Under the pieces are notes generated by a model, which was not told where the DNA came from, did no database searches, and saw only the letters and a list, made by a program, of their open reading frames with translations. The position numbers and the translations under genes were made by a program. A stretch of 52,725 nucleotides of DNA, from assembly GCA_964583795.1 (NCBI GenBank), contig CAZOWX010000010.1, positions 1 to 52,725 on the forward strand. Direction: 5' to 3'. Shown here in pieces: positions 1 to 52,725 of this stretch (positions are counted from its first letter, which is position 1; every line of letters begins with the position of its first letter). This DNA comes from an uncultured Pseudomonadales bacterium (GTDB taxonomy: Bacteria; Patescibacteriota; Microgenomatia; UBA1400; PJMF01).

Positions 1-11
1 CGCCCATTGTT

Positions 12-47
12 CAAGCTAAAATCGACTTCTTTATCTTCAAAAGAAGT
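12..47 (-). terminator. hairpin plus short T-run just downstream of tRNA-Glu
   Basis: Perfect 8-bp stem ACTTCTTT/AAAGAAGT (25-32 / 40-47) with a 7-nt loop. It lies 2 nt past the tRNA 3' end and is followed on the minus strand by CGATTTT. Confidence 0.4.
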
Positions 48-49
48 GT

Positions 50-124
50 TGGTGACCCCACGCGGAATCGAACCGCGCTTCTCAGGATGAAAACCTGATG
101 TCCTAGCCGATAGACGATGGGGCC
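50..124 (-). tRNA. tRNA-Glu (anticodon UUC), CCA encoded
   Basis: The reverse complement GGCCCCATCGTCTATCGGCTAGGACATCAGGTTTTCATCCTGAGAAGCGCGGTTCGATTCCGCGTGGGGTCACCA folds as a cloverleaf. Acceptor is GGCCCCA/TGGGGTC, anticodon stem TCAGG/CCTGA, anticodon loop TTTTCAT, T-loop TTCGATT. Confidence 0.9.
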
Positions 125-248
125 TTCGTTCATTTCTAAGTTGTTAATTTCTAAATCCAAAAAAACTTATGCGTCATCTGGACCTGAGATTGAAATTATA
201 CCTATAGAATATAAAGACTTCAAGGCTAGGAACACACCTGTCAAGATT

Positions 249-617
249 TTACTCAAATGTGACATTCTCAAAATGCTCAATTGAGTTGGGTAAGATGGTG
301 ACGATGTCACAGCGAAAATCAAGATTGATGTTATTTTGCTCAAGGTATTGTATGCCGGTTTGAATAATTCGGTTGATTTTTGCCTCATCGACCGCTTCTG
401 ATGGATGGATGACATCGCTATGTGTCCGTGTTTTTACCTCAACAAATACGATCTCGAGCCCCTCTTGAGCAATAATATCAATCTCTCCGAACTTCGAATG
501 AAAGTTTACAGTATGAATGCGATAACCTCTACTTTGAAGAAACTTCGTTGCCTTTTGCTCACCCGCTTTTCCAAGAAGCTGCTTAGGCGTTTGCAGGGGA
601 TGTGGATTTAACGTCAT
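249..617 (-). CDS. yraN: YraN-family (UPF0102) endonuclease
   Basis: 122 aa. The block GEQKATKFLQSRGYRI...FGEIDIIAQEG..IVFVEVKTR is typical of the family. Confidence 0.85.
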   Translation of the reverse strand: MTLNPHPLQTPKQLLGKAGEQKATKFLQSRGYRIHTVNFHSKFGEIDIIAQEGLEIVFVEVKTRTHSDVIHPSEAVDEAKINRIIQTGIQYLEQNNINLDFRCDIVTILPNSIEHFENVTFE

Positions 618-1053
618 TGACCACCTTCTTCTCTTTCAGGCGGACAGCATTTTTCCCTATTCGACCACGCAAATAGTACAATTTACTGCGCCTGACGATG
701 GCTTTTCGAGTGACCACAATTTTCTCAATGGTTGGCAACTCAACTGGGAAGATTTTCTCGACACCAATGCTTCCGCTGGCGATCTTGCGAACAACAATTG
801 ATTTGTTCTCTTCACGGTTTTGGACAGCAATAAGCACACCCTCAAACACCTGAATACGGGTTTTACTCCCCTCAGTAATGTTTTGGTGCACCGCTATGGT
901 ATCTCCAACTTGAAGTTTTTGGTCGCGAAAGGTTAAAGAATTTGCCATAATATCCAATGAAACTGTAGACAAGACAGGTATTGTACCAAGTACACGCAGT
1001 ATCTGCAAGGGGGCCTTGTTCTTGGCCAATCTCTTGATATAATAACACTTCAT
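583..1053 (-). CDS. rplS: 50S ribosomal protein L19
   Basis: Contains VGDTIAVH..EGSKTRIQVFEGVLIAVQNR...VRKIASGSIGVEKIFP....I.V.R.A.VRRSKLYYLRGR. The true start may be internal (the ATG at 948 gives 121 aa) because the first 35 aa do not look like L19. Confidence 0.93.
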   Translation of the reverse strand: MKCYYIKRLAKNKAPLQILRVLGTIPVLSTVSLDIMANSLTFRDQKLQVGDTIAVHQNITEGSKTRIQVFEGVLIAVQNREENKSIVVRKIASGSIGVEKIFPVELPTIEKIVVTRKAIVRRSKLYYLRGRIGKNAVRLKEKKVVNDVKSTSPANA

Positions 1054-1096
1054 TAGAGAGAAGCCTTCGTATCAAGCGAAGCTATGAAAGAACCAT

Positions 1097-1420
1097 ATGA
1101 AAGCGAATACCCACCCAAATTGGAGTCATACCGTTACTGTTAGTTGCGCTTGTGGAGCTACTTTCCAGACAGGGTCAACGAGTGATGCGATTCAAGTTGA
1201 TATTTGCAGTAAGTGTCACCCTTTCTTTACTGGTGAAATGAAGTTTGTTGATACTCAAGGACGCGTTGAGAAGTTTAAACTTCGCCAACAGACGGCTTCT
1301 GTGGTCAATGCCTCCAAAAAAGCCAAGAAAAAAGAGAAGCAAGACAAGCAACAGCAACCAGTCCTTTCTCTCAAGGACATGCTTCAAAGCGAAAAAGAGA
1401 CACTTTCTCAAGCTGCATAG
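1097..1420 (+). CDS. rpmE: 50S ribosomal protein L31 with a Lys-rich C-terminal extension
   Basis: MKANTHPNW...CACG..F...S....[26 protein letters not shown]. Confidence 0.93.
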
Positions 1421-1498
1421 CTCGACAGCCAGTTACTCTCGATACAAGTCAATGACCGAAAGTATTTTTGTGATAGACTTGTTGGAGAAGTTGCGCGC

Positions 1499-2449
1499 AT
1501 GAATAATTTTACCGACCCCTATCAAGCACAAATTCAACTGATTGATCAGCAAATTGCTGACAATGAGCAGTTCTTGAGTGATCCAGAGATGCATGACTTG
1601 GCTCAGCAAGAAATTGAAGTTCTCAAAGAGCAGAGATTGTCGCTTGAAAAAGCCAAACTCGATATGGAAAGTGGTGGTGAATCAGAAGACACCGGTGAGC
1701 GACCAAAACGTTGCATTATCGAAATTCGCGGTGGTACTGGTGGAGATGAGGCCAAAATTTGGGCGAATGACTTGATGCGCATGTACATGCGTTTTATCGA
1801 GACCACTCGATTTAAAATCGAACTCTTGGATGAGTTGGTGTTTCGAGTACGAGGGAGTACTGTGCTTGATGGGCAGGAATTGTTTGCTTTTGAGTATTTT
1901 CAGTCAGAATCTGGTGTGCATCGGGTACAGCGAATTCCTTCGACTGAAGCTCAAGGCCGGATTCACACCTCAACCGCATCGGTCGCAGTACTTCCGGAAG
2001 TAAGTGAAAAAGCTATCGAGATCAAACCACAGGATCTTTCATGGAGCTTTAGTCGAGCCGGTGGTGCTGGTGGTCAAAACGTCAATAAGGTCAATACCGC
2101 CGTTGAGTTGACGCACATTCCAACCGGTATTCGCGTCGATTCACGCCGAGAGCGCTATCAGGAGCGCAATCGCGAGATTGCTCTTGAATTGCTTCGAGCG
2201 CGATTGTGGGAAGCTGAAGAGGAAAAACGACTCGCGGCTATCGGTGATGCCCGGTCAGCCATTGGTCGCAGTATGCGAAGCGAAAAGATTAAAACCTACA
2301 ACTATCCACAAAATCGAGTTACTGACCATCGTCTCGGCAAATCCTGGCACAACTTAAGCGAAGTGATTGAAGGTGATTTGGGTGACGTACTTGATTTTAC
2401 TTACCGTGAGTTTCACAAGCCGACTGAAGAAGTTGCTAGCCAAGAATAA
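1499..2449 (+). CDS. prfA: peptide chain release factor 1 (short, 316 aa)
   Basis: GGQ motif ([18 protein letters not shown]) and an RF1-type PxT tripeptide ([14 protein letters not shown]). Confidence 0.9.
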
Positions 2450-2468
2450 CTCAATTTTCTCGCTGAGT

Positions 2469-3683
2469 TTATTCTTGTCTTTCTTTGAGTGTTACCTTGG
2501 TGGCCTTCTTTTCTCCATCGCGATAATACTCGAGCTCAATACTATCCCCGACCTTTTTGTTATTAATGAGCTTTGCCAGGTCAGTATCATCTTTCAGCTC
2601 TGTTCCATCAAACTTGGTAATGATGTCATCTGCTGTAATGCCGGCTTCACTTGCTGAAGTGCCTGGCACTACATCGACAACATACGCACCTTGTGGCAGG
2701 TTGTTCATCAGGGCGGTTTTCTTGGAAATCATCTGATACTGAACGCCGAAAAATGGACGCTCGAACTTCCCAGTGCGGTTGAAGTTGTCTAAGCTTTCTT
2801 TGATAATATTAATTGGAATGGCAAAACCAATGTTTTGCGCATTTCCGGCTACTGCTGAGTTGACGCCAATCACTTTCCCTTCTGAATTAAGCAGAGGGCC
2901 ACCAGAATTTCCCGGGTTAATTGCAGCATCAGTTTGAATTACGTTATCAAGTCGCTCCGAGCTAAAGCCACTTCCATCACTCGCGGTAATGCCTCTACCC
3001 AAACCTGATATGACTCCAGTAGTCACCGTGTGGCGAAACTCACCCAAGGCAGTTCCAATGGCAATCACTGATTGTCCGACTTTTAGCTGATCAGAATCGC
3101 CCAACTCAACAGCTGGCAGCTCGCCTTCAATCAATATAATGCCAATATCATTTGCTGGATCACGATACATTTTTTTGACGATAAATTGATTACCGTCTTT
3201 GTCTTCGACAAAGTACTCTGCTTGTGTATCAGAAATAACGTGTTTGTTCGTAATAATCAGACCAGCTTTTGAATCGACGACAAAACCGGTACCAATATCT
3301 TGAGGTTCGTTATCATTTTGATTGAGTCCTTGGTTCGGAGTGTCAAACGGTGAAAAGCCAAAGAAACCAAATGGAGACAAACGAGAGAACGGTTGATTTT
3401 TGCGCTTGATTGAAATAGTGACGACAGATTTCGAAGCTGTTTCTGAAATACTGACAATACTATTCTCTTGATTGTTGAGACGTGGTGTCTCTGGGGTTGA
3501 AGACTGCTGCTTTGAAGTGAAAGTTCGCTGAATCAAACCATCAAGTGGTTTAATCACAAATAATCGATCCGCAACTGCTCCTCCAAGAGCTGACGCGATG
3601 ACTAAAACGCTAACTGATAAACCCAATAGAAAGGGTTTTATTGGTGAGTGTGTGTGTTTGGGAAGTGATGATTGATCTTGCAT
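2469..3683 (-). CDS. htrA: HtrA/DegP-family serine protease with C-terminal PDZ domain and N-terminal TM anchor
   Basis: GTGFVVD..GLIITNKHVI, D.GIILIE and GNSGGPLLNSEGKVIGVNSAV form the catalytic triad context. A PDZ-like C-terminus follows. Confidence 0.9.
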   Translation of the reverse strand: MQDQSSLPKHTHSPIKPFLLGLSVSVLVIASALGGAVADRLFVIKPLDGLIQRTFTSKQQSSTPETPRLNNQENSIVSISETASKSVVTISIKRKNQPFSRLSPFGFFGFSPFDTPNQGLNQNDNEPQDIGTGFVVDSKAGLIITNKHVISDTQAEYFVEDKDGNQFIVKKMYRDPANDIGIILIEGELPAVELGDSDQLKVGQSVIAIGTALGEFRHTVTTGVISGLGRGITASDGSGFSSERLDNVIQTDAAINPGNSGGPLLNSEGKVIGVNSAVAGNAQNIGFAIPINIIKESLDNFNRTGKFERPFFGVQYQMISKKTALMNNLPQGAYVVDVVPGTSASEAGITADDIITKFDGTELKDDTDLAKLINNKKVGDSIELEYYRDGEKKATKVTLKERQE

Positions 3684-3788
3684 ACTTCAGTTATAACAAA
3701 AAAATAGTGTGAAGTGACAGCTAAGACTAAACCCAGTTTCTGAATTTTTCCTGAAAACACTCATGCCAAGAAGTGAAGAGTATGTGAA

Positions 3789-5018
3789 TTACAATGCTTC
3801 AACAGCTTTGTCGATCACTTCGTCATTTTGAGTGTTGGGATCATCAGCCACTTCGACGGTTGGAGCAATTCCTTTTCCGTGAATCCAGTCGCCATTTGGG
3901 AGCAACCAGCGACCAACAGTGACGTGAAGGCCTGCTCCACCAGAAAGTTCCATCGCATCTTGCACTGTTCCTTTTCCAAAACTATTTTCACCAAATAACT
4001 TTGCATTGCGACGATCACGCAGTGCTCCTGAAACAATTTCTGAGGCACTTGCACTCCCTTTGTTAATCAGTACTTCAATTGGAGTCTCTGTGAGTTTTCC
4101 TCGACGATTAACGGTGTATTTCTGTGTTTCTTCTCGACCTTCTTGAGAGACAACCAACCCATCCGAAATAAACTCACTCGCAATGTTCACTGCACCATCA
4201 AGATATCCGCCTGGGTTGTTTCTTAAATCTAAAATGACACCTGCTAAACCTTTTTGTTGAACAATTTCGTCGACGATCTTATTCCATTCCTGATCGGTTT
4301 GACCACCAAATCGAGAGAGGTGAATGACTGCTGCTTTTTTTCCGTTTTTTTCTGCATAAGTTACCTCAACTGAAGGAACAACGATCTCTCCACGACTGAT
4401 AGTAACTTCAAAGGTGTGATCAACTTTTTCTCTTGCCAGTGTTAGGGTAATAGGGACACCTTTTTTGCCACGAATTTTATCCACAGCATCTTCCAGGGAC
4501 ATTCCATTGGTATCAACATCAAGATCTTTGGTCTCGTCTTTTAAATGTAAAATGAGATCGCCGGCTTTGACGTCAGCACTTGCTGCAGGGGTACCTTTGA
4601 GTGGAGCTACGACAGCAAGGGTGTTGTCTTTGTAGCCGAGTTGAATTCCGATCCCATAAAATGAGCCAGCTAAATCCTCACTCGTACGCTTTTGTTCAGT
4701 AGGCGGTAAGTACATCGTGTACGGATCTCCAAGCGAGTTGGTCATTCCCTGAATTGCCCCGTACACTTGCTTTTTTGAATCGAGCTTTTGAGGATCAAGG
4801 TAGCTTTTATTTAAAATCCCCCAAACTTCCCAGAACTGAGAAAAATCGATGTTTTGATACTCTTTGGGTTGATCAGTGTGTGAAATCAGCGCACTGGGGT
4901 TGAAACCACTTGTAGTAAATACATTTTTCTTTCCAGCTTGAAAGCCAATGACTCCTCCAATTGCGATCAAAAGTATGGCGGTAATGACTTGTTTGATGAA
5001 GGTTTGTTGTGGCTGCAT
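3789..5018 (-). CDS. ctpA: S41 carboxy-terminal processing peptidase
   Basis: FYGIGIQL, PLKGTPAASADVKAGDLIL (PDZ), DLRNNPGGYL, INKGSASASEIVSGALRD. Confidence 0.9.
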   Translation of the reverse strand: MQPQQTFIKQVITAILLIAIGGVIGFQAGKKNVFTTSGFNPSALISHTDQPKEYQNIDFSQFWEVWGILNKSYLDPQKLDSKKQVYGAIQGMTNSLGDPYTMYLPPTEQKRTSEDLAGSFYGIGIQLGYKDNTLAVVAPLKGTPAASADVKAGDLILHLKDETKDLDVDTNGMSLEDAVDKIRGKKGVPITLTLAREKVDHTFEVTISRGEIVVPSVEVTYAEKNGKKAAVIHLSRFGGQTDQEWNKIVDEIVQQKGLAGVILDLRNNPGGYLDGAVNIASEFISDGLVVSQEGREETQKYTVNRRGKLTETPIEVLINKGSASASEIVSGALRDRRNAKLFGENSFGKGTVQDAMELSGGAGLHVTVGRWLLPNGDWIHGKGIAPTVEVADDPNTQNDEVIDKAVEAL

Positions 5019-5086
5019 AAGCGTTCAATCATAGCACGCAAAAGTTGGTAACGTCTACATGACTTTGCGAACAGAAAATTGAAAAA

Positions 5087-5953
5087 ATGTCACTGGGCAT
5101 TGTCCAAAAAGGAATTTCTTGGTATCCTTGGCTGATGACAAACCAAGACCCCTCTTCCCAACCAACAATAGCATCATTATCAGCAAAGTATCAGGTCAAT
5201 AAAGACAAGCCTTTTTTCCCACTGAACTCTTTGCGACTAGTGTATCTGATTTTTGCAGAAACTGTTGCAGTAGCAAATGACCAAGTGCGCTCTCGCAGAG
5301 GTCAAGATATCATCGCTTTGATTCCCAAAGTCCAAGCGTTGCTTGACGCTCGCACATCACATCGAGCGGAGACTCCTGAGGCGACCCTCGAAACTGAGTG
5401 GCAGGCTGTACAACCGGCTTTGCATGACATTTTGGCGATTATTGATTCTCCAAAAGTGAGAGCGATGTTCGATCATGTGTTCTCCTATATTTTCCCATTG
5501 CAAGATACTCTTTTAATTTCTCTCTACAATGATTTATCAAAGGGAAAACAGTTCGCGATTCAGGATATCTATAGTATCTTTCACATTCGCTCAATGGATA
5601 GCATTATTTACTCTGGACTCGTCAATGCTGTTCTTGAGCGAGATGTCCCAGCAGAGATGATCCCAGCAGATTTGCAATTATCCCTCAATTATAAACTCAG
5701 TGCTCTGTATCAACTCAACGATTTGGTGGATGCGATTGTGTACGCCAAAGAAGATCTTGAGCACAAGAACTTCTCACCATTTGAATTGATTCGCAAGGCT
5801 AGTGCAAATGTTGATGAGGCCAAAGAAATGATTAAGGGAATTGCCACCACATTCGAGCGTCGAATTCACGCATTCCCTCTGGGTGAACAGCCAGAAACGT
5901 TGTTGACTCAGTTTACTCATGAGTTGGTGAATGTGATTAGCCGAGGTCAATAG
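5087..5953 (+). CDS. hypothetical protein (helical, no family recognised)
   Basis: 288-aa ORF with an ATG start and no competing ORF. Transcribed divergently from ctpA. Confidence 0.6.
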   Translation: MSLGIVQKGISWYPWLMTNQDPSSQPTIASLSAKYQVNKDKPFFPLNSLRLVYLIFAETVAVANDQVRSRRGQDIIALIPKVQALLDARTSHRAETPEATLETEWQAVQPALHDILAIIDSPKVRAMFDHVFSYIFPLQDTLLISLYNDLSKGKQFAIQDIYSIFHIRSMDSIIYSGLVNAVLERDVPAEMIPADLQLSLNYKLSALYQLNDLVDAIVYAKEDLEHKNFSPFELIRKASANVDEAKEMIKGIATTFERRIHAFPLGEQPETLLTQFTHELVNVISRGQ

Positions 5954-6002
5954 GTGGTGGTGATCAGTTGTCAGTTGTGAGTTATTGGTTGCTAGGTTGA
6001 GA
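5954..6002. repeat. 7-nt-phased degenerate tract (7 units)
   Basis: gtggtgg tgatcag ttgtcag ttgtgag ttattgg ttgctag gttgaga, starting directly after the stop codon of the 5087-5953 ORF. Confidence 0.8.
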
Positions 6003-6168
6003 GAAAAATTGGGATTTCCCTTTTTGAGTTGTTGTTTGGTCTGCCTGTTGATGAGACCGGTTATTGGGCTGTTGGACAATTAAACACTTCATAGCTGAAT
6101 TATCATTCGCATTGTAGCTTACAAAGTTACAAGGTGATCTTTGTCACTCATCATTTTATGGAAATTAT

Positions 6169-6203
6169 GGAAATGGATCCCGGCCTTCGCCGGGATGACG
6201 ATC
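6169..6203 (+). repeat. GC-rich palindromic hairpin repeat (GGATCCCGGC..GCCGGGATGACG type)
   Basis: ggaaatggatcccggccttcgccgggatgacgatc. Near-identical copies lie at 16006-16034 (inverted) and 16137-16165. Confidence 0.85.
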
Positions 6204-6269
6204 TCGGTGCTGAACAAGTGCGGTTTATTCTTCGAAAAACATTACCAGTAAGGCACAACACCAACAAAA

Positions 6270-7475
6270 TTAGTTTTCTTGAACTATCCATTTACGTAAC
6301 TCTTCACTGAGGCGAACCATGAATCGGACGTTGTGGATAGATGAGAGCCGAAAGTACGTGAGCTCGTCGGTTTTAAATAAGTGTCGCAAATAACTTCTTG
6401 AATAACCTTGCTGACACGTAAAGCAATTACAACCCTCTTGAATGACACCTTGATCGAAAGTAAAGCGTTGATTTCCGATTTGCAGGCGACCTTTGGGAAA
6501 CTCTGAAATGAACTGAGGCAGATTATCTTTGATTTCAAGTTGTCCACTGTATAGTGTCCCGTTGCGTGCCAGTCGCGTCGGAGCAACACAGTCAAACATG
6601 TCATATCCAGCCAAAACAGCATCGATTAAATTTTGTGGATCACGACCCAGGCCCATGGCGTAGCGCGGTTTATCTTCGGGCAAGATATCGCGAACCCAAT
6701 CCATCAGTTCAACCGTGCCTGCCATGTTGTACCCAACGGTTTCTCCGCCAAAAGCAATGCCATCGAACTCTAAACTTTTGATAACTTCGAGTGACTCACG
6801 CCGAAGCTCAGGGTGCATGGCCCCTTGAACAATGCCAAATAATGCCTGATACGAGCCATACGCACTTTGACGGTTTTGCTGCTCCCAATACGTTTTGCAT
6901 TGTTTGGCCCAACGATGCGTTCGGTCAAGTGCCTCTCTTGCGTACTTTTCATCGGCTTTGTCGGGAGTACATTCGTCAAATGCCATGATGATATCAGCTC
7001 CAATTTGGCGCTGAATTTCAATGGCTTTTTCCGGAGAGAAAAAGTGTTTTGAGCCGTCTCGGTGTGAAGTGAACTCGACACCTTCGTTAGTAATTTTGTT
7101 GTGATTAAATTGTTTGGCAGCTGGTTGTTTGTGTTGTAATTTGACTCGTTGGTTGTCGACTATTTCGCCCAAACTAAACACTTGAAATCCCCCCGAATCG
7201 GTCAGCATGGGTTTATCCCAGCCCATGAATTGGTGTACTCCACCGGCTTTTTGGATGACTTCCATTCCAGGTGTTAAATACAGATGATAGGTGTTGGCTA
7301 AGATGATTTGAGCTTTCAATTCTTCAATATCTTGAGTGTCTAGTGATTTAATAGTGGCCAGCGTGCCAACCGGCATGAAAATAGGAGTTTGCACGACGCC
7401 GTGTTCGGTCGTAAAACGACCGGCTCTGGCATGGTGTTTGGTTTTTTCAAGTTTGAAGGTAAAGGGAGTCATCAC
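6270..7475 (-). CDS. tgt: tRNA-guanine (queuine) transglycosylase
   Basis: TPIFMPVGT, LTDSGGFQVFSL, DCVAPTR and CNCFTC..YSRSYLRHL (zinc site). Carries a ~20-aa insertion relative to E. coli Tgt as I recall it. Confidence 0.95.
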   Translation of the reverse strand: MMTPFTFKLEKTKHHARAGRFTTEHGVVQTPIFMPVGTLATIKSLDTQDIEELKAQIILANTYHLYLTPGMEVIQKAGGVHQFMGWDKPMLTDSGGFQVFSLGEIVDNQRVKLQHKQPAAKQFNHNKITNEGVEFTSHRDGSKHFFSPEKAIEIQRQIGADIIMAFDECTPDKADEKYAREALDRTHRWAKQCKTYWEQQNRQSAYGSYQALFGIVQGAMHPELRRESLEVIKSLEFDGIAFGGETVGYNMAGTVELMDWVRDILPEDKPRYAMGLGRDPQNLIDAVLAGYDMFDCVAPTRLARNGTLYSGQLEIKDNLPQFISEFPKGRLQIGNQRFTFDQGVIQEGCNCFTCQQGYSRSYLRHLFKTDELTYFRLSSIHNVRFMVRLSEELRKWIVQEN

Positions 7476-7494
7476 GCTATTTTACCAGATAAGA

Positions 7495-7500
7495 TATAAT
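7495..7500 (+). promoter_or_regulatory. candidate -10 box (TATAAT) for a leaderless queA transcript
   Basis: A perfect TATAAT lies 9 nt upstream of the queA ATG in a 34-bp divergent spacer. There is no Shine-Dalgarno and no convincing -35. Confidence 0.3.
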
Positions 7501-7509
7501 ACTACTCTC

Positions 7510-8583
7510 ATGAAATTAACAGCGTTTGATTATCACCTCCCTGAAGAACAGATTGCACAGCGACCAGTCAGTCCGCGAGATCACTCAAAACTACTGGTGC
7601 TGGACCGTTTAACAGGTGAAATACAGCAACGGCATTTCTTCGACTTGCCCAAACTACTTCGTTCTAACGATGTGTTAGTACGTAATAACACCAAAGTATT
7701 ACCGGCACGGTTGTATGGGAAGAAGGAAAGTGGCGGGTTTGTGGAGTTACTGTTAGTGAAAGCGATTCAGTCCAGTCAAGCGAGTGAAGTTTGGGAGGTA
7801 TTGTCAAAACCAAGTTTGAAAGTTGGACAGCGAATCGTTTTTGAACACGGGAACTTAACCGCTGAGTGTATTGCAGTCACGGGATACACTCGTCAGATGC
7901 GGTTTTCACAAAGTCGAATTGAGCTGATGAGTAGTATCGAAGCAATTGGGAAAATGCCGATTCCTCCCTACATTCATTGGGAAGGTGAGGAGGAAAAAGT
8001 CAGAGAGGTGTATCAAACGACCTTTGCCAAAATCGTTGGCTCGGTTGCAGCGCCGACTGCAGGACTACATTTTACCAAAGAACTGGATGAGAAATTACGA
8101 GCGAAAGGAATAGCAATAGAAGAGATTACGCTGCATGTTGGATTAGGGACGTTTTTACCGGTAAAGATTGATGACGTGACGAAGCATGAGATGCATAGCG
8201 AGTGGTATGAAGTATCTGCAGAAGTTGCTAACAGACTCAACCAGTACAAAAAAGACGGCAGAAGAATCATCAGTGTTGGGACCACTACAACTCGAACACT
8301 TGAAACCTTAGTTGATCAGAACGGGACTTTACAATCGGGTATTGGTGAAACAGATATTTTTATCTATCCGCCATACCAGTTTCGATTCATCGATGCACTG
8401 ATCACTAACTTTCACTTGCCAAAATCAACTCTGCTGATGTTAGTCAGTGCTTTTGTTTCACAACCTAATACTCAACATCAATTCACCGAGTTTCAAAACA
8501 CTTTGATAGGCAAAGCATATCAAGAAGCCATCAAACAAAAATATCGATTTTTTAGCTTTGGGGATGCGATGTTGATTTGTTAA
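7510..8583 (+). CDS. queA: S-adenosylmethionine:tRNA ribosyltransferase-isomerase
   Basis: MKLTAFDYHLPEE.IAQ.P...RD.SKLLVL, VAAPTAGLHFT, GTTT.RTLE, FHLPKSTLLML. The start was moved to the ATG at 7510, because the upstream part of the ORF overlaps tgt. Confidence 0.95.
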   Translation: MKLTAFDYHLPEEQIAQRPVSPRDHSKLLVLDRLTGEIQQRHFFDLPKLLRSNDVLVRNNTKVLPARLYGKKESGGFVELLLVKAIQSSQASEVWEVLSKPSLKVGQRIVFEHGNLTAECIAVTGYTRQMRFSQSRIELMSSIEAIGKMPIPPYIHWEGEEEKVREVYQTTFAKIVGSVAAPTAGLHFTKELDEKLRAKGIAIEEITLHVGLGTFLPVKIDDVTKHEMHSEWYEVSAEVANRLNQYKKDGRRIISVGTTTTRTLETLVDQNGTLQSGIGETDIFIYPPYQFRFIDALITNFHLPKSTLLMLVSAFVSQPNTQHQFTEFQNTLIGKAYQEAIKQKYRFFSFGDAMLIC

Positions 8584-8981
8584 AGTGGCAAACGAGTTGA
8601 TAATATTTTTGCTCTTGCTTGTTGCAACGCCTCATGAAAAGCATTATATGGGATGATAACCGCATCTTTTGTTCCAGATGGGTTCATATGTTGCTCAACC
8701 AGTTCCTTTGATCGAATTCCTTTCAAAGTGATACAACGTTCTATTACATGGTGTTCTGTATCATCTTCCTGAATAGGGCAGCCCTCTTTTTTAATTTGTG
8801 AAAACACGATGGCAACGAGTTGGGGGATCGTTTCATGGACTTGCTTAAAAATTGACCGCAAAATTCCTTCAGAAAGAGGTTCGGGGGAAAGTTCACTAAG
8901 AGAAAAACCTTTTTCAAGGATTGCTTCTAGTGTTTGGATTGCTCTAATTTGACGATGCCTTTGATCATCTACATTGGTCAT
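8580..8981 (-). CDS. hypothetical protein
   Basis: 133-aa ORF, convergent with queA and overlapping it by 4 nt. No family recognised. Confidence 0.5.
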   Translation of the reverse strand: MTNVDDQRHRQIRAIQTLEAILEKGFSLSELSPEPLSEGILRSIFKQVHETIPQLVAIVFSQIKKEGCPIQEDDTEHHVIERCITLKGIRSKELVEQHMNPSGTKDAVIIPYNAFHEALQQARAKILSTRLPL

Positions 8982-9079
8982 TGACCAATAGCATAACTCT
9001 CAAATTGATTGATTGCTACTGGTTTTTACTCATTTGTTGAGAACTACTACATTCTCTTAAAGCCGATTCTCGCTGTGCT

Positions 9080-9514
9080 TTAATAAAACCCCATGTTTAT
9101 GGGAAATGTGAAATTGAGTAAAGAATAGCCAATAAAGACGCACCAATTCATGGCATAAAAGATTGGAACAAGAAAGATGATAAGCCAAAAATGTGACAAA
9201 AGATGTAGAAAATGCCTGGATTTTGGTGGAGCTGAACGAAAATAGTACCCTACCACTGCTAGAATTCCGAGAACGTATGCAATGTTGCCAAGTAGAAGCA
9301 AACGGTTTCCGACTTTAAACTCAGTGAGTGAGAAAAGTATTTGCGTATCGAACGTGTTTCTGGGAAGGGTGCAGGGAAATGTTCGAGAGAGTACTACTGA
9401 TTTATTCCCGATGGCGAGTGCGTACAAAAATAAGGTTGGTATGAGGTAAATGAATTGAGCTGTGAACAACCGTAGAAATATGGAGTTAATTTTCAGATGA
9501 GAGCGAAATATCAT
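9080..9514 (-). CDS. hypothetical integral membrane protein
   Basis: 144 aa with about 4 hydrophobic spans. Its start forms an ATGA overlap with the tsf stop. Confidence 0.55.
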   Translation of the reverse strand: MIFRSHLKINSIFLRLFTAQFIYLIPTLFLYALAIGNKSVVLSRTFPCTLPRNTFDTQILFSLTEFKVGNRLLLLGNIAYVLGILAVVGYYFRSAPPKSRHFLHLLSHFWLIIFLVPIFYAMNWCVFIGYSLLNFTFPINMGFY

Positions 9515-9966
9515 TCCCCAATAGCATAGCGCACGAATCGCTTGATTTCCATCTTTTCACCGATCTTTCCAGAAAGCTCTTTGACCAGCTCTTCAATGGT
9601 TTGTTTGGGGTTACGGTTGTACTGTTGCTTCAAGAGTTCTTCGACTGATTCGGGAGCCATACTGGCAACCTGCATGGCGACTTCTCTTCCCATGTTTAAG
9701 AATTCCTCGTTGCGAGCGACGAAATCTGTTTCACAGTTAATCTCGACAATAGAAGCGACTTTATTCATATGAACGTATGAAGCAATAATACCTTCTTTTG
9801 CTTCTCGATCGGCCTTTTTAGCGGCTTTAGCAAGACCACGTTGTCTGACCCACTCTGCTGCCTTGTCCATGTCTCCATTTGACTCTTCGAGCGCTTTTTT
9901 GGCATCCATCACTCCAGCGCCGGTTTTTTCGCGTAATTGTTTGATTTGATCCATGGAAATTGACAT
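9511..9966 (-). CDS. tsf: elongation factor Ts (very short form, 151 aa)
   Basis: IKQLREKTGAGVMDAKKAL.ES.GD.DKA.EW.R (UBA-like N-terminus), then VEINCETDFVARNEEF. The start was chosen at the ATG at 9966, which is preceded by AAGGA. Confidence 0.9.
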   Translation of the reverse strand: MSISMDQIKQLREKTGAGVMDAKKALEESNGDMDKAAEWVRQRGLAKAAKKADREAKEGIIASYVHMNKVASIVEINCETDFVARNEEFLNMGREVAMQVASMAPESVEELLKQQYNRNPKQTIEELVKELSGKIGEKMEIKRFVRYAIGE

Positions 9967-9983
9967 AGAGTAAAATTCCTTAT

Positions 9984-10167
9984 TAGACTTGTAGCGAAAT
10001 AACAATCTTGTTTGAAATGCGCCTATTTGAGTTTTTTCTTTGCTTTTTTCTTCTCAAGTAACGCTGCTACTATCGTCGAAAAGAAGCTCGAAAAATTCGC
10101 CTGTGCCCGTTATTAGGGTGCAAATATGCATCATTTCAATTCAATTTCTTATTTCACTACAAGTCTA
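9984..10167. repeat. 19-bp inverted repeat (18/19 match) bracketing the rpsB-tsf spacer
   Basis: tagacttgtagcgaaataa (9984-10002) against ttatttcactacaagtcta (10149-10167). Confidence 0.75.
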
Positions 10168-10220
10168 TTATTCTAATTTTTAATTATTCTAAATGATTGA
10201 GAAACAATTCTCAAAAAAAT

Positions 10221-11048
10221 CTAGCGTGCAGCTTTTCCAGCTTTGTAGGCCTCTGCAATAGTGTGGACGATCAACTTGATACTGCGAGCAGCATCGTCAT
10301 TGGCTGGGACAACGATATCCACGTTTGAAGGATCATCGTTACTGTCCACCATTGCAATCACTGGAATTTTAGCTTGATTGGCCTCTAAAATAGCAGTTTT
10401 CTCTCGTCCGATGTCAACGACAAATAAAGCGTCAGGAGTAGTTTTTAAATCAGCTACACCACCGAAAAAGCGCTCAAGGCGAGCCACCTCTTTTTCGATT
10501 AATAACTTCTCCATTTTGGTGTAGTGTTTGTACTTACCTTCCTTGAGATCATTTTTCATTTGAGTCATTGAACGCACCGATTTCGAAACTTGTTCCCAAT
10601 TGGTCACAAAACCACCAAGCCAACGGTTAACGATGTACATAGCGCCTGCTTGAACTGCTTCTTCGCGTACAATGTCCTTTGCTTGGCGTTTTGTACCGAC
10701 AAATACGATGTTTTTTCCTGCTTTGGCAAGTTCGTACACTTTTAGAGCAGCTAGGCGAAGCTGTTTTTCGGTGATGATCAAATCAAAGATATGCACGCCA
10801 TCTTTTTTTGCATAAATGTACGGAGCCATTTTGGGGTGCCAACGCTTTGCTTGGTGGCCAAAATGACATCCAGCTTCGAGGAGTTGGTGAACGTCATATT
10901 CAGGGGAAAATGTCGTAGAAGCAACTGCTCCAGCTTTTTTTGTTGCTGGTGCTGTTTTAGTAATTTGCGCCTCCTCTTTTGGAGTCGCTTTGGTATCAGT
11001 GGCAACTGTATCTGCCATAAAAACCGCCTTTCGCCGCTCATCCGTCAT
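10221..11048 (-). CDS. rpsB: 30S ribosomal protein S2 with an ~40-aa Lys/Thr/Ala-rich N-terminal extension
   Basis: LLEAGCHFGHQ..RW.PKM..YI, FVGTKRQA, and NRWLGG..TN. The start is uncertain, either 11048 or 11018. Confidence 0.95.
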   Translation of the reverse strand: MTDERRKAVFMADTVATDTKATPKEEAQITKTAPATKKAGAVASTTFSPEYDVHQLLEAGCHFGHQAKRWHPKMAPYIYAKKDGVHIFDLIITEKQLRLAALKVYELAKAGKNIVFVGTKRQAKDIVREEAVQAGAMYIVNRWLGGFVTNWEQVSKSVRSMTQMKNDLKEGKYKHYTKMEKLLIEKEVARLERFFGGVADLKTTPDALFVVDIGREKTAILEANQAKIPVIAMVDSNDDPSNVDIVVPANDDAARSIKLIVHTIAEAYKAGKAAR

Positions 11049-11063
11049 CCCGCTAAGCGGGAC
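11043..11063 (+). repeat. small member of the CGTCATCC-hairpin family
   Basis: cgtcatcccgc taa gcgggac. The ATG of the longest rpsB ORF is the reverse complement of its GTCAT. Confidence 0.5.
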
Positions 11064-11093
11064 AAGGTGGTTGTAACCGGATGATGTGTATTT

Positions 11094-11128
11094 AGTTAAT
11101 AGTAAACAGTTAACAGTGAATAGTTAAC
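11094..11128. repeat. 7-nt-phased tract (5 units)
   Basis: agttaat agtaaac agttaac agtgaat agttaac, lying between the rpsB start and the folD stop. Confidence 0.8.
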
Positions 11129-11138
11129 TGGGAAACAA

Positions 11139-12056
11139 TTAGGAGGCTGAATTATAGCAAAGCTCGATCACGTTCTCAAGTAGGCAGATCACCGTCACTG
11201 GTCCTACTCCATTGGGAACCGGCGTGATGAATGTTGCAGCTGAAGCAATATGTTCAAAATCAACATCCCCTTGAGGAAAACCAGCATCGATAATGATGCT
11301 GCCACTGCGAATCATCGATTCAGTTATCAAGTTGTGTATGCCCGTTGAGCTAATAATAGTAGTGAACTCCCGAAGTTGTTGTGGTGAATTCAGCAGTGTG
11401 CCTAACTCTTTTTGGCCAGCTAACTGGACCTTTGGCCAGCCTAGATGTTGCAGTTCAAAAAACAGTGGAGTTCCCAAGAGTTCTGAGCGTCCTACAATTA
11501 TCGCTGGCTCTTGATCAAGCTGTTGAGGTGTGTGTTGTTGGACAGATTTCAGAATACTCAAGACAGCTCGGCACGTGGCTGGCAGAACCAGCTTTTGTTG
11601 TTGCCAAGTACCTGTTTTCACTGCTTCAAGTGTTTCTGGATGCAGACCATCAATATCTTTGTTGAGAGGAATTTCACTGGTCAATGTATGCCACCAGGTT
11701 TGAAAATCTTCAAAAGAATCAGCTGAATGCAGTTGGGCTTTTTGCCAGTTAGCACGCCAAGGTTTTTGAATGATGATGCCAGTAATTTGAGGATCATTCG
11801 CAAATGATTGAACCAGCTTTATAAGTTCTTCAATTGGTTTCGTTAAGCTGGTTTGAACGATGTCGTACACGATACCTAATCGAGCAGCGACGGTTTGTTT
11901 TTCTTGAGAGTAGACCAGTCCGCCTTGATCTTCAGTGAAGACCAAACAGCCCACATGCGGAGTGATGCCTGGCACAGTTGATTTGAGCTGGTGGATGCGA
12001 GCGAGCAACTGTGCCTCTTTTTGGGCTGCAAACTGCTTGCCATCGAAAATTAACAT
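11139..12056 (-). CDS. folD: bifunctional methylene-THF dehydrogenase / methenyl-THF cyclohydrolase
   Basis: MLIFDGK.FA...., VGRSELLG.P and ITPVPNGVGPVT...LLENV. Confidence 0.88.
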   Translation of the reverse strand: MLIFDGKQFAAQKEAQLLARIHQLKSTVPGITPHVGCLVFTEDQGGLVYSQEKQTVAARLGIVYDIVQTSLTKPIEELIKLVQSFANDPQITGIIIQKPWRANWQKAQLHSADSFEDFQTWWHTLTSEIPLNKDIDGLHPETLEAVKTGTWQQQKLVLPATCRAVLSILKSVQQHTPQQLDQEPAIIVGRSELLGTPLFFELQHLGWPKVQLAGQKELGTLLNSPQQLREFTTIISSTGIHNLITESMIRSGSIIIDAGFPQGDVDFEHIASAATFITPVPNGVGPVTVICLLENVIELCYNSAS

Positions 12057-12133
12057 GTGGGTATTATAACGTAATTATTTGGGAAAATTGATTGATGTGG
12101 TTGAATTGACTACAAGTTCTCTTTTTCAACTCG

Positions 12134-12161
12134 CTACAAGCTACAGGCCTCAAGCTGCCCT
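12134..12161. repeat. 7-nt-phased tract, CTACAAG type
   Basis: ctacaag ctacagg cctcaag ctgccct. Confidence 0.75.
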
Positions 12162-12169
12162 CCTTCGTA

Positions 12170-12240
12170 CTTGAAATGATAACTTGACTGTTAGTCAGGT
12201 TTTCATTCAGGTTACTTTCGGCGGGCGAGCAAGTGACACG
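12170..12240 (+). repeat. ~70-nt structured repeat element, copy A (candidate small RNA or MITE core)
   Basis: About 77% identical by hand alignment to 34612-34681. It folds as nested hairpins, and the substitutions between copies stay paired only as G-U on the plus strand. Confidence 0.6.
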
Positions 12241-12289
12241 TGCCGTTCCCTTTCAAAGAGCTCTATTTGTCAGTAAATGCAACCAGTGA

Positions 12290-12375
12290 CCATTAATCCA
12301 CAATCCATAATCTACAATCTACCGTGTTCCGCGTAGCCTCTAGCGAAGTGGGATCATCCATCATCCATTATCATT
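12290..12375. repeat. 7-nt-phased tracts plus a solo copy of the cassette arm TCCATCATCCATTATC
   Basis: ccattaa tccacaa tccataa tctacaa tctaccg (12290-12324). The segment 12357-12372 is an exact 16-nt match to the right arm of the 24.2-24.6 kb cassette and overlaps the nfo stop codon. Confidence 0.8.
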
Positions 12376-13228
12376 GAATCAGTTTTTTCAGCCGGTCGAT
12401 GTTGGCTTTGTCAGGGCCGTGACCATCAAGTCCAGGGACTTCAAGAATCAAAGGGATTTGTTCGAGTTGTTTGAGGTTCAAAAAATGCTCAAGATCTTCT
12501 GTCGGAATACTGCCTTCACCAAGATTTTCGTGTCGATCTTTGTGTGAAGCAAAGGGATCGCGACTATCGTTGACGTGCACACACCCAAGTGATGCCCACA
12601 AATTAAATTTTTCAATTTCATCTTCTGCAATTCCAATTGATCCATCTGCATACTTTGATTTAGGATTCAGCTGATATCCCGCACAAAACGCGTGGCAGGT
12701 ATCAAAACACCACCCCAACCGTTTTGATTTCACTTGGTCCATGAGCCATCGAATATCTTCCAAATCTGTGGTGAGTTTACCGTTCTGGCCAGCTGAGTTT
12801 TCGATCAAAAATGTTGAATTTTCTGGAGAATTTTCTAAAATTGTGGTAATACTTTTCGCAACTTGGTTGCGCATTTTTTCCCAGCCTCGTCCTTGGTGAC
12901 TACCTAGATGGACGACTACACCGCTTCCCTTGATTTCGCTATCAAATTTCAGCTCATAAGTTAGTGCTGCAATCGATTTTTTCAGTGATTCTGGATTATC
13001 AGTTGCTAAGTTGACTAAGTACAATGCGTGAGTCACGAGTGGGGTGACTGGAAAATCCTTTTGAGCTTCAAATAGTTTTTTGGTATCAAAACTTTCGAGT
13101 GACGGTTTTTTCCATACTCGTGGACTAGCAGAAAAAATTTGAGCGCAGTTGGCTCCGATTTCATCTGCCCGTTGTATAGCTTTATGCAGTCCCCCTGCAG
13201 CACTGACGTGAGCTCCGAGTTTTCGCAT
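12371..13228 (-). CDS. nfo: endonuclease IV (AP endonuclease)
   Basis: GAHVS.AGG, Q.FS.SPR.W, the HA.YL.NLA series, HLGSH, NSAGQ, FDTCHAF and H.NDS. This is the TIM-barrel metal-site pattern. Confidence 0.93.
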   Translation of the reverse strand: MRKLGAHVSAAGGLHKAIQRADEIGANCAQIFSASPRVWKKPSLESFDTKKLFEAQKDFPVTPLVTHALYLVNLATDNPESLKKSIAALTYELKFDSEIKGSGVVVHLGSHQGRGWEKMRNQVAKSITTILENSPENSTFLIENSAGQNGKLTTDLEDIRWLMDQVKSKRLGWCFDTCHAFCAGYQLNPKSKYADGSIGIAEDEIEKFNLWASLGCVHVNDSRDPFASHKDRHENLGEGSIPTEDLEHFLNLKQLEQIPLILEVPGLDGHGPDKANIDRLKKLIQ

Positions 13229-13251
13229 AGATTCTCCTTATTTTTAAAAGC

Positions 13252-13734
13252 TTAGTGTTTTGGTCTGCGGATAGCGCAAATGGTATTGTACCGTTTTGAA
13301 AGAATGATGTCACAAAGTGGTTGCTCGAACACTCCTCCCCCATTTGGGTGTTTTTTGCCATTTTTCCCATAACGTGAGGCATGAGCGATGAGATGTGTCT
13401 GCGTGTCAATGCACACTCCGACGTGCAGATTGTAGATGAGTGGATCTTGAATATGCTGTATCGGTCGAGGTCCAAGCAAAACAATATCCCCTCTTATGAG
13501 TTGTTCAACACTGTCTATCCGATCAACCCATACTCCTCGACCAGCACTACGACGATAGAGTTCGGCACTTCGCAACCACTTAGGTAGGCCAAAACCAAGC
13601 TCTTCTAAAAGTACGTGAGCAAAGAGTTCGCAATTAAAGTGCGGTTCATTGTCACGAAAACAACTACCACTGCTTAGAGGGCTCTGTGCATAACAATAAC
13701 TGACTTCACTCAGTGCTGGTGTAAATAGTTCCAA
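13252..13734 (-). CDS. NlpC/P60-like (C40) putative cell-wall hydrolase
   Basis: 160 aa. A Cys context (FNCELFAHVLL), GDIVLLG and a His context (LHVGVCI) resemble the NlpC/P60 catalytic pattern. The start codon is TTG. Confidence 0.5.
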   Translation of the reverse strand: MELFTPALSEVSYCYAQSPLSSGSCFRDNEPHFNCELFAHVLLEELGFGLPKWLRSAELYRRSAGRGVWVDRIDSVEQLIRGDIVLLGPRPIQHIQDPLIYNLHVGVCIDTQTHLIAHASRYGKNGKKHPNGGGVFEQPLCDIILSKRYNTICAIRRPKH

Positions 13735-13751
13735 GAATTACAACATTGGGG

Positions 13752-15104
13752 TTACCAGGCAAATAATGGAAACTCTTTGGTCATCTGTTTCACTTCGTCA
13801 AAAATACTCAGTAGCACTTTATCTTTCTGAATATCTTGAATAAATGTGTTGACGAATGATTGGCGGTCCAGTTTATTTTCTGGTAATTCGTATTGCTTCA
13901 CATGGTTGGCTACTTGAGCAATCCATTTGGCAATCTGTTTCATCTCCCTCACTTTCATACCACGTGTGGTGACGAGTGGAGTGCCCAGACGAATTCCTGA
14001 TGGATAAAACGGTGATACTGGTTCATTGGGAATGGTATTGCGGTTGGCATAGAGTCCTGCTACATCCATAGCGACTGCAACCTGTTTTCCCAGACCGTAC
14101 CCTAACTGCGTAAGATCGATCAACATCAAATGCGTTTCCGTGCCATTGCCAACCAGTTTTAGTCCTTCACTTTGTAGTGCTTCGGAGAGCGCGTTGGCGT
14201 TGGTACGAATTTGCTTCGCGTAGCGGGTGAAGGCTTTGGTGCTGGCTTCTTTGGCAGCGATGGCGATAGCAGCGGTTGTGGCGTTGTGCGGCCCTCCTTG
14301 CATCCCAGGGATAATGGCAGCATTTAATTTTCTGCCCAACTGAGGATCACGATCAAGTCCACGTTGTGTGGCGAGAATCATCGCTCCACGCGGTCCGCGG
14401 AAAGTTTTATGCGTAGTACTCATGATGACATCAGCGTACGGTACTGGTGAGGGATGTTCTCCTCCGATCACCAGGCCGGTAATATGAGAGATATCACAGA
14501 CCAGCCATGCACCAACTTCATCAGCAATGTCTCGAAATGCTTTAAAATCCAGCACAAAAGGATAAGCGGTATTCCCTGCCATGATCACCTGTGGTTTATG
14601 TTTTTTGGCAAGTGTCCGGACTTCGTCAAAATCAATGCGAGCTTTCTTGTTGAGTCCGAACTGGATGCTATTATAAAAACGACCCGACGCTGTTACTTTG
14701 GGATGACCGTGAGTTAAATGTCCACCCATTACCAGTTTAAGCCCCATCAAGGTCTCACCTGGATTCATCAGGGCAAAATAAATCGCTGCATTGGCTGGTG
14801 AGCCTGAGTACGGTTGCACATTAACGTAGGGGACATTGAACAATTTTTGTACTCTATTTATCGCTTCGGTCTCAATTTTATCAACAATCTGACTGCCTTC
14901 GTAATAGCGGGCATCACTGTAGCCTTCTGAGTATTTGTTTGATAAACAAGAGGAAAGCACTGCAGAAACTTCCGGTGAGGCGTTGTTCTCTGAAGGGATC
15001 AGTCCAATTTTTTGTTTTTGTCGTTTTTCTTCCGCTTTGATAAGCGAAAAGATAGTATCTTGCTTTGGTTTTTGGGTGTTGGTTTTTGGTTGTTGGTTTA
15101 CCAT
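13752..15104 (-). CDS. glyA: serine hydroxymethyltransferase
   Basis: LIPSEN..SPEV, YSEGY...RYY.G, GGHLTHG and TTHKTFRGPRGA (PLP lysine). Confidence 0.96.
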   Translation of the reverse strand: MVNQQPKTNTQKPKQDTIFSLIKAEEKRQKQKIGLIPSENNASPEVSAVLSSCLSNKYSEGYSDARYYEGSQIVDKIETEAINRVQKLFNVPYVNVQPYSGSPANAAIYFALMNPGETLMGLKLVMGGHLTHGHPKVTASGRFYNSIQFGLNKKARIDFDEVRTLAKKHKPQVIMAGNTAYPFVLDFKAFRDIADEVGAWLVCDISHITGLVIGGEHPSPVPYADVIMSTTHKTFRGPRGAMILATQRGLDRDPQLGRKLNAAIIPGMQGGPHNATTAAIAIAAKEASTKAFTRYAKQIRTNANALSEALQSEGLKLVGNGTETHLMLIDLTQLGYGLGKQVAVAMDVAGLYANRNTIPNEPVSPFYPSGIRLGTPLVTTRGMKVREMKQIAKWIAQVANHVKQYELPENKLDRQSFVNTFIQDIQKDKVLLSIFDEVKQMTKEFPLFAW

Positions 15105-15211
15105 GTTTTATCCTATCGATTTTAATAACTAGTAGTATAAGGAAAAGAAAATTTCGAACAAGAAGAAAGTTCTAAAGTGTCGAGCGAACAGTGGCGAAGC
15201 GAAGGGGGGAT

Positions 15212-15820
15212 TTAATCATGTCGACTCCAAAGATTCAGGTAAAACGCCGATTGATCTTGCGGAAAGCCAATTTGATTGAGTTGTTCCTGAATAGTCGCCA
15301 GATTGTCACTATCTTTACTCCACATGTCAGCCAGTTCAAACACCGTTTCACGAACTTCATTGGGGAAAATAATCCAAGCGTTGACTTCCTTAACAAAAAA
15401 ATCGGGACGAATAGTTGAGTGGGGTTTATGAAAAAAAACGGCGGTTTTTAGCGAAGCGATGCCCCGATGGTGTAAGTACTGCATGGCTGTTTGCATGGTT
15501 TTGCCAGAATCAACCAGATCATCAAAGAGTAACACTTTTTCACTTTTGAGCGACACTGGAATACTTTGAGTAATGACTGGCATAGCGCCAGGTGTGTTAA
15601 TGTTGTTGTAAAACTCGATGTGCAGAGAACTTACATCTTCAATGTTGAGATAATCAACGAGTGATCGCGAAAAAGTAAGTCCGCCTTTAGCGAGAGCAAT
15701 GACTCGGTCAAACTTCTCTCCACTTTCAACAATTTGTCGAGCCAAGGTGTAGATATCCTGTCCTTGCTCAGCCCAAGTTTGAAATTGATAGGAGATATTT
15801 TTAATAGTAACTGAGTTCAT
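15212..15820 (-). CDS. purine-type phosphoribosyltransferase family protein
   Basis: PRPP-binding motif VLLFDDLVDSGKTM. 202 aa. Confidence 0.8.
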   Translation of the reverse strand: MNSVTIKNISYQFQTWAEQGQDIYTLARQIVESGEKFDRVIALAKGGLTFSRSLVDYLNIEDVSSLHIEFYNNINTPGAMPVITQSIPVSLKSEKVLLFDDLVDSGKTMQTAMQYLHHRGIASLKTAVFFHKPHSTIRPDFFVKEVNAWIIFPNEVRETVFELADMWSKDSDNLATIQEQLNQIGFPQDQSAFYLNLWSRHD

Positions 15821-16005
15821 ATGGTTGGTTCGTCCTCTATTTTTTCGATTGTTTCTTCAAGGATTAAATCGCGAAGTAGAAGCAGTGTATCATTCCAGTC
15901 AACTTTGTCATAGGTACTTTTTCTTTATTGATTACAAGATTTAGAGTACTTATTGATTTCTGACTAAATTATACAAGGCTTTTACACTTGTTAATCAAGA
16001 ATAGC

Positions 16006-16165
16006 TCGTCATCCCGGCGGAAGCCGGGATCCATCATTACAGTCTGGATGCATATTTATATTGTTAGACGTCAAGGTTTTAACTCATTACTTTAATCAGT
16101 TTAAATTGTTTTGATTATTGTACATAAATTTGGGAAATGGATCCCGGCTTCCGCCGGGATGACGA
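16006..16165. repeat. pair of 29-bp hairpin repeats in inverted orientation flanking 102 bp (MITE-like)
   Basis: tcgtcatcccggcggaagccgggatccat (16006-16034) is the exact reverse complement of atggatcccggcttccgccgggatgacga (16137-16165). Each arm is itself a hairpin (ATCCCGGC/GCCGGGAT). Confidence 0.85.
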
Positions 16166-16268
16166 TCGTTATTTTTACTAAAAAGTTTGCAGATACCAAT
16201 ATTGCTTATGCTACTAAAAATCTGTTGAGTAGCACGATTATTTTAATTTCTGTCACTTATTCGTGATC

Positions 16269-17972
16269 TTATTTTTTTGTATTCTCAGTCGCTTTCAAAA
16301 ACTCAATAAACATCGCGTGAGGCTTCAGTGGCCGTGATTTGTATTCTGGATGAGCTTGAGTAGCGACAAAGAATGGGTGAATCTTTTTGGGTAACTCAAT
16401 CATCTCCACGAAAAAATCATCGGGCGACGTGCCGCTAATCACAAATCCTTTTTCTTCAAGGGCATTGCGATACTCATTATTAAACTCAAATCGATGGCGA
16501 TGACGCTCAGAGATGAGATGTTTCTTGGCATCTTTATATTGATGATGTTGCTGATACATTTGATCGATTAAAGTCCCTTTTTTGAGCACGCAGTCGTAGG
16601 CCCCTAAGCGCATACTTGCTCCATCCCCTTTAATTCTTTGATAGTGCGGATCAAAGGGAATGGCGTGAATGATAGGATCGGGAGTGTTCGGATCGACTTC
16701 TTGGGTGTGAGCTTGTTTGAGTCCAACTACGTTTCGTGCAAACTCAACTGCAGCAAGTTGCAATCCGTAACATAAACCCAAATACGGCACTTTGTGTTCA
16801 CGAGCATATTGGATGGCAGTAATTTTTCCTTCTACTCCTCTGCTTCCCCACCCGATTGGACAGATGATGCCATCAACTGATCGTAAATCTTTTTTGGCTT
16901 GGGCGTCGTTTTGTTCCAATTTTTCTGCATTGATAAACACCACTTCCAGTGCGACTTCATTTGCCCAGCTGGCATGATTCAACGCTTCGATGAGTGAGTG
17001 ATACGAATCAACCAGTTCATAATCACCGGTGGAAATATACTTTGCAATGATTCCGATACGCGTGGCATGTTTTTTGTCAGAGTGAATCTTGTCGATCAAT
17101 TTTCGCCAAGGTTTAAACTCACCATTGAGTTGCTTATATTTCAAAAATAATTTTTCTAACACTAACTCATCAAATCTTTGTTGTTGAAAGATCAGTGGCA
17201 ACTCGTAAATTGAGTCCATATCAGGATTAGAGATGACATGTTCTTTATTTAAGTTACAGTAAAAGGCTACTTTTTCCTTACGCTTGTCGTCAATCATGGT
17301 TTGGGCGCGACCAACAATGAAGTCGGGTTGAATCCCCATTGAGTTGAGCATTTTGACAGAGAGTTGGGTGGGTTTGGATTTGAGTTCGTGAATGTGTTCT
17401 GGAGAGGGAAAGTAAGTGACGTGAATATGAATCACATCTTTTGGTTGGCGCAGCTTCATCATACGATAGGTTTCGTAGTAGATAGCGTTTTGGTACTCTC
17501 CGGCAGTCCCGCCAAGCTCAACCAAAATAATATCAAAGCCTTCAGCTGCAAGTTGAATACGTCGAATGACCTCTTCTGGTACATAAGGAATGGCATCAAC
17601 TGTCGCGCCATTAAAAGTAAGATTTTTTGTGTCTTCAATCACTTTTAGGTATACCTGACCCATGGTGGTAAAGTTGCGATTTCCCACGTTTTCATCCAAG
17701 AAGCGCTCATAGGAACCTAAATCAAGATCAGCCTCGAGACCATCTTCGCACAGAAACACGTCACCATGCTCAATGGGATTAATGTTACCCGAATCAAGGT
17801 TAAGATAGTTTTCGCACTTAATATTAGTAACAGAGTACCCTTGGGCTTTAAGGAGGACCCCAAGAGATGCGGCGGTAATCCCCTTGCCAAGTCCACTCAG
17901 GACTCCGCCGGAGATGAAAATGTACTTGGGGGAATTGGTTGATGCTGTGGGTTTTTTTCCATGAATGCTCAT
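16269..17972 (-). CDS. pyrG: CTP synthase
   Basis: ISGGV.SGLGKGI and the glutaminase site GLCYGLQ...EFAR, plus H.HRFEFN. Confidence 0.97.
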   Translation of the reverse strand: MSIHGKKPTASTNSPKYIFISGGVLSGLGKGITAASLGVLLKAQGYSVTNIKCENYLNLDSGNINPIEHGDVFLCEDGLEADLDLGSYERFLDENVGNRNFTTMGQVYLKVIEDTKNLTFNGATVDAIPYVPEEVIRRIQLAAEGFDIILVELGGTAGEYQNAIYYETYRMMKLRQPKDVIHIHVTYFPSPEHIHELKSKPTQLSVKMLNSMGIQPDFIVGRAQTMIDDKRKEKVAFYCNLNKEHVISNPDMDSIYELPLIFQQQRFDELVLEKLFLKYKQLNGEFKPWRKLIDKIHSDKKHATRIGIIAKYISTGDYELVDSYHSLIEALNHASWANEVALEVVFINAEKLEQNDAQAKKDLRSVDGIICPIGWGSRGVEGKITAIQYAREHKVPYLGLCYGLQLAAVEFARNVVGLKQAHTQEVDPNTPDPIIHAIPFDPHYQRIKGDGASMRLGAYDCVLKKGTLIDQMYQQHHQYKDAKKHLISERHRHRFEFNNEYRNALEEKGFVISGTSPDDFFVEMIELPKKIHPFFVATQAHPEYKSRPLKPHAMFIEFLKATENTKK

Positions 17973-18027
17973 GGAGATACATTGTAGGTGAGATGGGATA
18001 GAGTGGCAAGTAGCTGTTTAGGGATCA

Positions 18028-18062
18028 GTATTAGGTATGAAGTGTAAAGTATTGAGAATGTG
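18028..18062. repeat. 7-nt-phased tract (5 units) upstream of pyrG
   Basis: gtattag gtatgaa gtgtaaa gtattga gaatgtg. Confidence 0.7.
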
Positions 18063-18093
18063 TTCGTTAAAAAATAGGTTCTTTTGAAGAAAG

Positions 18094-18711
18094 TTATCGT
18101 TTTTTCTTAAGTGGACGTACCGCTTCAGAAGGATCAATTGGGGGACCATCTTGCCCAACTTCGGTTTGGTCCGATAAAGCTGCAATTCTTGGCGCTCTTT
18201 CATCATTTTTTCTTTTTCTATGTAATACATGAACGTGTACTGCCTGATGTAATTTTGTCAGTACAACAGCACTATCGTAAGCTGGTGTGTCTGGATGGAT
18301 CTCTGAAATGTCAATTCCATATTGATACGATAACCGCCGTAATAATTCTCGCCCTTTTGTGGAATTTGCGTCTATTTTGAGTTCTTTAACAAAAATTGAA
18401 ATAATAATCTCGGCAGCTGTAGTCACTACTAGAGCTCCTCCAAGGAAAGGTTCAACACTATTAGTCAATACAAGTGAAGCAACAGCTATCAATTCAACAA
18501 CACTAGCCGTAGTGATTCCTGTCAACCAAGGAATCTGCTTAAGTCGATCTATGTGTTTGTTAAGTTCAGCGCGAAAAGTTTGCCAGTCTTTGCGGTCCCA
18601 GTCCACTCGTGCCTCAATGTCGCTAAGCCAAGCAGCCATGACTTCTTCATCATGGGTTGCTGGATCTACTTCACCAAAAGTGTATCTAACCATAACTTCA
18701 TTATATCGCAC
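18094..18711 (-). CDS. hypothetical membrane protein (two central TM helices, basic C-terminus)
   Basis: 205-aa ORF. No family recognised. The start may be the downstream M at residue 7. Confidence 0.5.
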   Translation of the reverse strand: MRYNEVMVRYTFGEVDPATHDEEVMAAWLSDIEARVDWDRKDWQTFRAELNKHIDRLKQIPWLTGITTASVVELIAVASLVLTNSVEPFLGGALVVTTAAEIIISIFVKELKIDANSTKGRELLRRLSYQYGIDISEIHPDTPAYDSAVVLTKLHQAVHVHVLHRKRKNDERAPRIAALSDQTEVGQDGPPIDPSEAVRPLKKKR

Positions 18712-18788
18712 ACATGCTGATTATTCAAGAATTGTATTGGTTAAAAACATTGATACATGTGTTAGAAACTGAATAAAGGGGTAAAATA

Positions 18789-21700
18789 TTACTTGAGCAT
18801 CTCTTTAACCTGTTTCTCTAACTGGTCAGTCCAGTTGACAGTGTAGGGTAAGATAACGCGTTTTGGCATATCTCCGTTGGGGATGATCAGGGTGACTTGA
18901 TGTTCACCTTCCGATGATTTGAGCAGACTTCCCAATTGTTGTAAGGTTGCTTTTTGAGTTTTTCTGGGGATAAAAATTTCATGCCGCAGCTCTTGGGGAA
19001 CTGCGTCCAACAAAGACTCTTCTGGTACCGTAATTTTTTCAGCAACCAGTTGTAACTCGTCATCGCGAGAATCAACTTTGGCTTTCAATAAAATCACGCT
19101 TTCGTTTTTTAAATATTTTTCAAAATCTTTGAATAACTTTGGGAACACCACAAATCGAATCTTGCCACTTTGATCGTTTAAAGTCCCAAAACACATCTTG
19201 TCTTGGTTCTTTTTGGTCAGTACCAACTTAAAATCAGTGATAAAACCGCCAAACAAAAAGATTTGTCCGACATGAATGTGAGCATCGAGATCGCCAATTA
19301 ATTTGGTGGCTTGGGCAGCAACATTTTTGAGTGCTTTCCCCATTGGATGGTCAGTTAAATATATGCCCAGTAGCTCTTTCTCAAATGACAACAACTCTTG
19401 TTTTGGATACTCAGGAAGTGAGGGAAATGTGTCTTTGACTTCACGCACGTCATTTTCTTGTCCCGCAAACAAAGTGTCTTGTCCCTCATCGTCTGACTGA
19501 AATTGTGTTGCTTTGGTGCGAATATCATCAAGTTGAATCAACATCGAAGATCGAGTGGCAAACTGATCAAAAGTTCCGACTTTTATCAAACTTTCAAGAA
19601 CTTTTTTGTTGACCTTTCGACTTTCCGTACGCATCAAAAACTCAGTGAACGAGCGAAACGGTCCATCGGCGCGTCGCTCAATGATATGTTCGATGGCAGC
19701 AACACCCACATTTTTTATGGCATGTAGACCAAAACGAATCGCATATCCATTGAGTGAATCCGCATTTTTTTCAATGGTAAAGTTGTTACTGGATTGGTTA
19801 ATGTCTGGTGGCAATACAAAAATTCCCAGCTCTTTGCATTCCTGAATACCTTGTTCGACTTTGAGTTCACGGTTGGCACTATTTGCATTGGCTTCTATCG
19901 ATAACATAGCACACATGTACTCAACTGGATAATTGGCTTTGAGCCACCCAGTTTGGTAGGCGATCATGGCATAACAGGCACTGTGCGCTTTTCCAAAACC
20001 ATACCCGGCAAATTTTTCGATGAATCCCCATACTTGATCAATGGTTTTTTGATTGTAATTGAGCTTTTTCGCTCCCTCGTCAAATTTCTTTTTCTCTGCT
20101 TTCATGATCTCAATCTTTTTCTTTCCGATTGCTCGGCGCAACTCATCAGCTTGTCCCAATGAGTAACCTGCCATGACGTTAGCTACCTGCATACATTGTT
20201 CTTGGTACAACAAAATACCGTAGGTATCTTTCAATACTGGTTTAAGATCGATATGAGGATATTCAATCGTGTCAGGCGATAGTTTCCCTTGGACAAATGA
20301 GTCAATCAGGTCCATTGGTCCGGGACGGTATAAAGCGACCATAGCGGTAAGATCGGAAAAGACCGAGGGGCGCAAATTGCGTGCTAGTCGACGCATGCCG
20401 GCAGACTCCATCTGAAAAATTCCAGTGGTTTGGCCTCTGGTAATCATGTCATACACTTTTTTATCATCGAGGGCGATACTTTGTAGATCAATTTCTTTTC
20501 CCGTAGTACTTTTAATAACTTTGATGGCCTCTTCAAGGATGGATAAATTGCGCAGTCCCAAGAAGTCCATTTTCAGCAGGCCAATTGCGTCAGGGCTAAC
20601 ATTCAAATCCAGGACTCTCATGTCATATTGGGTCACGATTTTGCCTGATTTACTATCTTTTTGAATTGGAGTGTACTGGGTGAGCGCTTCATCAGAAATA
20701 ATCACTCCGGCAGCGTGTACACTCGTGTGGCGTGCGTTACTCTCTACACCCATAGCGAGATCAATCAGTTTTTTATACTTTTTATCTTGGTAATACGTCG
20801 CGAGTTCAGGAACTTGTTTGAGCGCATCTTTGATGTGAACAGTGTGGCCTTGGTGTGGTTCGGGGATGAGCTTAGCGATGTGATCGGCTTCGGTGTACTC
20901 AAACCCCAATACCCGACCAATATCACGAATGGCTGCTTTACTTTCCATCCGACCAAAGGTGATGATTTGAGCGACTTTGTCAGCCCCATATTTCTGAGTG
21001 GTGTACGCAATGACTTCTTCACGTCGGGTATCAGCAAAGTCAATATCGATATCAGGAGTTGAAGCGCGCTCAGGATTCATGAACCGTTCAAATGGTAGGT
21101 CATGGACTATGGGATCGATCGAGGTGATATTGAGCGAAAATGACAAAATTGATCCTGCAGCACTGCCGCGACCTGGACCCACCGAGATACCATTTTGTTT
21201 TGACCAGTTGATGAAGTCTTGAACAATTAAAAAGTATGTTAAGTACCCTTTATCTGCAATAACATCAATTTCGTAGTTAAGGCGTTTGGCTACTTTAGTG
21301 ATCAAATCAGTCTCAGGATCAATTTCAGCCCATGGTTGGCCTTTTGCTGTTGTGGCATGAGCTGAAACACCTGGATAAAATTTTTCTAATCGAGAAAAAG
21401 CCATCTTACGAAGAAATGATTCCGTTGTCTCGCCTTCGGGAATGTCATAGTGGGGGAAGATGACTTTACCCAGCGGAATTTCTAAGTCACATTGGTTAGC
21501 AATCTTGATAGTATTTTCAAGTGCATCGGGGTATTTGGCGAATGCATTTTCCATCTCTTGTGTTGATTTGATATAAAAATCGGGTGAATCAAGCATGGTC
21601 ATTCGGTTCGTGTCAGTGACCAGTTTTCGTGTTTGGACACAAAGCAGAGCATCCTGAGCTTCAGCATCAGTTGCGTTGACATAGTGGTTATCATTGGTCG

Positions 21701-22304
21701 CCACGAGAGGAATACCCAGTTCACGACTGAGTTGAATTTGGAGTTTGGTGAGCTCTTTAAGTTCTTCTATGTTGGGGTGATCTTGAATTTCAATATAAAA
21801 CCGACCTTCAAATTTTTCAAAATAAAGTTGCAGTTTTTGTTTCGCTGCTTCGTACTGATTATTACGCAGCAAATTATTAAAAATACTATTCATGCAGCCA
21901 CTGGTAGCAATGACTCCCTTTGAGTGGGTGAATAAAACTTCTTCATCAATTCTTGGTTTATAGGAAAACCCTTCCAAATGCCCAATACTAGTGAGTCTCA
22001 TTAAATTTCGATACCCTTCTAAGTTCATTGCTAACAATGTGATGTGAAATTGATCTGAACCTGGGCGAGGTTGTTTATTGAGTCGTGACTCTTTGGACAT
22101 GTAGGCTTCCAATCCTACAATTGGCTTGATGCCCATTGCTCGAGCTTTGTTGTAAAAATGCACTGCTCCGTGCATGGCTCCATGATCAGTGAGTGCCAAG
22201 GCAGGTTGATTGAGTTCCTTGGCTTTTTCAAGCATGTCAGGTAACTTGCTCAGACCATCAAGCAGTGAGTACTCAGAGTGGTTATGAAGGTGAACGAATG
22301 ACAT
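18789..22304 (-). CDS. dnaE: DNA polymerase III alpha subunit
   Basis: PHP N-terminus MSFVHLHNHSEYSLLDG, then GPGRGSAAGS, PDIDIDF and the FGKAHSACYA blocks. The start is set at the ATG at 22304. Length is normal, so no intein. Confidence 0.97.
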   Translation of the reverse strand: MSFVHLHNHSEYSLLDGLSKLPDMLEKAKELNQPALALTDHGAMHGAVHFYNKARAMGIKPIVGLEAYMSKESRLNKQPRPGSDQFHITLLAMNLEGYRNLMRLTSIGHLEGFSYKPRIDEEVLFTHSKGVIATSGCMNSIFNNLLRNNQYEAAKQKLQLYFEKFEGRFYIEIQDHPNIEELKELTKLQIQLSRELGIPLVATNDNHYVNATDAEAQDALLCVQTRKLVTDTNRMTMLDSPDFYIKSTQEMENAFAKYPDALENTIKIANQCDLEIPLGKVIFPHYDIPEGETTESFLRKMAFSRLEKFYPGVSAHATTAKGQPWAEIDPETDLITKVAKRLNYEIDVIADKGYLTYFLIVQDFINWSKQNGISVGPGRGSAAGSILSFSLNITSIDPIVHDLPFERFMNPERASTPDIDIDFADTRREEVIAYTTQKYGADKVAQIITFGRMESKAAIRDIGRVLGFEYTEADHIAKLIPEPHQGHTVHIKDALKQVPELATYYQDKKYKKLIDLAMGVESNARHTSVHAAGVIISDEALTQYTPIQKDSKSGKIVTQYDMRVLDLNVSPDAIGLLKMDFLGLRNLSILEEAIKVIKSTTGKEIDLQSIALDDKKVYDMITRGQTTGIFQMESAGMRRLARNLRPSVFSDLTAMVALYRPGPMDLIDSFVQGKLSPDTIEYPHIDLKPVLKDTYGILLYQEQCMQVANVMAGYSLGQADELRRAIGKKKIEIMKAEKKKFDEGAKKLNYNQKTIDQVWGFIEKFAGYGFGKAHSACYAMIAYQTGWLKANYPVEYMCAMLSIEANANSANRELKVEQGIQECKELGIFVLPPDINQSSNNFTIEKNADSLNGYAIRFGLHAIKNVGVAAIEHIIERRADGPFRSFTEFLMRTESRKVNKKVLESLIKVGTFDQFATRSSMLIQLDDIRTKATQFQSDDEGQDTLFAGQENDVREVKDTFPSLPEYPKQELLSFEKELLGIYLTDHPMGKALKNVAAQATKLIGDLDAHIHVGQIFLFGGFITDFKLVLTKKNQDKMCFGTLNDQSGKIRFVVFPKLFKDFEKYLKNESVILLKAKVDSRDDELQLVAEKITVPEESLLDAVPQELRHEIFIPRKTQKATLQQLGSLLKSSEGEHQVTLIIPNGDMPKRVILPYTVNWTDQLEKQVKEMLK

Positions 22305-22358
22305 TGGCTGTAGTGTAATGAGAACTGGTAATAGTTGCAAGTTTCAAGATTTTTGGTT

Positions 22359-22393
22359 GCTACAAGCTTCAAGCTACAGGCTACAAGTGACAC
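22359..22393. repeat. 7-nt-phased tract, CTACAAG type (5 units)
   Basis: gctacaa gcttcaa gctacag gctacaa gtgacac. Confidence 0.8.
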
Positions 22394-22500
22394 AAGCTTT
22401 TCCTTTACAATCAGCGTCCCTTGTCAGTGAATATTGTCATTTTTAAATAAATTCCAATAAAGAAATAACGCTGAATCGACAGCAAGAAAAATAAAGAAGG

Positions 22501-22526
22501 CGTCATCCTGAACTCGTTTCAGGATC
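22501..22526 (+). repeat. CGTCATCC-hairpin repeat, TGAA-stem variant
   Basis: cgtcatcctgaa ctcg tttcaggatc. The stem is ATCCTGAA/TTCAGGAT. Confidence 0.8.
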
Positions 22527-22709
22527 TATACGCAGAAAACATGAAAAGTAGTTTCTCTTCTTCTGAAGAAGAGCCGGACTATCTGGTCGACAGGAGCATC
22601 TGTTAAGAATTTTTAAAAAAATCCTCCATGATTAAGAGATGAGTTTGCCAATAGAGACAAGATTTTAATACATAACTAATTACAATCTATCCGTCAACTA
22701 TCAGTTAAA

Positions 22710-24209
22710 CTAATTTGTTAATTGTTTTTCTAAAGTTGTCTTTACACTTTGTGGATCGACTTTCTTACCGAGCTTTCTCATCACCTGACCCATCAAAAAG
22801 CCAATGATTTGCGTTTTTCCAGCTTGATAGTCAGTGACGGCTTTTGGCTGTTCTTTAATAATAGAAGCAATAATTGTTTCAAGTTCACTCGTATCGACTG
22901 TATCAACGTGGGTAAATTCTTCAAATGTTTTGAGTAACTTGTCTGGACTCTCTAGCAACTGCGTTGCAAGTTTTTTGTTGACTAATAAATTAGCAAGTTT
23001 ATTGACATCTTGTTTGTTTTGCACAAAAAGTTGAGCGATAGCTTCGAACTGTTGCGTTTGAGTTGGAGTTACCGTGAGTACTTGCGCATAGCGTTTTTCA
23101 ACTTGATACTCTTTTCCCCATCGTTCAACGATCTGATCGGGAAGCTCTGGGAGTTGACTCTTGAGTTCATCAATTTGTTTTTGAGTGAACAGTATTGGAG
23201 GTAAATCAGGGTCAGGGAAGTAACGATAGTCTTCAGCATCTTCCTTTGACCGCTGGGAGAAAGTTTCGCTTTTTTTTTCATTCCAACCACGAGTTTCCTG
23301 CGTTGGTACTTCTCCTTTTGCAAGGATTTTTGATTGACGATCAATTTCAAATGCAACTGCCTTTTCTAGAAACCCAAACGAGTTGATATTCTTTACCTCA
23401 ACTTTATACTTGGGTAAATCTTCTTCAGTGAGACGCTTGTTGCTTGTGGCTTGTAGCTTGAAGCTATCCAAGAGCGAGATATTTGCCTCCAAGCGCAGGC
23501 TTCCCTGTTCCATGTTGCAATCAGAGATGTCCAGGAATCGCAAAATTTGACGCAGTTTTTTACCATACGCTTTTGCATGTGCTGCACTGTGGATGTCCGG
23601 TTCAGTTACAATTTCTACTAGTGGGACGCCTCCTCTATTGAAGTCAACGAGACTCACTTTTTGTTCTACAATTTTTTCAGTAGGTCCTGAATATTCATGT
23701 CTCAAATTTTTTGTATTTTCTTGTGGAGTTCGACTTGACTTTTCAGGATGACGGTTTGCAGAATTAACCGAGATAGTTTGATGAATCAATTTTCCAGTAT
23801 CTTCTTCCAAGTGAATACGGCGAATACGCACCGGCCCTTCTTCTGTCTCCAGAATGCCATGTTCACAAAACGGAATATCGTACTGACTAATCTGATAGCC
23901 TTTTGGCAAATCAGGGTAGAAGTAGTTTTTTCGATCAAACTTGGAAAACAAGTTGATTGTACAGTTGAGCGCCAGTCCTAACTTAATGGTCCACTCAATA
24001 GCCTTTTTATTGGCAACTGGCAGCGCTCCAGGCATGCCAAGACACACTGGGCATGTGTAGACATTCGGTTTCGGAGCGTGGAAGGGATCATTTTTACAAC
24101 CACAAAACATTTTGGAATTAGTCTTTAGTTCGGCATGAACTTCCATACCGATTATTGGGGTATAGATAATGGATGATGGATGATGGATGGATGACTTTTT
24201 ATTTTTCAT
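22710..24209 (-). CDS. gatB: Asp/Glu-tRNA amidotransferase subunit B
   Basis: IIGMEVHAEL.T.SKMFCGC, FDRKNYFYPDLPKGYQISQ, HLEEDTGK, VDFNRGGVPLVEIVTEPD, DYRYFPDPDLPP. Its start forms an ATGA overlap with the stop of the upstream four-helix-bundle gene. Confidence 0.95.
   Translation of the reverse strand: MKNKKSSIHHPSSIIYTPIIGMEVHAELKTNSKMFCGCKNDPFHAPKPNVYTCPVCLGMPGALPVANKKAIEWTIKLGLALNCTINLFSKFDRKNYFYPDLPKGYQISQYDIPFCEHGILETEEGPVRIRRIHLEEDTGKLIHQTISVNSANRHPEKSSRTPQENTKNLRHEYSGPTEKIVEQKVSLVDFNRGGVPLVEIVTEPDIHSAAHAKAYGKKLRQILRFLDISDCNMEQGSLRLEANISLLDSFKLQATSNKRLTEEDLPKYKVEVKNINSFGFLEKAVAFEIDRQSKILAKGEVPTQETRGWNEKKSETFSQRSKEDAEDYRYFPDPDLPPILFTQKQIDELKSQLPELPDQIVERWGKEYQVEKRYAQVLTVTPTQTQQFEAIAQLFVQNKQDVNKLANLLVNKKLATQLLESPDKLLKTFEEFTHVDTVDTSELETIIASIIKEQPKAVTDYQAGKTQIIGFLMGQVMRKLGKKVDPQSVKTTLEKQLTN
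23683..23754 (-). mobile_element. 72-bp palindromic-repeat copy inserted in frame within gatB
   Basis: The termini ggtcctgaa...ttcaggatgacgg match the repeat at 34805-34855 (gatcctgaa...ttcaggatgacgac). The segment encodes RHPEKSSRTPQENTKNLRHEYSGP, 24 codons. Confidence 0.6.
24161..24195. repeat. left arm of cassette 1 (7-nt-phased tract containing a 19-bp perfect IR arm at 24162-24180)
   Basis: tatagat aatggat gatggat gatggat ggatgac. It lies within gatB codons 5-16. Confidence 0.9.
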
Positions 24210-24574
24210 TTTTTTTCTAACTTAAACTTTCTAAAAGCTCTAATTCTTTTAATAAGTATTACAATTTCATTAATCAATTCATCGTTTCGAAGCAATTGCA
24301 TTTTCTGACAGAAGTATAATTGTGACAAACATTCATATGCCGAATTAATTGCGATTTTTATATATTTGGTTTCCTCTTTAATCGATTCGCAACCACTTCC
24401 CTCAGCTATATTGCTGGAAATTGATAAACTTGATCGATTCATCTGGTCCCCAATTGATTTTTTATGTTCAATTGAAAATCGTTGGGTTAAATTAAAAATT
24501 TTAACTGCAAAATCGAGTGAGTTTTGCCAAATTTCTAATTTTTCAAAAGGTGCTCCCATCGGTCCATCATCCAT
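24206..24574 (-). CDS. four-helix-bundle protein (23S rRNA intervening-sequence protein / Avd-like family)
   Basis: FEKLEIWQNSLDFAVKIF.L...F........DQM.RSS.SISSNIAEG.G..S.KE...Y..IA..S..E. The start is more likely M6 at 24559, which leaves the IR arm outside the ORF. Confidence 0.85.
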   Translation of the reverse strand: MDDGPMGAPFEKLEIWQNSLDFAVKIFNLTQRFSIEHKKSIGDQMNRSSLSISSNIAEGSGCESIKEETKYIKIAINSAYECLSQLYFCQKMQLLRNDELINEIVILIKRIRAFRKFKLEKK

Positions 24575-24595
24575 TATCTATGATCTATATATCTA
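24561..24595. repeat. right arm of cassette 1 (19-bp perfect IR arm at 24563-24581)
   Basis: ggtccat catccat tatctat gatctat atatcta. The segment tccatcatccattatctat is the reverse complement of 24162-24180. Confidence 0.9.
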
Positions 24596-24596
24596 A

Positions 24597-25100
24597 TTAG
24601 TATATTTTTATATTATCTTGAATATCTGAAATTGTGATATTTGATTTTGTATTTTTATTTTTGATATACGTTTCGATATCTTTTTTAATTCCTGGTATTG
24701 TCAGTAAATCGAGTGCTTCTTGTGGTGTGACCCAGCGAAACTCTGAATGCTCATGCGATAATGTTGGCTTTTCTATTTGTGTTTCGCAGATGAAAGTGAA
24801 GCCATATAGTTCGGCATCAACATGCTTACTTCCCCGATAAATGTGCCAAATTCGATTCAATTTTTTTACTTTTAAATCAGTAATTCCGGTTTCTTCAAAG
24901 ACTTCTCGCTTCAACGCCGTTGCCAGCTCTTCATGATGGTCGATACGACCATAAATCATTTCCCAACTGCCGTGATTCACTTCTGTTGTAGCGCGTTTAC
25001 CGAGCAGAATAGTATCTGTCCCTTTTAGCTCGATTATTGCCCCAACCCCGATCATGAATGAGCCGATTTTTCGAATTTGATCTCTCATACTGATATCCAT
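24597..25100 (-). CDS. NUDIX hydrolase
   Basis: Nudix box GRIDHHEELATALKREVFEETGI. Confidence 0.9.
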   Translation of the reverse strand: MDISMRDQIRKIGSFMIGVGAIIELKGTDTILLGKRATTEVNHGSWEMIYGRIDHHEELATALKREVFEETGITDLKVKKLNRIWHIYRGSKHVDAELYGFTFICETQIEKPTLSHEHSEFRWVTPQEALDLLTIPGIKKDIETYIKNKNTKSNITISDIQDNIKIY

Positions 25101-25163
25101 CTATTCTCTATAATCCCTCACCTATTATCTATACATCCATCTTCCTCCACTCATTCCACTGTG
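25101..25163. repeat. 7-nt-phased tract (9 units) spanning the gatA-nudix spacer and the last 11 gatA codons
   Basis: ctattct ctataat ccctcac ctattat ctataca tccatct tcctcca ctcattc cactgtg. Confidence 0.8.
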
Positions 25164-26526
25164 TAGCTTTCTCAAACGCATCGCCGACTTTAATCGCAAG
25201 ATCTTCACGAAACATGGGGGCCACGATGTTCATTCCCAAGTAGAGATTAGTTTTTTCATCTTTATAGCATGGGACGTTAACACCAGGTAGTCCGGTCATG
25301 GAGCTTGGTTCAACCAGCATGTCTTCGAGCTCTCCAAACATGACTTCGCCATCGGTGACGCCAATCTTTTTTGCAAATCCTGGTGATGTTAGAGAGACAA
25401 GGACATCATATTTTTTAAACAACTGTTCAAAATCTTGTCGGAATTGAGTGCGTACTTTTTGAGCGAGGACATAATACTTGTCAGCGTACCCTTTACTGAG
25501 TGTATACGTTCCAAGCAAAATTCTGCGCCGTGCTTCATCACCAAAAAAAGAACGATCATTGCCATAGCGTACCCCATCATAGCGAGCCAGATTACTACTG
25601 ACTTCACTGCGCTGAATGACAGTGTAAATGGCGATTGCGTACTTTGGGTCAAGCGCTTGTGCTAATTCAACCTTTGCTCCTAATCCCTCAAGCACTTTTA
25701 ATGCTTGTTCAAACTGTGGTTTGACAGATGTTAGACCTGGGATATCCATATACAGCACTCCAACTTTGAGACCTTTGATGTTTTGATTCAAAAATTGGGT
25801 GTAATCAGGGATACTTTGTGGTGATGAGGTCCCGTCAAAAGGATCGTGACCAGCAATGGTATTGAAAATAATAGTGGCATCTTCTACCGTCTTGGTCATT
25901 GGTCCAGGACTATCAAGTGAAGATCCCATGGCGACCACTCCGTAGCGGCTCACTCTTCCATAGGTGGGTTTGAGCCCAACAATGCCACACCAGGCGGCTG
26001 GTTGACGAATTGAACCTGCTGTTTCTGAGCCGATTGCTGCAATACACATATTGGCAGCAACTGCTGCCGCACTGCCTCCAGATGATCCTCCTGGAAGGTG
26101 TTCTGGATTACGTGGGTTGAGCGTACGTCCGTATTGAGAAGTTTCAGTGGATGATCCGTGTGCCCAAGCATCAAGGTTGGTTTTACCGATGATCAGTCCT
26201 CCTGCTTCTTTGACCCTTTTCGTAACGGTTGATTCGTATGGTGGAATAAAGGTATCAAGAACGGTAGATGATGCCGTTGTACGAAGTCCTTTGGTTAAGA
26301 AGTTATCTTTCACCGCAATAGGAATGCCGGCGAGAGGCTGCGTTTTCGTTGGAATGAGTGATTTCGACTTGATTGCTTGTTCATCAAGAGTCAAAAACAC
26401 ATTCAGTTTTTTATTTTCACTTTCAATGTTTTTCATTGCACTTTGCCACAATTCAGCAGCACTAAACGTTTTATCTTTTAGCCCCTGAAGTGCTTGTTTG
26501 AGAGTAAGGTGTGCAAGAGATGACAT
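25129..26526 (-). CDS. gatA: Asp/Glu-tRNA amidotransferase subunit A
   Basis: Amidase signature GGSSGGSAAAVAA....A.GSETAGSIRQPA..CG.VG.KPTYG. Confidence 0.96.
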   Translation of the reverse strand: MSSLAHLTLKQALQGLKDKTFSAAELWQSAMKNIESENKKLNVFLTLDEQAIKSKSLIPTKTQPLAGIPIAVKDNFLTKGLRTTASSTVLDTFIPPYESTVTKRVKEAGGLIIGKTNLDAWAHGSSTETSQYGRTLNPRNPEHLPGGSSGGSAAAVAANMCIAAIGSETAGSIRQPAAWCGIVGLKPTYGRVSRYGVVAMGSSLDSPGPMTKTVEDATIIFNTIAGHDPFDGTSSPQSIPDYTQFLNQNIKGLKVGVLYMDIPGLTSVKPQFEQALKVLEGLGAKVELAQALDPKYAIAIYTVIQRSEVSSNLARYDGVRYGNDRSFFGDEARRRILLGTYTLSKGYADKYYVLAQKVRTQFRQDFEQLFKKYDVLVSLTSPGFAKKIGVTDGEVMFGELEDMLVEPSSMTGLPGVNVPCYKDEKTNLYLGMNIVAPMFREDLAIKVGDAFEKATQWNEWRKMDV

Positions 26527-26534
26527 ACAGTTTC

Positions 26535-26828
26535 TTAGTCTTGATCAATAAGTTGCGGTACGACAAAGTACCCATTGTGAGTGTGCTTGGCGTTCATCAG
26601 TGCTTGTTCTTGAGTGAACATGCGCTGTTCATCAACGATATCTTCTCGAAGAACATTGGTGAGTCCAGTGACCTGATGTGTCGGTTCTACGCCACTTACA
26701 TCAAGCTGAGATAGAGAGTTCACAACGGACAAGGTTTCATCAAATGCTTTTTCCAGTGCTTTTTCTTCCGTAGTTGTGACCGGAATTTGAGCAAGCTTCG
26801 CAACGTGATGAACAATACCTGTTTTCAT
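26535..26828 (-). CDS. gatC: Asp/Glu-tRNA amidotransferase subunit C
   Basis: 97 aa immediately upstream of gatA. Contains V..VAKLA.I......E........L..V..L..LDV.GVEPT. Confidence 0.88.
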   Translation of the reverse strand: MKTGIVHHVAKLAQIPVTTTEEKALEKAFDETLSVVNSLSQLDVSGVEPTHQVTGLTNVLREDIVDEQRMFTQEQALMNAKHTHNGYFVVPQLIDQD

Positions 26829-27023
26829 AACAGTTCATTTTATCATTCTTCATCAAGATGAGAAGGTGAGATTGTGTGTCGTTCATGCTAAATGTTGATG
26901 ACCATTAAAATTGCCAGCACTGAGTAACACAGAATAAGCGCAACACTAGCAACGGTACACAAAGAAGAGGACATTACCTTTACTATACGAAGTTTTTTCT
27001 TGATGTGCAATGTGTGATTAACA

Positions 27024-27058
27024 GCTGCGAGCTTCAAGCGACAAGCTGCAGGCAACTT
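27024..27058. repeat. 7-nt-phased tract, CTACAAG-related (5 units)
   Basis: gctgcga gcttcaa gcgacaa gctgcag gcaactt. Confidence 0.75.
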
Positions 27059-27427
27059 TGAAAAAGGGAATAATTTGCAAGTATGTAGAATCTAAAGGAT
27101 GAGCAGTAATGTATAACAACACAACCACTCAACCACCGAACAACTAACAAACGAATCAACCATGCAACTAGCCAACCCATAAAGGGCTTTATCTTGACTT
27201 TCCAAATCATTTTGACAGTAACGATAATTTTTATCAGTATACTTAACAACCCTACTACACAACAACCTACCTCGCCGGCAGGCAGGCGTAACAACTTTTC
27301 GCGATAAGTACTACAGTAAAAATGTCTAACAAATCAACAATGACACTTATCTGCTGGCAAGCAAGCGAGTTGACCAACAAACTCATTCCCTTTGGCCTGC
27401 AATTATGAGACAATACCACCTTACCCT

Positions 27428-28384
27428 ATGAATGATCATACTGTGACTCCACCAGTAGTGTTGTCTGTGCAACATTTGTCCAAAAACTTTCATACAGCAA
27501 AGTCTGAATTTCTGGCGGTTGAGGATGTCACATTCGAGATTCACAAAGGTGAAATTGTTGGACTGCTTGGACCAAATGGGGCTGGAAAAACAACAACAAT
27601 TCAAATGTTGCTTGGGTTAATGACCCCAACTCAAGGTAGTATTTCCTATTTTGGACTTCCCTTCAACCAACACCGTGAAGAGATTTTACAGCGAGTCAAT
27701 CACACCTCTGGATATGCACAAATGCCTTGGCGACTGAGTGTGTACGAAAATATCAATATTTTTGCCTGGATGTATGGGATAAAAAATCGTAAGCAAAAAA
27801 TTTACGAGCTAGCTGAAGTGTTTGGCACCACCAAATTTTTGAAAAAACGATTCGTAGAGTTATCTGCCGGACAGCGAACCAGAGTGTTATTGATGAAAGC
27901 ATTTATTAATGAGCCTGAGTTGGTTTTGCTGGATGAGCCAACGGCTAGTTTGGACCCAGACATCGCAGAGCGAATTCGAGTGTACATTTTAAAGGAACAA
28001 AAAGCGCGCACGATGTCGATGTTGATCACCTCACACAATATGAAAGAAGTCGAGCAAATGTGTGATCGTGTGGTGTTTTTAAATCATGGGAAAGTCTTCG
28101 CGATCGATACCCCGCAAGGATTAGCTCGCCGCAATACCATGTGTGAGTTACAACTCATGGTTGAGGATGGATTAAAGCGTTTGATTGAAGTAGTGGAGTC
28201 GTATCACTACAAGTTTGAGGAAAAGCAACGCTTTATCTCGATTACTTTGCCAGAAGAAAAGGTGGCGGTTTTTTTGAGCGATATGGGAAGTCGTGGGTTA
28301 AAGTTCACTGAGATTGAGATTGTTCGTCCGTCACTCGAGGATTTCTTTTTGTCTGTCAGTGAGCAAGAGAAGGGAGATGTATGA
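27428..28384 (+). CDS. ABC transporter ATP-binding protein (ABC-2/DrrA-like)
   Basis: Walker A GPNGAGKTTT, signature LSAGQR, Walker B LVLLDEPT. The first in-frame ATG was chosen as the start; the longer ORF begins with TTG at 27392. Confidence 0.92.
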   Translation: MNDHTVTPPVVLSVQHLSKNFHTAKSEFLAVEDVTFEIHKGEIVGLLGPNGAGKTTTIQMLLGLMTPTQGSISYFGLPFNQHREEILQRVNHTSGYAQMPWRLSVYENINIFAWMYGIKNRKQKIYELAEVFGTTKFLKKRFVELSAGQRTRVLLMKAFINEPELVLLDEPTASLDPDIAERIRVYILKEQKARTMSMLITSHNMKEVEQMCDRVVFLNHGKVFAIDTPQGLARRNTMCELQLMVEDGLKRLIEVVESYHYKFEEKQRFISITLPEEKVAVFLSDMGSRGLKFTEIEIVRPSLEDFFLSVSEQEKGDV

Positions 28385-29166
28385 AGTGGCATCGGATTTG
28401 GGCGATTGTCTTGCGCCATTTATATAACTTCCGTCACAATCTTGATCGAGTAGTTGATGCATTTTATTGGCCTTCATTGGATGTGGTGGTATGGGGGCTG
28501 ACTTTGACCGCGATGGAAAAACAGGGTCAAACAGTGACTAATCAAGTATTTTTCATTGTCATTGGGACGATTCTTTGGTTTATTATGTGGCGAGGGCAAG
28601 GAGAAATCACGGTTAACTTTTTAGAAGAGTTATGGAGCGAGAATTTAATTAACCTTTTTGCATCGCCACTGAAGTTGGTTGAGTGGATGGTTGGTTTGTG
28701 TCTAATGGGAATATTTAAACTGATCTTGACGATTGCACTCACTGCCTCAATCGCCTTTTTGCTTTACAGAACTAATTTATTAACTTTGGGTTTGTGGTTG
28801 GTACCATTTGCTTTGACGCTGTTACTTTTTAGTTGGGCGTTTGGATTTATGACTGCTGGGATGTTTTTGCGCAAAGGTACTGATGTGCAAACCCTGGCTT
28901 GGGCGGGGGCCTTCATCTTGATGCCGTTTTCGGCAGTGTACTATCCGCTGTACTTACTCCCCAAGTGGGTCCAAGCAGTTGCTTCGATCTTGCCAACGAC
29001 TTACGTTTTTGAAGGAATGCGATTGTTTGTCCAGACTGGCCAACCTCCAGTTGAAGGGATCATCAAAAGTTTTGTGCTCGATGCAATCTATTTGAGTTTG
29101 GCCGTGTGGTTTTTTGTTCGTTCATTTGCCGCTGCGAAAGAAAAAGGTTTGGGACATTTGAAGTAA
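28381..29166 (+). CDS. ABC-2 type transporter permease
   Basis: 261 aa with about 6 TM spans. Its start forms an ATGA overlap with the ATPase stop. Confidence 0.85.
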   Translation: MKWHRIWAIVLRHLYNFRHNLDRVVDAFYWPSLDVVVWGLTLTAMEKQGQTVTNQVFFIVIGTILWFIMWRGQGEITVNFLEELWSENLINLFASPLKLVEWMVGLCLMGIFKLILTIALTASIAFLLYRTNLLTLGLWLVPFALTLLLFSWAFGFMTAGMFLRKGTDVQTLAWAGAFILMPFSAVYYPLYLLPKWVQAVASILPTTYVFEGMRLFVQTGQPPVEGIIKSFVLDAIYLSLAVWFFVRSFAAAKEKGLGHLK

Positions 29167-29185
29167 AGTGAGTCCTACTGTGCAA

Positions 29186-29632
29186 TCACATGCTTTCTGA
29201 AGCAATTTTTGATTCACTTGTGTTGCCCATTGAATCAACCGACACCTCGTACAATGCTTTTGCCGCCCTATATTCATTGATACTTCCAGCATTTTGCGGA
29301 TCAAATGTGAATTCAAGAAATGCGTCACCTTGAGCAGTGACAACTGCAAGATCTGGAGAGTATGTCAAAACTTGACTCTCTGCTTGAGTTTTACCATTTT
29401 CATCAAGGATTTTTAATTTCAGTATCATTCCATCACTGAGTTCTAGTTTGGTGATAGGAAACGTGGTTACTTTGTCAGCTTCAGTTGCTGTGTCTATTGA
29501 TGTTGGTGCGACCGCACTCTGTGACTGTGATTGTTTGTTCTGAGTCGTATCTGAAGATCTGTTGCACCCTGCTAGAAATAACACTGAGCTGATAACAATA
29601 ACTGAGAACAAATATTGATGAGTTCTTTTCAT
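29186..29632 (-). CDS. putative lipoprotein
   Basis: Starting at the ATG at 29632 gives MKRTHQYLFSVIVISSVLFLAGC, a signal peptide plus LAGC lipobox. The ORF sequence upstream of that looks non-coding. Confidence 0.6.
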   Translation of the reverse strand: MKRTHQYLFSVIVISSVLFLAGCNRSSDTTQNKQSQSQSAVAPTSIDTATEADKVTTFPITKLELSDGMILKLKILDENGKTQAESQVLTYSPDLAVVTAQGDAFLEFTFDPQNAGSINEYRAAKALYEVSVDSMGNTSESKIASESM

Positions 29633-29794
29633 AGAAGTGAAAAAATAAACATGTATAGTAGTATGATTGTAACGAAAGCGTTGTTGTGTGGCAATCAATA
29701 AGTATCTCAGAAGGTTGCAATGAGAAACAAAATTATTTGAAAATAACTGAAGTTTAGTTATGAAACAACAGCTCGACTTCAAAGATTGAAATGA

Positions 29795-32392
29795 TTATTT
29801 CTTTTCCAATTCTAGTTGAGCATTTTTAATTCCAACACTCACCGTAATTGCTTCATCATCAACCCGATCAAGCATGATCAGTGACAGGGGATCAAGCACA
29901 TCAATTTGAATGACTCGTTTGAGTGGGCGGGCGCCAAAGACGGGATCGTAGCCTTTGTCAGCTAGATACTTCTTTGCTGATTCAGTTATTTCCAGCTCAA
30001 CTCCTTGATCCTTAAGGCGCTGTTGCAAGTCTTCGAGTTGAATCGCCACGATCGATTCAATATGCTTGGCACTGAGTGCCTCAAAGAAAATGACTTGGTC
30101 GATGCGATTGAGAAACTCAGGTTTAAAAGAGTGATGTAATAAATCCCAGATCGATTTTTCTAAAGCTTGCTTATCCTTGTCCGATAATGTATCGGACTTC
30201 TCGTACGCTTCTTGGATTAAGTGAGCGCCAACATTACTGGTCATAATGATCACCGTATTTTTAAAGTCAACGGTTCGACCTTTGCCATCAGTCACTCTTC
30301 CTTCATCAAAAATCTGTAAAAATGTATTGAAAATTTGGGGATGAGCCTTCTCGACTTCATCAAGCAACAAAATTGAGTAGGGCTTGCGCCTCACTGCTTC
30401 GGTGAGTTGGCCGCCTTCTTCATAACCGACGTACCCTGGTGGGGCACCGATAAGTCGAGCGACTGAGTGTTGCTCAGAGTACTCGCTCATGTCAATTCGG
30501 ATAATCGCTCGCTCATCACTCAATAAAATCTCAGCCAAGGCTTTGGCGGTTTCAGTTTTCCCCACTCCAGTAGGACCAAGGAACAAAAATGTGGCTAGTG
30601 GTTTGCCTTGTTCAGCGATCCCAGTGCGAGCGCGACGAACGGCATTGGCCACTGCCTTGAGGGCTACTGCTTGACCAACAACTCTTTTTGATAAGTCATC
30701 CTCCAAGTGAATCAACTTTTGTGACTCACTTTTCACTAGGCGCTTGACCGGAATACCAGTCCAGCGTGCTACTATGGCAGCGATATCATCTTCTCCAACT
30801 TCTTCTTTAAGGAGTTTTTCTTCAACGGGAATGTGCTCCCATTGTTTTTGGGCCTGTGAAAGCTTTTTTTCTGCTTCAGGAATTTTGCCGTATTTGATCT
30901 CGGCAGCTCTATCGAGCTCAACATTGCGCTCGGCAATTTCCAGCTCACTGCGCAATTGTTCGATTTGTTGACGCTGCGATTGTACGGCTTGTAAAATCTG
31001 TTTTTGTTTATCCCAGCGGGACCGTGTTTGTTGCAGCTCTTCTTTTAAATTAGCAAGCTCATGCTCGATCTCATTTTTACGAGACTTTGCTTCTGGTGAT
31101 GATTCTTTCTTTAGGGCCTTTTCTTCAATTTCCAGTTGGGTGACTTTTCGCGCGAGTGTGTCGATGGTAATTGGGTCGGATTCTGTCTCGATTTTCAGTG
31201 CTGAAGCGGCTTCATCAACCAGGTCAATAGCTTTATCCGGTAAGAAGCGATCTTGGATGTAACGATCCGATAAAACTGCAGCTGCAACCAGTGCATCATC
31301 GGTAATTCGAATTCCATGATGAACTTCATACTTTTCTTTGAGTCCTCGTAAAATTGAGATTGTATCCTCCACTGTGGGTGCGTAAACCGGAACTGGTTGA
31401 AAACGTCTTTCGAGCGCGCTGTCTTTCTCAATATACTTACGATACTCATTTTGAGTGGTGGCACCAATGACTCTCAGGGCTCCGCGAGCCAGAGCGGGCT
31501 TCATCATGTTCCCGGCGTCGGTACTGCCCTCCCCTGCTCCTGCTCCAACAATCGTGTGCAGTTCATCGATGAATAGAATCACATTCCCTTCTGACTTGAC
31601 CGCTTCCTCAATGACATTCTTCATGCGCTCTTCAAACTCCCCCCGAAATTTTGCTCCAGCGAGTAATGATGAAATTTCGAGTGTCAAAATAGTTTTGTTT
31701 CTCAGTGACTCTGGGACGTCTCCTTGGACGATTCGAATGGCCAGCCCTTCGACTACCGCTGTTTTTCCGACTCCTGGTTCGCCAACTAAAACAGGATTGT
31801 TCTTGGTTCGGCGAGACAGTACCTGCATTACCCGGCGAATTTCTTGTTCACGACCAATGACTGGGTCAAGTTTCCCTTCGGTTGCCAAAGCGGTCAGGTT
31901 CGTTGTGTATTTTTCTAAGATCTTGTAGTTTTGATCGGAACTTTCGGGGTCTTGAGTGGCGTTTTGGTGGTGTGCCATAATTTTCTCCTTGATGCGCTCA
32001 TACGTGACGTCAAATGAGTCTAATATCTTTTTACTGTCTATGTCTGCTTTCGTCAATGCGAGCAATAAAATATCTTGGCTAATATATCCTTGATTGAGGG
32101 AGTTGGCGTTTTGTTGGGCTTCTTGGATGACACGAATAAGAGAAGTTGATGGTTTTGGTTCTGGTTGGGTTTCTGTAGTGGGGAGACTTTCTAACTTCTC
32201 ATGAATTGTCTGCTTGAGGCGCTGAGTGTCTTGAACTAGCTCATTGAGAAAATCTTGACTAATTCCTGAATTTTCAACTAACGCTTGCAATAGATGGAGG
32301 TTCGTGACCTCGCTGTGTTTTGCCTCTTGCGCGCTTTGGGCAGCTTCATTAAGAGTAAGTTGACTTGATTGGGTGAGTTTGGGCGATATCAT
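29795..32392 (-). CDS. clpB: ATP-dependent chaperone ClpB
   Basis: Two AAA+ modules ([18 protein letters not shown]) separated by a long coiled-coil M-domain. The start is set at the ATG at 32392; the TTG at 32410 lies inside the repeat tract. Confidence 0.97.
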
Positions 32393-32396
32393 AATT

Positions 32397-32431
32397 AACT
32401 CAAAGTTCAAAGCTCATAACTCAAAATTTAA
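32397..32431. repeat. left arm of cassette 2 (7-nt-phased)
   Basis: aactcaa agttcaa agctcat aactcaa aatttaa. The segment 32418-32429 (aactcaaaattt) is the exact reverse complement of 32847-32858. Confidence 0.8.
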
Positions 32432-32458
32432 CCACATGTTACCAATTTTTAAAAACAA

Positions 32459-32818
32459 TTACAGTGATCGTTTCATGGTCTTAATGCTAGATGCGAGCAT
32501 TCTTGCTAGTTCTTGAGCTTCATTTAGGAGTGGCGTAATTTTATCTTTATCAGCAAGATTTGCCTGTTCAAATAATTCTAGCCAATAAACGGTTTCGTTG
32601 GCACTTTTTAATGAAATTTCATAGTAACGAATAAATTCTTTTTTTGAACTTGAAGAAATTGCTTCATGAATATTGGCACCAATGCTAGTGCCAGAGCGAA
32701 GCAACTGATCTGATAATTTCCAGTAGATTGCTGAGTTAGGAAGTTGTTTAAAAAAAGAGATCACGTTTAGCGAAAATTGAAATGACCTCTCCTTAAGTAC
32801 ATTTTTCTTTTGATTCAT
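32459..32818 (-). CDS. four-helix-bundle protein (23S rRNA IVS protein / Avd-like family)
   Basis: ERSFQFSLNVISFFK.L.......LSDQLLRSGTSIGANI.EA.SS.SKKEFI....ISLKSANET.YWLEL. ATG at 32818; the ORF track extends to a TTG at 32833. Confidence 0.85.
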   Translation of the reverse strand: MNQKKNVLKERSFQFSLNVISFFKQLPNSAIYWKLSDQLLRSGTSIGANIHEAISSSSKKEFIRYYEISLKSANETVYWLELFEQANLADKDKITPLLNEAQELARMLASSIKTMKRSL

Positions 32819-32836
32819 TTCGTTTTTTACCAATAT

Positions 32837-32878
32837 TTGGAGCTTGAAATTTTGAGTTTTGAATTATGAGTTATGCGA
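32837..32878. repeat. right arm of cassette 2 (7-nt-phased), overlapping the htpX stop
   Basis: ttggagc ttgaaat tttgagt tttgaat tatgagt tatgcga. Confidence 0.8.
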
Positions 32879-33782
32879 TGCCTCTAAGAGCTTTAATTCT
32901 TTCTTCAACTGGAGGGTGGGTGTCAAACAATCCCGCAAACCAACTACGTCCGCCAGAAACATTTTTTAGAGGATTGGAAATATACAGATGAGCGGTAGCT
33001 TTATTGGCCGCTTCCAGCGGTTCTTGATCGGCTGAAATTTTTTCCAAAGCACTGGCTAAGCCTTCAGGATATTTGGTTATTGCTGCTCCTGAGGCATCTG
33101 CCAAGAACTCTCGACGGCGAGAAATGGCCAGTTGGATGAGTTGCGCAATAAGTGGAGATAAGAGTGCTAAAACTAATCCAGCAATGAAAAAAATGATTTG
33201 GAGTTGTCCAGCTCCTGAGTCTTTGTTACGACGGCCACCACCCCATGATGACATTCGTAACATCCAGTCTGCCATCAGAGCAATCAGTCCAACTAAAATG
33301 CTGACAATACTCATGAGGCGAATATCGTAGTTTTTAACGTGAGAGAGCTCATGAGCAATGACACCTTCAAGCTCAGTTCTGTTAAGTCGACTTAAAATTC
33401 CGGTAGTAGCACAGATCACCGCGTGATTTGGATCCCGACCGGTGGCGAATGCGTTCATCGCTGTGTCGTCAATCACATAAAGCTTCGGCAGTTTCATTTG
33501 TTGACTCATGCACAAGTTTTCGGTGACGGTATAAAAATCAAAAAACTCTTCACGCGTGGCTTCTCGAGCTCCAGAAATACCCAAGATAATTTTGTCCGAG
33601 AAGTAATACGAGAAGAAAGAGGTGATTCCAGAAAAAATAAAAGCGTATCCTACGACATCCAGCCCAAATCCAAAACCTCTGGCCATGATGTATGCTGCCA
33701 GCGCAATGAAGGTCACAAACCCTACAATAACAAGGGTAGACTTTTGTTTATTGGAATCGACTTGAGAGTAAAAATTTGCCAT
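32871..33782 (-). CDS. htpX: M48-family zinc metalloprotease HtpX
   Basis: HELSHVKNYD (HExxH), TM helices and a C-terminal HPP..ERI. Confidence 0.93.
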   Translation of the reverse strand: MANFYSQVDSNKQKSTLVIVGFVTFIALAAYIMARGFGFGLDVVGYAFIFSGITSFFSYYFSDKIILGISGAREATREEFFDFYTVTENLCMSQQMKLPKLYVIDDTAMNAFATGRDPNHAVICATTGILSRLNRTELEGVIAHELSHVKNYDIRLMSIVSILVGLIALMADWMLRMSSWGGGRRNKDSGAGQLQIIFFIAGLVLALLSPLIAQLIQLAISRRREFLADASGAAITKYPEGLASALEKISADQEPLEAANKATAHLYISNPLKNVSGGRSWFAGLFDTHPPVEERIKALRGIA

Positions 33783-33911
33783 GAGTTTAACGAATGTAAG
33801 CGAACGACAACGAATGTGAGCGAATGGATTACCTATTTAGAAAGTTCTGTATAATTGCGATAGGTATCATTCATTTGATGAATCCAACTCACTTTATTCG
33901 CAGTTTACTGT

Positions 33912-34502
33912 TTACAGCTCTACTTTTGGATCTTTCATCTCACTGGAACTGACTTCGATATGCTCACCTGTGGTTGGTGTGGCCAGTCCTGCTTCTGCCT
34001 TAAAGCCAAACATTCCAGCACTGATATTACTTGGGAAAACCATTAACTTTTGATTGTATGTTTGAGACAGATCGATAACTGTTCGGCGAGCATACATCAG
34101 TTTGTCAGCCGTGTCTCGCAGCTCATTCATGAACTGGGCTACGGTAGCATCAGATTTGATTTGAGGGTTTGATTCCACTAAAACGTTTAATCGTCCCATC
34201 ACTCCCTGCAAATCACTGACCGCTTTATCGACATTTTTCATGGAACCAGAGTCACTGGCAATCTGCACTGATTTTCGAGCATCAGTCAGCATTTGAAAGA
34301 TGTCTTTTTCTTGCTTCATGTAGCCTTTGACTGAAGCTTGAAGATTGGGGATCAAACTGGCTTGACGTTTCAGTTGGTTGCCAATTTCTTGAATGCTGGC
34401 AACAATCCGAGTTTTGAGTGTTTGCAGCGAGTTGTAGATGGAGATGATGTAAAAAGCGATGGCAACTCCAGCGACGAGTAAGATAATAGGTAAACTAGTC
34501 AT
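33912..34502 (-). CDS. lemA: LemA family protein
   Basis: N-terminal TM followed by YNSL..L...V......I..QL.RQA.LIPNL. This is the typical LemA-HtpX pairing. Confidence 0.9.
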   Translation of the reverse strand: MTSLPIILLVAGVAIAFYIISIYNSLQTLKTRIVASIQEIGNQLKRQASLIPNLQASVKGYMKQEKDIFQMLTDARKSVQIASDSGSMKNVDKAVSDLQGVMGRLNVLVESNPQIKSDATVAQFMNELRDTADKLMYARRTVIDLSQTYNQKLMVFPSNISAGMFGFKAEAGLATPTTGEHIEVSSSEMKDPKVEL

Positions 34503-34611
34503 AGTGACTCCTTATTTTTGTTCGATATTTTACTAAAGATGTACTTTGTATTATACGCTTTTTGAGTGAGTTCAACAACATTACATAAGCTTCAGGCTAC
34601 CATCCTACGCG

Positions 34612-34681
34612 CTTGATATGAAAACTTGATCATTTGTTGGGTTTCATTCAGGCTGCTATGGCGGGTACGGCAAGTGACACG
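34612..34681 (+). repeat. ~70-nt structured repeat element, copy B
   Basis: cttgatatgaaaacttgatcatttgttgggtttcattcaggctgctatggcgggtacggcaagtgacacg. It is the counterpart of 12170-12240. Confidence 0.6.
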
Positions 34682-34804
34682 AGCTATTTCTTTTGCTTAC
34701 TTTACCTGTCTGTACGCCACTCCTAAGAACGCAACAACTCAACAACATTACCTACTGAAGGCTTTACTACTATTGGATTGAGCAAAGCAAGTGGTCTGAC
34801 TTTA

Positions 34805-34855
34805 GATCCTGAATCCGTCTTGCTCGTTCCTCGCTAGACTGTTCAGGATGACGAC
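34805..34855 (+). repeat. CGTCATCC-hairpin repeat, TGAA-stem long-loop variant
   Basis: gatcctgaa-(28 nt)-ttcaggatgacgac. Confidence 0.8.
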
Positions 34856-34926
34856 TTTTTACTTTTCTTGTTTTTAAAATGTATTGTTACCCCAGACACT
34901 AATTCCTAATCGCTCGTCACTAGTTG

Positions 34927-34996
34927 CCAATCCACTATCCACATTCTACATTCCACATTCCATTATCCATTATCTATGCGTCTATAAATCCATCAT
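34927..34996. repeat. longest 7-nt-phased tract (10 units), includes a solo cassette-arm copy
   Basis: ccaatcc actatcc acattct acattcc acattcc attatcc attatct atgcgtc tataaat ccatcat. The segment 34961-34978 (cattatccattatctatg) matches the cassette-1 right arm. The tract runs into the dinB stop. Confidence 0.85.
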
Positions 34997-36237
34997 AGTT
35001 TATAGTACTGGCGGTCGCCTAAAAAGCCGGTGACTTCAGGACGAAAGACTTTATGGGTGAGCATCGTGGATGGTTTGACAGTGAATAAACCATATTTTTG
35101 AGTAATAGCATCCAACGAATGACTTAATTTCTCTCGTTTTTCTTCTGGGTCAAATAAAGAGCGTGGGGTTAACTCAGCTTTTCTCATTAAACTCAAGCGC
35201 ACAGCAAATTTGATTACGGGAAACTGTGGGAGTTGCGATTGGTAGAGTTGGTGATAGGCAATATCAAACATTTCTGAAGTGTGCCGAATATACTGTTTGA
35301 GAGTTTTGTGGGCTGACCAGCCTTGATTGTGGCCGTACAGTCCGATCCAGACTTGACGACCAGCAAGCTGCATTTGACGAGTTTTGTAGGTGACTTCTTC
35401 AATTAAATTGAGCAAGATCATTTTTTTTGTGGTCTCATCTTTGCAGAGCTTATATCCGGTGATTGATCGTCCCACACTTTTCATATGAGTTGGTTGGTGA
35501 TCAACTAAACGTAGAGTATGGGATTCTTCACCATAGGCAATATGTCCGAGTTCTTTAGCCCAAAAAGGGCCAAAAACCGGTAACAACTGCTCTTCGGTGT
35601 AGAAACGGATTTGGTACGGGGTGGTCACTCCTAAAAGTCTCAATTTTTTCTCCAATCGAGCACCAATACCACACACTTCACTAAATGGAGCTTGCGCTAA
35701 GATGGCGTCTTTATTGTGTTCATCGATAGTAAAAATTGTCCCTTTGGGAGCAATGCCCGATCCGAGTTTAGCCAGTAAACGGTTGTGGCTAATACCAACA
35801 TTACAGGTGACCCACTCCCCTAATTCCTGGAAAACCATCTGTTGGATGCGCTTCGCAACGATTAATGGGTCACTATATAAATAGTGAAGACAATGCGTCA
35901 GATCAATGAAGGCTTCGTCTAGAGAGTAAATAAACACATCGGGAGAAATACGAGTAAAAATGGTTTTCAGTCGTCGCGTTGCATCCAGGTATCGTTCGAA
36001 CGCGGCAGGGACACATAATAGGTTGGGACAAAGATCACGAATCTCTTTGAGTCGTGAACCGGTGCGCACACCCATGGCTTTGGCCTCTTTAGAGGCAGCG
36101 ATGATGCAGGTGCGCCCAACATCTTTGACCACTCCAATTGGTCTACCGCGCAGTTTGGGATTCTCTTGTTGTAGCATGGTGGCAAAGTACGAGTTCATGT
36201 CCACATGCAAGATGGTTTTTTGAGGGGTGTTACTCAT
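34993..36237 (-). CDS. dinB: Y-family DNA polymerase IV
   Basis: ILHVDMNSYFA, RGRP..V, SLDEAFIDLT and GIG......L..LG..T. Confidence 0.93.
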   Translation of the reverse strand: MSNTPQKTILHVDMNSYFATMLQQENPKLRGRPIGVVKDVGRTCIIAASKEAKAMGVRTGSRLKEIRDLCPNLLCVPAAFERYLDATRRLKTIFTRISPDVFIYSLDEAFIDLTHCLHYLYSDPLIVAKRIQQMVFQELGEWVTCNVGISHNRLLAKLGSGIAPKGTIFTIDEHNKDAILAQAPFSEVCGIGARLEKKLRLLGVTTPYQIRFYTEEQLLPVFGPFWAKELGHIAYGEESHTLRLVDHQPTHMKSVGRSITGYKLCKDETTKKMILLNLIEEVTYKTRQMQLAGRQVWIGLYGHNQGWSAHKTLKQYIRHTSEMFDIAYHQLYQSQLPQFPVIKFAVRLSLMRKAELTPRSLFDPEEKREKLSHSLDAITQKYGLFTVKPSTMLTHKVFRPEVTGFLGDRQYYKL

Positions 36238-36478
36238 CGATCCAGATCTCCTCTAAGGTCCATGATTCTTTCTCGCGATTAAAACAGAGTCGATAGACGT
36301 CTTGTCCGACCAGTACGCTATAGAGGCGTTTTTTAATGCCACCGTCTTTGGTGTCGGATTTGAGAGTGATTTGATTGATCCAGTATTCTTTACTTTTCCA
36401 CCGGAACTTTTTAGGGGTAAAGGTGTTTTTGGTATACACTCCGACCACGTCAATCGATTCGGATATTGTTTGGTACAT
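36230..36478 (-). CDS. small protein translationally coupled to dinB (possibly DUF6504-like)
   Basis: 82-aa ORF with an ATG start that overlaps the dinB start by 8 nt. The pattern F.W..KEY.I......YSV......Y.L.F......W.LEEIW resembles small proteins found upstream of Y-family polymerases. This is from memory and not verified. Confidence 0.6.
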   Translation of the reverse strand: MYQTISESIDVVGVYTKNTFTPKKFRWKSKEYWINQITLKSDTKDGGIKKRLYSVLVGQDVYRLCFNREKESWTLEEIWIDE

Positions 36479-36668
36479 ACTATTAGTAAATACGAATAAT
36501 ACCCAAATGGCAATGAGGGGGTTTTAGGTGGTTGGGGGTAAATATCAAAATATGAAAAAGAGAAAAACCAAAAATCGATATACTACAAACGGTTACGATA
36601 TTTACTTTGGCTATAAACCCAAAAATAGGATTGTTATTCTTCGGGTCAAGGATGACGCAGCCAATGTT

Positions 36669-37670
36669 TTACTTTATCTTTGCTTGCTCGATTTCACTCT
36701 CTCCCACTCTTTGTTCTGGGGGCATGACTCGCAGTCCCAAGAATTTGTAAAACTCTTTTTCGTTGTTAAGTTCAACAAGTTTTTTGTCTTGATCAAGCAG
36801 TTTAATACCATGCTCCGAGAGGGACTTGCCTTGTTTGAGCGCGTACTCGCGCAGTTTAATGTTATGTTCTTTTGATCCAGTAAAGTGTTGCAAAAATGCC
36901 CCGAAACGCTCTGGTGGTGAGCTTTTGATGTCGACTTGAATGTTATTGGTGAGGATAACGCGGATGAGGTTATCTCCATCGGCTAGAACTTGTTTAATAT
37001 TTTTGAGCGTTTTAATAAACGTTTTGACTTGTTCAAAATCAGTAGTAGCAACTCCCAAATCAATATCCCCAACTCTTTTCTTTTTTCGGCGCAAACTGCC
37101 AAGCGGAAGTGCTTCGATGACTGCTGGACACTCTTTGAGTTGAGTGAGCAATTTGTCTGCAATGACCGATGCTTCTTCAAAACTGTACGAAGATGCTTGA
37201 TGCTTCGAGAGCTCAATAGCTTCAATAATGTCTTGTTCACTTTTTTCACCAAACCCTTCCAAGTCTCTGATTTTGCCTGCTTTTGCCAGTTGTTCTAGAT
37301 CATCAACTGCACTTTTTGGTTCGAGCTGAAACGTGGTGACAAATTTGTAGGCACGTTTGACTCCAATCCCTGTGATGTCCAAAAGTGGAAAAACGGCTGC
37401 GGGTACTTGATTCAAGTACTGGTCAATTTCCTGACAATGCCCAGTGTTTAAAAGTTCAATAATTTTTGACTCAATGGCTGGTCCAATTCCTTCAATCCGA
37501 TCCAGGGACTTTTCTCGTTGATATATATCGGAGATTTCTTCTGTCAAATCAAGTAAGACTTGAGCAACTTTTTGATATGATCGGATTTGAAAGAAGTATT
37601 TTTTCTGATCGATCAGTTGTAGCGCTGCAGCAAGGTACTCGAATTGTTTGGAGATGGCAACGTTGGTCAT
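36669..37670 (-). CDS. family X DNA polymerase, polymerase core only (no PHP domain)
   Basis: HhH motifs (IEGIGPAIESKI, ITGIGVKRA) and the nucleotidyltransferase motif GSLRRKKKRVGDIDL. At 333 aa it stops after the thumb. Confidence 0.85.
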   Translation of the reverse strand: MTNVAISKQFEYLAAALQLIDQKKYFFQIRSYQKVAQVLLDLTEEISDIYQREKSLDRIEGIGPAIESKIIELLNTGHCQEIDQYLNQVPAAVFPLLDITGIGVKRAYKFVTTFQLEPKSAVDDLEQLAKAGKIRDLEGFGEKSEQDIIEAIELSKHQASSYSFEEASVIADKLLTQLKECPAVIEALPLGSLRRKKKRVGDIDLGVATTDFEQVKTFIKTLKNIKQVLADGDNLIRVILTNNIQVDIKSSPPERFGAFLQHFTGSKEHNIKLREYALKQGKSLSEHGIKLLDQDKKLVELNNEKEFYKFLGLRVMPPEQRVGESEIEQAKIK

Positions 37671-37732
37671 GTTGCTAGTATATAGGGTTTTGTATATGGT
37701 ATGTAGGGAGTTCGCTAGTACTTAATATAGTA

Positions 37733-37990
37733 CTAGAGCGACTCTGAAAATTTAATTATTGTATGTCTCTTCATGAATGCTCTGCCTGAACCAGACTTTA
37801 AATATTTTTCGAATCCAAACGCAACAAACTTGTTTGCAAAAGCGAAGTAACAAAGAAGATTAACTGGCAATCTTTGTTTTGTGGAATTAACTTGTCCACT
37901 CTGATGTCTTATGATTCGCTCTTTTAAGTTGTCAGTACATCTAATATAGCTTTTTTTATCTGAACAGAGAAGAATATAAACAAAATACAT
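37733..37990 (-). CDS. GIY-YIG nuclease family protein (UPF0213-like)
   Basis: MYFVYILLCSDKKSYIRCTDNL..R...H. 85 aa. Confidence 0.85.
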   Translation of the reverse strand: MYFVYILLCSDKKSYIRCTDNLKERIIRHQSGQVNSTKQRLPVNLLCYFAFANKFVAFGFEKYLKSGSGRAFMKRHTIIKFSESL

Positions 37991-38139
37991 TGCGGGACAT
38001 TATAAACTAATGAAGAAAAGTTTGCCCTAGTTTTTTACTGATATACGGTTGTTAAAATTTGAGACTCGTTGTTGAGGATAAGCGGACAGTGTCTCGCCAA
38101 AGCCTTTAGCAGGTAACGTATAGTTGAAGTAATTGCTCT

Positions 38140-38183
38140 ATTAAAAGGAGCCCGCCTCCACTGAAGCTACGGCGAGGCGAAGG
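38140..38183 (-). terminator. hairpin plus UUUU downstream of tRNA-Asp
   Basis: The minus-strand RNA is UUCGCCUC-(15 nt)-GAGGCGGG followed by CUCCUUUUAA. Confidence 0.4.
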
Positions 38184-38256
38184 CGGACTCGGCCGGATTC
38201 GAACCGGTGATCTCCTCTGTGACAGAGAGGCGTGATAACCACTACACTACGAGTCC
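38184..38256 (-). tRNA. tRNA-Asp (anticodon GUC), CCA not encoded
   Basis: The reverse complement is GGACTCGTAGTGTAGTGGTTATCACGCCTCTCTGTCACAGAGGAGATCACCGGTTCGAATCCGGCCGAGTCCG. Anticodon loop is CTGTCAC and T-loop TTCGAAT. Confidence 0.88.
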
Positions 38257-38461
38257 AGATGTTAAATTTCGAGCCTTAATTATATCGAAATTTTGGCACT
38301 TGAGTACCACTAAAACTTCTAAAGTAGTGATATCCCCCATGCGCTCAAGATTGCTTTGTCGCTGGGCTTATTCAGTCATACTCCTCATCTTGAGCTCTGG
38401 GGGATTATAAATTGCAAATTTACAACTATGGAGTATATAATCGCGAAAAAGGTGGGATATT

Positions 38462-39142
38462 ATGGAAAAAAGTGACATTAAACAACTGCTCAAGAATATT
38501 AAGGAATATGAACAATTGGGGAGTTTTGTCATGGGTGTGGTCGTAGTGGTTTTGATAGCAGGTAGTGTGTTGTATGGGATGGTAAAGATGAAGTTTCAAG
38601 GTAGATTCATTCATCGCGATGCTGAGAATACCCAAGTATCAATTACTCCCACGGTGGGGGTTTTGCTGATAGAAAAGCTTCCTGAAACCCCTGATTTGTA
38701 TGAGAAAGATGGGCATTGGTATGCTAAGGGATTGCCGGCTGAGTATGAAGTCAAAAATGGAGATTCAAGTTGGAAAGTAGCGCTGGCTGTCTATGGATCG
38801 GGAGACAACTATCGTGACATTGAAGTAGAGAATGCGATGCAACCCAATCAAGATTTAGTTATGGGGCAAAAAATCGTGTTGCCAAATGTGCCGTCAAAAA
38901 AGTTGGGCCCAGCCACTACAGTATCACCGACATCCAGTGCAACCCCCCAGGATCAATCTTCAATGAAGATTGGACTACCCACTAAGCATGTTGTTCAAAT
39001 TTCAGAAGGTTTATGGCAAATCGCTCAAAAGTATTATGGAGACGGATATCAGTACTTGAAAATTTACGAAGCAAATAAAGACAAAATGAAAAGCCCAGAC
39101 GATATCCGAGTAGGAATGGAGCTCACCATTCCCCAATTGTAA
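38462..39142 (+). CDS. membrane-anchored protein with two LysM domains
   Basis: N-terminal TM. LysM 1 is YEVKNGDSSWKVA...YG.G..Y..I......N.DLV.GQKIVLP. LysM 2 is HVV.ISEGLWQIAQKYYGDGYQYLKIYEANKD......DIRVGMELTIP. Confidence 0.85.
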   Translation: MEKSDIKQLLKNIKEYEQLGSFVMGVVVVVLIAGSVLYGMVKMKFQGRFIHRDAENTQVSITPTVGVLLIEKLPETPDLYEKDGHWYAKGLPAEYEVKNGDSSWKVALAVYGSGDNYRDIEVENAMQPNQDLVMGQKIVLPNVPSKKLGPATTVSPTSSATPQDQSSMKIGLPTKHVVQISEGLWQIAQKYYGDGYQYLKIYEANKDKMKSPDDIRVGMELTIPQL

Positions 39143-39166
39143 ACACTATTCTTTGGTAGAATTTTG

Positions 39167-39186
39167 CAAAAATCTGCCGATTTTTG
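39167..39186 (+). terminator. weak AT-rich hairpin after the LysM gene
   Basis: caaaaatc tgcc gatttttg, a perfect 8-bp stem. There is no separate T-run. Confidence 0.3.
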
Positions 39187-39272
39187 GCTATTAGTGGCCA
39201 AACCTGTCAACTAAAAGCGCAGAATTGAATAAATTTTGTACTCATTACTCTTTGTTTACTTTTCACACAATT

Positions 39273-39307
39273 CCTGAAACCTTAGACCTGACACCTGAAA
39301 CCTAGCA
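39273..39307. repeat. 7-nt-phased tract (5 units) abutting the tRNA-Thr 3' end
   Basis: cctgaaa ccttaga cctgaca cctgaaa cctagca. Confidence 0.8.
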
Positions 39308-39311
39308 AGAG

Positions 39312-39382
39312 AGCCTCCTGACAGAATCGGACTGTCACCCGCGGTTTACGATACCGCTGTTCTACCATTGAACTAAGGAGGC
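39312..39382 (-). tRNA. tRNA-Thr (anticodon CGU), CCA not encoded, atypical T-loop
   Basis: The reverse complement is GCCTCCTTAGTTCAATGGTAGAACAGCGGTATCGTAAACCGCGGGTGACAGTCCGATTCTGTCAGGAGGCT. All four stems pair. Anticodon loop is ATCGTAA. The T-loop is TCCGATT rather than TTCGAAT. Confidence 0.8.
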
Positions 39383-39575
39383 TACTGCTTTATTTGCTCA
39401 GCAGAGTTACCATTTTACCGCTCTTTTGTGGCAAAAACCACACTATTTGATAATGTTAGGGCCGAGGCTGGACAGAAATTAGTGCTAGTCAGCGGTTTTT
39501 TGCTCTTTGTTTTTTACCTTTTACATGTGTAGTATAGGATACATAGGAATTTATCAATTAAGAATACGTTAAGTT

Positions 39576-41837
39576 ATGAAAAAAATGACAGTAAAAGTAT
39601 CCTTCACTTTTTCAATATTCCTTTTCTTGATGAGTGCCTTTTCTCGTCAAGCTGTGTTTGCTGCGGCAACTACGGTGCTATCACATAGTGCGAATGCTTC
39701 TACGATCGGGAAGTATAAAAAGTTTGAACTCACTTTTCAAATCTCAAGACAGTTCCCTGCCGGCTCCTTTTTACCCTACTACTATTATGATCCATCTGAT
39801 ACTGCAGTGATTACCGCGTTTCCAACTCCAGGTCCGGTTGGAGCCGATGGCATAACCATTGATGGACACTTTATTACTCCGTCAGGCAAAGAACTTGTCG
39901 TGCCGGCGTTTTATATGCAGGAATATACCAGAGGGACAAGTTATCGAATTAATTTATCAACTAATTATTCCTGGAAACTGCGCTTTGCACCGGAAGAAGT
40001 CGGTGCATATCAGTACTATATTACAGTTCAGGATAAAAACGGGAGTTCACGGTATCCTGTGTCTGGAACTTTAAATTTTCAGGCAACAACTTCAACTTCG
40101 AAGGGATTTGTACGGAAGTCTTCGAGCGATCCTCGATTTTTTGCTTTTTCCAATGGTGATAGTTTTATTCCGAACTCTGCTGCTGCTCAGTGGTGGAGTG
40201 GTGGACGATCAGATGGATACGACAAGATTTTTAATAATTTTAAATTGAACAATATTAACTTTACCCGAATATGGGATCAAAATGATGGCTATGGTTTAAC
40301 AGTTGAAGGGCCATATGACGCATACCCAGATGACTACCCAAATGCTTGGGGGTTGGGAGGAAATGATCCAGCCGCGATTGCAGTGCCAAAAGGAACTCAG
40401 ATGAATCAGCGAGGCAATGCTGAACAAGACATTATAATTGATTCTGCGGAAAATAATGGAGTGTATATAGAGCTGTGTTCTCATTCAGACCCGTACTGGA
40501 TCTGGGATGCTTCAGTGCACAATGAAGGATGGAATTTAAATAAAGTTGATTTCGCCAATGTGAAACACGTGAATTATTGGAAACGCAATTTCCGCTACAA
40601 AGTAGCACGGTGGGGATACTCCCCTGCAGTTCTTAGTTGGGAGGCCTGGAATGAGCATGGTCAGGATATGTTTTCATATGGCACGTTGGTACAGTTTTAT
40701 CAAGCCTATGGTGATTACCAAAAGCAGACAGATCCATACAAACATTTTGTGACCACTTCTCAAGGTTCACAGAACTGGAGCCCTGGATTTTGGGCTCTGC
40801 CGCAAATGGACTTGGCAAATTATCACGATTATATGATGTCAAATCGATTCCCAGATGGTGTCTACAATGACGCGACTAACTTTGTGTATCGCTATGCACA
40901 ATGTTTACGAACGACAACTGGAAAAAGTAATGGTTGTAGTTTTGGTATCGGTGATGGAACTACCTGGGCTGATCCCAACTCAAAGCCAATTTTATGGACT
41001 GAGCTGGACACTGGGACCACGACTTGGAATGTAGCGAATCCTCAACCAACAGCTCGTCTCAATATGCGCTGGGCGGGTTTGTTTTCGCCAATTGGAATGG
41101 CTCCAGTTGATTGGTATAGTAGAGATGAGTCAACAACTTTTGTCAAAGATAAATATGCAGAAGCAAAAGTTGCTGGAAACTTTTTTAAGGATATTGCTTA
41201 CGATAAGGCAAAGTTCTCGTATTTTTCCACCAGTGATGTGGCCCTTACGACGTCTCCCATTACAGCGACAAACGTAAAAATTCGTGTATTGGGTATGCGC
41301 AGTCAAGATACTCAACAATTTTATGCTTACGTTCAGCATAAAGACTTTATTTGGAAGTATGGAACCACTGTTCCAGCTGCTATCTCTGGATCGTTCAGTG
41401 TCGGAGGTATGACTGATGGTCAGTACAACGTTGAGTATTGGGATACTACTGCTGGGACAAAGACGACGGCTACTGTAACAGTTGTTGGAGGGAATCTAAC
41501 AGTTCCAGTTGTAAATCTTTCAAAAAGTATTGCGATCAAAGTCCGGCACGTGAATTATAATCCAAACCCACCAACAGCCACACCTGTGCAACCGACCTCG
41601 ACTCCTGTTCAGCCTAGTTCGACGCCAATCCAACCAACAGCGACAAATGTGCCTTTTTCTTGTCCAACTGATATTGATGGGGATTATCTGACAGGATTAA
41701 GTGATTACTCAGTTTTGGTTGCTAACTTTCTAAAAAAACCGCTAATCAATCCAAAAGCTGACATAAATGGTGATGGAAGTTGTGACCTTCTTGACTACTC
41801 ACAACTTGTACAACACTTTTTACAGCCATGCCAGTAA
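39576..41837 (+). CDS. secreted glycoside-hydrolase-like protein (GH5-like TIM barrel) with Pro/Thr linker and C-terminal dockerin
   Basis: Signal peptide, then the WEAWNEH (NE acid/base-like) motif and a PTATPVQPTSTPVQPSSTPIQPTAT linker. Two dockerin Ca-loops follow: DIDGDYLTGLSDYSVL and DINGDGSCDLLDYSQL. Confidence 0.75.
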   Translation: MKKMTVKVSFTFSIFLFLMSAFSRQAVFAAATTVLSHSANASTIGKYKKFELTFQISRQFPAGSFLPYYYYDPSDTAVITAFPTPGPVGADGITIDGHFITPSGKELVVPAFYMQEYTRGTSYRINLSTNYSWKLRFAPEEVGAYQYYITVQDKNGSSRYPVSGTLNFQATTSTSKGFVRKSSSDPRFFAFSNGDSFIPNSAAAQWWSGGRSDGYDKIFNNFKLNNINFTRIWDQNDGYGLTVEGPYDAYPDDYPNAWGLGGNDPAAIAVPKGTQMNQRGNAEQDIIIDSAENNGVYIELCSHSDPYWIWDASVHNEGWNLNKVDFANVKHVNYWKRNFRYKVARWGYSPAVLSWEAWNEHGQDMFSYGTLVQFYQAYGDYQKQTDPYKHFVTTSQGSQNWSPGFWALPQMDLANYHDYMMSNRFPDGVYNDATNFVYRYAQCLRTTTGKSNGCSFGIGDGTTWADPNSKPILWTELDTGTTTWNVANPQPTARLNMRWAGLFSPIGMAPVDWYSRDESTTFVKDKYAEAKVAGNFFKDIAYDKAKFSYFSTSDVALTTSPITATNVKIRVLGMRSQDTQQFYAYVQHKDFIWKYGTTVPAAISGSFSVGGMTDGQYNVEYWDTTAGTKTTATVTVVGGNLTVPVVNLSKSIAIKVRHVNYNPNPPTATPVQPTSTPVQPSSTPIQPTATNVPFSCPTDIDGDYLTGLSDYSVLVANFLKKPLINPKADINGDGSCDLLDYSQLVQHFLQPCQ

Positions 41838-41841
41838 AAGT

Positions 41842-42645
41842 ATGAGTTTTTTTACTTTTATTCAAAGAGTACTGTTAAGTTCCTCTAAGATTGCGAATCA
41901 GCATTTTGGAAAAGTATCTTCTGAGTCTGTGAAGACAGGAGATAACAATCAAGTACTCACCCAAGCCGATCTTGATATTGGGCAGCATTTGATCAAAGAA
42001 ATCCAATCTGAATTTCCCGATTTTAATATTATCGATGAAGAAGCTGGAGTCATCGATAATGGTTCTTTATACACATGGGTGATCGACCCAATTGATGGCA
42101 CGAGCAACTTTGCCGCAGGCTTGCCAACGTATGGGGTGATGTTAGGCTTGCTCAAGGAAGAAAAACCAATTGCTGGTGGTATCGTACTTCCCTATTTTCA
42201 ACAGCTCTACATTGCCGAACATGGTTCTGGAGCATTTTGTAACGACAAACGAGTGCATGTCTCAAGTGAACAGAAGTTACTTTCTTCTTTGGTGGCATAT
42301 GGAATTGATGGTTATCAAGAAAATCCTACACGAACTGAGACAGAGATGCAGTTGGTGACCAAAGTAGTTCTTAATATTCGAAACTTGCGAACAACTAATA
42401 GTGCGTATGATATGGTTCATGTCGTTGATGGCCGATATGGAGCATTCTTAAATCAAACGACCAAAATTTGGGATAATATTGCATTTCACTGTTTAGTTGA
42501 AGAGGCTGGCGGTGTGATCACTGACTTTTGGGGGAAATCAATGGATTTTTCAAACCCTTTAACCAAAATTGAGCAGAACTTTACTGTTTGTGCCGGAGCA
42601 AAAGAACTTCATACCCAACTGCAAGCAATTATTCATAGCAGTTAA
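41842..42645 (+). CDS. suhB: inositol monophosphatase family protein
   Basis: IIDEE and WVIDPIDGTSNF motifs, plus WD..A. The start is set at the ATG at 41842, 4 nt after the upstream stop. Confidence 0.88.
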   Translation: MSFFTFIQRVLLSSSKIANQHFGKVSSESVKTGDNNQVLTQADLDIGQHLIKEIQSEFPDFNIIDEEAGVIDNGSLYTWVIDPIDGTSNFAAGLPTYGVMLGLLKEEKPIAGGIVLPYFQQLYIAEHGSGAFCNDKRVHVSSEQKLLSSLVAYGIDGYQENPTRTETEMQLVTKVVLNIRNLRTTNSAYDMVHVVDGRYGAFLNQTTKIWDNIAFHCLVEEAGGVITDFWGKSMDFSNPLTKIEQNFTVCAGAKELHTQLQAIIHSS

Positions 42646-42705
42646 TCGGACGTTGCTTGCTTCTTCTTCTCTTTTTGCAGTAGGATTTGTATAGAAGGAG
42701 TCTCT

Positions 42706-43095
42706 ATGCAAAAGTTTGCTCGAGTGTTTGGTTTTGGTTTTTTGAGTTGGCTGGTGCCCTTTGTGGCATCCATTTTTTTTTATACCAAAGAAGGTACATT
42801 ATTGGTTGATGTGTTTCTATTTAAATCAATCATGATTGTGGTTGGTTCCCTAAGTGCCAGTGTCTTGTTTGTCCTGTACTTCAAGCATTTATCGTCTCGT
42901 TTTTTGAAAGAATCGGTTGTTTTGGGAGTAACTTGGTTTGGTATCAACCTATTATTGGATATCGTTATTTTACTGCCGATGGCCAAACTTAATTTTGCCG
43001 ATTATTTTGCCCAAATTGGTATGCGATATTTGGTCATTCCTGTATTTGCTATCACGATTGGAATGCTGCTTGAGACAAAACAGAGTTCACGATGA
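42706..43095 (+). CDS. hypothetical membrane protein (4 TM)
   Basis: 129 aa. A strong AAGGAG lies 5 nt upstream of the ATG. Confidence 0.65.
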   Translation: MQKFARVFGFGFLSWLVPFVASIFFYTKEGTLLVDVFLFKSIMIVVGSLSASVLFVLYFKHLSSRFLKESVVLGVTWFGINLLLDIVILLPMAKLNFADYFAQIGMRYLVIPVFAITIGMLLETKQSSR

Positions 43096-43106
43096 AGAAG
43101 AAAACG

Positions 43107-43640
43107 CTAAGTGGAGCTTAATTCAACTAATTTTTTCATGGTGTTATAGTTGCGTGTAGTGATTGACACATTCAGTTGCTTTTCAAAAAAATTGTTATTC
43201 CATTTTGAATCACTGTACTTGGTTGCATACTGGGTATACAGCACGTTATCAACAACTTGAACAGCATCTGGTGAGAAATCTTGTTTGATGAAAGCATCTA
43301 AGAGTTGGGTGTCAAAAGGTTGTTGTGGAATCGAGAAATAGACCTTTGACGAGTCAACAGTATGAATGGGGTTGTTAGAAAAGATTGTATTAAAAGTTGT
43401 TGCATCTCGAGCGATCACAATGATCTCAGCTCCGATTTGATTCATGATGGCTTGATGAACCATCTGTTCAATGGTGGATTGAGGATGCTCTGATTGGGCG
43501 ACGACATTACCAGTTTGGATGTACGTCTGAACATTGAGCAGTCCGGCACTCGTAAGGGCTTTTCTGAGCTCTGCCATTGGGACTTTATTTTTTCCGATTG
43601 GCATTACTCCACGAAGCAGGATGACGTATGTTTGAATCAT
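43107..43640 (-). CDS. DUF1697 domain-containing protein
   Basis: YV.LLRGV.P.GKNKV.MAELR..L...GL.NV.TYIQTGNVV. Confidence 0.85.
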   Translation of the reverse strand: MIQTYVILLRGVMPIGKNKVPMAELRKALTSAGLLNVQTYIQTGNVVAQSEHPQSTIEQMVHQAIMNQIGAEIIVIARDATTFNTIFSNNPIHTVDSSKVYFSIPQQPFDTQLLDAFIKQDFSPDAVQVVDNVLYTQYATKYSDSKWNNNFFEKQLNVSITTRNYNTMKKLVELSST

Positions 43641-43648
43641 ATACTGAC

Positions 43649-43894
43649 CTATTTTTTTAGCGCTATTTCAATCTCCGTATCAAGCTCAGCGAATTGGTTG
43701 ATTATAAATTTTTTTGAATCATCAACCCCTTTATTGTACAGGGTTGTTCCAACAGTATCTAGGAACATATCCAGAAGCTCTTCAGCAGCAATCACACCAA
43801 TGGTTTCATCTTTTTCTGTTTCATAAAAGTCAATAATCGCCTTGATTGCTTGCTGGCGTTGTTCTGTGGTAAGGAGTGAGAGCTTTGATTTCGT
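43649..43894 (-). CDS. DUF2164-like ORF with no ATG/GTG/TTG start (possible ACG start or fresh pseudogene)
   Basis: The stop-to-stop frame encodes TKSKLSLLTTEQRQQAIKAIIDFYETEKDETIGVIAAEELLDMFLDTVGTTLYNKGVDDSKKFI..., which matches DUF2164 end to end from memory. AGGA lies 7 nt upstream of the ACG at 43892-43894. The ORF is absent from the ORF track because it has no canonical start. Confidence 0.5.
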   Translation of the reverse strand, partial: TKSKLSLLTTEQRQQAIKAIIDFYETEKDETIGVIAAEELLDMFLDTVGTTLYNKGVDDSKKFIINQFAELDTEIEIALKK

Positions 43895-43928
43895 TTCTGT
43901 GTCCTATTTTGTTGAGAGTATTAATATA

Positions 43929-44954
43929 TTAAACACCCTTTTGGCAACGTATTCGTCCACCAATAATATTTTCGTTACTATCTATTACCCAGTAGTTTAA
44001 CGTAATTGCACTTATATTTTTCATTCGTGTTTCATGCAAAATCAAATAATCCCCTATCTGGACCTTTTGCCAATCTTTAAAGCCTGGCATATGTATTTCT
44101 TGAGCATCAAGAAATGTCACTCTGATCCATTGATTGTCACATGTCTCTATTTTTCTGACAATACCTTGTGTACTTGAGACAAAGTTGAAAGGATTTTTTC
44201 TCAATTGGAGTAGATAAAAGATTGGGATTTTGTTTTCTGCTAAACGGTGATATCTGGGATTATGATCTTGAATTGAATCAGTGAAGATAGGGACCATTTG
44301 GATAAAATCAAATCCAAGAGCCAAGAGTGTTGCTAACCAACTTTGGGGGCTGCGACTACACATTAGAGTACTTCCCGAAGTATCGAATGAAAATACTCCA
44401 GTTACTTCATTTTCTGTGCTGCTTTTCACTACAAATTTCTGTGGTTCGTGTTCCTCCAAATCCTGCAAATATTTGGGGTGAAGGTTTACTATTAGCAGAT
44501 CTCCAGTTTCTTTCAATGCTTGAAAGGCTAAAAAAAGAAAGTATGAAGCCTCATCTCTATTGAGTATTTGATGCAACACCAGTTGAGCCACTGCTACATC
44601 GTAACTACTTTCATATTGGCGAGTAAACCGAGATATTACTCCAGTATTTTGTGCTAGTACCACTTGATTGCTGAAAGTGTCTATTGGATTAGAAAAAGTT
44701 GTTCTGACTAGATTGGAAAAGATTTTTGTATCAGTTTCAAAAAATGCTGTTTTTTTTATTCTCATACCGTTTAGTATTAAAGAAATTAGCAAATTTTGAG
44801 ATGAAGAAGCATCTCCAGACCCAAAATCAAAGAATGATAACTCGGTTGCTAGATTGGGAATTTGTAGAATACAGCCAAGTATCAAAGGATGTATTAATCC
44901 TTCTTTTAGTGGATCAATACTTTGGCCAGTTTTTGCCTCTCGTGTATTTGCCAA
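43929..44954 (-). CDS. putative class I SAM-dependent methyltransferase with extra C-terminal domain
   Basis: Motif-I-like FFDFGSGDA, post-I FFETD, DVAVAQLVLHQI and GDLLIVN. The gene is visibly more AT-rich than its neighbours. Confidence 0.55.
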   Translation of the reverse strand: MANTREAKTGQSIDPLKEGLIHPLILGCILQIPNLATELSFFDFGSGDASSSQNLLISLILNGMRIKKTAFFETDTKIFSNLVRTTFSNPIDTFSNQVVLAQNTGVISRFTRQYESSYDVAVAQLVLHQILNRDEASYFLFLAFQALKETGDLLIVNLHPKYLQDLEEHEPQKFVVKSSTENEVTGVFSFDTSGSTLMCSRSPQSWLATLLALGFDFIQMVPIFTDSIQDHNPRYHRLAENKIPIFYLLQLRKNPFNFVSSTQGIVRKIETCDNQWIRVTFLDAQEIHMPGFKDWQKVQIGDYLILHETRMKNISAITLNYWVIDSNENIIGGRIRCQKGV

Positions 44955-45037
44955 TATGGTTAAAAGTCTTTTACTATTTTTAGCTAATGAGACGTCAAAT
45001 GTTGTTTTTAGTTTTATTTGAAGGCTAAATAGCGTGA

Positions 45038-45913
45038 TTAGCCAATTGCTATTTTATACGCTCCGAACAAAATCACGAGTAGTCCAATTCCTCGTATCAC
45101 ATACACTTTTGCAGGATGGTGTTCCAGGAATGTCGGTGAAAAGCGCGATGCAATCAGACTGACCACAAACACGATTGGAGCACTGAGCAAGCCAATTACA
45201 CTAGAAATGGTGAGGTTTACGCTGAATGCTTTGAATAGAGCAATGACCCCTATAGAGCCAATATAACTGGAGATGACCATTGGTGTAATTTGCTTTGTCG
45301 TATAGTTCATTTTTGGCTTTTTAAGCATGATGAACAGAAAGCCAGCTGTTCCTATGAACATGTATTCCCAGAAAATCAATTCAATTGGAGTGAGTTGTTT
45401 CAAGCTAAAGCCAACGAGTAAATTGGAGTAAGCATGAAAGATTTGCATCAGTAGTACGAGCCCAATGCCCTTGTTGAAGAAGCTTTTGACAGACATTTTT
45501 TCGTCAAGTGAAACGAGAATTGCTCCGAAGATGAGCAGTCCCATCCACAGATAGTTTTGGATCGGAAAGCGCTCGCCCAAAAAAAGAAATGCCAGTAATC
45601 CCACAAACCCTGCTTGCAACTGAAAGAGCGGCGCAAAGCTTGATGCATCGGTATCAAAGATTGCGGTGTAAAACGCGTAGTACCCTATCAAAAAACCACC
45701 GACAAGCAGTGCTATAAGTTCGAACATTTCAAATGAAAGCGTGGTGAATGACACAAATGGAAATAAAACAAGATTAAACGAGAAGGTCGTTAGCATGAAG
45801 TATGCCATCATCGAGTCTTTGTTATCGATGCTGTGCTTGCTTAAGAGTTTGTTGAGAATCAGCACCACTGCAAAACAAGCAGCTGCGAGAAACGCGAAGA
45901 AAAGGTAGCTCAT
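45038..45913 (-). CDS. EamA/DMT-family transporter
   Basis: 291 aa with about 10 TM spans and an internal two-fold repeat typical of EamA. Confidence 0.8.
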   Translation of the reverse strand: MSYLFFAFLAAACFAVVLILNKLLSKHSIDNKDSMMAYFMLTTFSFNLVLFPFVSFTTLSFEMFELIALLVGGFLIGYYAFYTAIFDTDASSFAPLFQLQAGFVGLLAFLFLGERFPIQNYLWMGLLIFGAILVSLDEKMSVKSFFNKGIGLVLLMQIFHAYSNLLVGFSLKQLTPIELIFWEYMFIGTAGFLFIMLKKPKMNYTTKQITPMVISSYIGSIGVIALFKAFSVNLTISSVIGLLSAPIVFVVSLIASRFSPTFLEHHPAKVYVIRGIGLLVILFGAYKIAIG

Positions 45914-46629
45914 GAGTGGTGATTATACATCTTGCTTGGTTGTAACTGCCAGGTGCCAATCTCTCGTTGTTTTTTAAACACGGCGTTGCAACTTAGGAGT
46001 GTGACAGAATCAACCAGATACGGCTCGAATTGTATAGATTCCGATAGTTTTAATACTTGTTCTCGAAACGCTTGAGATGGTTGAGAGCTAAACCGAACTA
46101 ATGTCATATTGCTAAAGAAATAGCGTGTGTTTGCGTAGATTTTATCATCTGGAACATTGGCTTTTTTCATCGCTTCGTCTAAATCTAGGACAATGTTATC
46201 TAGTTCTGGATCGGTTGTGCCGATCAGAGCGAGGTTATTTGGGAAGAGTAATAGGCGATAAAAGTAGATCTGATACTGGTGGTGACGAGGGATGACGCTA
46301 GAAAAAACGCGCTGGGCCTTTTCAATGTCATTTTCATCAAAGTGTGGCGGATCATTGATGACGCGTACGTTTTTGACGGTGAGGTGCAGTGAGTCATTGG
46401 GGTAGTAGAAAAAATCAGGTTCGATTGCTCGCAGTGGCTGAGTCAGTGTGCTGACTTGATTGATCAGCTTCTGGTTTGGAATGTGAACGCTGGTCAAGCA
46501 AATTCTGGAATCATTTTCGTAATCTTCTACTGGTGCTACAGTACTAAAATTCAGTGCATTAACACTGACTTGTTTGGCGATGGTGTTAATGACTTCTATT
46601 TGTTTGTGTTGGTGGGGTGTGAGTGGCAT
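45910..46629 (-). CDS. hypothetical protein, weak 2H-phosphoesterase (LigT-like) resemblance
   Basis: The first HxT motif is present (SLHLTV). The second position reads NMTLVR, with H replaced by N. Its stop overlaps the EamA gene by 4 nt. Confidence 0.5.
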   Translation of the reverse strand: MPLTPHQHKQIEVINTIAKQVSVNALNFSTVAPVEDYENDSRICLTSVHIPNQKLINQVSTLTQPLRAIEPDFFYYPNDSLHLTVKNVRVINDPPHFDENDIEKAQRVFSSVIPRHHQYQIYFYRLLLFPNNLALIGTTDPELDNIVLDLDEAMKKANVPDDKIYANTRYFFSNMTLVRFSSQPSQAFREQVLKLSESIQFEPYLVDSVTLLSCNAVFKKQREIGTWQLQPSKMYNHHS

Positions 46630-46803
46630 ACTAGAGGTTACTAATGGTAATTAGTTCAAATCTATTGGGTTTGGATGCCAGCAACAAACCAGATTTTTTC
46701 CTCCAGTTTTACCTACTCAAACCGCATGTCCGTATCGATTTTTTGTAACCCTTAGTTAATATGCTCTATCAAGAAACGATATGATTCATATTCATTTTTT
46801 GTA

Positions 46804-47289
46804 CTATCCAATCACAAAAAAACGATCTGTCTTATTTTCTATTACAAAAGGATATTTTGAATCATCTCCTATTTGTTGGTAGTGGTCATATGCTCTTTTT
46901 AGGTTATTCCATGTTGTGTTATCTATGTCTTGTTCACTGTAGAATCTTAATCTTTCTACTTCACCCTGGGGAGGAGCTTCTAATGCATCGAGAAGGGCAT
47001 ATCTTCTCATATGTTCCAATTCATGCATTGCCACAAAATAGGGATCTTTTGAATCTGGATCTACTCCAGCTAATACTTTCCACTGAAACGAACCTTCAGG
47101 ATAGAGTTCAAGTTTAGTGTACTCTGCAGGGTTTGTATAGCTCTGATCTGGCTGAAGTTCTAATATCTTTGTGGGTTCGAAAGCTTCTTCTAATGGAATA
47201 TCTTCTATGCTTACATTAAAACCTCTATCACTCCACCCTTCTGGTGCGTATGTTATCTGGATACATTCAAAACTACTTGGTCTTTCGAT
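46804..47289 (-). CDS. C-terminal HEXXH portion of a frameshift-split gene (-1 frame relative to 47253-48146)
   Basis: This frame is open from 47349 to 46804 but has no start codon before the GTG at 47034. It contains VAMHELEHM. It joins the upstream ORF at the A7 run. Confidence 0.6.
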   Translation of the reverse strand: MERPSSFECIQITYAPEGWSDRGFNVSIEDIPLEEAFEPTKILELQPDQSYTNPAEYTKLELYPEGSFQWKVLAGVDPDSKDPYFVAMHELEHMRRYALLDALEAPPQGEVERLRFYSEQDIDNTTWNNLKRAYDHYQQIGDDSKYPFVIENKTDRFFVIG

Positions 47290-48146
47290 TTTTTTCCAAT
47301 TGCAAGAAACAAATAATCTGTGTCTGTAGAGCCTTGCTCTAAACCTGCTTTAATTGAGTAGCCCGTTATTCCCATTAAACCCCAGTTTGCAATTTCATTT
47401 TGTGTAATTAGGTGTAATGACTGTTCACGAAGTTGTCGCTGTACGTCATTTCCTGACTGCCAGTGTGCCTGGAGAAACATGTCTGCGTCAGCAACAGTGG
47501 GCAACGCCTTTTGAATTACATCTCTAGCGGAATCGTATCTTTCATCACGGAAGGTTTCCTGAAGAATAGTTGGTTTATCAGTTATTAAAATCTTTAATCT
47601 TCTATCCCCACCCCGCTGATACTGAGCCATTAATCCGCCTTCTTCAAAAGCGGATTGCCGTATGTGAAAGCCGACATTTTGTGAGTCTAATATTTCGATG
47701 CCTCTTTCTGATAGTTCTTTTACTTCTACAATGTTTTCTGGCAACCTTTTGATCCCTTCGGTTGCAATTTCAACCTCAGGTGTTGGAGTTCTGGTTGCCC
47801 TACTACTTGTAACACGAACTACCTGCGCGACTTTGTGGTCTCCGTCCTCTTCACCTTGCCGTTTAGCTTCTAAAAGTTTTTCGGTGTCAAACTCACCTTG
47901 ACTACTTTGGTCTTCCCACCTAGTTGGAATCCCCTCACGAAACCAGACCTTTATACCATCTTGGTTGAAAGAGAGCACTTCAGGTGAGGGTTGCGTTTCG
48001 GTGAGTGAGGGAGTTTGATTTTGTGTAGAATTTGTAGAAGTGTTTCTATCCCTTGACCTTAAACCGACACCAGCTGCTGTGAGAATAAAACCAGAGATTA
48101 TTCCCTTCAAGAGATTCCGCCTACTTATATCTTTGTTTTCTGTCAT
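47253..48146 (-). CDS. N-terminal portion of a Tat-signal secreted protein (upstream ORF of the split gene)
   Basis: Twin-arginine signal MTENKDISRRNLLKGIISGFILTAAGVG. The 297-aa ORF ends 11 codons after the A_AAA_AAA heptamer. Confidence 0.7.
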   Translation of the reverse strand: MTENKDISRRNLLKGIISGFILTAAGVGLRSRDRNTSTNSTQNQTPSLTETQPSPEVLSFNQDGIKVWFREGIPTRWEDQSSQGEFDTEKLLEAKRQGEEDGDHKVAQVVRVTSSRATRTPTPEVEIATEGIKRLPENIVEVKELSERGIEILDSQNVGFHIRQSAFEEGGLMAQYQRGGDRRLKILITDKPTILQETFRDERYDSARDVIQKALPTVADADMFLQAHWQSGNDVQRQLREQSLHLITQNEIANWGLMGITGYSIKAGLEQGSTDTDYLFLAIGKKSKDQVVLNVSR

Positions 48147-48613
48147 TTAATTTAGATACTACTTGAAATGGTTGGTGTAAATTGTTGCTGTTACTGTTAC
48201 TATATCATGGAAACTAGTATGAACTATTTTAGATCCAAGAGGTATTAAATCTTTGCCAATTTTTAAGAGTAGTCAAGTGTTTTTTTGATAACTTATTACG
48301 TTTTTGGAAATACCAAACTTTTTTTCTAACATTGATAATATTTGGCCGGCTAACTCAAATGCATATTTTTCTCGATTTTGCCAATACCTGAATCATAAAA
48401 TGATTCAAGGAATCTACGCTAATAAAATAAAGAAAGTAGATATAAAAACGAAAAAAGTAACTGAAGAAAATGGGGGTGATGTTTCAAAGCATCCTCCGAT
48501 GTGGTTTTTAGCCAAAAAATTCTTTGATAGATCGTATGTCTGACATGTTTTACAATTCTGTGTTGGTTGGACTAATGATTTGTTAGGAAAGAAGACTAAA
48601 GAAAAATCCTAGG

Positions 48614-48636
48614 TTCGATTCCCGTCACCGGTATTG
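48614..48636 (+). other. orphan tRNA 3'-end fragment (T-loop plus 3' acceptor strand)
   Basis: The segment ggttcgattcccgtcaccggta has no matching 5' acceptor, D arm or anticodon arm upstream. Confidence 0.55.
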
Positions 48637-48703
48637 CAACTTTCCAGGCTAAACGATTTTTTGCAAAAAATAAAGCTCGAACTCGGGGAAAGATTGATTT
48701 CTT

Positions 48704-48736
48704 GGCTAAAAACCAAAAAACGGGAATTAATTCCCG
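48704..48736 (-). terminator. rho-independent terminator after tRNA-Gly
   Basis: The palindrome CGGGAATTAATTCCCG is followed on the minus strand by TTTTTTGGTTTTT. It lies 2 nt after the CCA end. Confidence 0.7.
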
Positions 48737-48738
48737 AA

Positions 48739-48812
48739 TGGAGCGGGATAGGGGAATCGAACCCCCTTCTCATCCTTGGGAAGGACGCATTCTACCGGTG
48801 AACTAATCCCGC
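48739..48812 (-). tRNA. tRNA-Gly (anticodon CCC), CCA encoded
   Basis: The reverse complement is GCGGGATTAGTTCACCGGTAGAATGCGTCCTTCCCAAGGATGAGAAGGGGGTTCGATTCCCCTATCCCGCTCCA. Confidence 0.9.
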
Positions 48813-48884
48813 GCTGTTTTTCTACTTGTTAAGCAGCGATCTATTTTAACACGATTTTATATTTTGGGTTACAATAGACACAAC

Positions 48885-49820
48885 ATGATTCAACAAATCA
48901 CTCTCCCATCAGCTGAGCAAAAAACTCCTGAACCAACCGTCAAGAAACCCGTTGTCTCCAATAACCCTGCTCCGGTGAATCGACCAGTCCCCCTCTCCTC
49001 TACTCGATCGATTACAAATCCATCGGTGCAACCCAATACTCCCAGTGCTCCAGCGATGAGTGGGTTATCTGCTTACGAGCAAACCCAACAATTTCTCAAA
49101 AACCAGATCTTATCCATTCAACGCAAATCCAAAAACCTCAAAGAATCCGAACGCTCCATCTTGTTTCAAAGTATCGCAGCGTTATCAGCTTCAGTCGCAC
49201 TGGGCCTTGCCTTCATCTTCTTCATCTTTCCGCTGCTGATTCGCTTTGCTGGTAACTGGGGTAACCTCGCCGTGTTCCAACAAAGTGACTCGATTCCGCC
49301 ACGCATTCCCGCCTTTGCTGCACCACCCGAAGCCACACAGGAAAGCTCAATTATCCTATCAGGATTTGGTGAACCCAAAAGCAAAATCGTTGTGGTGAAA
49401 AACGGCCAACAATCTGAAAACACGCAAGTCGATGACAACGGTGAGTTCTCACTCAACGTTGGGCTCAACGAAGGCGAAAACACCATTGCTTTGTTTAGTG
49501 TCGATGAAGCCAAAAACGAAAGTGCCAACAGTAAAACCTACACCATCAGTTTTGATAAAACCCCACCAGAAGTTGATTGGCAAACCCCAGAAGATAAAAA
49601 AGTAGTTAAAAATCTGCGTGAGCAATCAATCGAAGTCAAAGGCACTGCAAATGAAGCAGCAAAGGTGTATCTCAACGATAAGTTTGTGGCCAACTCACCC
49701 GATGGTAACTTTAAAACCAATTTCCAACTCAATCAAGGGGATAATGCCCTCAGCCTCAAAGTGACCGACAACGCGGGAAACGAAACGGTTGTTGAGCGCG
49801 TTGTCTCATTTAAACCGTAA
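48885..49820 (+). CDS. membrane-anchored protein with Ig-like/beta-sandwich repeats
   Basis: Pro-rich N-terminus, one TM (IAALSASVALGLAFIFFIFPLLI), then two repeats of the type ..G.......V..NG............F......L.EGEN.I. The first in-frame ATG was chosen as the start. Confidence 0.7.
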   Translation: MIQQITLPSAEQKTPEPTVKKPVVSNNPAPVNRPVPLSSTRSITNPSVQPNTPSAPAMSGLSAYEQTQQFLKNQILSIQRKSKNLKESERSILFQSIAALSASVALGLAFIFFIFPLLIRFAGNWGNLAVFQQSDSIPPRIPAFAAPPEATQESSIILSGFGEPKSKIVVVKNGQQSENTQVDDNGEFSLNVGLNEGENTIALFSVDEAKNESANSKTYTISFDKTPPEVDWQTPEDKKVVKNLREQSIEVKGTANEAAKVYLNDKFVANSPDGNFKTNFQLNQGDNALSLKVTDNAGNETVVERVVSFKP

Positions 49821-50963
49821 CCGATTCATTCCTAGTAGCGTCGCAAGTGCAATCAGTGTCCACGCATAAAACACACTATTGTTAAACAGGCTATGAATGC
49901 CAATCAATAGTACGACTGATCGAATCGGTTCGCTCATAAAAGTAAAACGCAGTTGCCACAGTGCGAGCAGCAGCAGCACTGAACCCAAAACTCCCAGTGA
50001 CACAAACACAAATACAAATGAGTTGTCCGGGGCGGTGGCATGATTAGGCAAGTTGTTGAGCGATGCGGGAATAGTGGTGTACAACCCTTTTCCCCAGATG
50101 ACTTCAGTCAATGAAAGTGATTGTAAAGCCGCCTGGTTTGAGTTAATTCGCGAAAAAATACTGGCAGTTCTCTCAAGTTTCACTCCTTCTGAGGAAGGAC
50201 GCGGTAATAGCGGGATTATTGCAAAGAAAAAGAGAATTATCAGAAATTGTTTTTTATATTTTGATACCCAAAGATTAAACACACTCACCAGAATGAGAGC
50301 AACATACGTAGCGCGAGAGTACGTCAGCAACACACTCACCATTCCCAGGCCAATAAACAGTCCAAACAGCCACCATTTGGAATTTTTCTGAGTGAGCGTA
50401 TACACCACTACCCCAATTGCTAGGATCAATCCAGTGAAACCCGGATCAAACACGGTAGAAATCAGACGATAGTAATGATCATCCCACCCCAGCAGTAATA
50501 ACCACCGAGTATCAGGATAGAAAACGTACTGTACCACACCAAACACCCCAATCAATGCGATCATGCCCAAAAACAAATGTAACAGTTGAGTTTTTTTCAT
50601 CATGCGATTCTTGATCGCCAGGTGAACCAACACTCCCAGTTGGGTATACAACCCCAATCGAACCAGATACAACACTGGCACAATGTCAGGATGCAGTAGC
50701 TGAATAAAAAGCGTTTGAATACCCAGAAAGAGCGCAAAAACCAAGGTCAATGGGTGTTGGGATGCATACCCCAGTAACTTACGATACGCAGTCAATAACT
50801 CCGGTAGAAAAAGAACGATCAGTCCAGACAGAATCATCTCGTGAAGATACACAGCGACGTGCGATGTGAGTTGAAATCGCTGGAGTTGCCCAAGACTCAA
50901 CACTGCAAAAAAGACAGCAATCAAAATTCGAAATAGTGCTGGTTTAGCGTCTGTGAAGTTCAT
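49806..50963 (-). CDS. O-antigen ligase / Wzy-like polymerase family membrane protein
   Basis: 385 aa with more than 10 TM spans and the loop motif LTYSRATYVALI typical of Wzy_C proteins. Confidence 0.75.
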   Translation of the reverse strand: MNFTDAKPALFRILIAVFFAVLSLGQLQRFQLTSHVAVYLHEMILSGLIVLFLPELLTAYRKLLGYASQHPLTLVFALFLGIQTLFIQLLHPDIVPVLYLVRLGLYTQLGVLVHLAIKNRMMKKTQLLHLFLGMIALIGVFGVVQYVFYPDTRWLLLLGWDDHYYRLISTVFDPGFTGLILAIGVVVYTLTQKNSKWWLFGLFIGLGMVSVLLTYSRATYVALILVSVFNLWVSKYKKQFLIILFFFAIIPLLPRPSSEGVKLERTASIFSRINSNQAALQSLSLTEVIWGKGLYTTIPASLNNLPNHATAPDNSFVFVFVSLGVLGSVLLLLALWQLRFTFMSEPIRSVVLLIGIHSLFNNSVFYAWTLIALATLLGMNRLRFK

Positions 50964-51693
50964 AGCGTTTAATCCGAACCATATTGGAGTGTATGGCCAT
51001 TAAAAAACTGTACACAAACCCGCGGTAGCCATCCAAAAAGCCGAAACGAATGACAAATGTATAGATGAATTTACAAACTGGAAAGCAAACCATTTTCAGC
51101 AGTAAAAATCGCTCATCATGCTCACTTGCAAGCAGGGAAGTATACTGATCAATTTTTTGAATAAACTGTGTGATTGAGGTGTGGGGGTGATGCCCCAAGA
51201 AATGGTTCAGCGTGATCACGTTTGCCGCTGTCGATGTGAGTACCAGTTGTTCGTGTGCACTCCCATGCCACTGTGCTTCCCCCTTTTTCACAATTCGCAG
51301 AAAAGTTGCTCCTCTAGTTTCTCCGTGAAAAAGCGGCTTGTTCAGGAAAAAATCAAGTCTGCGCAGTCGCATGCCAACCACATCAGCATCATTCAAGTGC
51401 GCTTCAATTTCAGTGGTTAACTGCTTTGAAATATACTCATCGCTATCCAGAAATATGATCCAGGGAGTGGTGACCATACGCATCGCTTCGTTTTTCATCT
51501 GCGAAAAGCTCTTGAGCTGCGGATGTGGCAACACTCTCAGTGCTGTGCTGGTCTTCATTTTTTTCCAGTCAACTCCCGACTGCTGGTCAATGACGATAAT
51601 TTCCTGGGCAAATGTTGCGCTTTGGATCGCTTGGCACATTCGCTCGTCATCGCGATGACACGGAATAATGATGGTGAGTGGGGCTTTGGTCAT
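50944..51693 (-). CDS. family 2 glycosyltransferase
   Basis: LTIIIPCHRDD and the FLDSDEY (DxD) motif. Confidence 0.88.
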   Translation of the reverse strand: MTKAPLTIIIPCHRDDERMCQAIQSATFAQEIIVIDQQSGVDWKKMKTSTALRVLPHPQLKSFSQMKNEAMRMVTTPWIIFLDSDEYISKQLTTEIEAHLNDADVVGMRLRRLDFFLNKPLFHGETRGATFLRIVKKGEAQWHGSAHEQLVLTSTAANVITLNHFLGHHPHTSITQFIQKIDQYTSLLASEHDERFLLLKMVCFPVCKFIYTFVIRFGFLDGYRGFVYSFLMAIHSNMVRIKRYELHRR

Positions 51694-52725
51694 GGGATAT
51701 CTGGGACTACAGTAACTGAAACGTGGTCAAAGTGGATTGTTTTCGCACCTTGATACTCATCTAACTCGCTGTTTTTATTGTTAATAAAGTATACCGCAGT
51801 TGGAGTGTCGGGTTGGGATGGAGAGGTAGAGTTGTTGAGTGAGAGACCAATCATTCGATAATTATCGAGATAGCTTTCAAAGCGAGCTTCAGGATCGCTT
51901 GAGTGCAAGGTGTATGGCTTTGTGTTTGTATCACGCTGGATGTAGCGCATCACTTGCAGTTGTTCTTTGTACGATGGTCCGTAGTGAAACTCTGAATTGG
52001 CCGGAAGCACAAAAAAATGGTTGTTCACGATGGCTCTGCTATTGATGAGTGCAGTGCTAATGATAAGTAGTACGACGAGATATTTTGCTAGATGCTTCCA
52101 ATAAAACAGACCAATGCCAATACTCATGCAACACAGCAAGATAATCGGAGGGAAATACGCTTCCGATGGTGTGCCGTGTATCACGAGTGCGAGCAATAAA
52201 AGCAGTACACTCACGCCAACTTCATACAAAAATAAATCAGCCTTTTTTGTACGAACAATACTCCACAAACTCAAGAGCACTAACCCTAAAAATACCGCTC
52301 CTAATACAGTACTGTTGAGTGAAAAAATGCGTGAAAAATAAAAGAAAAATATTTTGGCTGTGTCGACGAACTGGGATATTGAGAAAGTGTGGGAGGTACC
52401 TGGCAAAAAGTAACGTGCGATATTTTTTGCTACCCAAAAGATGAACCCTCCAAGCTGAGAAAATTGGTGCGTTGTGTCATAGATGAGCTGAGGCAGTAAA
52501 CCAATTGCAAATCCCAAGGATATCTCCCATAGAAAGGTTTTTTTCCAATGCTTGGTTTTCCACAGTGAAAGTGGAATCAATAGGAGTAGCGGGAAAAGCG
52601 CTAACTCGAACTGAAACAGAAGCGAAAAACTTAGTACTGCCCCTAAAACCGCTCGACTTTTTTGTTCGATCAATCGGTCTATGTTCCATAAGTACAACAA
52701 TAAAAATGAGATAATTGGAGTGATG
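51690..52725 (-). CDS. GT-C fold (ArnT/PMT-like) membrane glycosyltransferase, 5'-partial
   Basis: Multi-TM region with a soluble C-terminal domain. The frame stays open to the window edge upstream of the TTG at 52700. Confidence 0.65.
   Translation of the reverse strand, partial: ITPIISFLLLYLWNIDRLIEQKSRAVLGAVLSFSLLFQFELALFPLLLLIPLSLWKTKHWKKTFLWEISLGFAIGLLPQLIYDTTHQFSQLGGFIFWVAKNIARYFLPGTSHTFSISQFVDTAKIFFFYFSRIFSLNSTVLGAVFLGLVLLSLWSIVRTKKADLFLYEVGVSVLLLLLALVIHGTPSEAYFPPIILLCCMSIGIGLFYWKHLAKYLVVLLIISTALINSRAIVNNHFFVLPANSEFHYGPSYKEQLQVMRYIQRDTNTKPYTLHSSDPEARFESYLDNYRMIGLSLNNSTSPSQPDTPTAVYFINNKNSELDEYQGAKTIHFDHVSVTVVPDIP

Follow-up and report, generated by a model that had tools for sequence, protein, structure and literature searches.

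Heptanucleotide repeat arrays and their link to S23p gene cassettes in a Patescibacteria genome

The 7-nt phased tracts in the 52,725-nt stretch of DNA analyzed here (hereafter the window) are real repeat arrays, STRR-like in kind, in a Patescibacteria genome. Two inverted pairs of these arrays each enclose an ORF of the PF05635 family (S23p, named for the 23S rRNA intervening sequences that encode it), and the same architecture recurs in relatives and in six other phyla. We favor, at a probability of about 0.6, the reading that the arrays grew by slippage, that they are bound up with S23p cassettes and that the paired arms would serve as RNase III-type stems.

The STRR heptanucleotide sequences of heterocystous cyanobacteria were reportedly described by Mazel and colleagues in 1990 (cited in PMC4692102); they have been catalogued since then, and to our knowledge neither what they do nor how they arose has been established. 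rRNA intervening sequences (IVSs) with an S23p gene have been known since 1993, and we know of no established origin for them. A literature search for reports of heptamers in Patescibacteria, or of a link between heptamers and four-helix-bundle genes, found only a paper on the Coxiella IVS (PMC4990558).

Results

Period 7 is enriched in the window

We scanned the whole window for lag-p self-matches at periods 2-21 with a score threshold of at least 10. Period 7 gave 11 segments, compared to 0.23 ± 0.42 expected from dinucleotide-preserving shuffles (n = 30), an excess that the sequence-only reading of this DNA had anticipated. Each of the other periods gave 0-2 segments, so only period 7 is enriched. 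TRF, which is independent of the lag scan, returned 15 period-7 rows. All 14 tracts listed in the earlier reading are present where it placed them, and the best lag is 7 in 17 of 17 tracts, with lag-7 identities of 43-92% against a background of 25.7%. That reading had passed over the tracts at 12353-12372, 15064-15099 and 23435-23465 (inside gatB), as well as the inverted pairing, the S23p ORFs and the sequence families described below. Across 1.25 Mb of related loci, period 7 yielded 135 segments, compared to 11-37 at other periods.

The segments are concentrated outside genes. Eight of the 11 strong segments (~70%) are mostly non-coding in a window whose non-coding share is ~17%, and the same holds for 83 of 129 segments in the related loci; non-coding DNA makes up 15-17% of the sequence in these two sets. 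Placement at gene ends had been proposed, and arrays do lie there; this is largely explained by the cassettes and hairpin-type pairs, which take up the entire space between one cistron's stop codon and the next one's start codon, and by the location of the other arrays in short intergenic DNA.

The arrays are degenerate and 3-7 units long, and some show 14-nt super-periods (TRF). Most have unit differences confined to 1-3 of the 7 positions, so the earlier estimate that only 2-4 positions per unit are kept understates their conservation. The two most variable positions carry 89% of mismatches, compared to 75% in a detection-matched simulation. The strict 7-nt phase needs no special explanation, because substitution-only decay of a tandem array yields it. 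By sequence, the arrays fall into families A (6 sites), B (4 sites) and C (2 sites); tract pairs that cross-match number 14, compared to 0.9 expected, a count reached in 0 of 300 permutations. The features are collected in Table 1.

Table 1. Heptamer arrays, S23p genes and associated elements in the window
Feature	Position	Strand	Details
TCAGTTG array	5961-5995	+	directly past stop of ORF 5087-5953; TRF, lag-7
AGTTAAC array	11093-11128		between folD-like gene and rpsB; TRF
E2	12057-12370	-	non-coding nfo/folD spacer; partial second copy of E1
TTGGTTT array	15064-15099	-	first 14 codons of longest glyA ORF (putative start)
Degenerate GTATTAG tract	18028-18062	-	between ORF 18094-18711 and pyrG; lag-7 identity 0.61
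Family-B array upstream of dnaE	22359-22393	-	19 nt upstream of dnaE start; adjoins partial E core 22372-22410
gatB array, family B	23435-23465	-	in frame within gatB; lag-7 identity 0.88
Cassette 1, 3′ inverted arm	24161-24193	-	sense CAUCCAUCCAUCAUCCAUCAUCCAUUAUCUAUA
S23p gene 1	24206-24574	-	122 aa; PF05635/TIGR02436 four helix bundle protein
Cassette 1, 5′ inverted arm, family A	24557-24589	-	sense UAUAGAUCAUAGAUAAUGGAUGAUGGACCGAUG
Weak family-A-like tract	25101-25163	-	purine-rich; spans gatA stop, ends at nudix start
Family-B array	27024-27058		divergent gatA/ABC-transporter intergenic region; lag-7 scan, family match
Cassette 2, 3′ inverted arm	32396-32419	-	overlaps most upstream possible clpB start (TTG 32410)
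S23p gene 2	32459-32833	-	PF05635; start TTG 32833 or ATG 32818
Cassette 2, 5′ inverted arm, family C	32850-32873	-	begins on htpX stop codon
E1	34503-34992	-	non-coding dinB/lemA spacer, 490 nt; no ORF, no Rfam match
Orphan family-A array	34927-34975	-	lag-7 identity 0.76; TRF-detected
CCTGAAA array	39273-39307		4 nt from 3′ end of tRNA-Thr (39311-39382, -); TRF

Two inverted pairs enclose S23p genes

Four tracts form two inverted pairs, each of which encloses a PF05635 S23p ORF; we refer to these as cassettes 1 and 2. The 5′ arm of cassette 1, which begins 8 nt past the nudix stop, includes the start codon of S23p gene 1 (24574). The two arms are 33 nt long and 85% complementary, with 19 nt perfect, and the MFE and the centroid structure alike predict that they pair (z = -4.06). 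The stop codon of S23p gene 1 overlaps the gatB start (ATGA), and the 3′ arm is translated as codons 6-16 of a GatB N-terminal extension. In cassette 2, arms of 24 nt with 83% complementarity close the predicted fold, again in both MFE and centroid structures. Variant units in one arm are mirrored in the partner arm.

The first S23p protein matches Pfam at E = 7e-26, NCBIfam TIGR02436 at E = 2e-24 and PDB 2GSC (Xanthomonas XCC0516) at E = 4e-10, and the second matches Pfam at E = 2.5e-26 and TIGR02436 at E = 3e-31; both TIGR02436 scores exceed the cutoff. Pairwise identity between the two proteins is 35%. The cassettes measure 429 and 478 nt and lie between protein-coding operon genes (nudix/gatB and htpX/clpB) in a window devoid of rRNA. 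No transposase is found among the window genes. Comparison of the nudix/gatB junction with that of the closest genome (L001) reveals no visible direct duplication, at a nucleotide identity (70-80%) too low to define the ends of the element. The cassettes look like IVS-type elements lodged between operon genes.

Cassette 1 is present in some relatives and absent from others

The relatives of DinB and GatB are Patescibacteria MAGs, which rules out a cyanobacterial origin of the window. We found no same-species contigs on record via the exact nudix protein. Cassette 1 is missing in L001 and in two other relatives (L085 and L087) and present at the nudix/gatB junction of a third (L086), whose S23p protein is 65% identical to that of cassette 1. 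The L086 arms differ in sequence from those of cassette 1, yet they are self-complementary, a compensatory pattern. The cassette 1 arm forms a duplex of -32.7 kcal/mol with its own partner, compared to -11.2 kcal/mol with the L086 3′ arm; taken both ways, duplexes within elements reach -32.7 and -55.3 kcal/mol and those across elements -11.2 and -18.3 kcal/mol.

Where comparison is possible, the tracts are insertions relative to the syntenic sister genome. L001 is syntenic and has neither cassette 1 nor the gatB array, and there is no visible replacement of the arrays at its junctions. It contains zero arrays in 21 kb, which, for the closest genome, indicates that the array process is patchy. 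For the gatB/dnaE spacers of relatives, no alignment was obtainable.

More widely, inverted 7-nt arrays surround the PF05635 ORF in 11 of 14 CPR cassettes. In the window and 80 CPR loci, all inverted array pairs spaced 350-430 nt apart hold a PF05635 ORF. A flank inverted-repeat score of at least 14 was found for 9 of 13 PF05635 ORFs, compared to 15 of 1143 (1.3%) other genes (Fisher 9e-14). One locus (L073) has three cassettes, and their heptamer units differ even between adjacent ones. The density of orphan arrays, that is, arrays other than cassette arms, is 2.77 per 10 kb in loci with PF05635 and 0.70 in loci without (p = 0.01, by a statistic that ignores kinship among loci).

S23p cassettes in other phyla have the same arms

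The plasmid loci that we sampled, from five phyla (Nostoc, Anabaena, Euhalothece, Planktothrix, Gloeocapsa, Monoglobus, Bernardetia, Chondrinema, Treponema and Chlorohelix), have inverted arms around the PF05635 ORF in 12 of 12 cases, with a best lag of 7 in both arms. The weakest of these by first-pass score are A. cylindrica (12.5) and Chondrinema (12). In the Treponema and Monoglobus replicons, over stretches of 50 kb, no strong heptamer array lies outside the cassette. Xanthomonas has GGGAATC/CCCATTC arrays on either side of an S23p gene that lies between accB and accC.

Of 21 cassettes, 18 have a purine-rich 5′ arm. Similarity between heptamers is weakly associated with similarity between the S23p proteins (Mantel r = -0.185, p = 0.017). 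We rejected a heptamer "recognition code" specific to each S23p subfamily, as the correlation is weak and co-descent would give the same result.

Orphan arrays include the tract at the dinB stop

Of about 17 arrays in the window, 13 are orphans. No motif common to all of them was found in the window. On folding, their sense-strand RNAs are at best as stable as shuffled sequences and in some cases less stable (z 0 to +2.7), which rules them out as hairpins or intrinsic (Rho-independent) terminators. GC-rich hairpins are present elsewhere, separate from the orphan arrays. Several orphans are purine-rich and lie directly 5′ of starts (25101 at nudix, 22359 at dnaE).

The tract shown above, given there as 34927-34996, is one of these. 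It is periodic to about 34975; the bases from 34976 to 34996, which include the dinB stop codon (34993-34995), have no heptamer phase. On the sense (-) strand, the array begins 17 nt past the dinB stop, at the 5′ end of an insert that we call E1, and reads GGAUAAU, GGAAUGU, GGAAUGU, AGAAUGU, GGAUAGU, GGAUUGG. The sense RNA is C-poor and unstructured on folding, no inverted partner was found in the window and the next start codon is 425 nt from the array. Its GGAATGT heptamer is the arm unit of the orthologous cassette in L086.

E1 fills the dinB/lemA spacer, a gap of only about 14-20 nt in the syntenic L001. Besides the A-array, it contains a ~120-nt conserved core (34583-34702) and a degenerate B-array (~34570-34602). 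E2 has A-arrays at 12353-12372 and 12290-12324, a core at 12140-12262 and a B-array at 12134-12161. This last tract (lag-7 identity 0.57) is weak alone and backed mainly by family resemblance. The two cores are 78% identical with indels that are not multiples of 3, and stops in all frames together with 1-2-nt indels rule out coding sequence. The dinB/lemA spacer has no Rfam match even at E ≤ 1. We found no further copies of the core among 100 retrieved loci, and a single pattern scan of metagenome data returned four chance matches without real similarity. The long dinB/lemA, nfo/folD and gatB/dnaE spacers were also considered as sites of decayed S23p genes, a candidate that found no support: tblastn and the S23p HMM gave only fragments at E = 0.06-0.14.

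Other arrays reach into coding sequence. The gatB array (sense units AGCUUCA, AGCUACA, AGCCACA, AGCAACA) and adjacent bases encode a 12-aa loop insert, SFKLQATSNKRL, that is missing in T. maritima GatB and in L001. The site is length-variable across 16 relatives, and in L085 the loop has a different array (TCCACAT). The array upstream of dnaE, 1045 nt from the gatB array, is 86% complementary to it over 28 nt, a candidate long-range pairing. The glyA array has a 14-nt super-period with a 95% match (TRF), and the AGTTAAC array could self-pair because its unit contains the palindrome GTTAAC.

The arrays at 5961 and 39273 follow stop codons at convergent junctions; the first had been listed as 5954-6002, a span with 0.50 identity over its full length and a strong core only at 5964-5983. 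The 25101 tract has a lag-7 identity of just 0.43 and is weak alone, and it cross-matches the cassette 1 arms. The weakest member, at 18028-18062, falls below the detection threshold of the array scan and matches no other tract in the window.

Discussion

Comparison with known repeat systems

STRRs resemble the window arrays in their 7-nt tandem units, mostly intergenic position and few recurring unit families per genome. On Nostocales plasmids, STRR-type arrays also flank PF05635 genes in inverted orientation, as in the window. The STRR analogy drawn in the sequence-only reading is thus right in kind, and it is closer than that reading supposed, although the host here belongs to the Patescibacteria and is not a heterocystous cyanobacterium. 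The window units are unrelated to STRR1-3, and the window arrays are short and degenerate, with 57-92% lag-7 identity, whereas many cyanobacterial arrays are long and near-perfect.

Degenerate heptanucleotide repeats are also said, in work by Costa and colleagues from 2002, to form the P6b hairpin of the Nostoc tRNA-Leu(UAA) intron. The likeness lies in degenerate heptamers, copies that base-pair into a hairpin and slippage variation; P6b, however, is within a group I intron, not beside an S23p ORF.

The Coxiella burnetii IVS is a 428-nt element whose 28-bp terminal stem is cleaved by RNase III; 2-3 GACAGAT heptamers, whose copy number differs among strains, lie upstream of its S23p start (PMC4990558). 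A Leptospira IVS with an S23p ORF is attributed to Ralph & McClelland 1993, as cited in PMC4990558. The window cassettes (429 and 478 nt) share with the IVSs a PF05635 ORF within an element of ~430 nt, terminal inverted repeats that would form a 24-33-bp stem and, with Coxiella, tandem heptamers in the 5′ arm beside the S23p start. They differ in lying between protein-coding genes rather than in helix 25 or 45 of 23S rRNA, and in having arms made up for the most part of heptamer arrays. Excision by RNase III has been demonstrated for Coxiella, whereas for the window cassettes we infer it.

Rehm et al. 2015 described GGGAATC arrays in Xanthomonas and GGGGA(T/C)T arrays in Nostoc PCC 7120 (PMC4692102). 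These are likewise dispersed heptamer arrays, single or in convergent inverted pairs (70 pairs in X. campestris), and one GGGAATC pair, in our analysis, flanks the accB-accC S23p gene. Their units, rich in G, were investigated for G-quadruplex formation and not linked to S23p genes (PMC4692102), whereas the window units are not G-rich. MacGregor 2015 reported intergenic TAACTGA direct repeats in marine Beggiatoaceae, cyanobacteria and Bacteroidetes (PMC4679880), which occur in 2-6 copies, often broken by related 7-mers, mostly intergenic and near start codons. That system, however, has one dominant heptamer, nearly always forward and upstream of starts, with a single inverted case reported and no cassette association.

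Proposed origin of the arrays

Slippage-type generation, raised in the earlier reading, fits the 14-nt super-periods, the lineage-specific gain and the copy-number variation of the Coxiella heptamers (PMC4990558). We propose that replication slippage or unequal exchange lengthens the arrays by 7 or 14 nt at a time and that substitution decay afterwards would let the unit drift while the phase is kept. The arrays would be linked to a small cassette, in which a PF05635/TIGR02436 S23p ORF lies between two inverted heptamer arrays. In the transcript, the arms are predicted to form a 24-33-bp duplex around the S23p ORF, covering the start codon in cassette 1. On the precedent of the IVSs of Coxiella, Leptospira and Salmonella, and from the geometry of the stem, this duplex would most likely be cut by RNase III, which would separate the flanking cistrons. 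Orphan arrays, including the tract at the dinB stop, are most likely by-products, i.e., solo or relic arms or copy-spread arrays; their derivation from cassettes is suggested by the shared heptamer families and the gatB junction pattern in relatives. They would persist at sites where they do no harm, such as spacers, N-terminal extensions and permissive loops of proteins, and not as specific protein-binding sites.

A broader version, which we hold only tentatively, is that S23p cassettes with inverted heptamer ends are self-propagating. Orphan arrays in Patescibacteria, the Nostocales STRRs, Xanthomonas GGGAATC arrays and others would then be footprints or ORF-less derivatives, and the S23p pentamer may bind, protect or mobilize the array duplex.

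Alternative explanations

The arrays might instead be plain polymerase-slippage microsatellites, with ~7 nt as the slippage-prone unit of the replicase and the S23p link incidental. Mrazek et al. 2007 proposed slippage as the generator of heptanucleotide long SSRs, as summarized in PMC4679880. Period 7 is favored in scattered bacterial lineages, and in several unrelated bacteria no class of long SSR is more frequent than the heptanucleotides (summarized in PMC4679880 and PMC4692102). The 14-nt super-periods and the different arrays in the same permissive GatB loop of the window and L085 are also in keeping with this model. It predicts unrelated units at independent sites, however, whereas the window arrays form a few sequence families, with inverted arms around one gene family. 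That partner arms mirror variant units, that inverted arms mark 9 of 13 PF05635 ORFs compared to 1.3% of other genes and that the Treponema and Monoglobus 50-kb regions have strong arrays at the cassette only further argue against slippage alone, which we consider unlikely.

Another idea, of which a version appeared in the sequence-only reading, is that the arrays are platforms for an oligomeric or modular nucleic-acid-binding protein with one contact per 7 nt. The protein could be the S23p pentamer itself or one of the S1, Csp or CsrA type, as has been suggested for TAACTGA repeats. S23p forms a toroidal homopentamer and is a relative of the DGR protein Avd (PMC4990558, PMC10053308), the period is conserved when the sequence is not, the 5′ arms are mostly purine-rich and heptamers correlate with S23p similarity. 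That correlation, though, is weak and also expected from simple co-descent; orthologous cassettes with 65% protein identity have different heptamers, and the orphan arrays share no motif. A single protein reading 7-nt units fits poorly with units that differ among arrays of one genome, even between the adjacent L073 cassettes. TRAP/HutP/PUF-like sites differ in the same respect, as the window arrays have a common period but a motif that changes among arrays and cassettes. We therefore regard a binding platform as doubtful.

We think it improbable that orphan arrays have a function as unstructured leader or spacer RNA, acting as translation standby sites, as enhancers or as insulators between cistrons and keeping mRNA single-stranded near starts. 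The folding of their sense RNAs and the purine-rich arrays directly upstream of nudix and dnaE are compatible with such a role, and a similar idea was advanced for TAACTGA repeats (MacGregor 2015, PMC4679880). However, the array at the dinB stop is far from the next start, two arrays follow stops at convergent junctions, some lie inside coding sequence and L001 has nothing visible in their place. Chance or a compositional artefact of AT-rich intergenic DNA has a negligible probability: three listed tracts are individually weak, but the excess is confined to period 7 in the window and dominated by it in the related loci.

Implications

Our favored reading, slippage-grown arrays tied to S23p cassettes, connects STRR-type arrays with S23p IVS elements, the arrays being the paired ends of S23p cassettes, and places these cassettes in mRNA operons and not in rRNA alone. 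The inverted-array/S23p architecture spans CPR, cyanobacteria, Bacteroidota, Bacillota, Spirochaetota, Chloroflexota and Xanthomonas. For annotation, such arrays matter because they can mislead start-codon calls and because they lengthen essential proteins, here GatB, at the N-terminus and within loops. Questions about arrays and IVSs become testable in tractable organisms (Xanthomonas accB-S23p-accC, Nostoc). If the self-propagating cassette proved to be the true reading, a single answer would serve for both the STRR puzzle, now 35 years old, and the IVS puzzle, which is just as old.

Period-7 arrays in the window

The sequence-only reading listed degenerate heptamer-phased tracts, and these are present where it placed them. 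On a lag-p self-match scan, 11 period-7 segments scored at least 10, compared to 0.23 in 30 dinucleotide-preserving shuffles, with 0-2 segments at any other period between 2 and 21. Tandem Repeats Finder independently reported 15 period-7 rows. Lag 7 is the best lag in 17/17 tracts (identity 43-92%, background 25.7%); three stretches are weak when taken alone (see table), and three arrays had not been listed. The flagged tract, proposed to span 34927-34996, is periodic to ~34975, and its remainder runs into the dinB stop codon. Although ~83% of the window is coding, 8 of the 11 strong segments are mostly non-coding.

Of the 7 unit positions, 1-2 carry most of the differences within arrays: the two that vary most account for 89% of mismatches, compared to 75% in a detection-matched simulation. 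Tandem Repeats Finder also detected a 14-nt super-period in several arrays, as expected if two-unit blocks get duplicated. Three families were apparent: A (unit TCCATCA / ATCCACA, six sites), B (GCTACAA, four sites) and C (CTCAAAG, two sites). With 14 cross-matching pairs versus 0.9 expected, a number reached in 0/300 permutations, the window arrays are not independent of each other. These data show that the period-7 arrays are real and family-structured.

Coordinates of features in the window and in comparison loci
Sequence	Feature	Position
Window	Flagged array	34927-34975 (-)
Window	E1, dinB-lemA spacer insert	34503-34992
Window	E2, nfo-folD spacer	12057-12370
Window	Family-A orphan after nfo	12290-12324
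Window	Newly added arrays	12353-12372; 15064-15099; 23435-23465
Window	Tracts weak when taken alone	25101-25163; 12134-12161; outer part of 5954-6002
Window	Cassette 1 arms	24161-24193 / 24557-24589
Window	Cassette 2 arms	32396-32419 / 32850-32873
Window	GatB insert SVNSANRHPEKSSRTPQENTKNLRHEYSGPTEKIV	23669-23756 (codons ~152-179)
Window	Synteny break with L001	29186-32833
Window	Added ORF	29186-29782
Window	GC-rich hairpin family	6173-6204; 16003-16034; 16137-16165; also 11049-11070
Window	13-mer CGTCATCCTGAAC	22501-22513 (+); 34841-34853 (-); 23741-23753 (-)
Window	rpsB	10221-11048
L025, L050, L035	Arrays around ordinary genes	6178-7283; 13447-14558; 9848-11251
L071	Period-9 cassette arms	9195-9231 / 9604-9640
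L073	Three S23p cassettes	7814-10000
L102	Four further heptamer tracts	26505-29139

Inverted arrays enclose S23p ORFs

Two array pairs in the window are inverted copies (cassette 1, at the nudix-gatB junction: 33 nt, 85% complementary, 19 nt perfect; cassette 2, between htpX and clpB: 24 nt, 83% complementary). Each encloses a ~120-aa ORF of PF05635 / TIGR02436, a family named '23S rRNA intervening sequence protein', 'four helix bundle protein' or S23p. The two proteins share just 35% identity with one another; the protein has a relative of solved structure in Xanthomonas, the pentamer 2GSC. In predicted sense-RNA folds, the arms of both cassettes are paired in the minimum-energy and centroid structures (z-scores of -4.06 and -1.78, respectively). 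The 5′ arm of cassette 1 begins 8 nt past the nudix stop and includes the start codon of S23p, whose stop overlaps the gatB start (ATGA); the 3′ arm forms GatB codons 6-16.

A more distant relative, locus L086, carries an orthologous cassette at the same junction (S23p 65% identical), with arms built from a different heptamer, GAATGTG / CCACATT. Arm duplexes are strong within elements (-32.7 kcal/mol for cassette 1 and -55.3 kcal/mol for L086) and weak across them (-11.2 and -18.3 kcal/mol). The arms have changed in a compensatory way, and the cassette stem is thus under selection.

Across the window and 80 CPR loci, inverted array pairs are spaced either 10-55 nt or about 350-430 nt apart, and every pair of the longer class has a PF05635 ORF inside. 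Starting from an HMM search, we found inverted arms scoring at least 14 at 11/14 PF05635 ORFs, nearly all with period 7 and one with period 9. As a control, flank complementarity of at least 14 occurred at 9/13 PF05635 ORFs compared to 15/1143 other genes (Fisher p = 9e-14). The period-9 arms (CGTACATNN) are in locus L071, which has six period-9 segments. Locus L073 holds three cassettes in ~2.2 kb, 300-600 nt apart, with divergent S23p proteins and heptamers that all differ (AATTCAA, CGTACNA, CATGTAA). Inverted heptamer arrays also surround some ordinary genes, namely a transketolase-like ORF (spacing ~1050 nt) and dinB.

We searched 72,556 plasmids by tblastn with one S23p query, matching 30 records (16 from Nostoc), and examined 12 loci picked for taxonomic spread, their sequences not yet seen: Nostoc (three loci), Anabaena, Euhalothece, Planktothrix, Gloeocapsa, Monoglobus (Bacillota), Bernardetia and Chondrinema (Bacteroidota), Treponema, and Chlorohelix. 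Inverted arms with best period 7 surround the PF05635 ORF in 12/12, those of Anabaena cylindrica and Chondrinema being degenerate (first-pass scores 12.5 and 12). In the 50-kb stretches from Treponema and Monoglobus, strong heptamer arrays occur at the cassette only, indicating that the arrays are a feature of the cassette rather than of the genome at large. The Xanthomonas gene for the 2GSC homologue, fetched to check a prediction, sits in the accB-accC interval, bordered by GGGAATC GGGAGTG GAGAATC GGGAATC and CCCATTC CCCATTC TCGACTC CCTATTC.

The 5′ arm, in ORF sense, is purine-rich in 18/21 cassettes (p = 0.0015), and heptamer identity tracks S23p protein similarity only weakly (Mantel r = -0.185, p = 0.017). 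Conservation thus concerns the period, the complementarity and the polarity, and not the sequence. Together, these results show that, across phyla, some of the arrays form stems around S23p ORFs that are under selection.

A recurrent location of cassettes is between two genes of one operon or system (hsdS-hsdR, RND adaptor-permease, DUF1156-HEPN, helicase-methylase and accB-accC; loci L089, L091, L094, L095 and L103/L105). In Anabaena cylindrica pANACY.01 (L081) and Nostoc sp. TCL26-01 (L083), a heptamer-armed cassette separates cas2 from cas1 and lies on the other strand. PF05635 turns up as 'CRISPR-linked' in large screens (PMC10910872), a label this position may explain. The cassette of Chlorohelix (L102) is closely followed by an annotated N-6 DNA methylase gene, which contains the four further tracts; their units are related to those of the arms.

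The short-loop, hairpin-type pairs (62-113 nt overall), which mostly occupy the entire spacer of co-directional genes from stop to start codon, look like ORF-less counterparts of the S23p cassettes, a relation resembling that of short Salmonella-type IVSs to ORF-bearing IVSs.

Arrays are gained within the lineage

A cyanobacterial host was rejected: relatives of the DinB beside the flagged tract are Patescibacteria (CPR) MAGs (best 78% identity), and GatB relatives agree. The comparison across related genomes proposed in the sequence-only reading bore out the periodicity, with 135 period-7 segments in 1.25 Mb versus 11-37 for periods 4-12; about two thirds lie in the ~15% of non-coding DNA. 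Distribution is patchy, 46/80 CPR loci having no arrays. The sister locus L001, which shares gene order and 70-80% nucleotide identity with the window, has zero arrays in 21 kb. In it, 2 nt separate the nudix stop from the gatB start, whereas the window has a 429-nt insert; dinB and lemA are separated by about 14-20 nt in L001 versus 490 nt in the window, beginning with the flagged array.

Compared to L001, gatB of the window has 36 additional in-frame bases, a heptamer array encoding SFKLQATSNKRL. The loop holding it is short in T. maritima GatB and L001. Among 16 relatives, GatB length varies at the N-terminus and in two loops, three sites in all, and gatB of locus L085 has a different array (TCCACAT) in this loop and a TACAACN array in its N-terminal codons. 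From these alignments, the arrays are shown to be lineage-specific insertions, recently gained.

A second in-frame GatB insert of ~28-35 aa (SVNSANRHPEKSSRTPQENTKNLRHEYSGPTEKIV), not obviously heptameric, is present in the closest relative, P0002, and absent from L001 and T. maritima. At the synteny break, L001 htpX is directly followed by ABC-transporter genes, between which the window adds cassette 2, clpB and an ORF.

Orphan arrays and other repeats

The flagged array, for which no inverted partner was found in the window, heads the 490-nt non-coding insert E1. Its sense RNA is C-poor and predicted to fold no better than shuffles. E2 is a partial second copy of E1; in both, family-A arrays come first, right after the stop codon, and a family-B array last. 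Their common core of ~120 nt (104 nt aligned, 78% identical) has non-triplet indels and stops in every frame, and a core fragment with a family-B array lies upstream of dnaE. Searches found no S23p remnant in the dinB-lemA, nfo-folD and gatB-dnaE spacers (tblastn, S23p HMM), no Rfam match in the dinB-lemA spacer, and no further core copies in 100 fetched loci and one metagenome pattern scan.

All 4 family-A orphans share their polarity with cassette 5′ arms, being purine-rich in the sense strand, and 3/4 also match these arms in position, lying at a stop codon or no more than ~17 nt away; the fourth begins ~47 nt past the nfo stop. GGAATGT, the heptamer of these orphans, also builds the arms of the L086 cassette. 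Among CPR loci, non-arm arrays are fourfold denser with a PF05635 gene than without (2.77 versus 0.70 per 10 kb; p = 0.01, uncorrected for phylogeny).

The window contains other repeats. Members of a GC-rich palindromic hairpin family (ATGGATCCCGGC..GCCGGGATGACGA), two of them 100% complementary over 29 nt and 102 nt apart, could be terminator-like or REP-like dispersed elements. The 13-mer CGTCATCCTGAAC has 6 matches at up to 2 mismatches versus 1.06 expected and forms small hairpins (AUCCUGAA...UUCAGGAU) in the gatB-dnaE and dinB-lemA spacers. In the longest rpsB ORF, the Ribosomal_S2 match covers residues from 56 onward, and a strong GC hairpin adjoins this ORF; the true start probably lies downstream of the annotated one.

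Proposed mechanism and known systems

We hypothesize that arrays grow in 7- and 14-nt steps by slippage. By analogy with characterized IVSs, the arm duplex would be an RNase III substrate, releasing the flanking cistrons, and may also limit S23p translation, as argued for Coxiella. Orphans would be solo arms, relics of arms or copies that persist where they do no harm.

Heptanucleotide arrays are of a known kind, e.g., STRRs, and S23p IVS elements are also known. Further heptamer arrays include the TAACTGA repeats (MacGregor 2015, PMC4679880) and, as summarised there, the long SSRs with heptanucleotide units of Mrazek 2007. As described in PMC4990558, the Coxiella 23S IVS spans 428 nt, RNase III cuts its terminal stem of 28 bp, and the S23p start is closely preceded by 2-3 GACAGAT heptamers. 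Rehm et al. 2015 described the GGGAATC family, including 70 inverted pairs, without a link to S23p (PMC4692102); the arrays flanking Xanthomonas S23p belong to this family. As far as the searchable literature shows, heptamer arrays in Patescibacteria, S23p IVS-type cassettes within protein-coding operons, and the general rule that inverted heptamer arrays bracket S23p ORFs are new. The bracketing rule joins two literatures, that on heptanucleotide arrays and that on S23p IVS elements.
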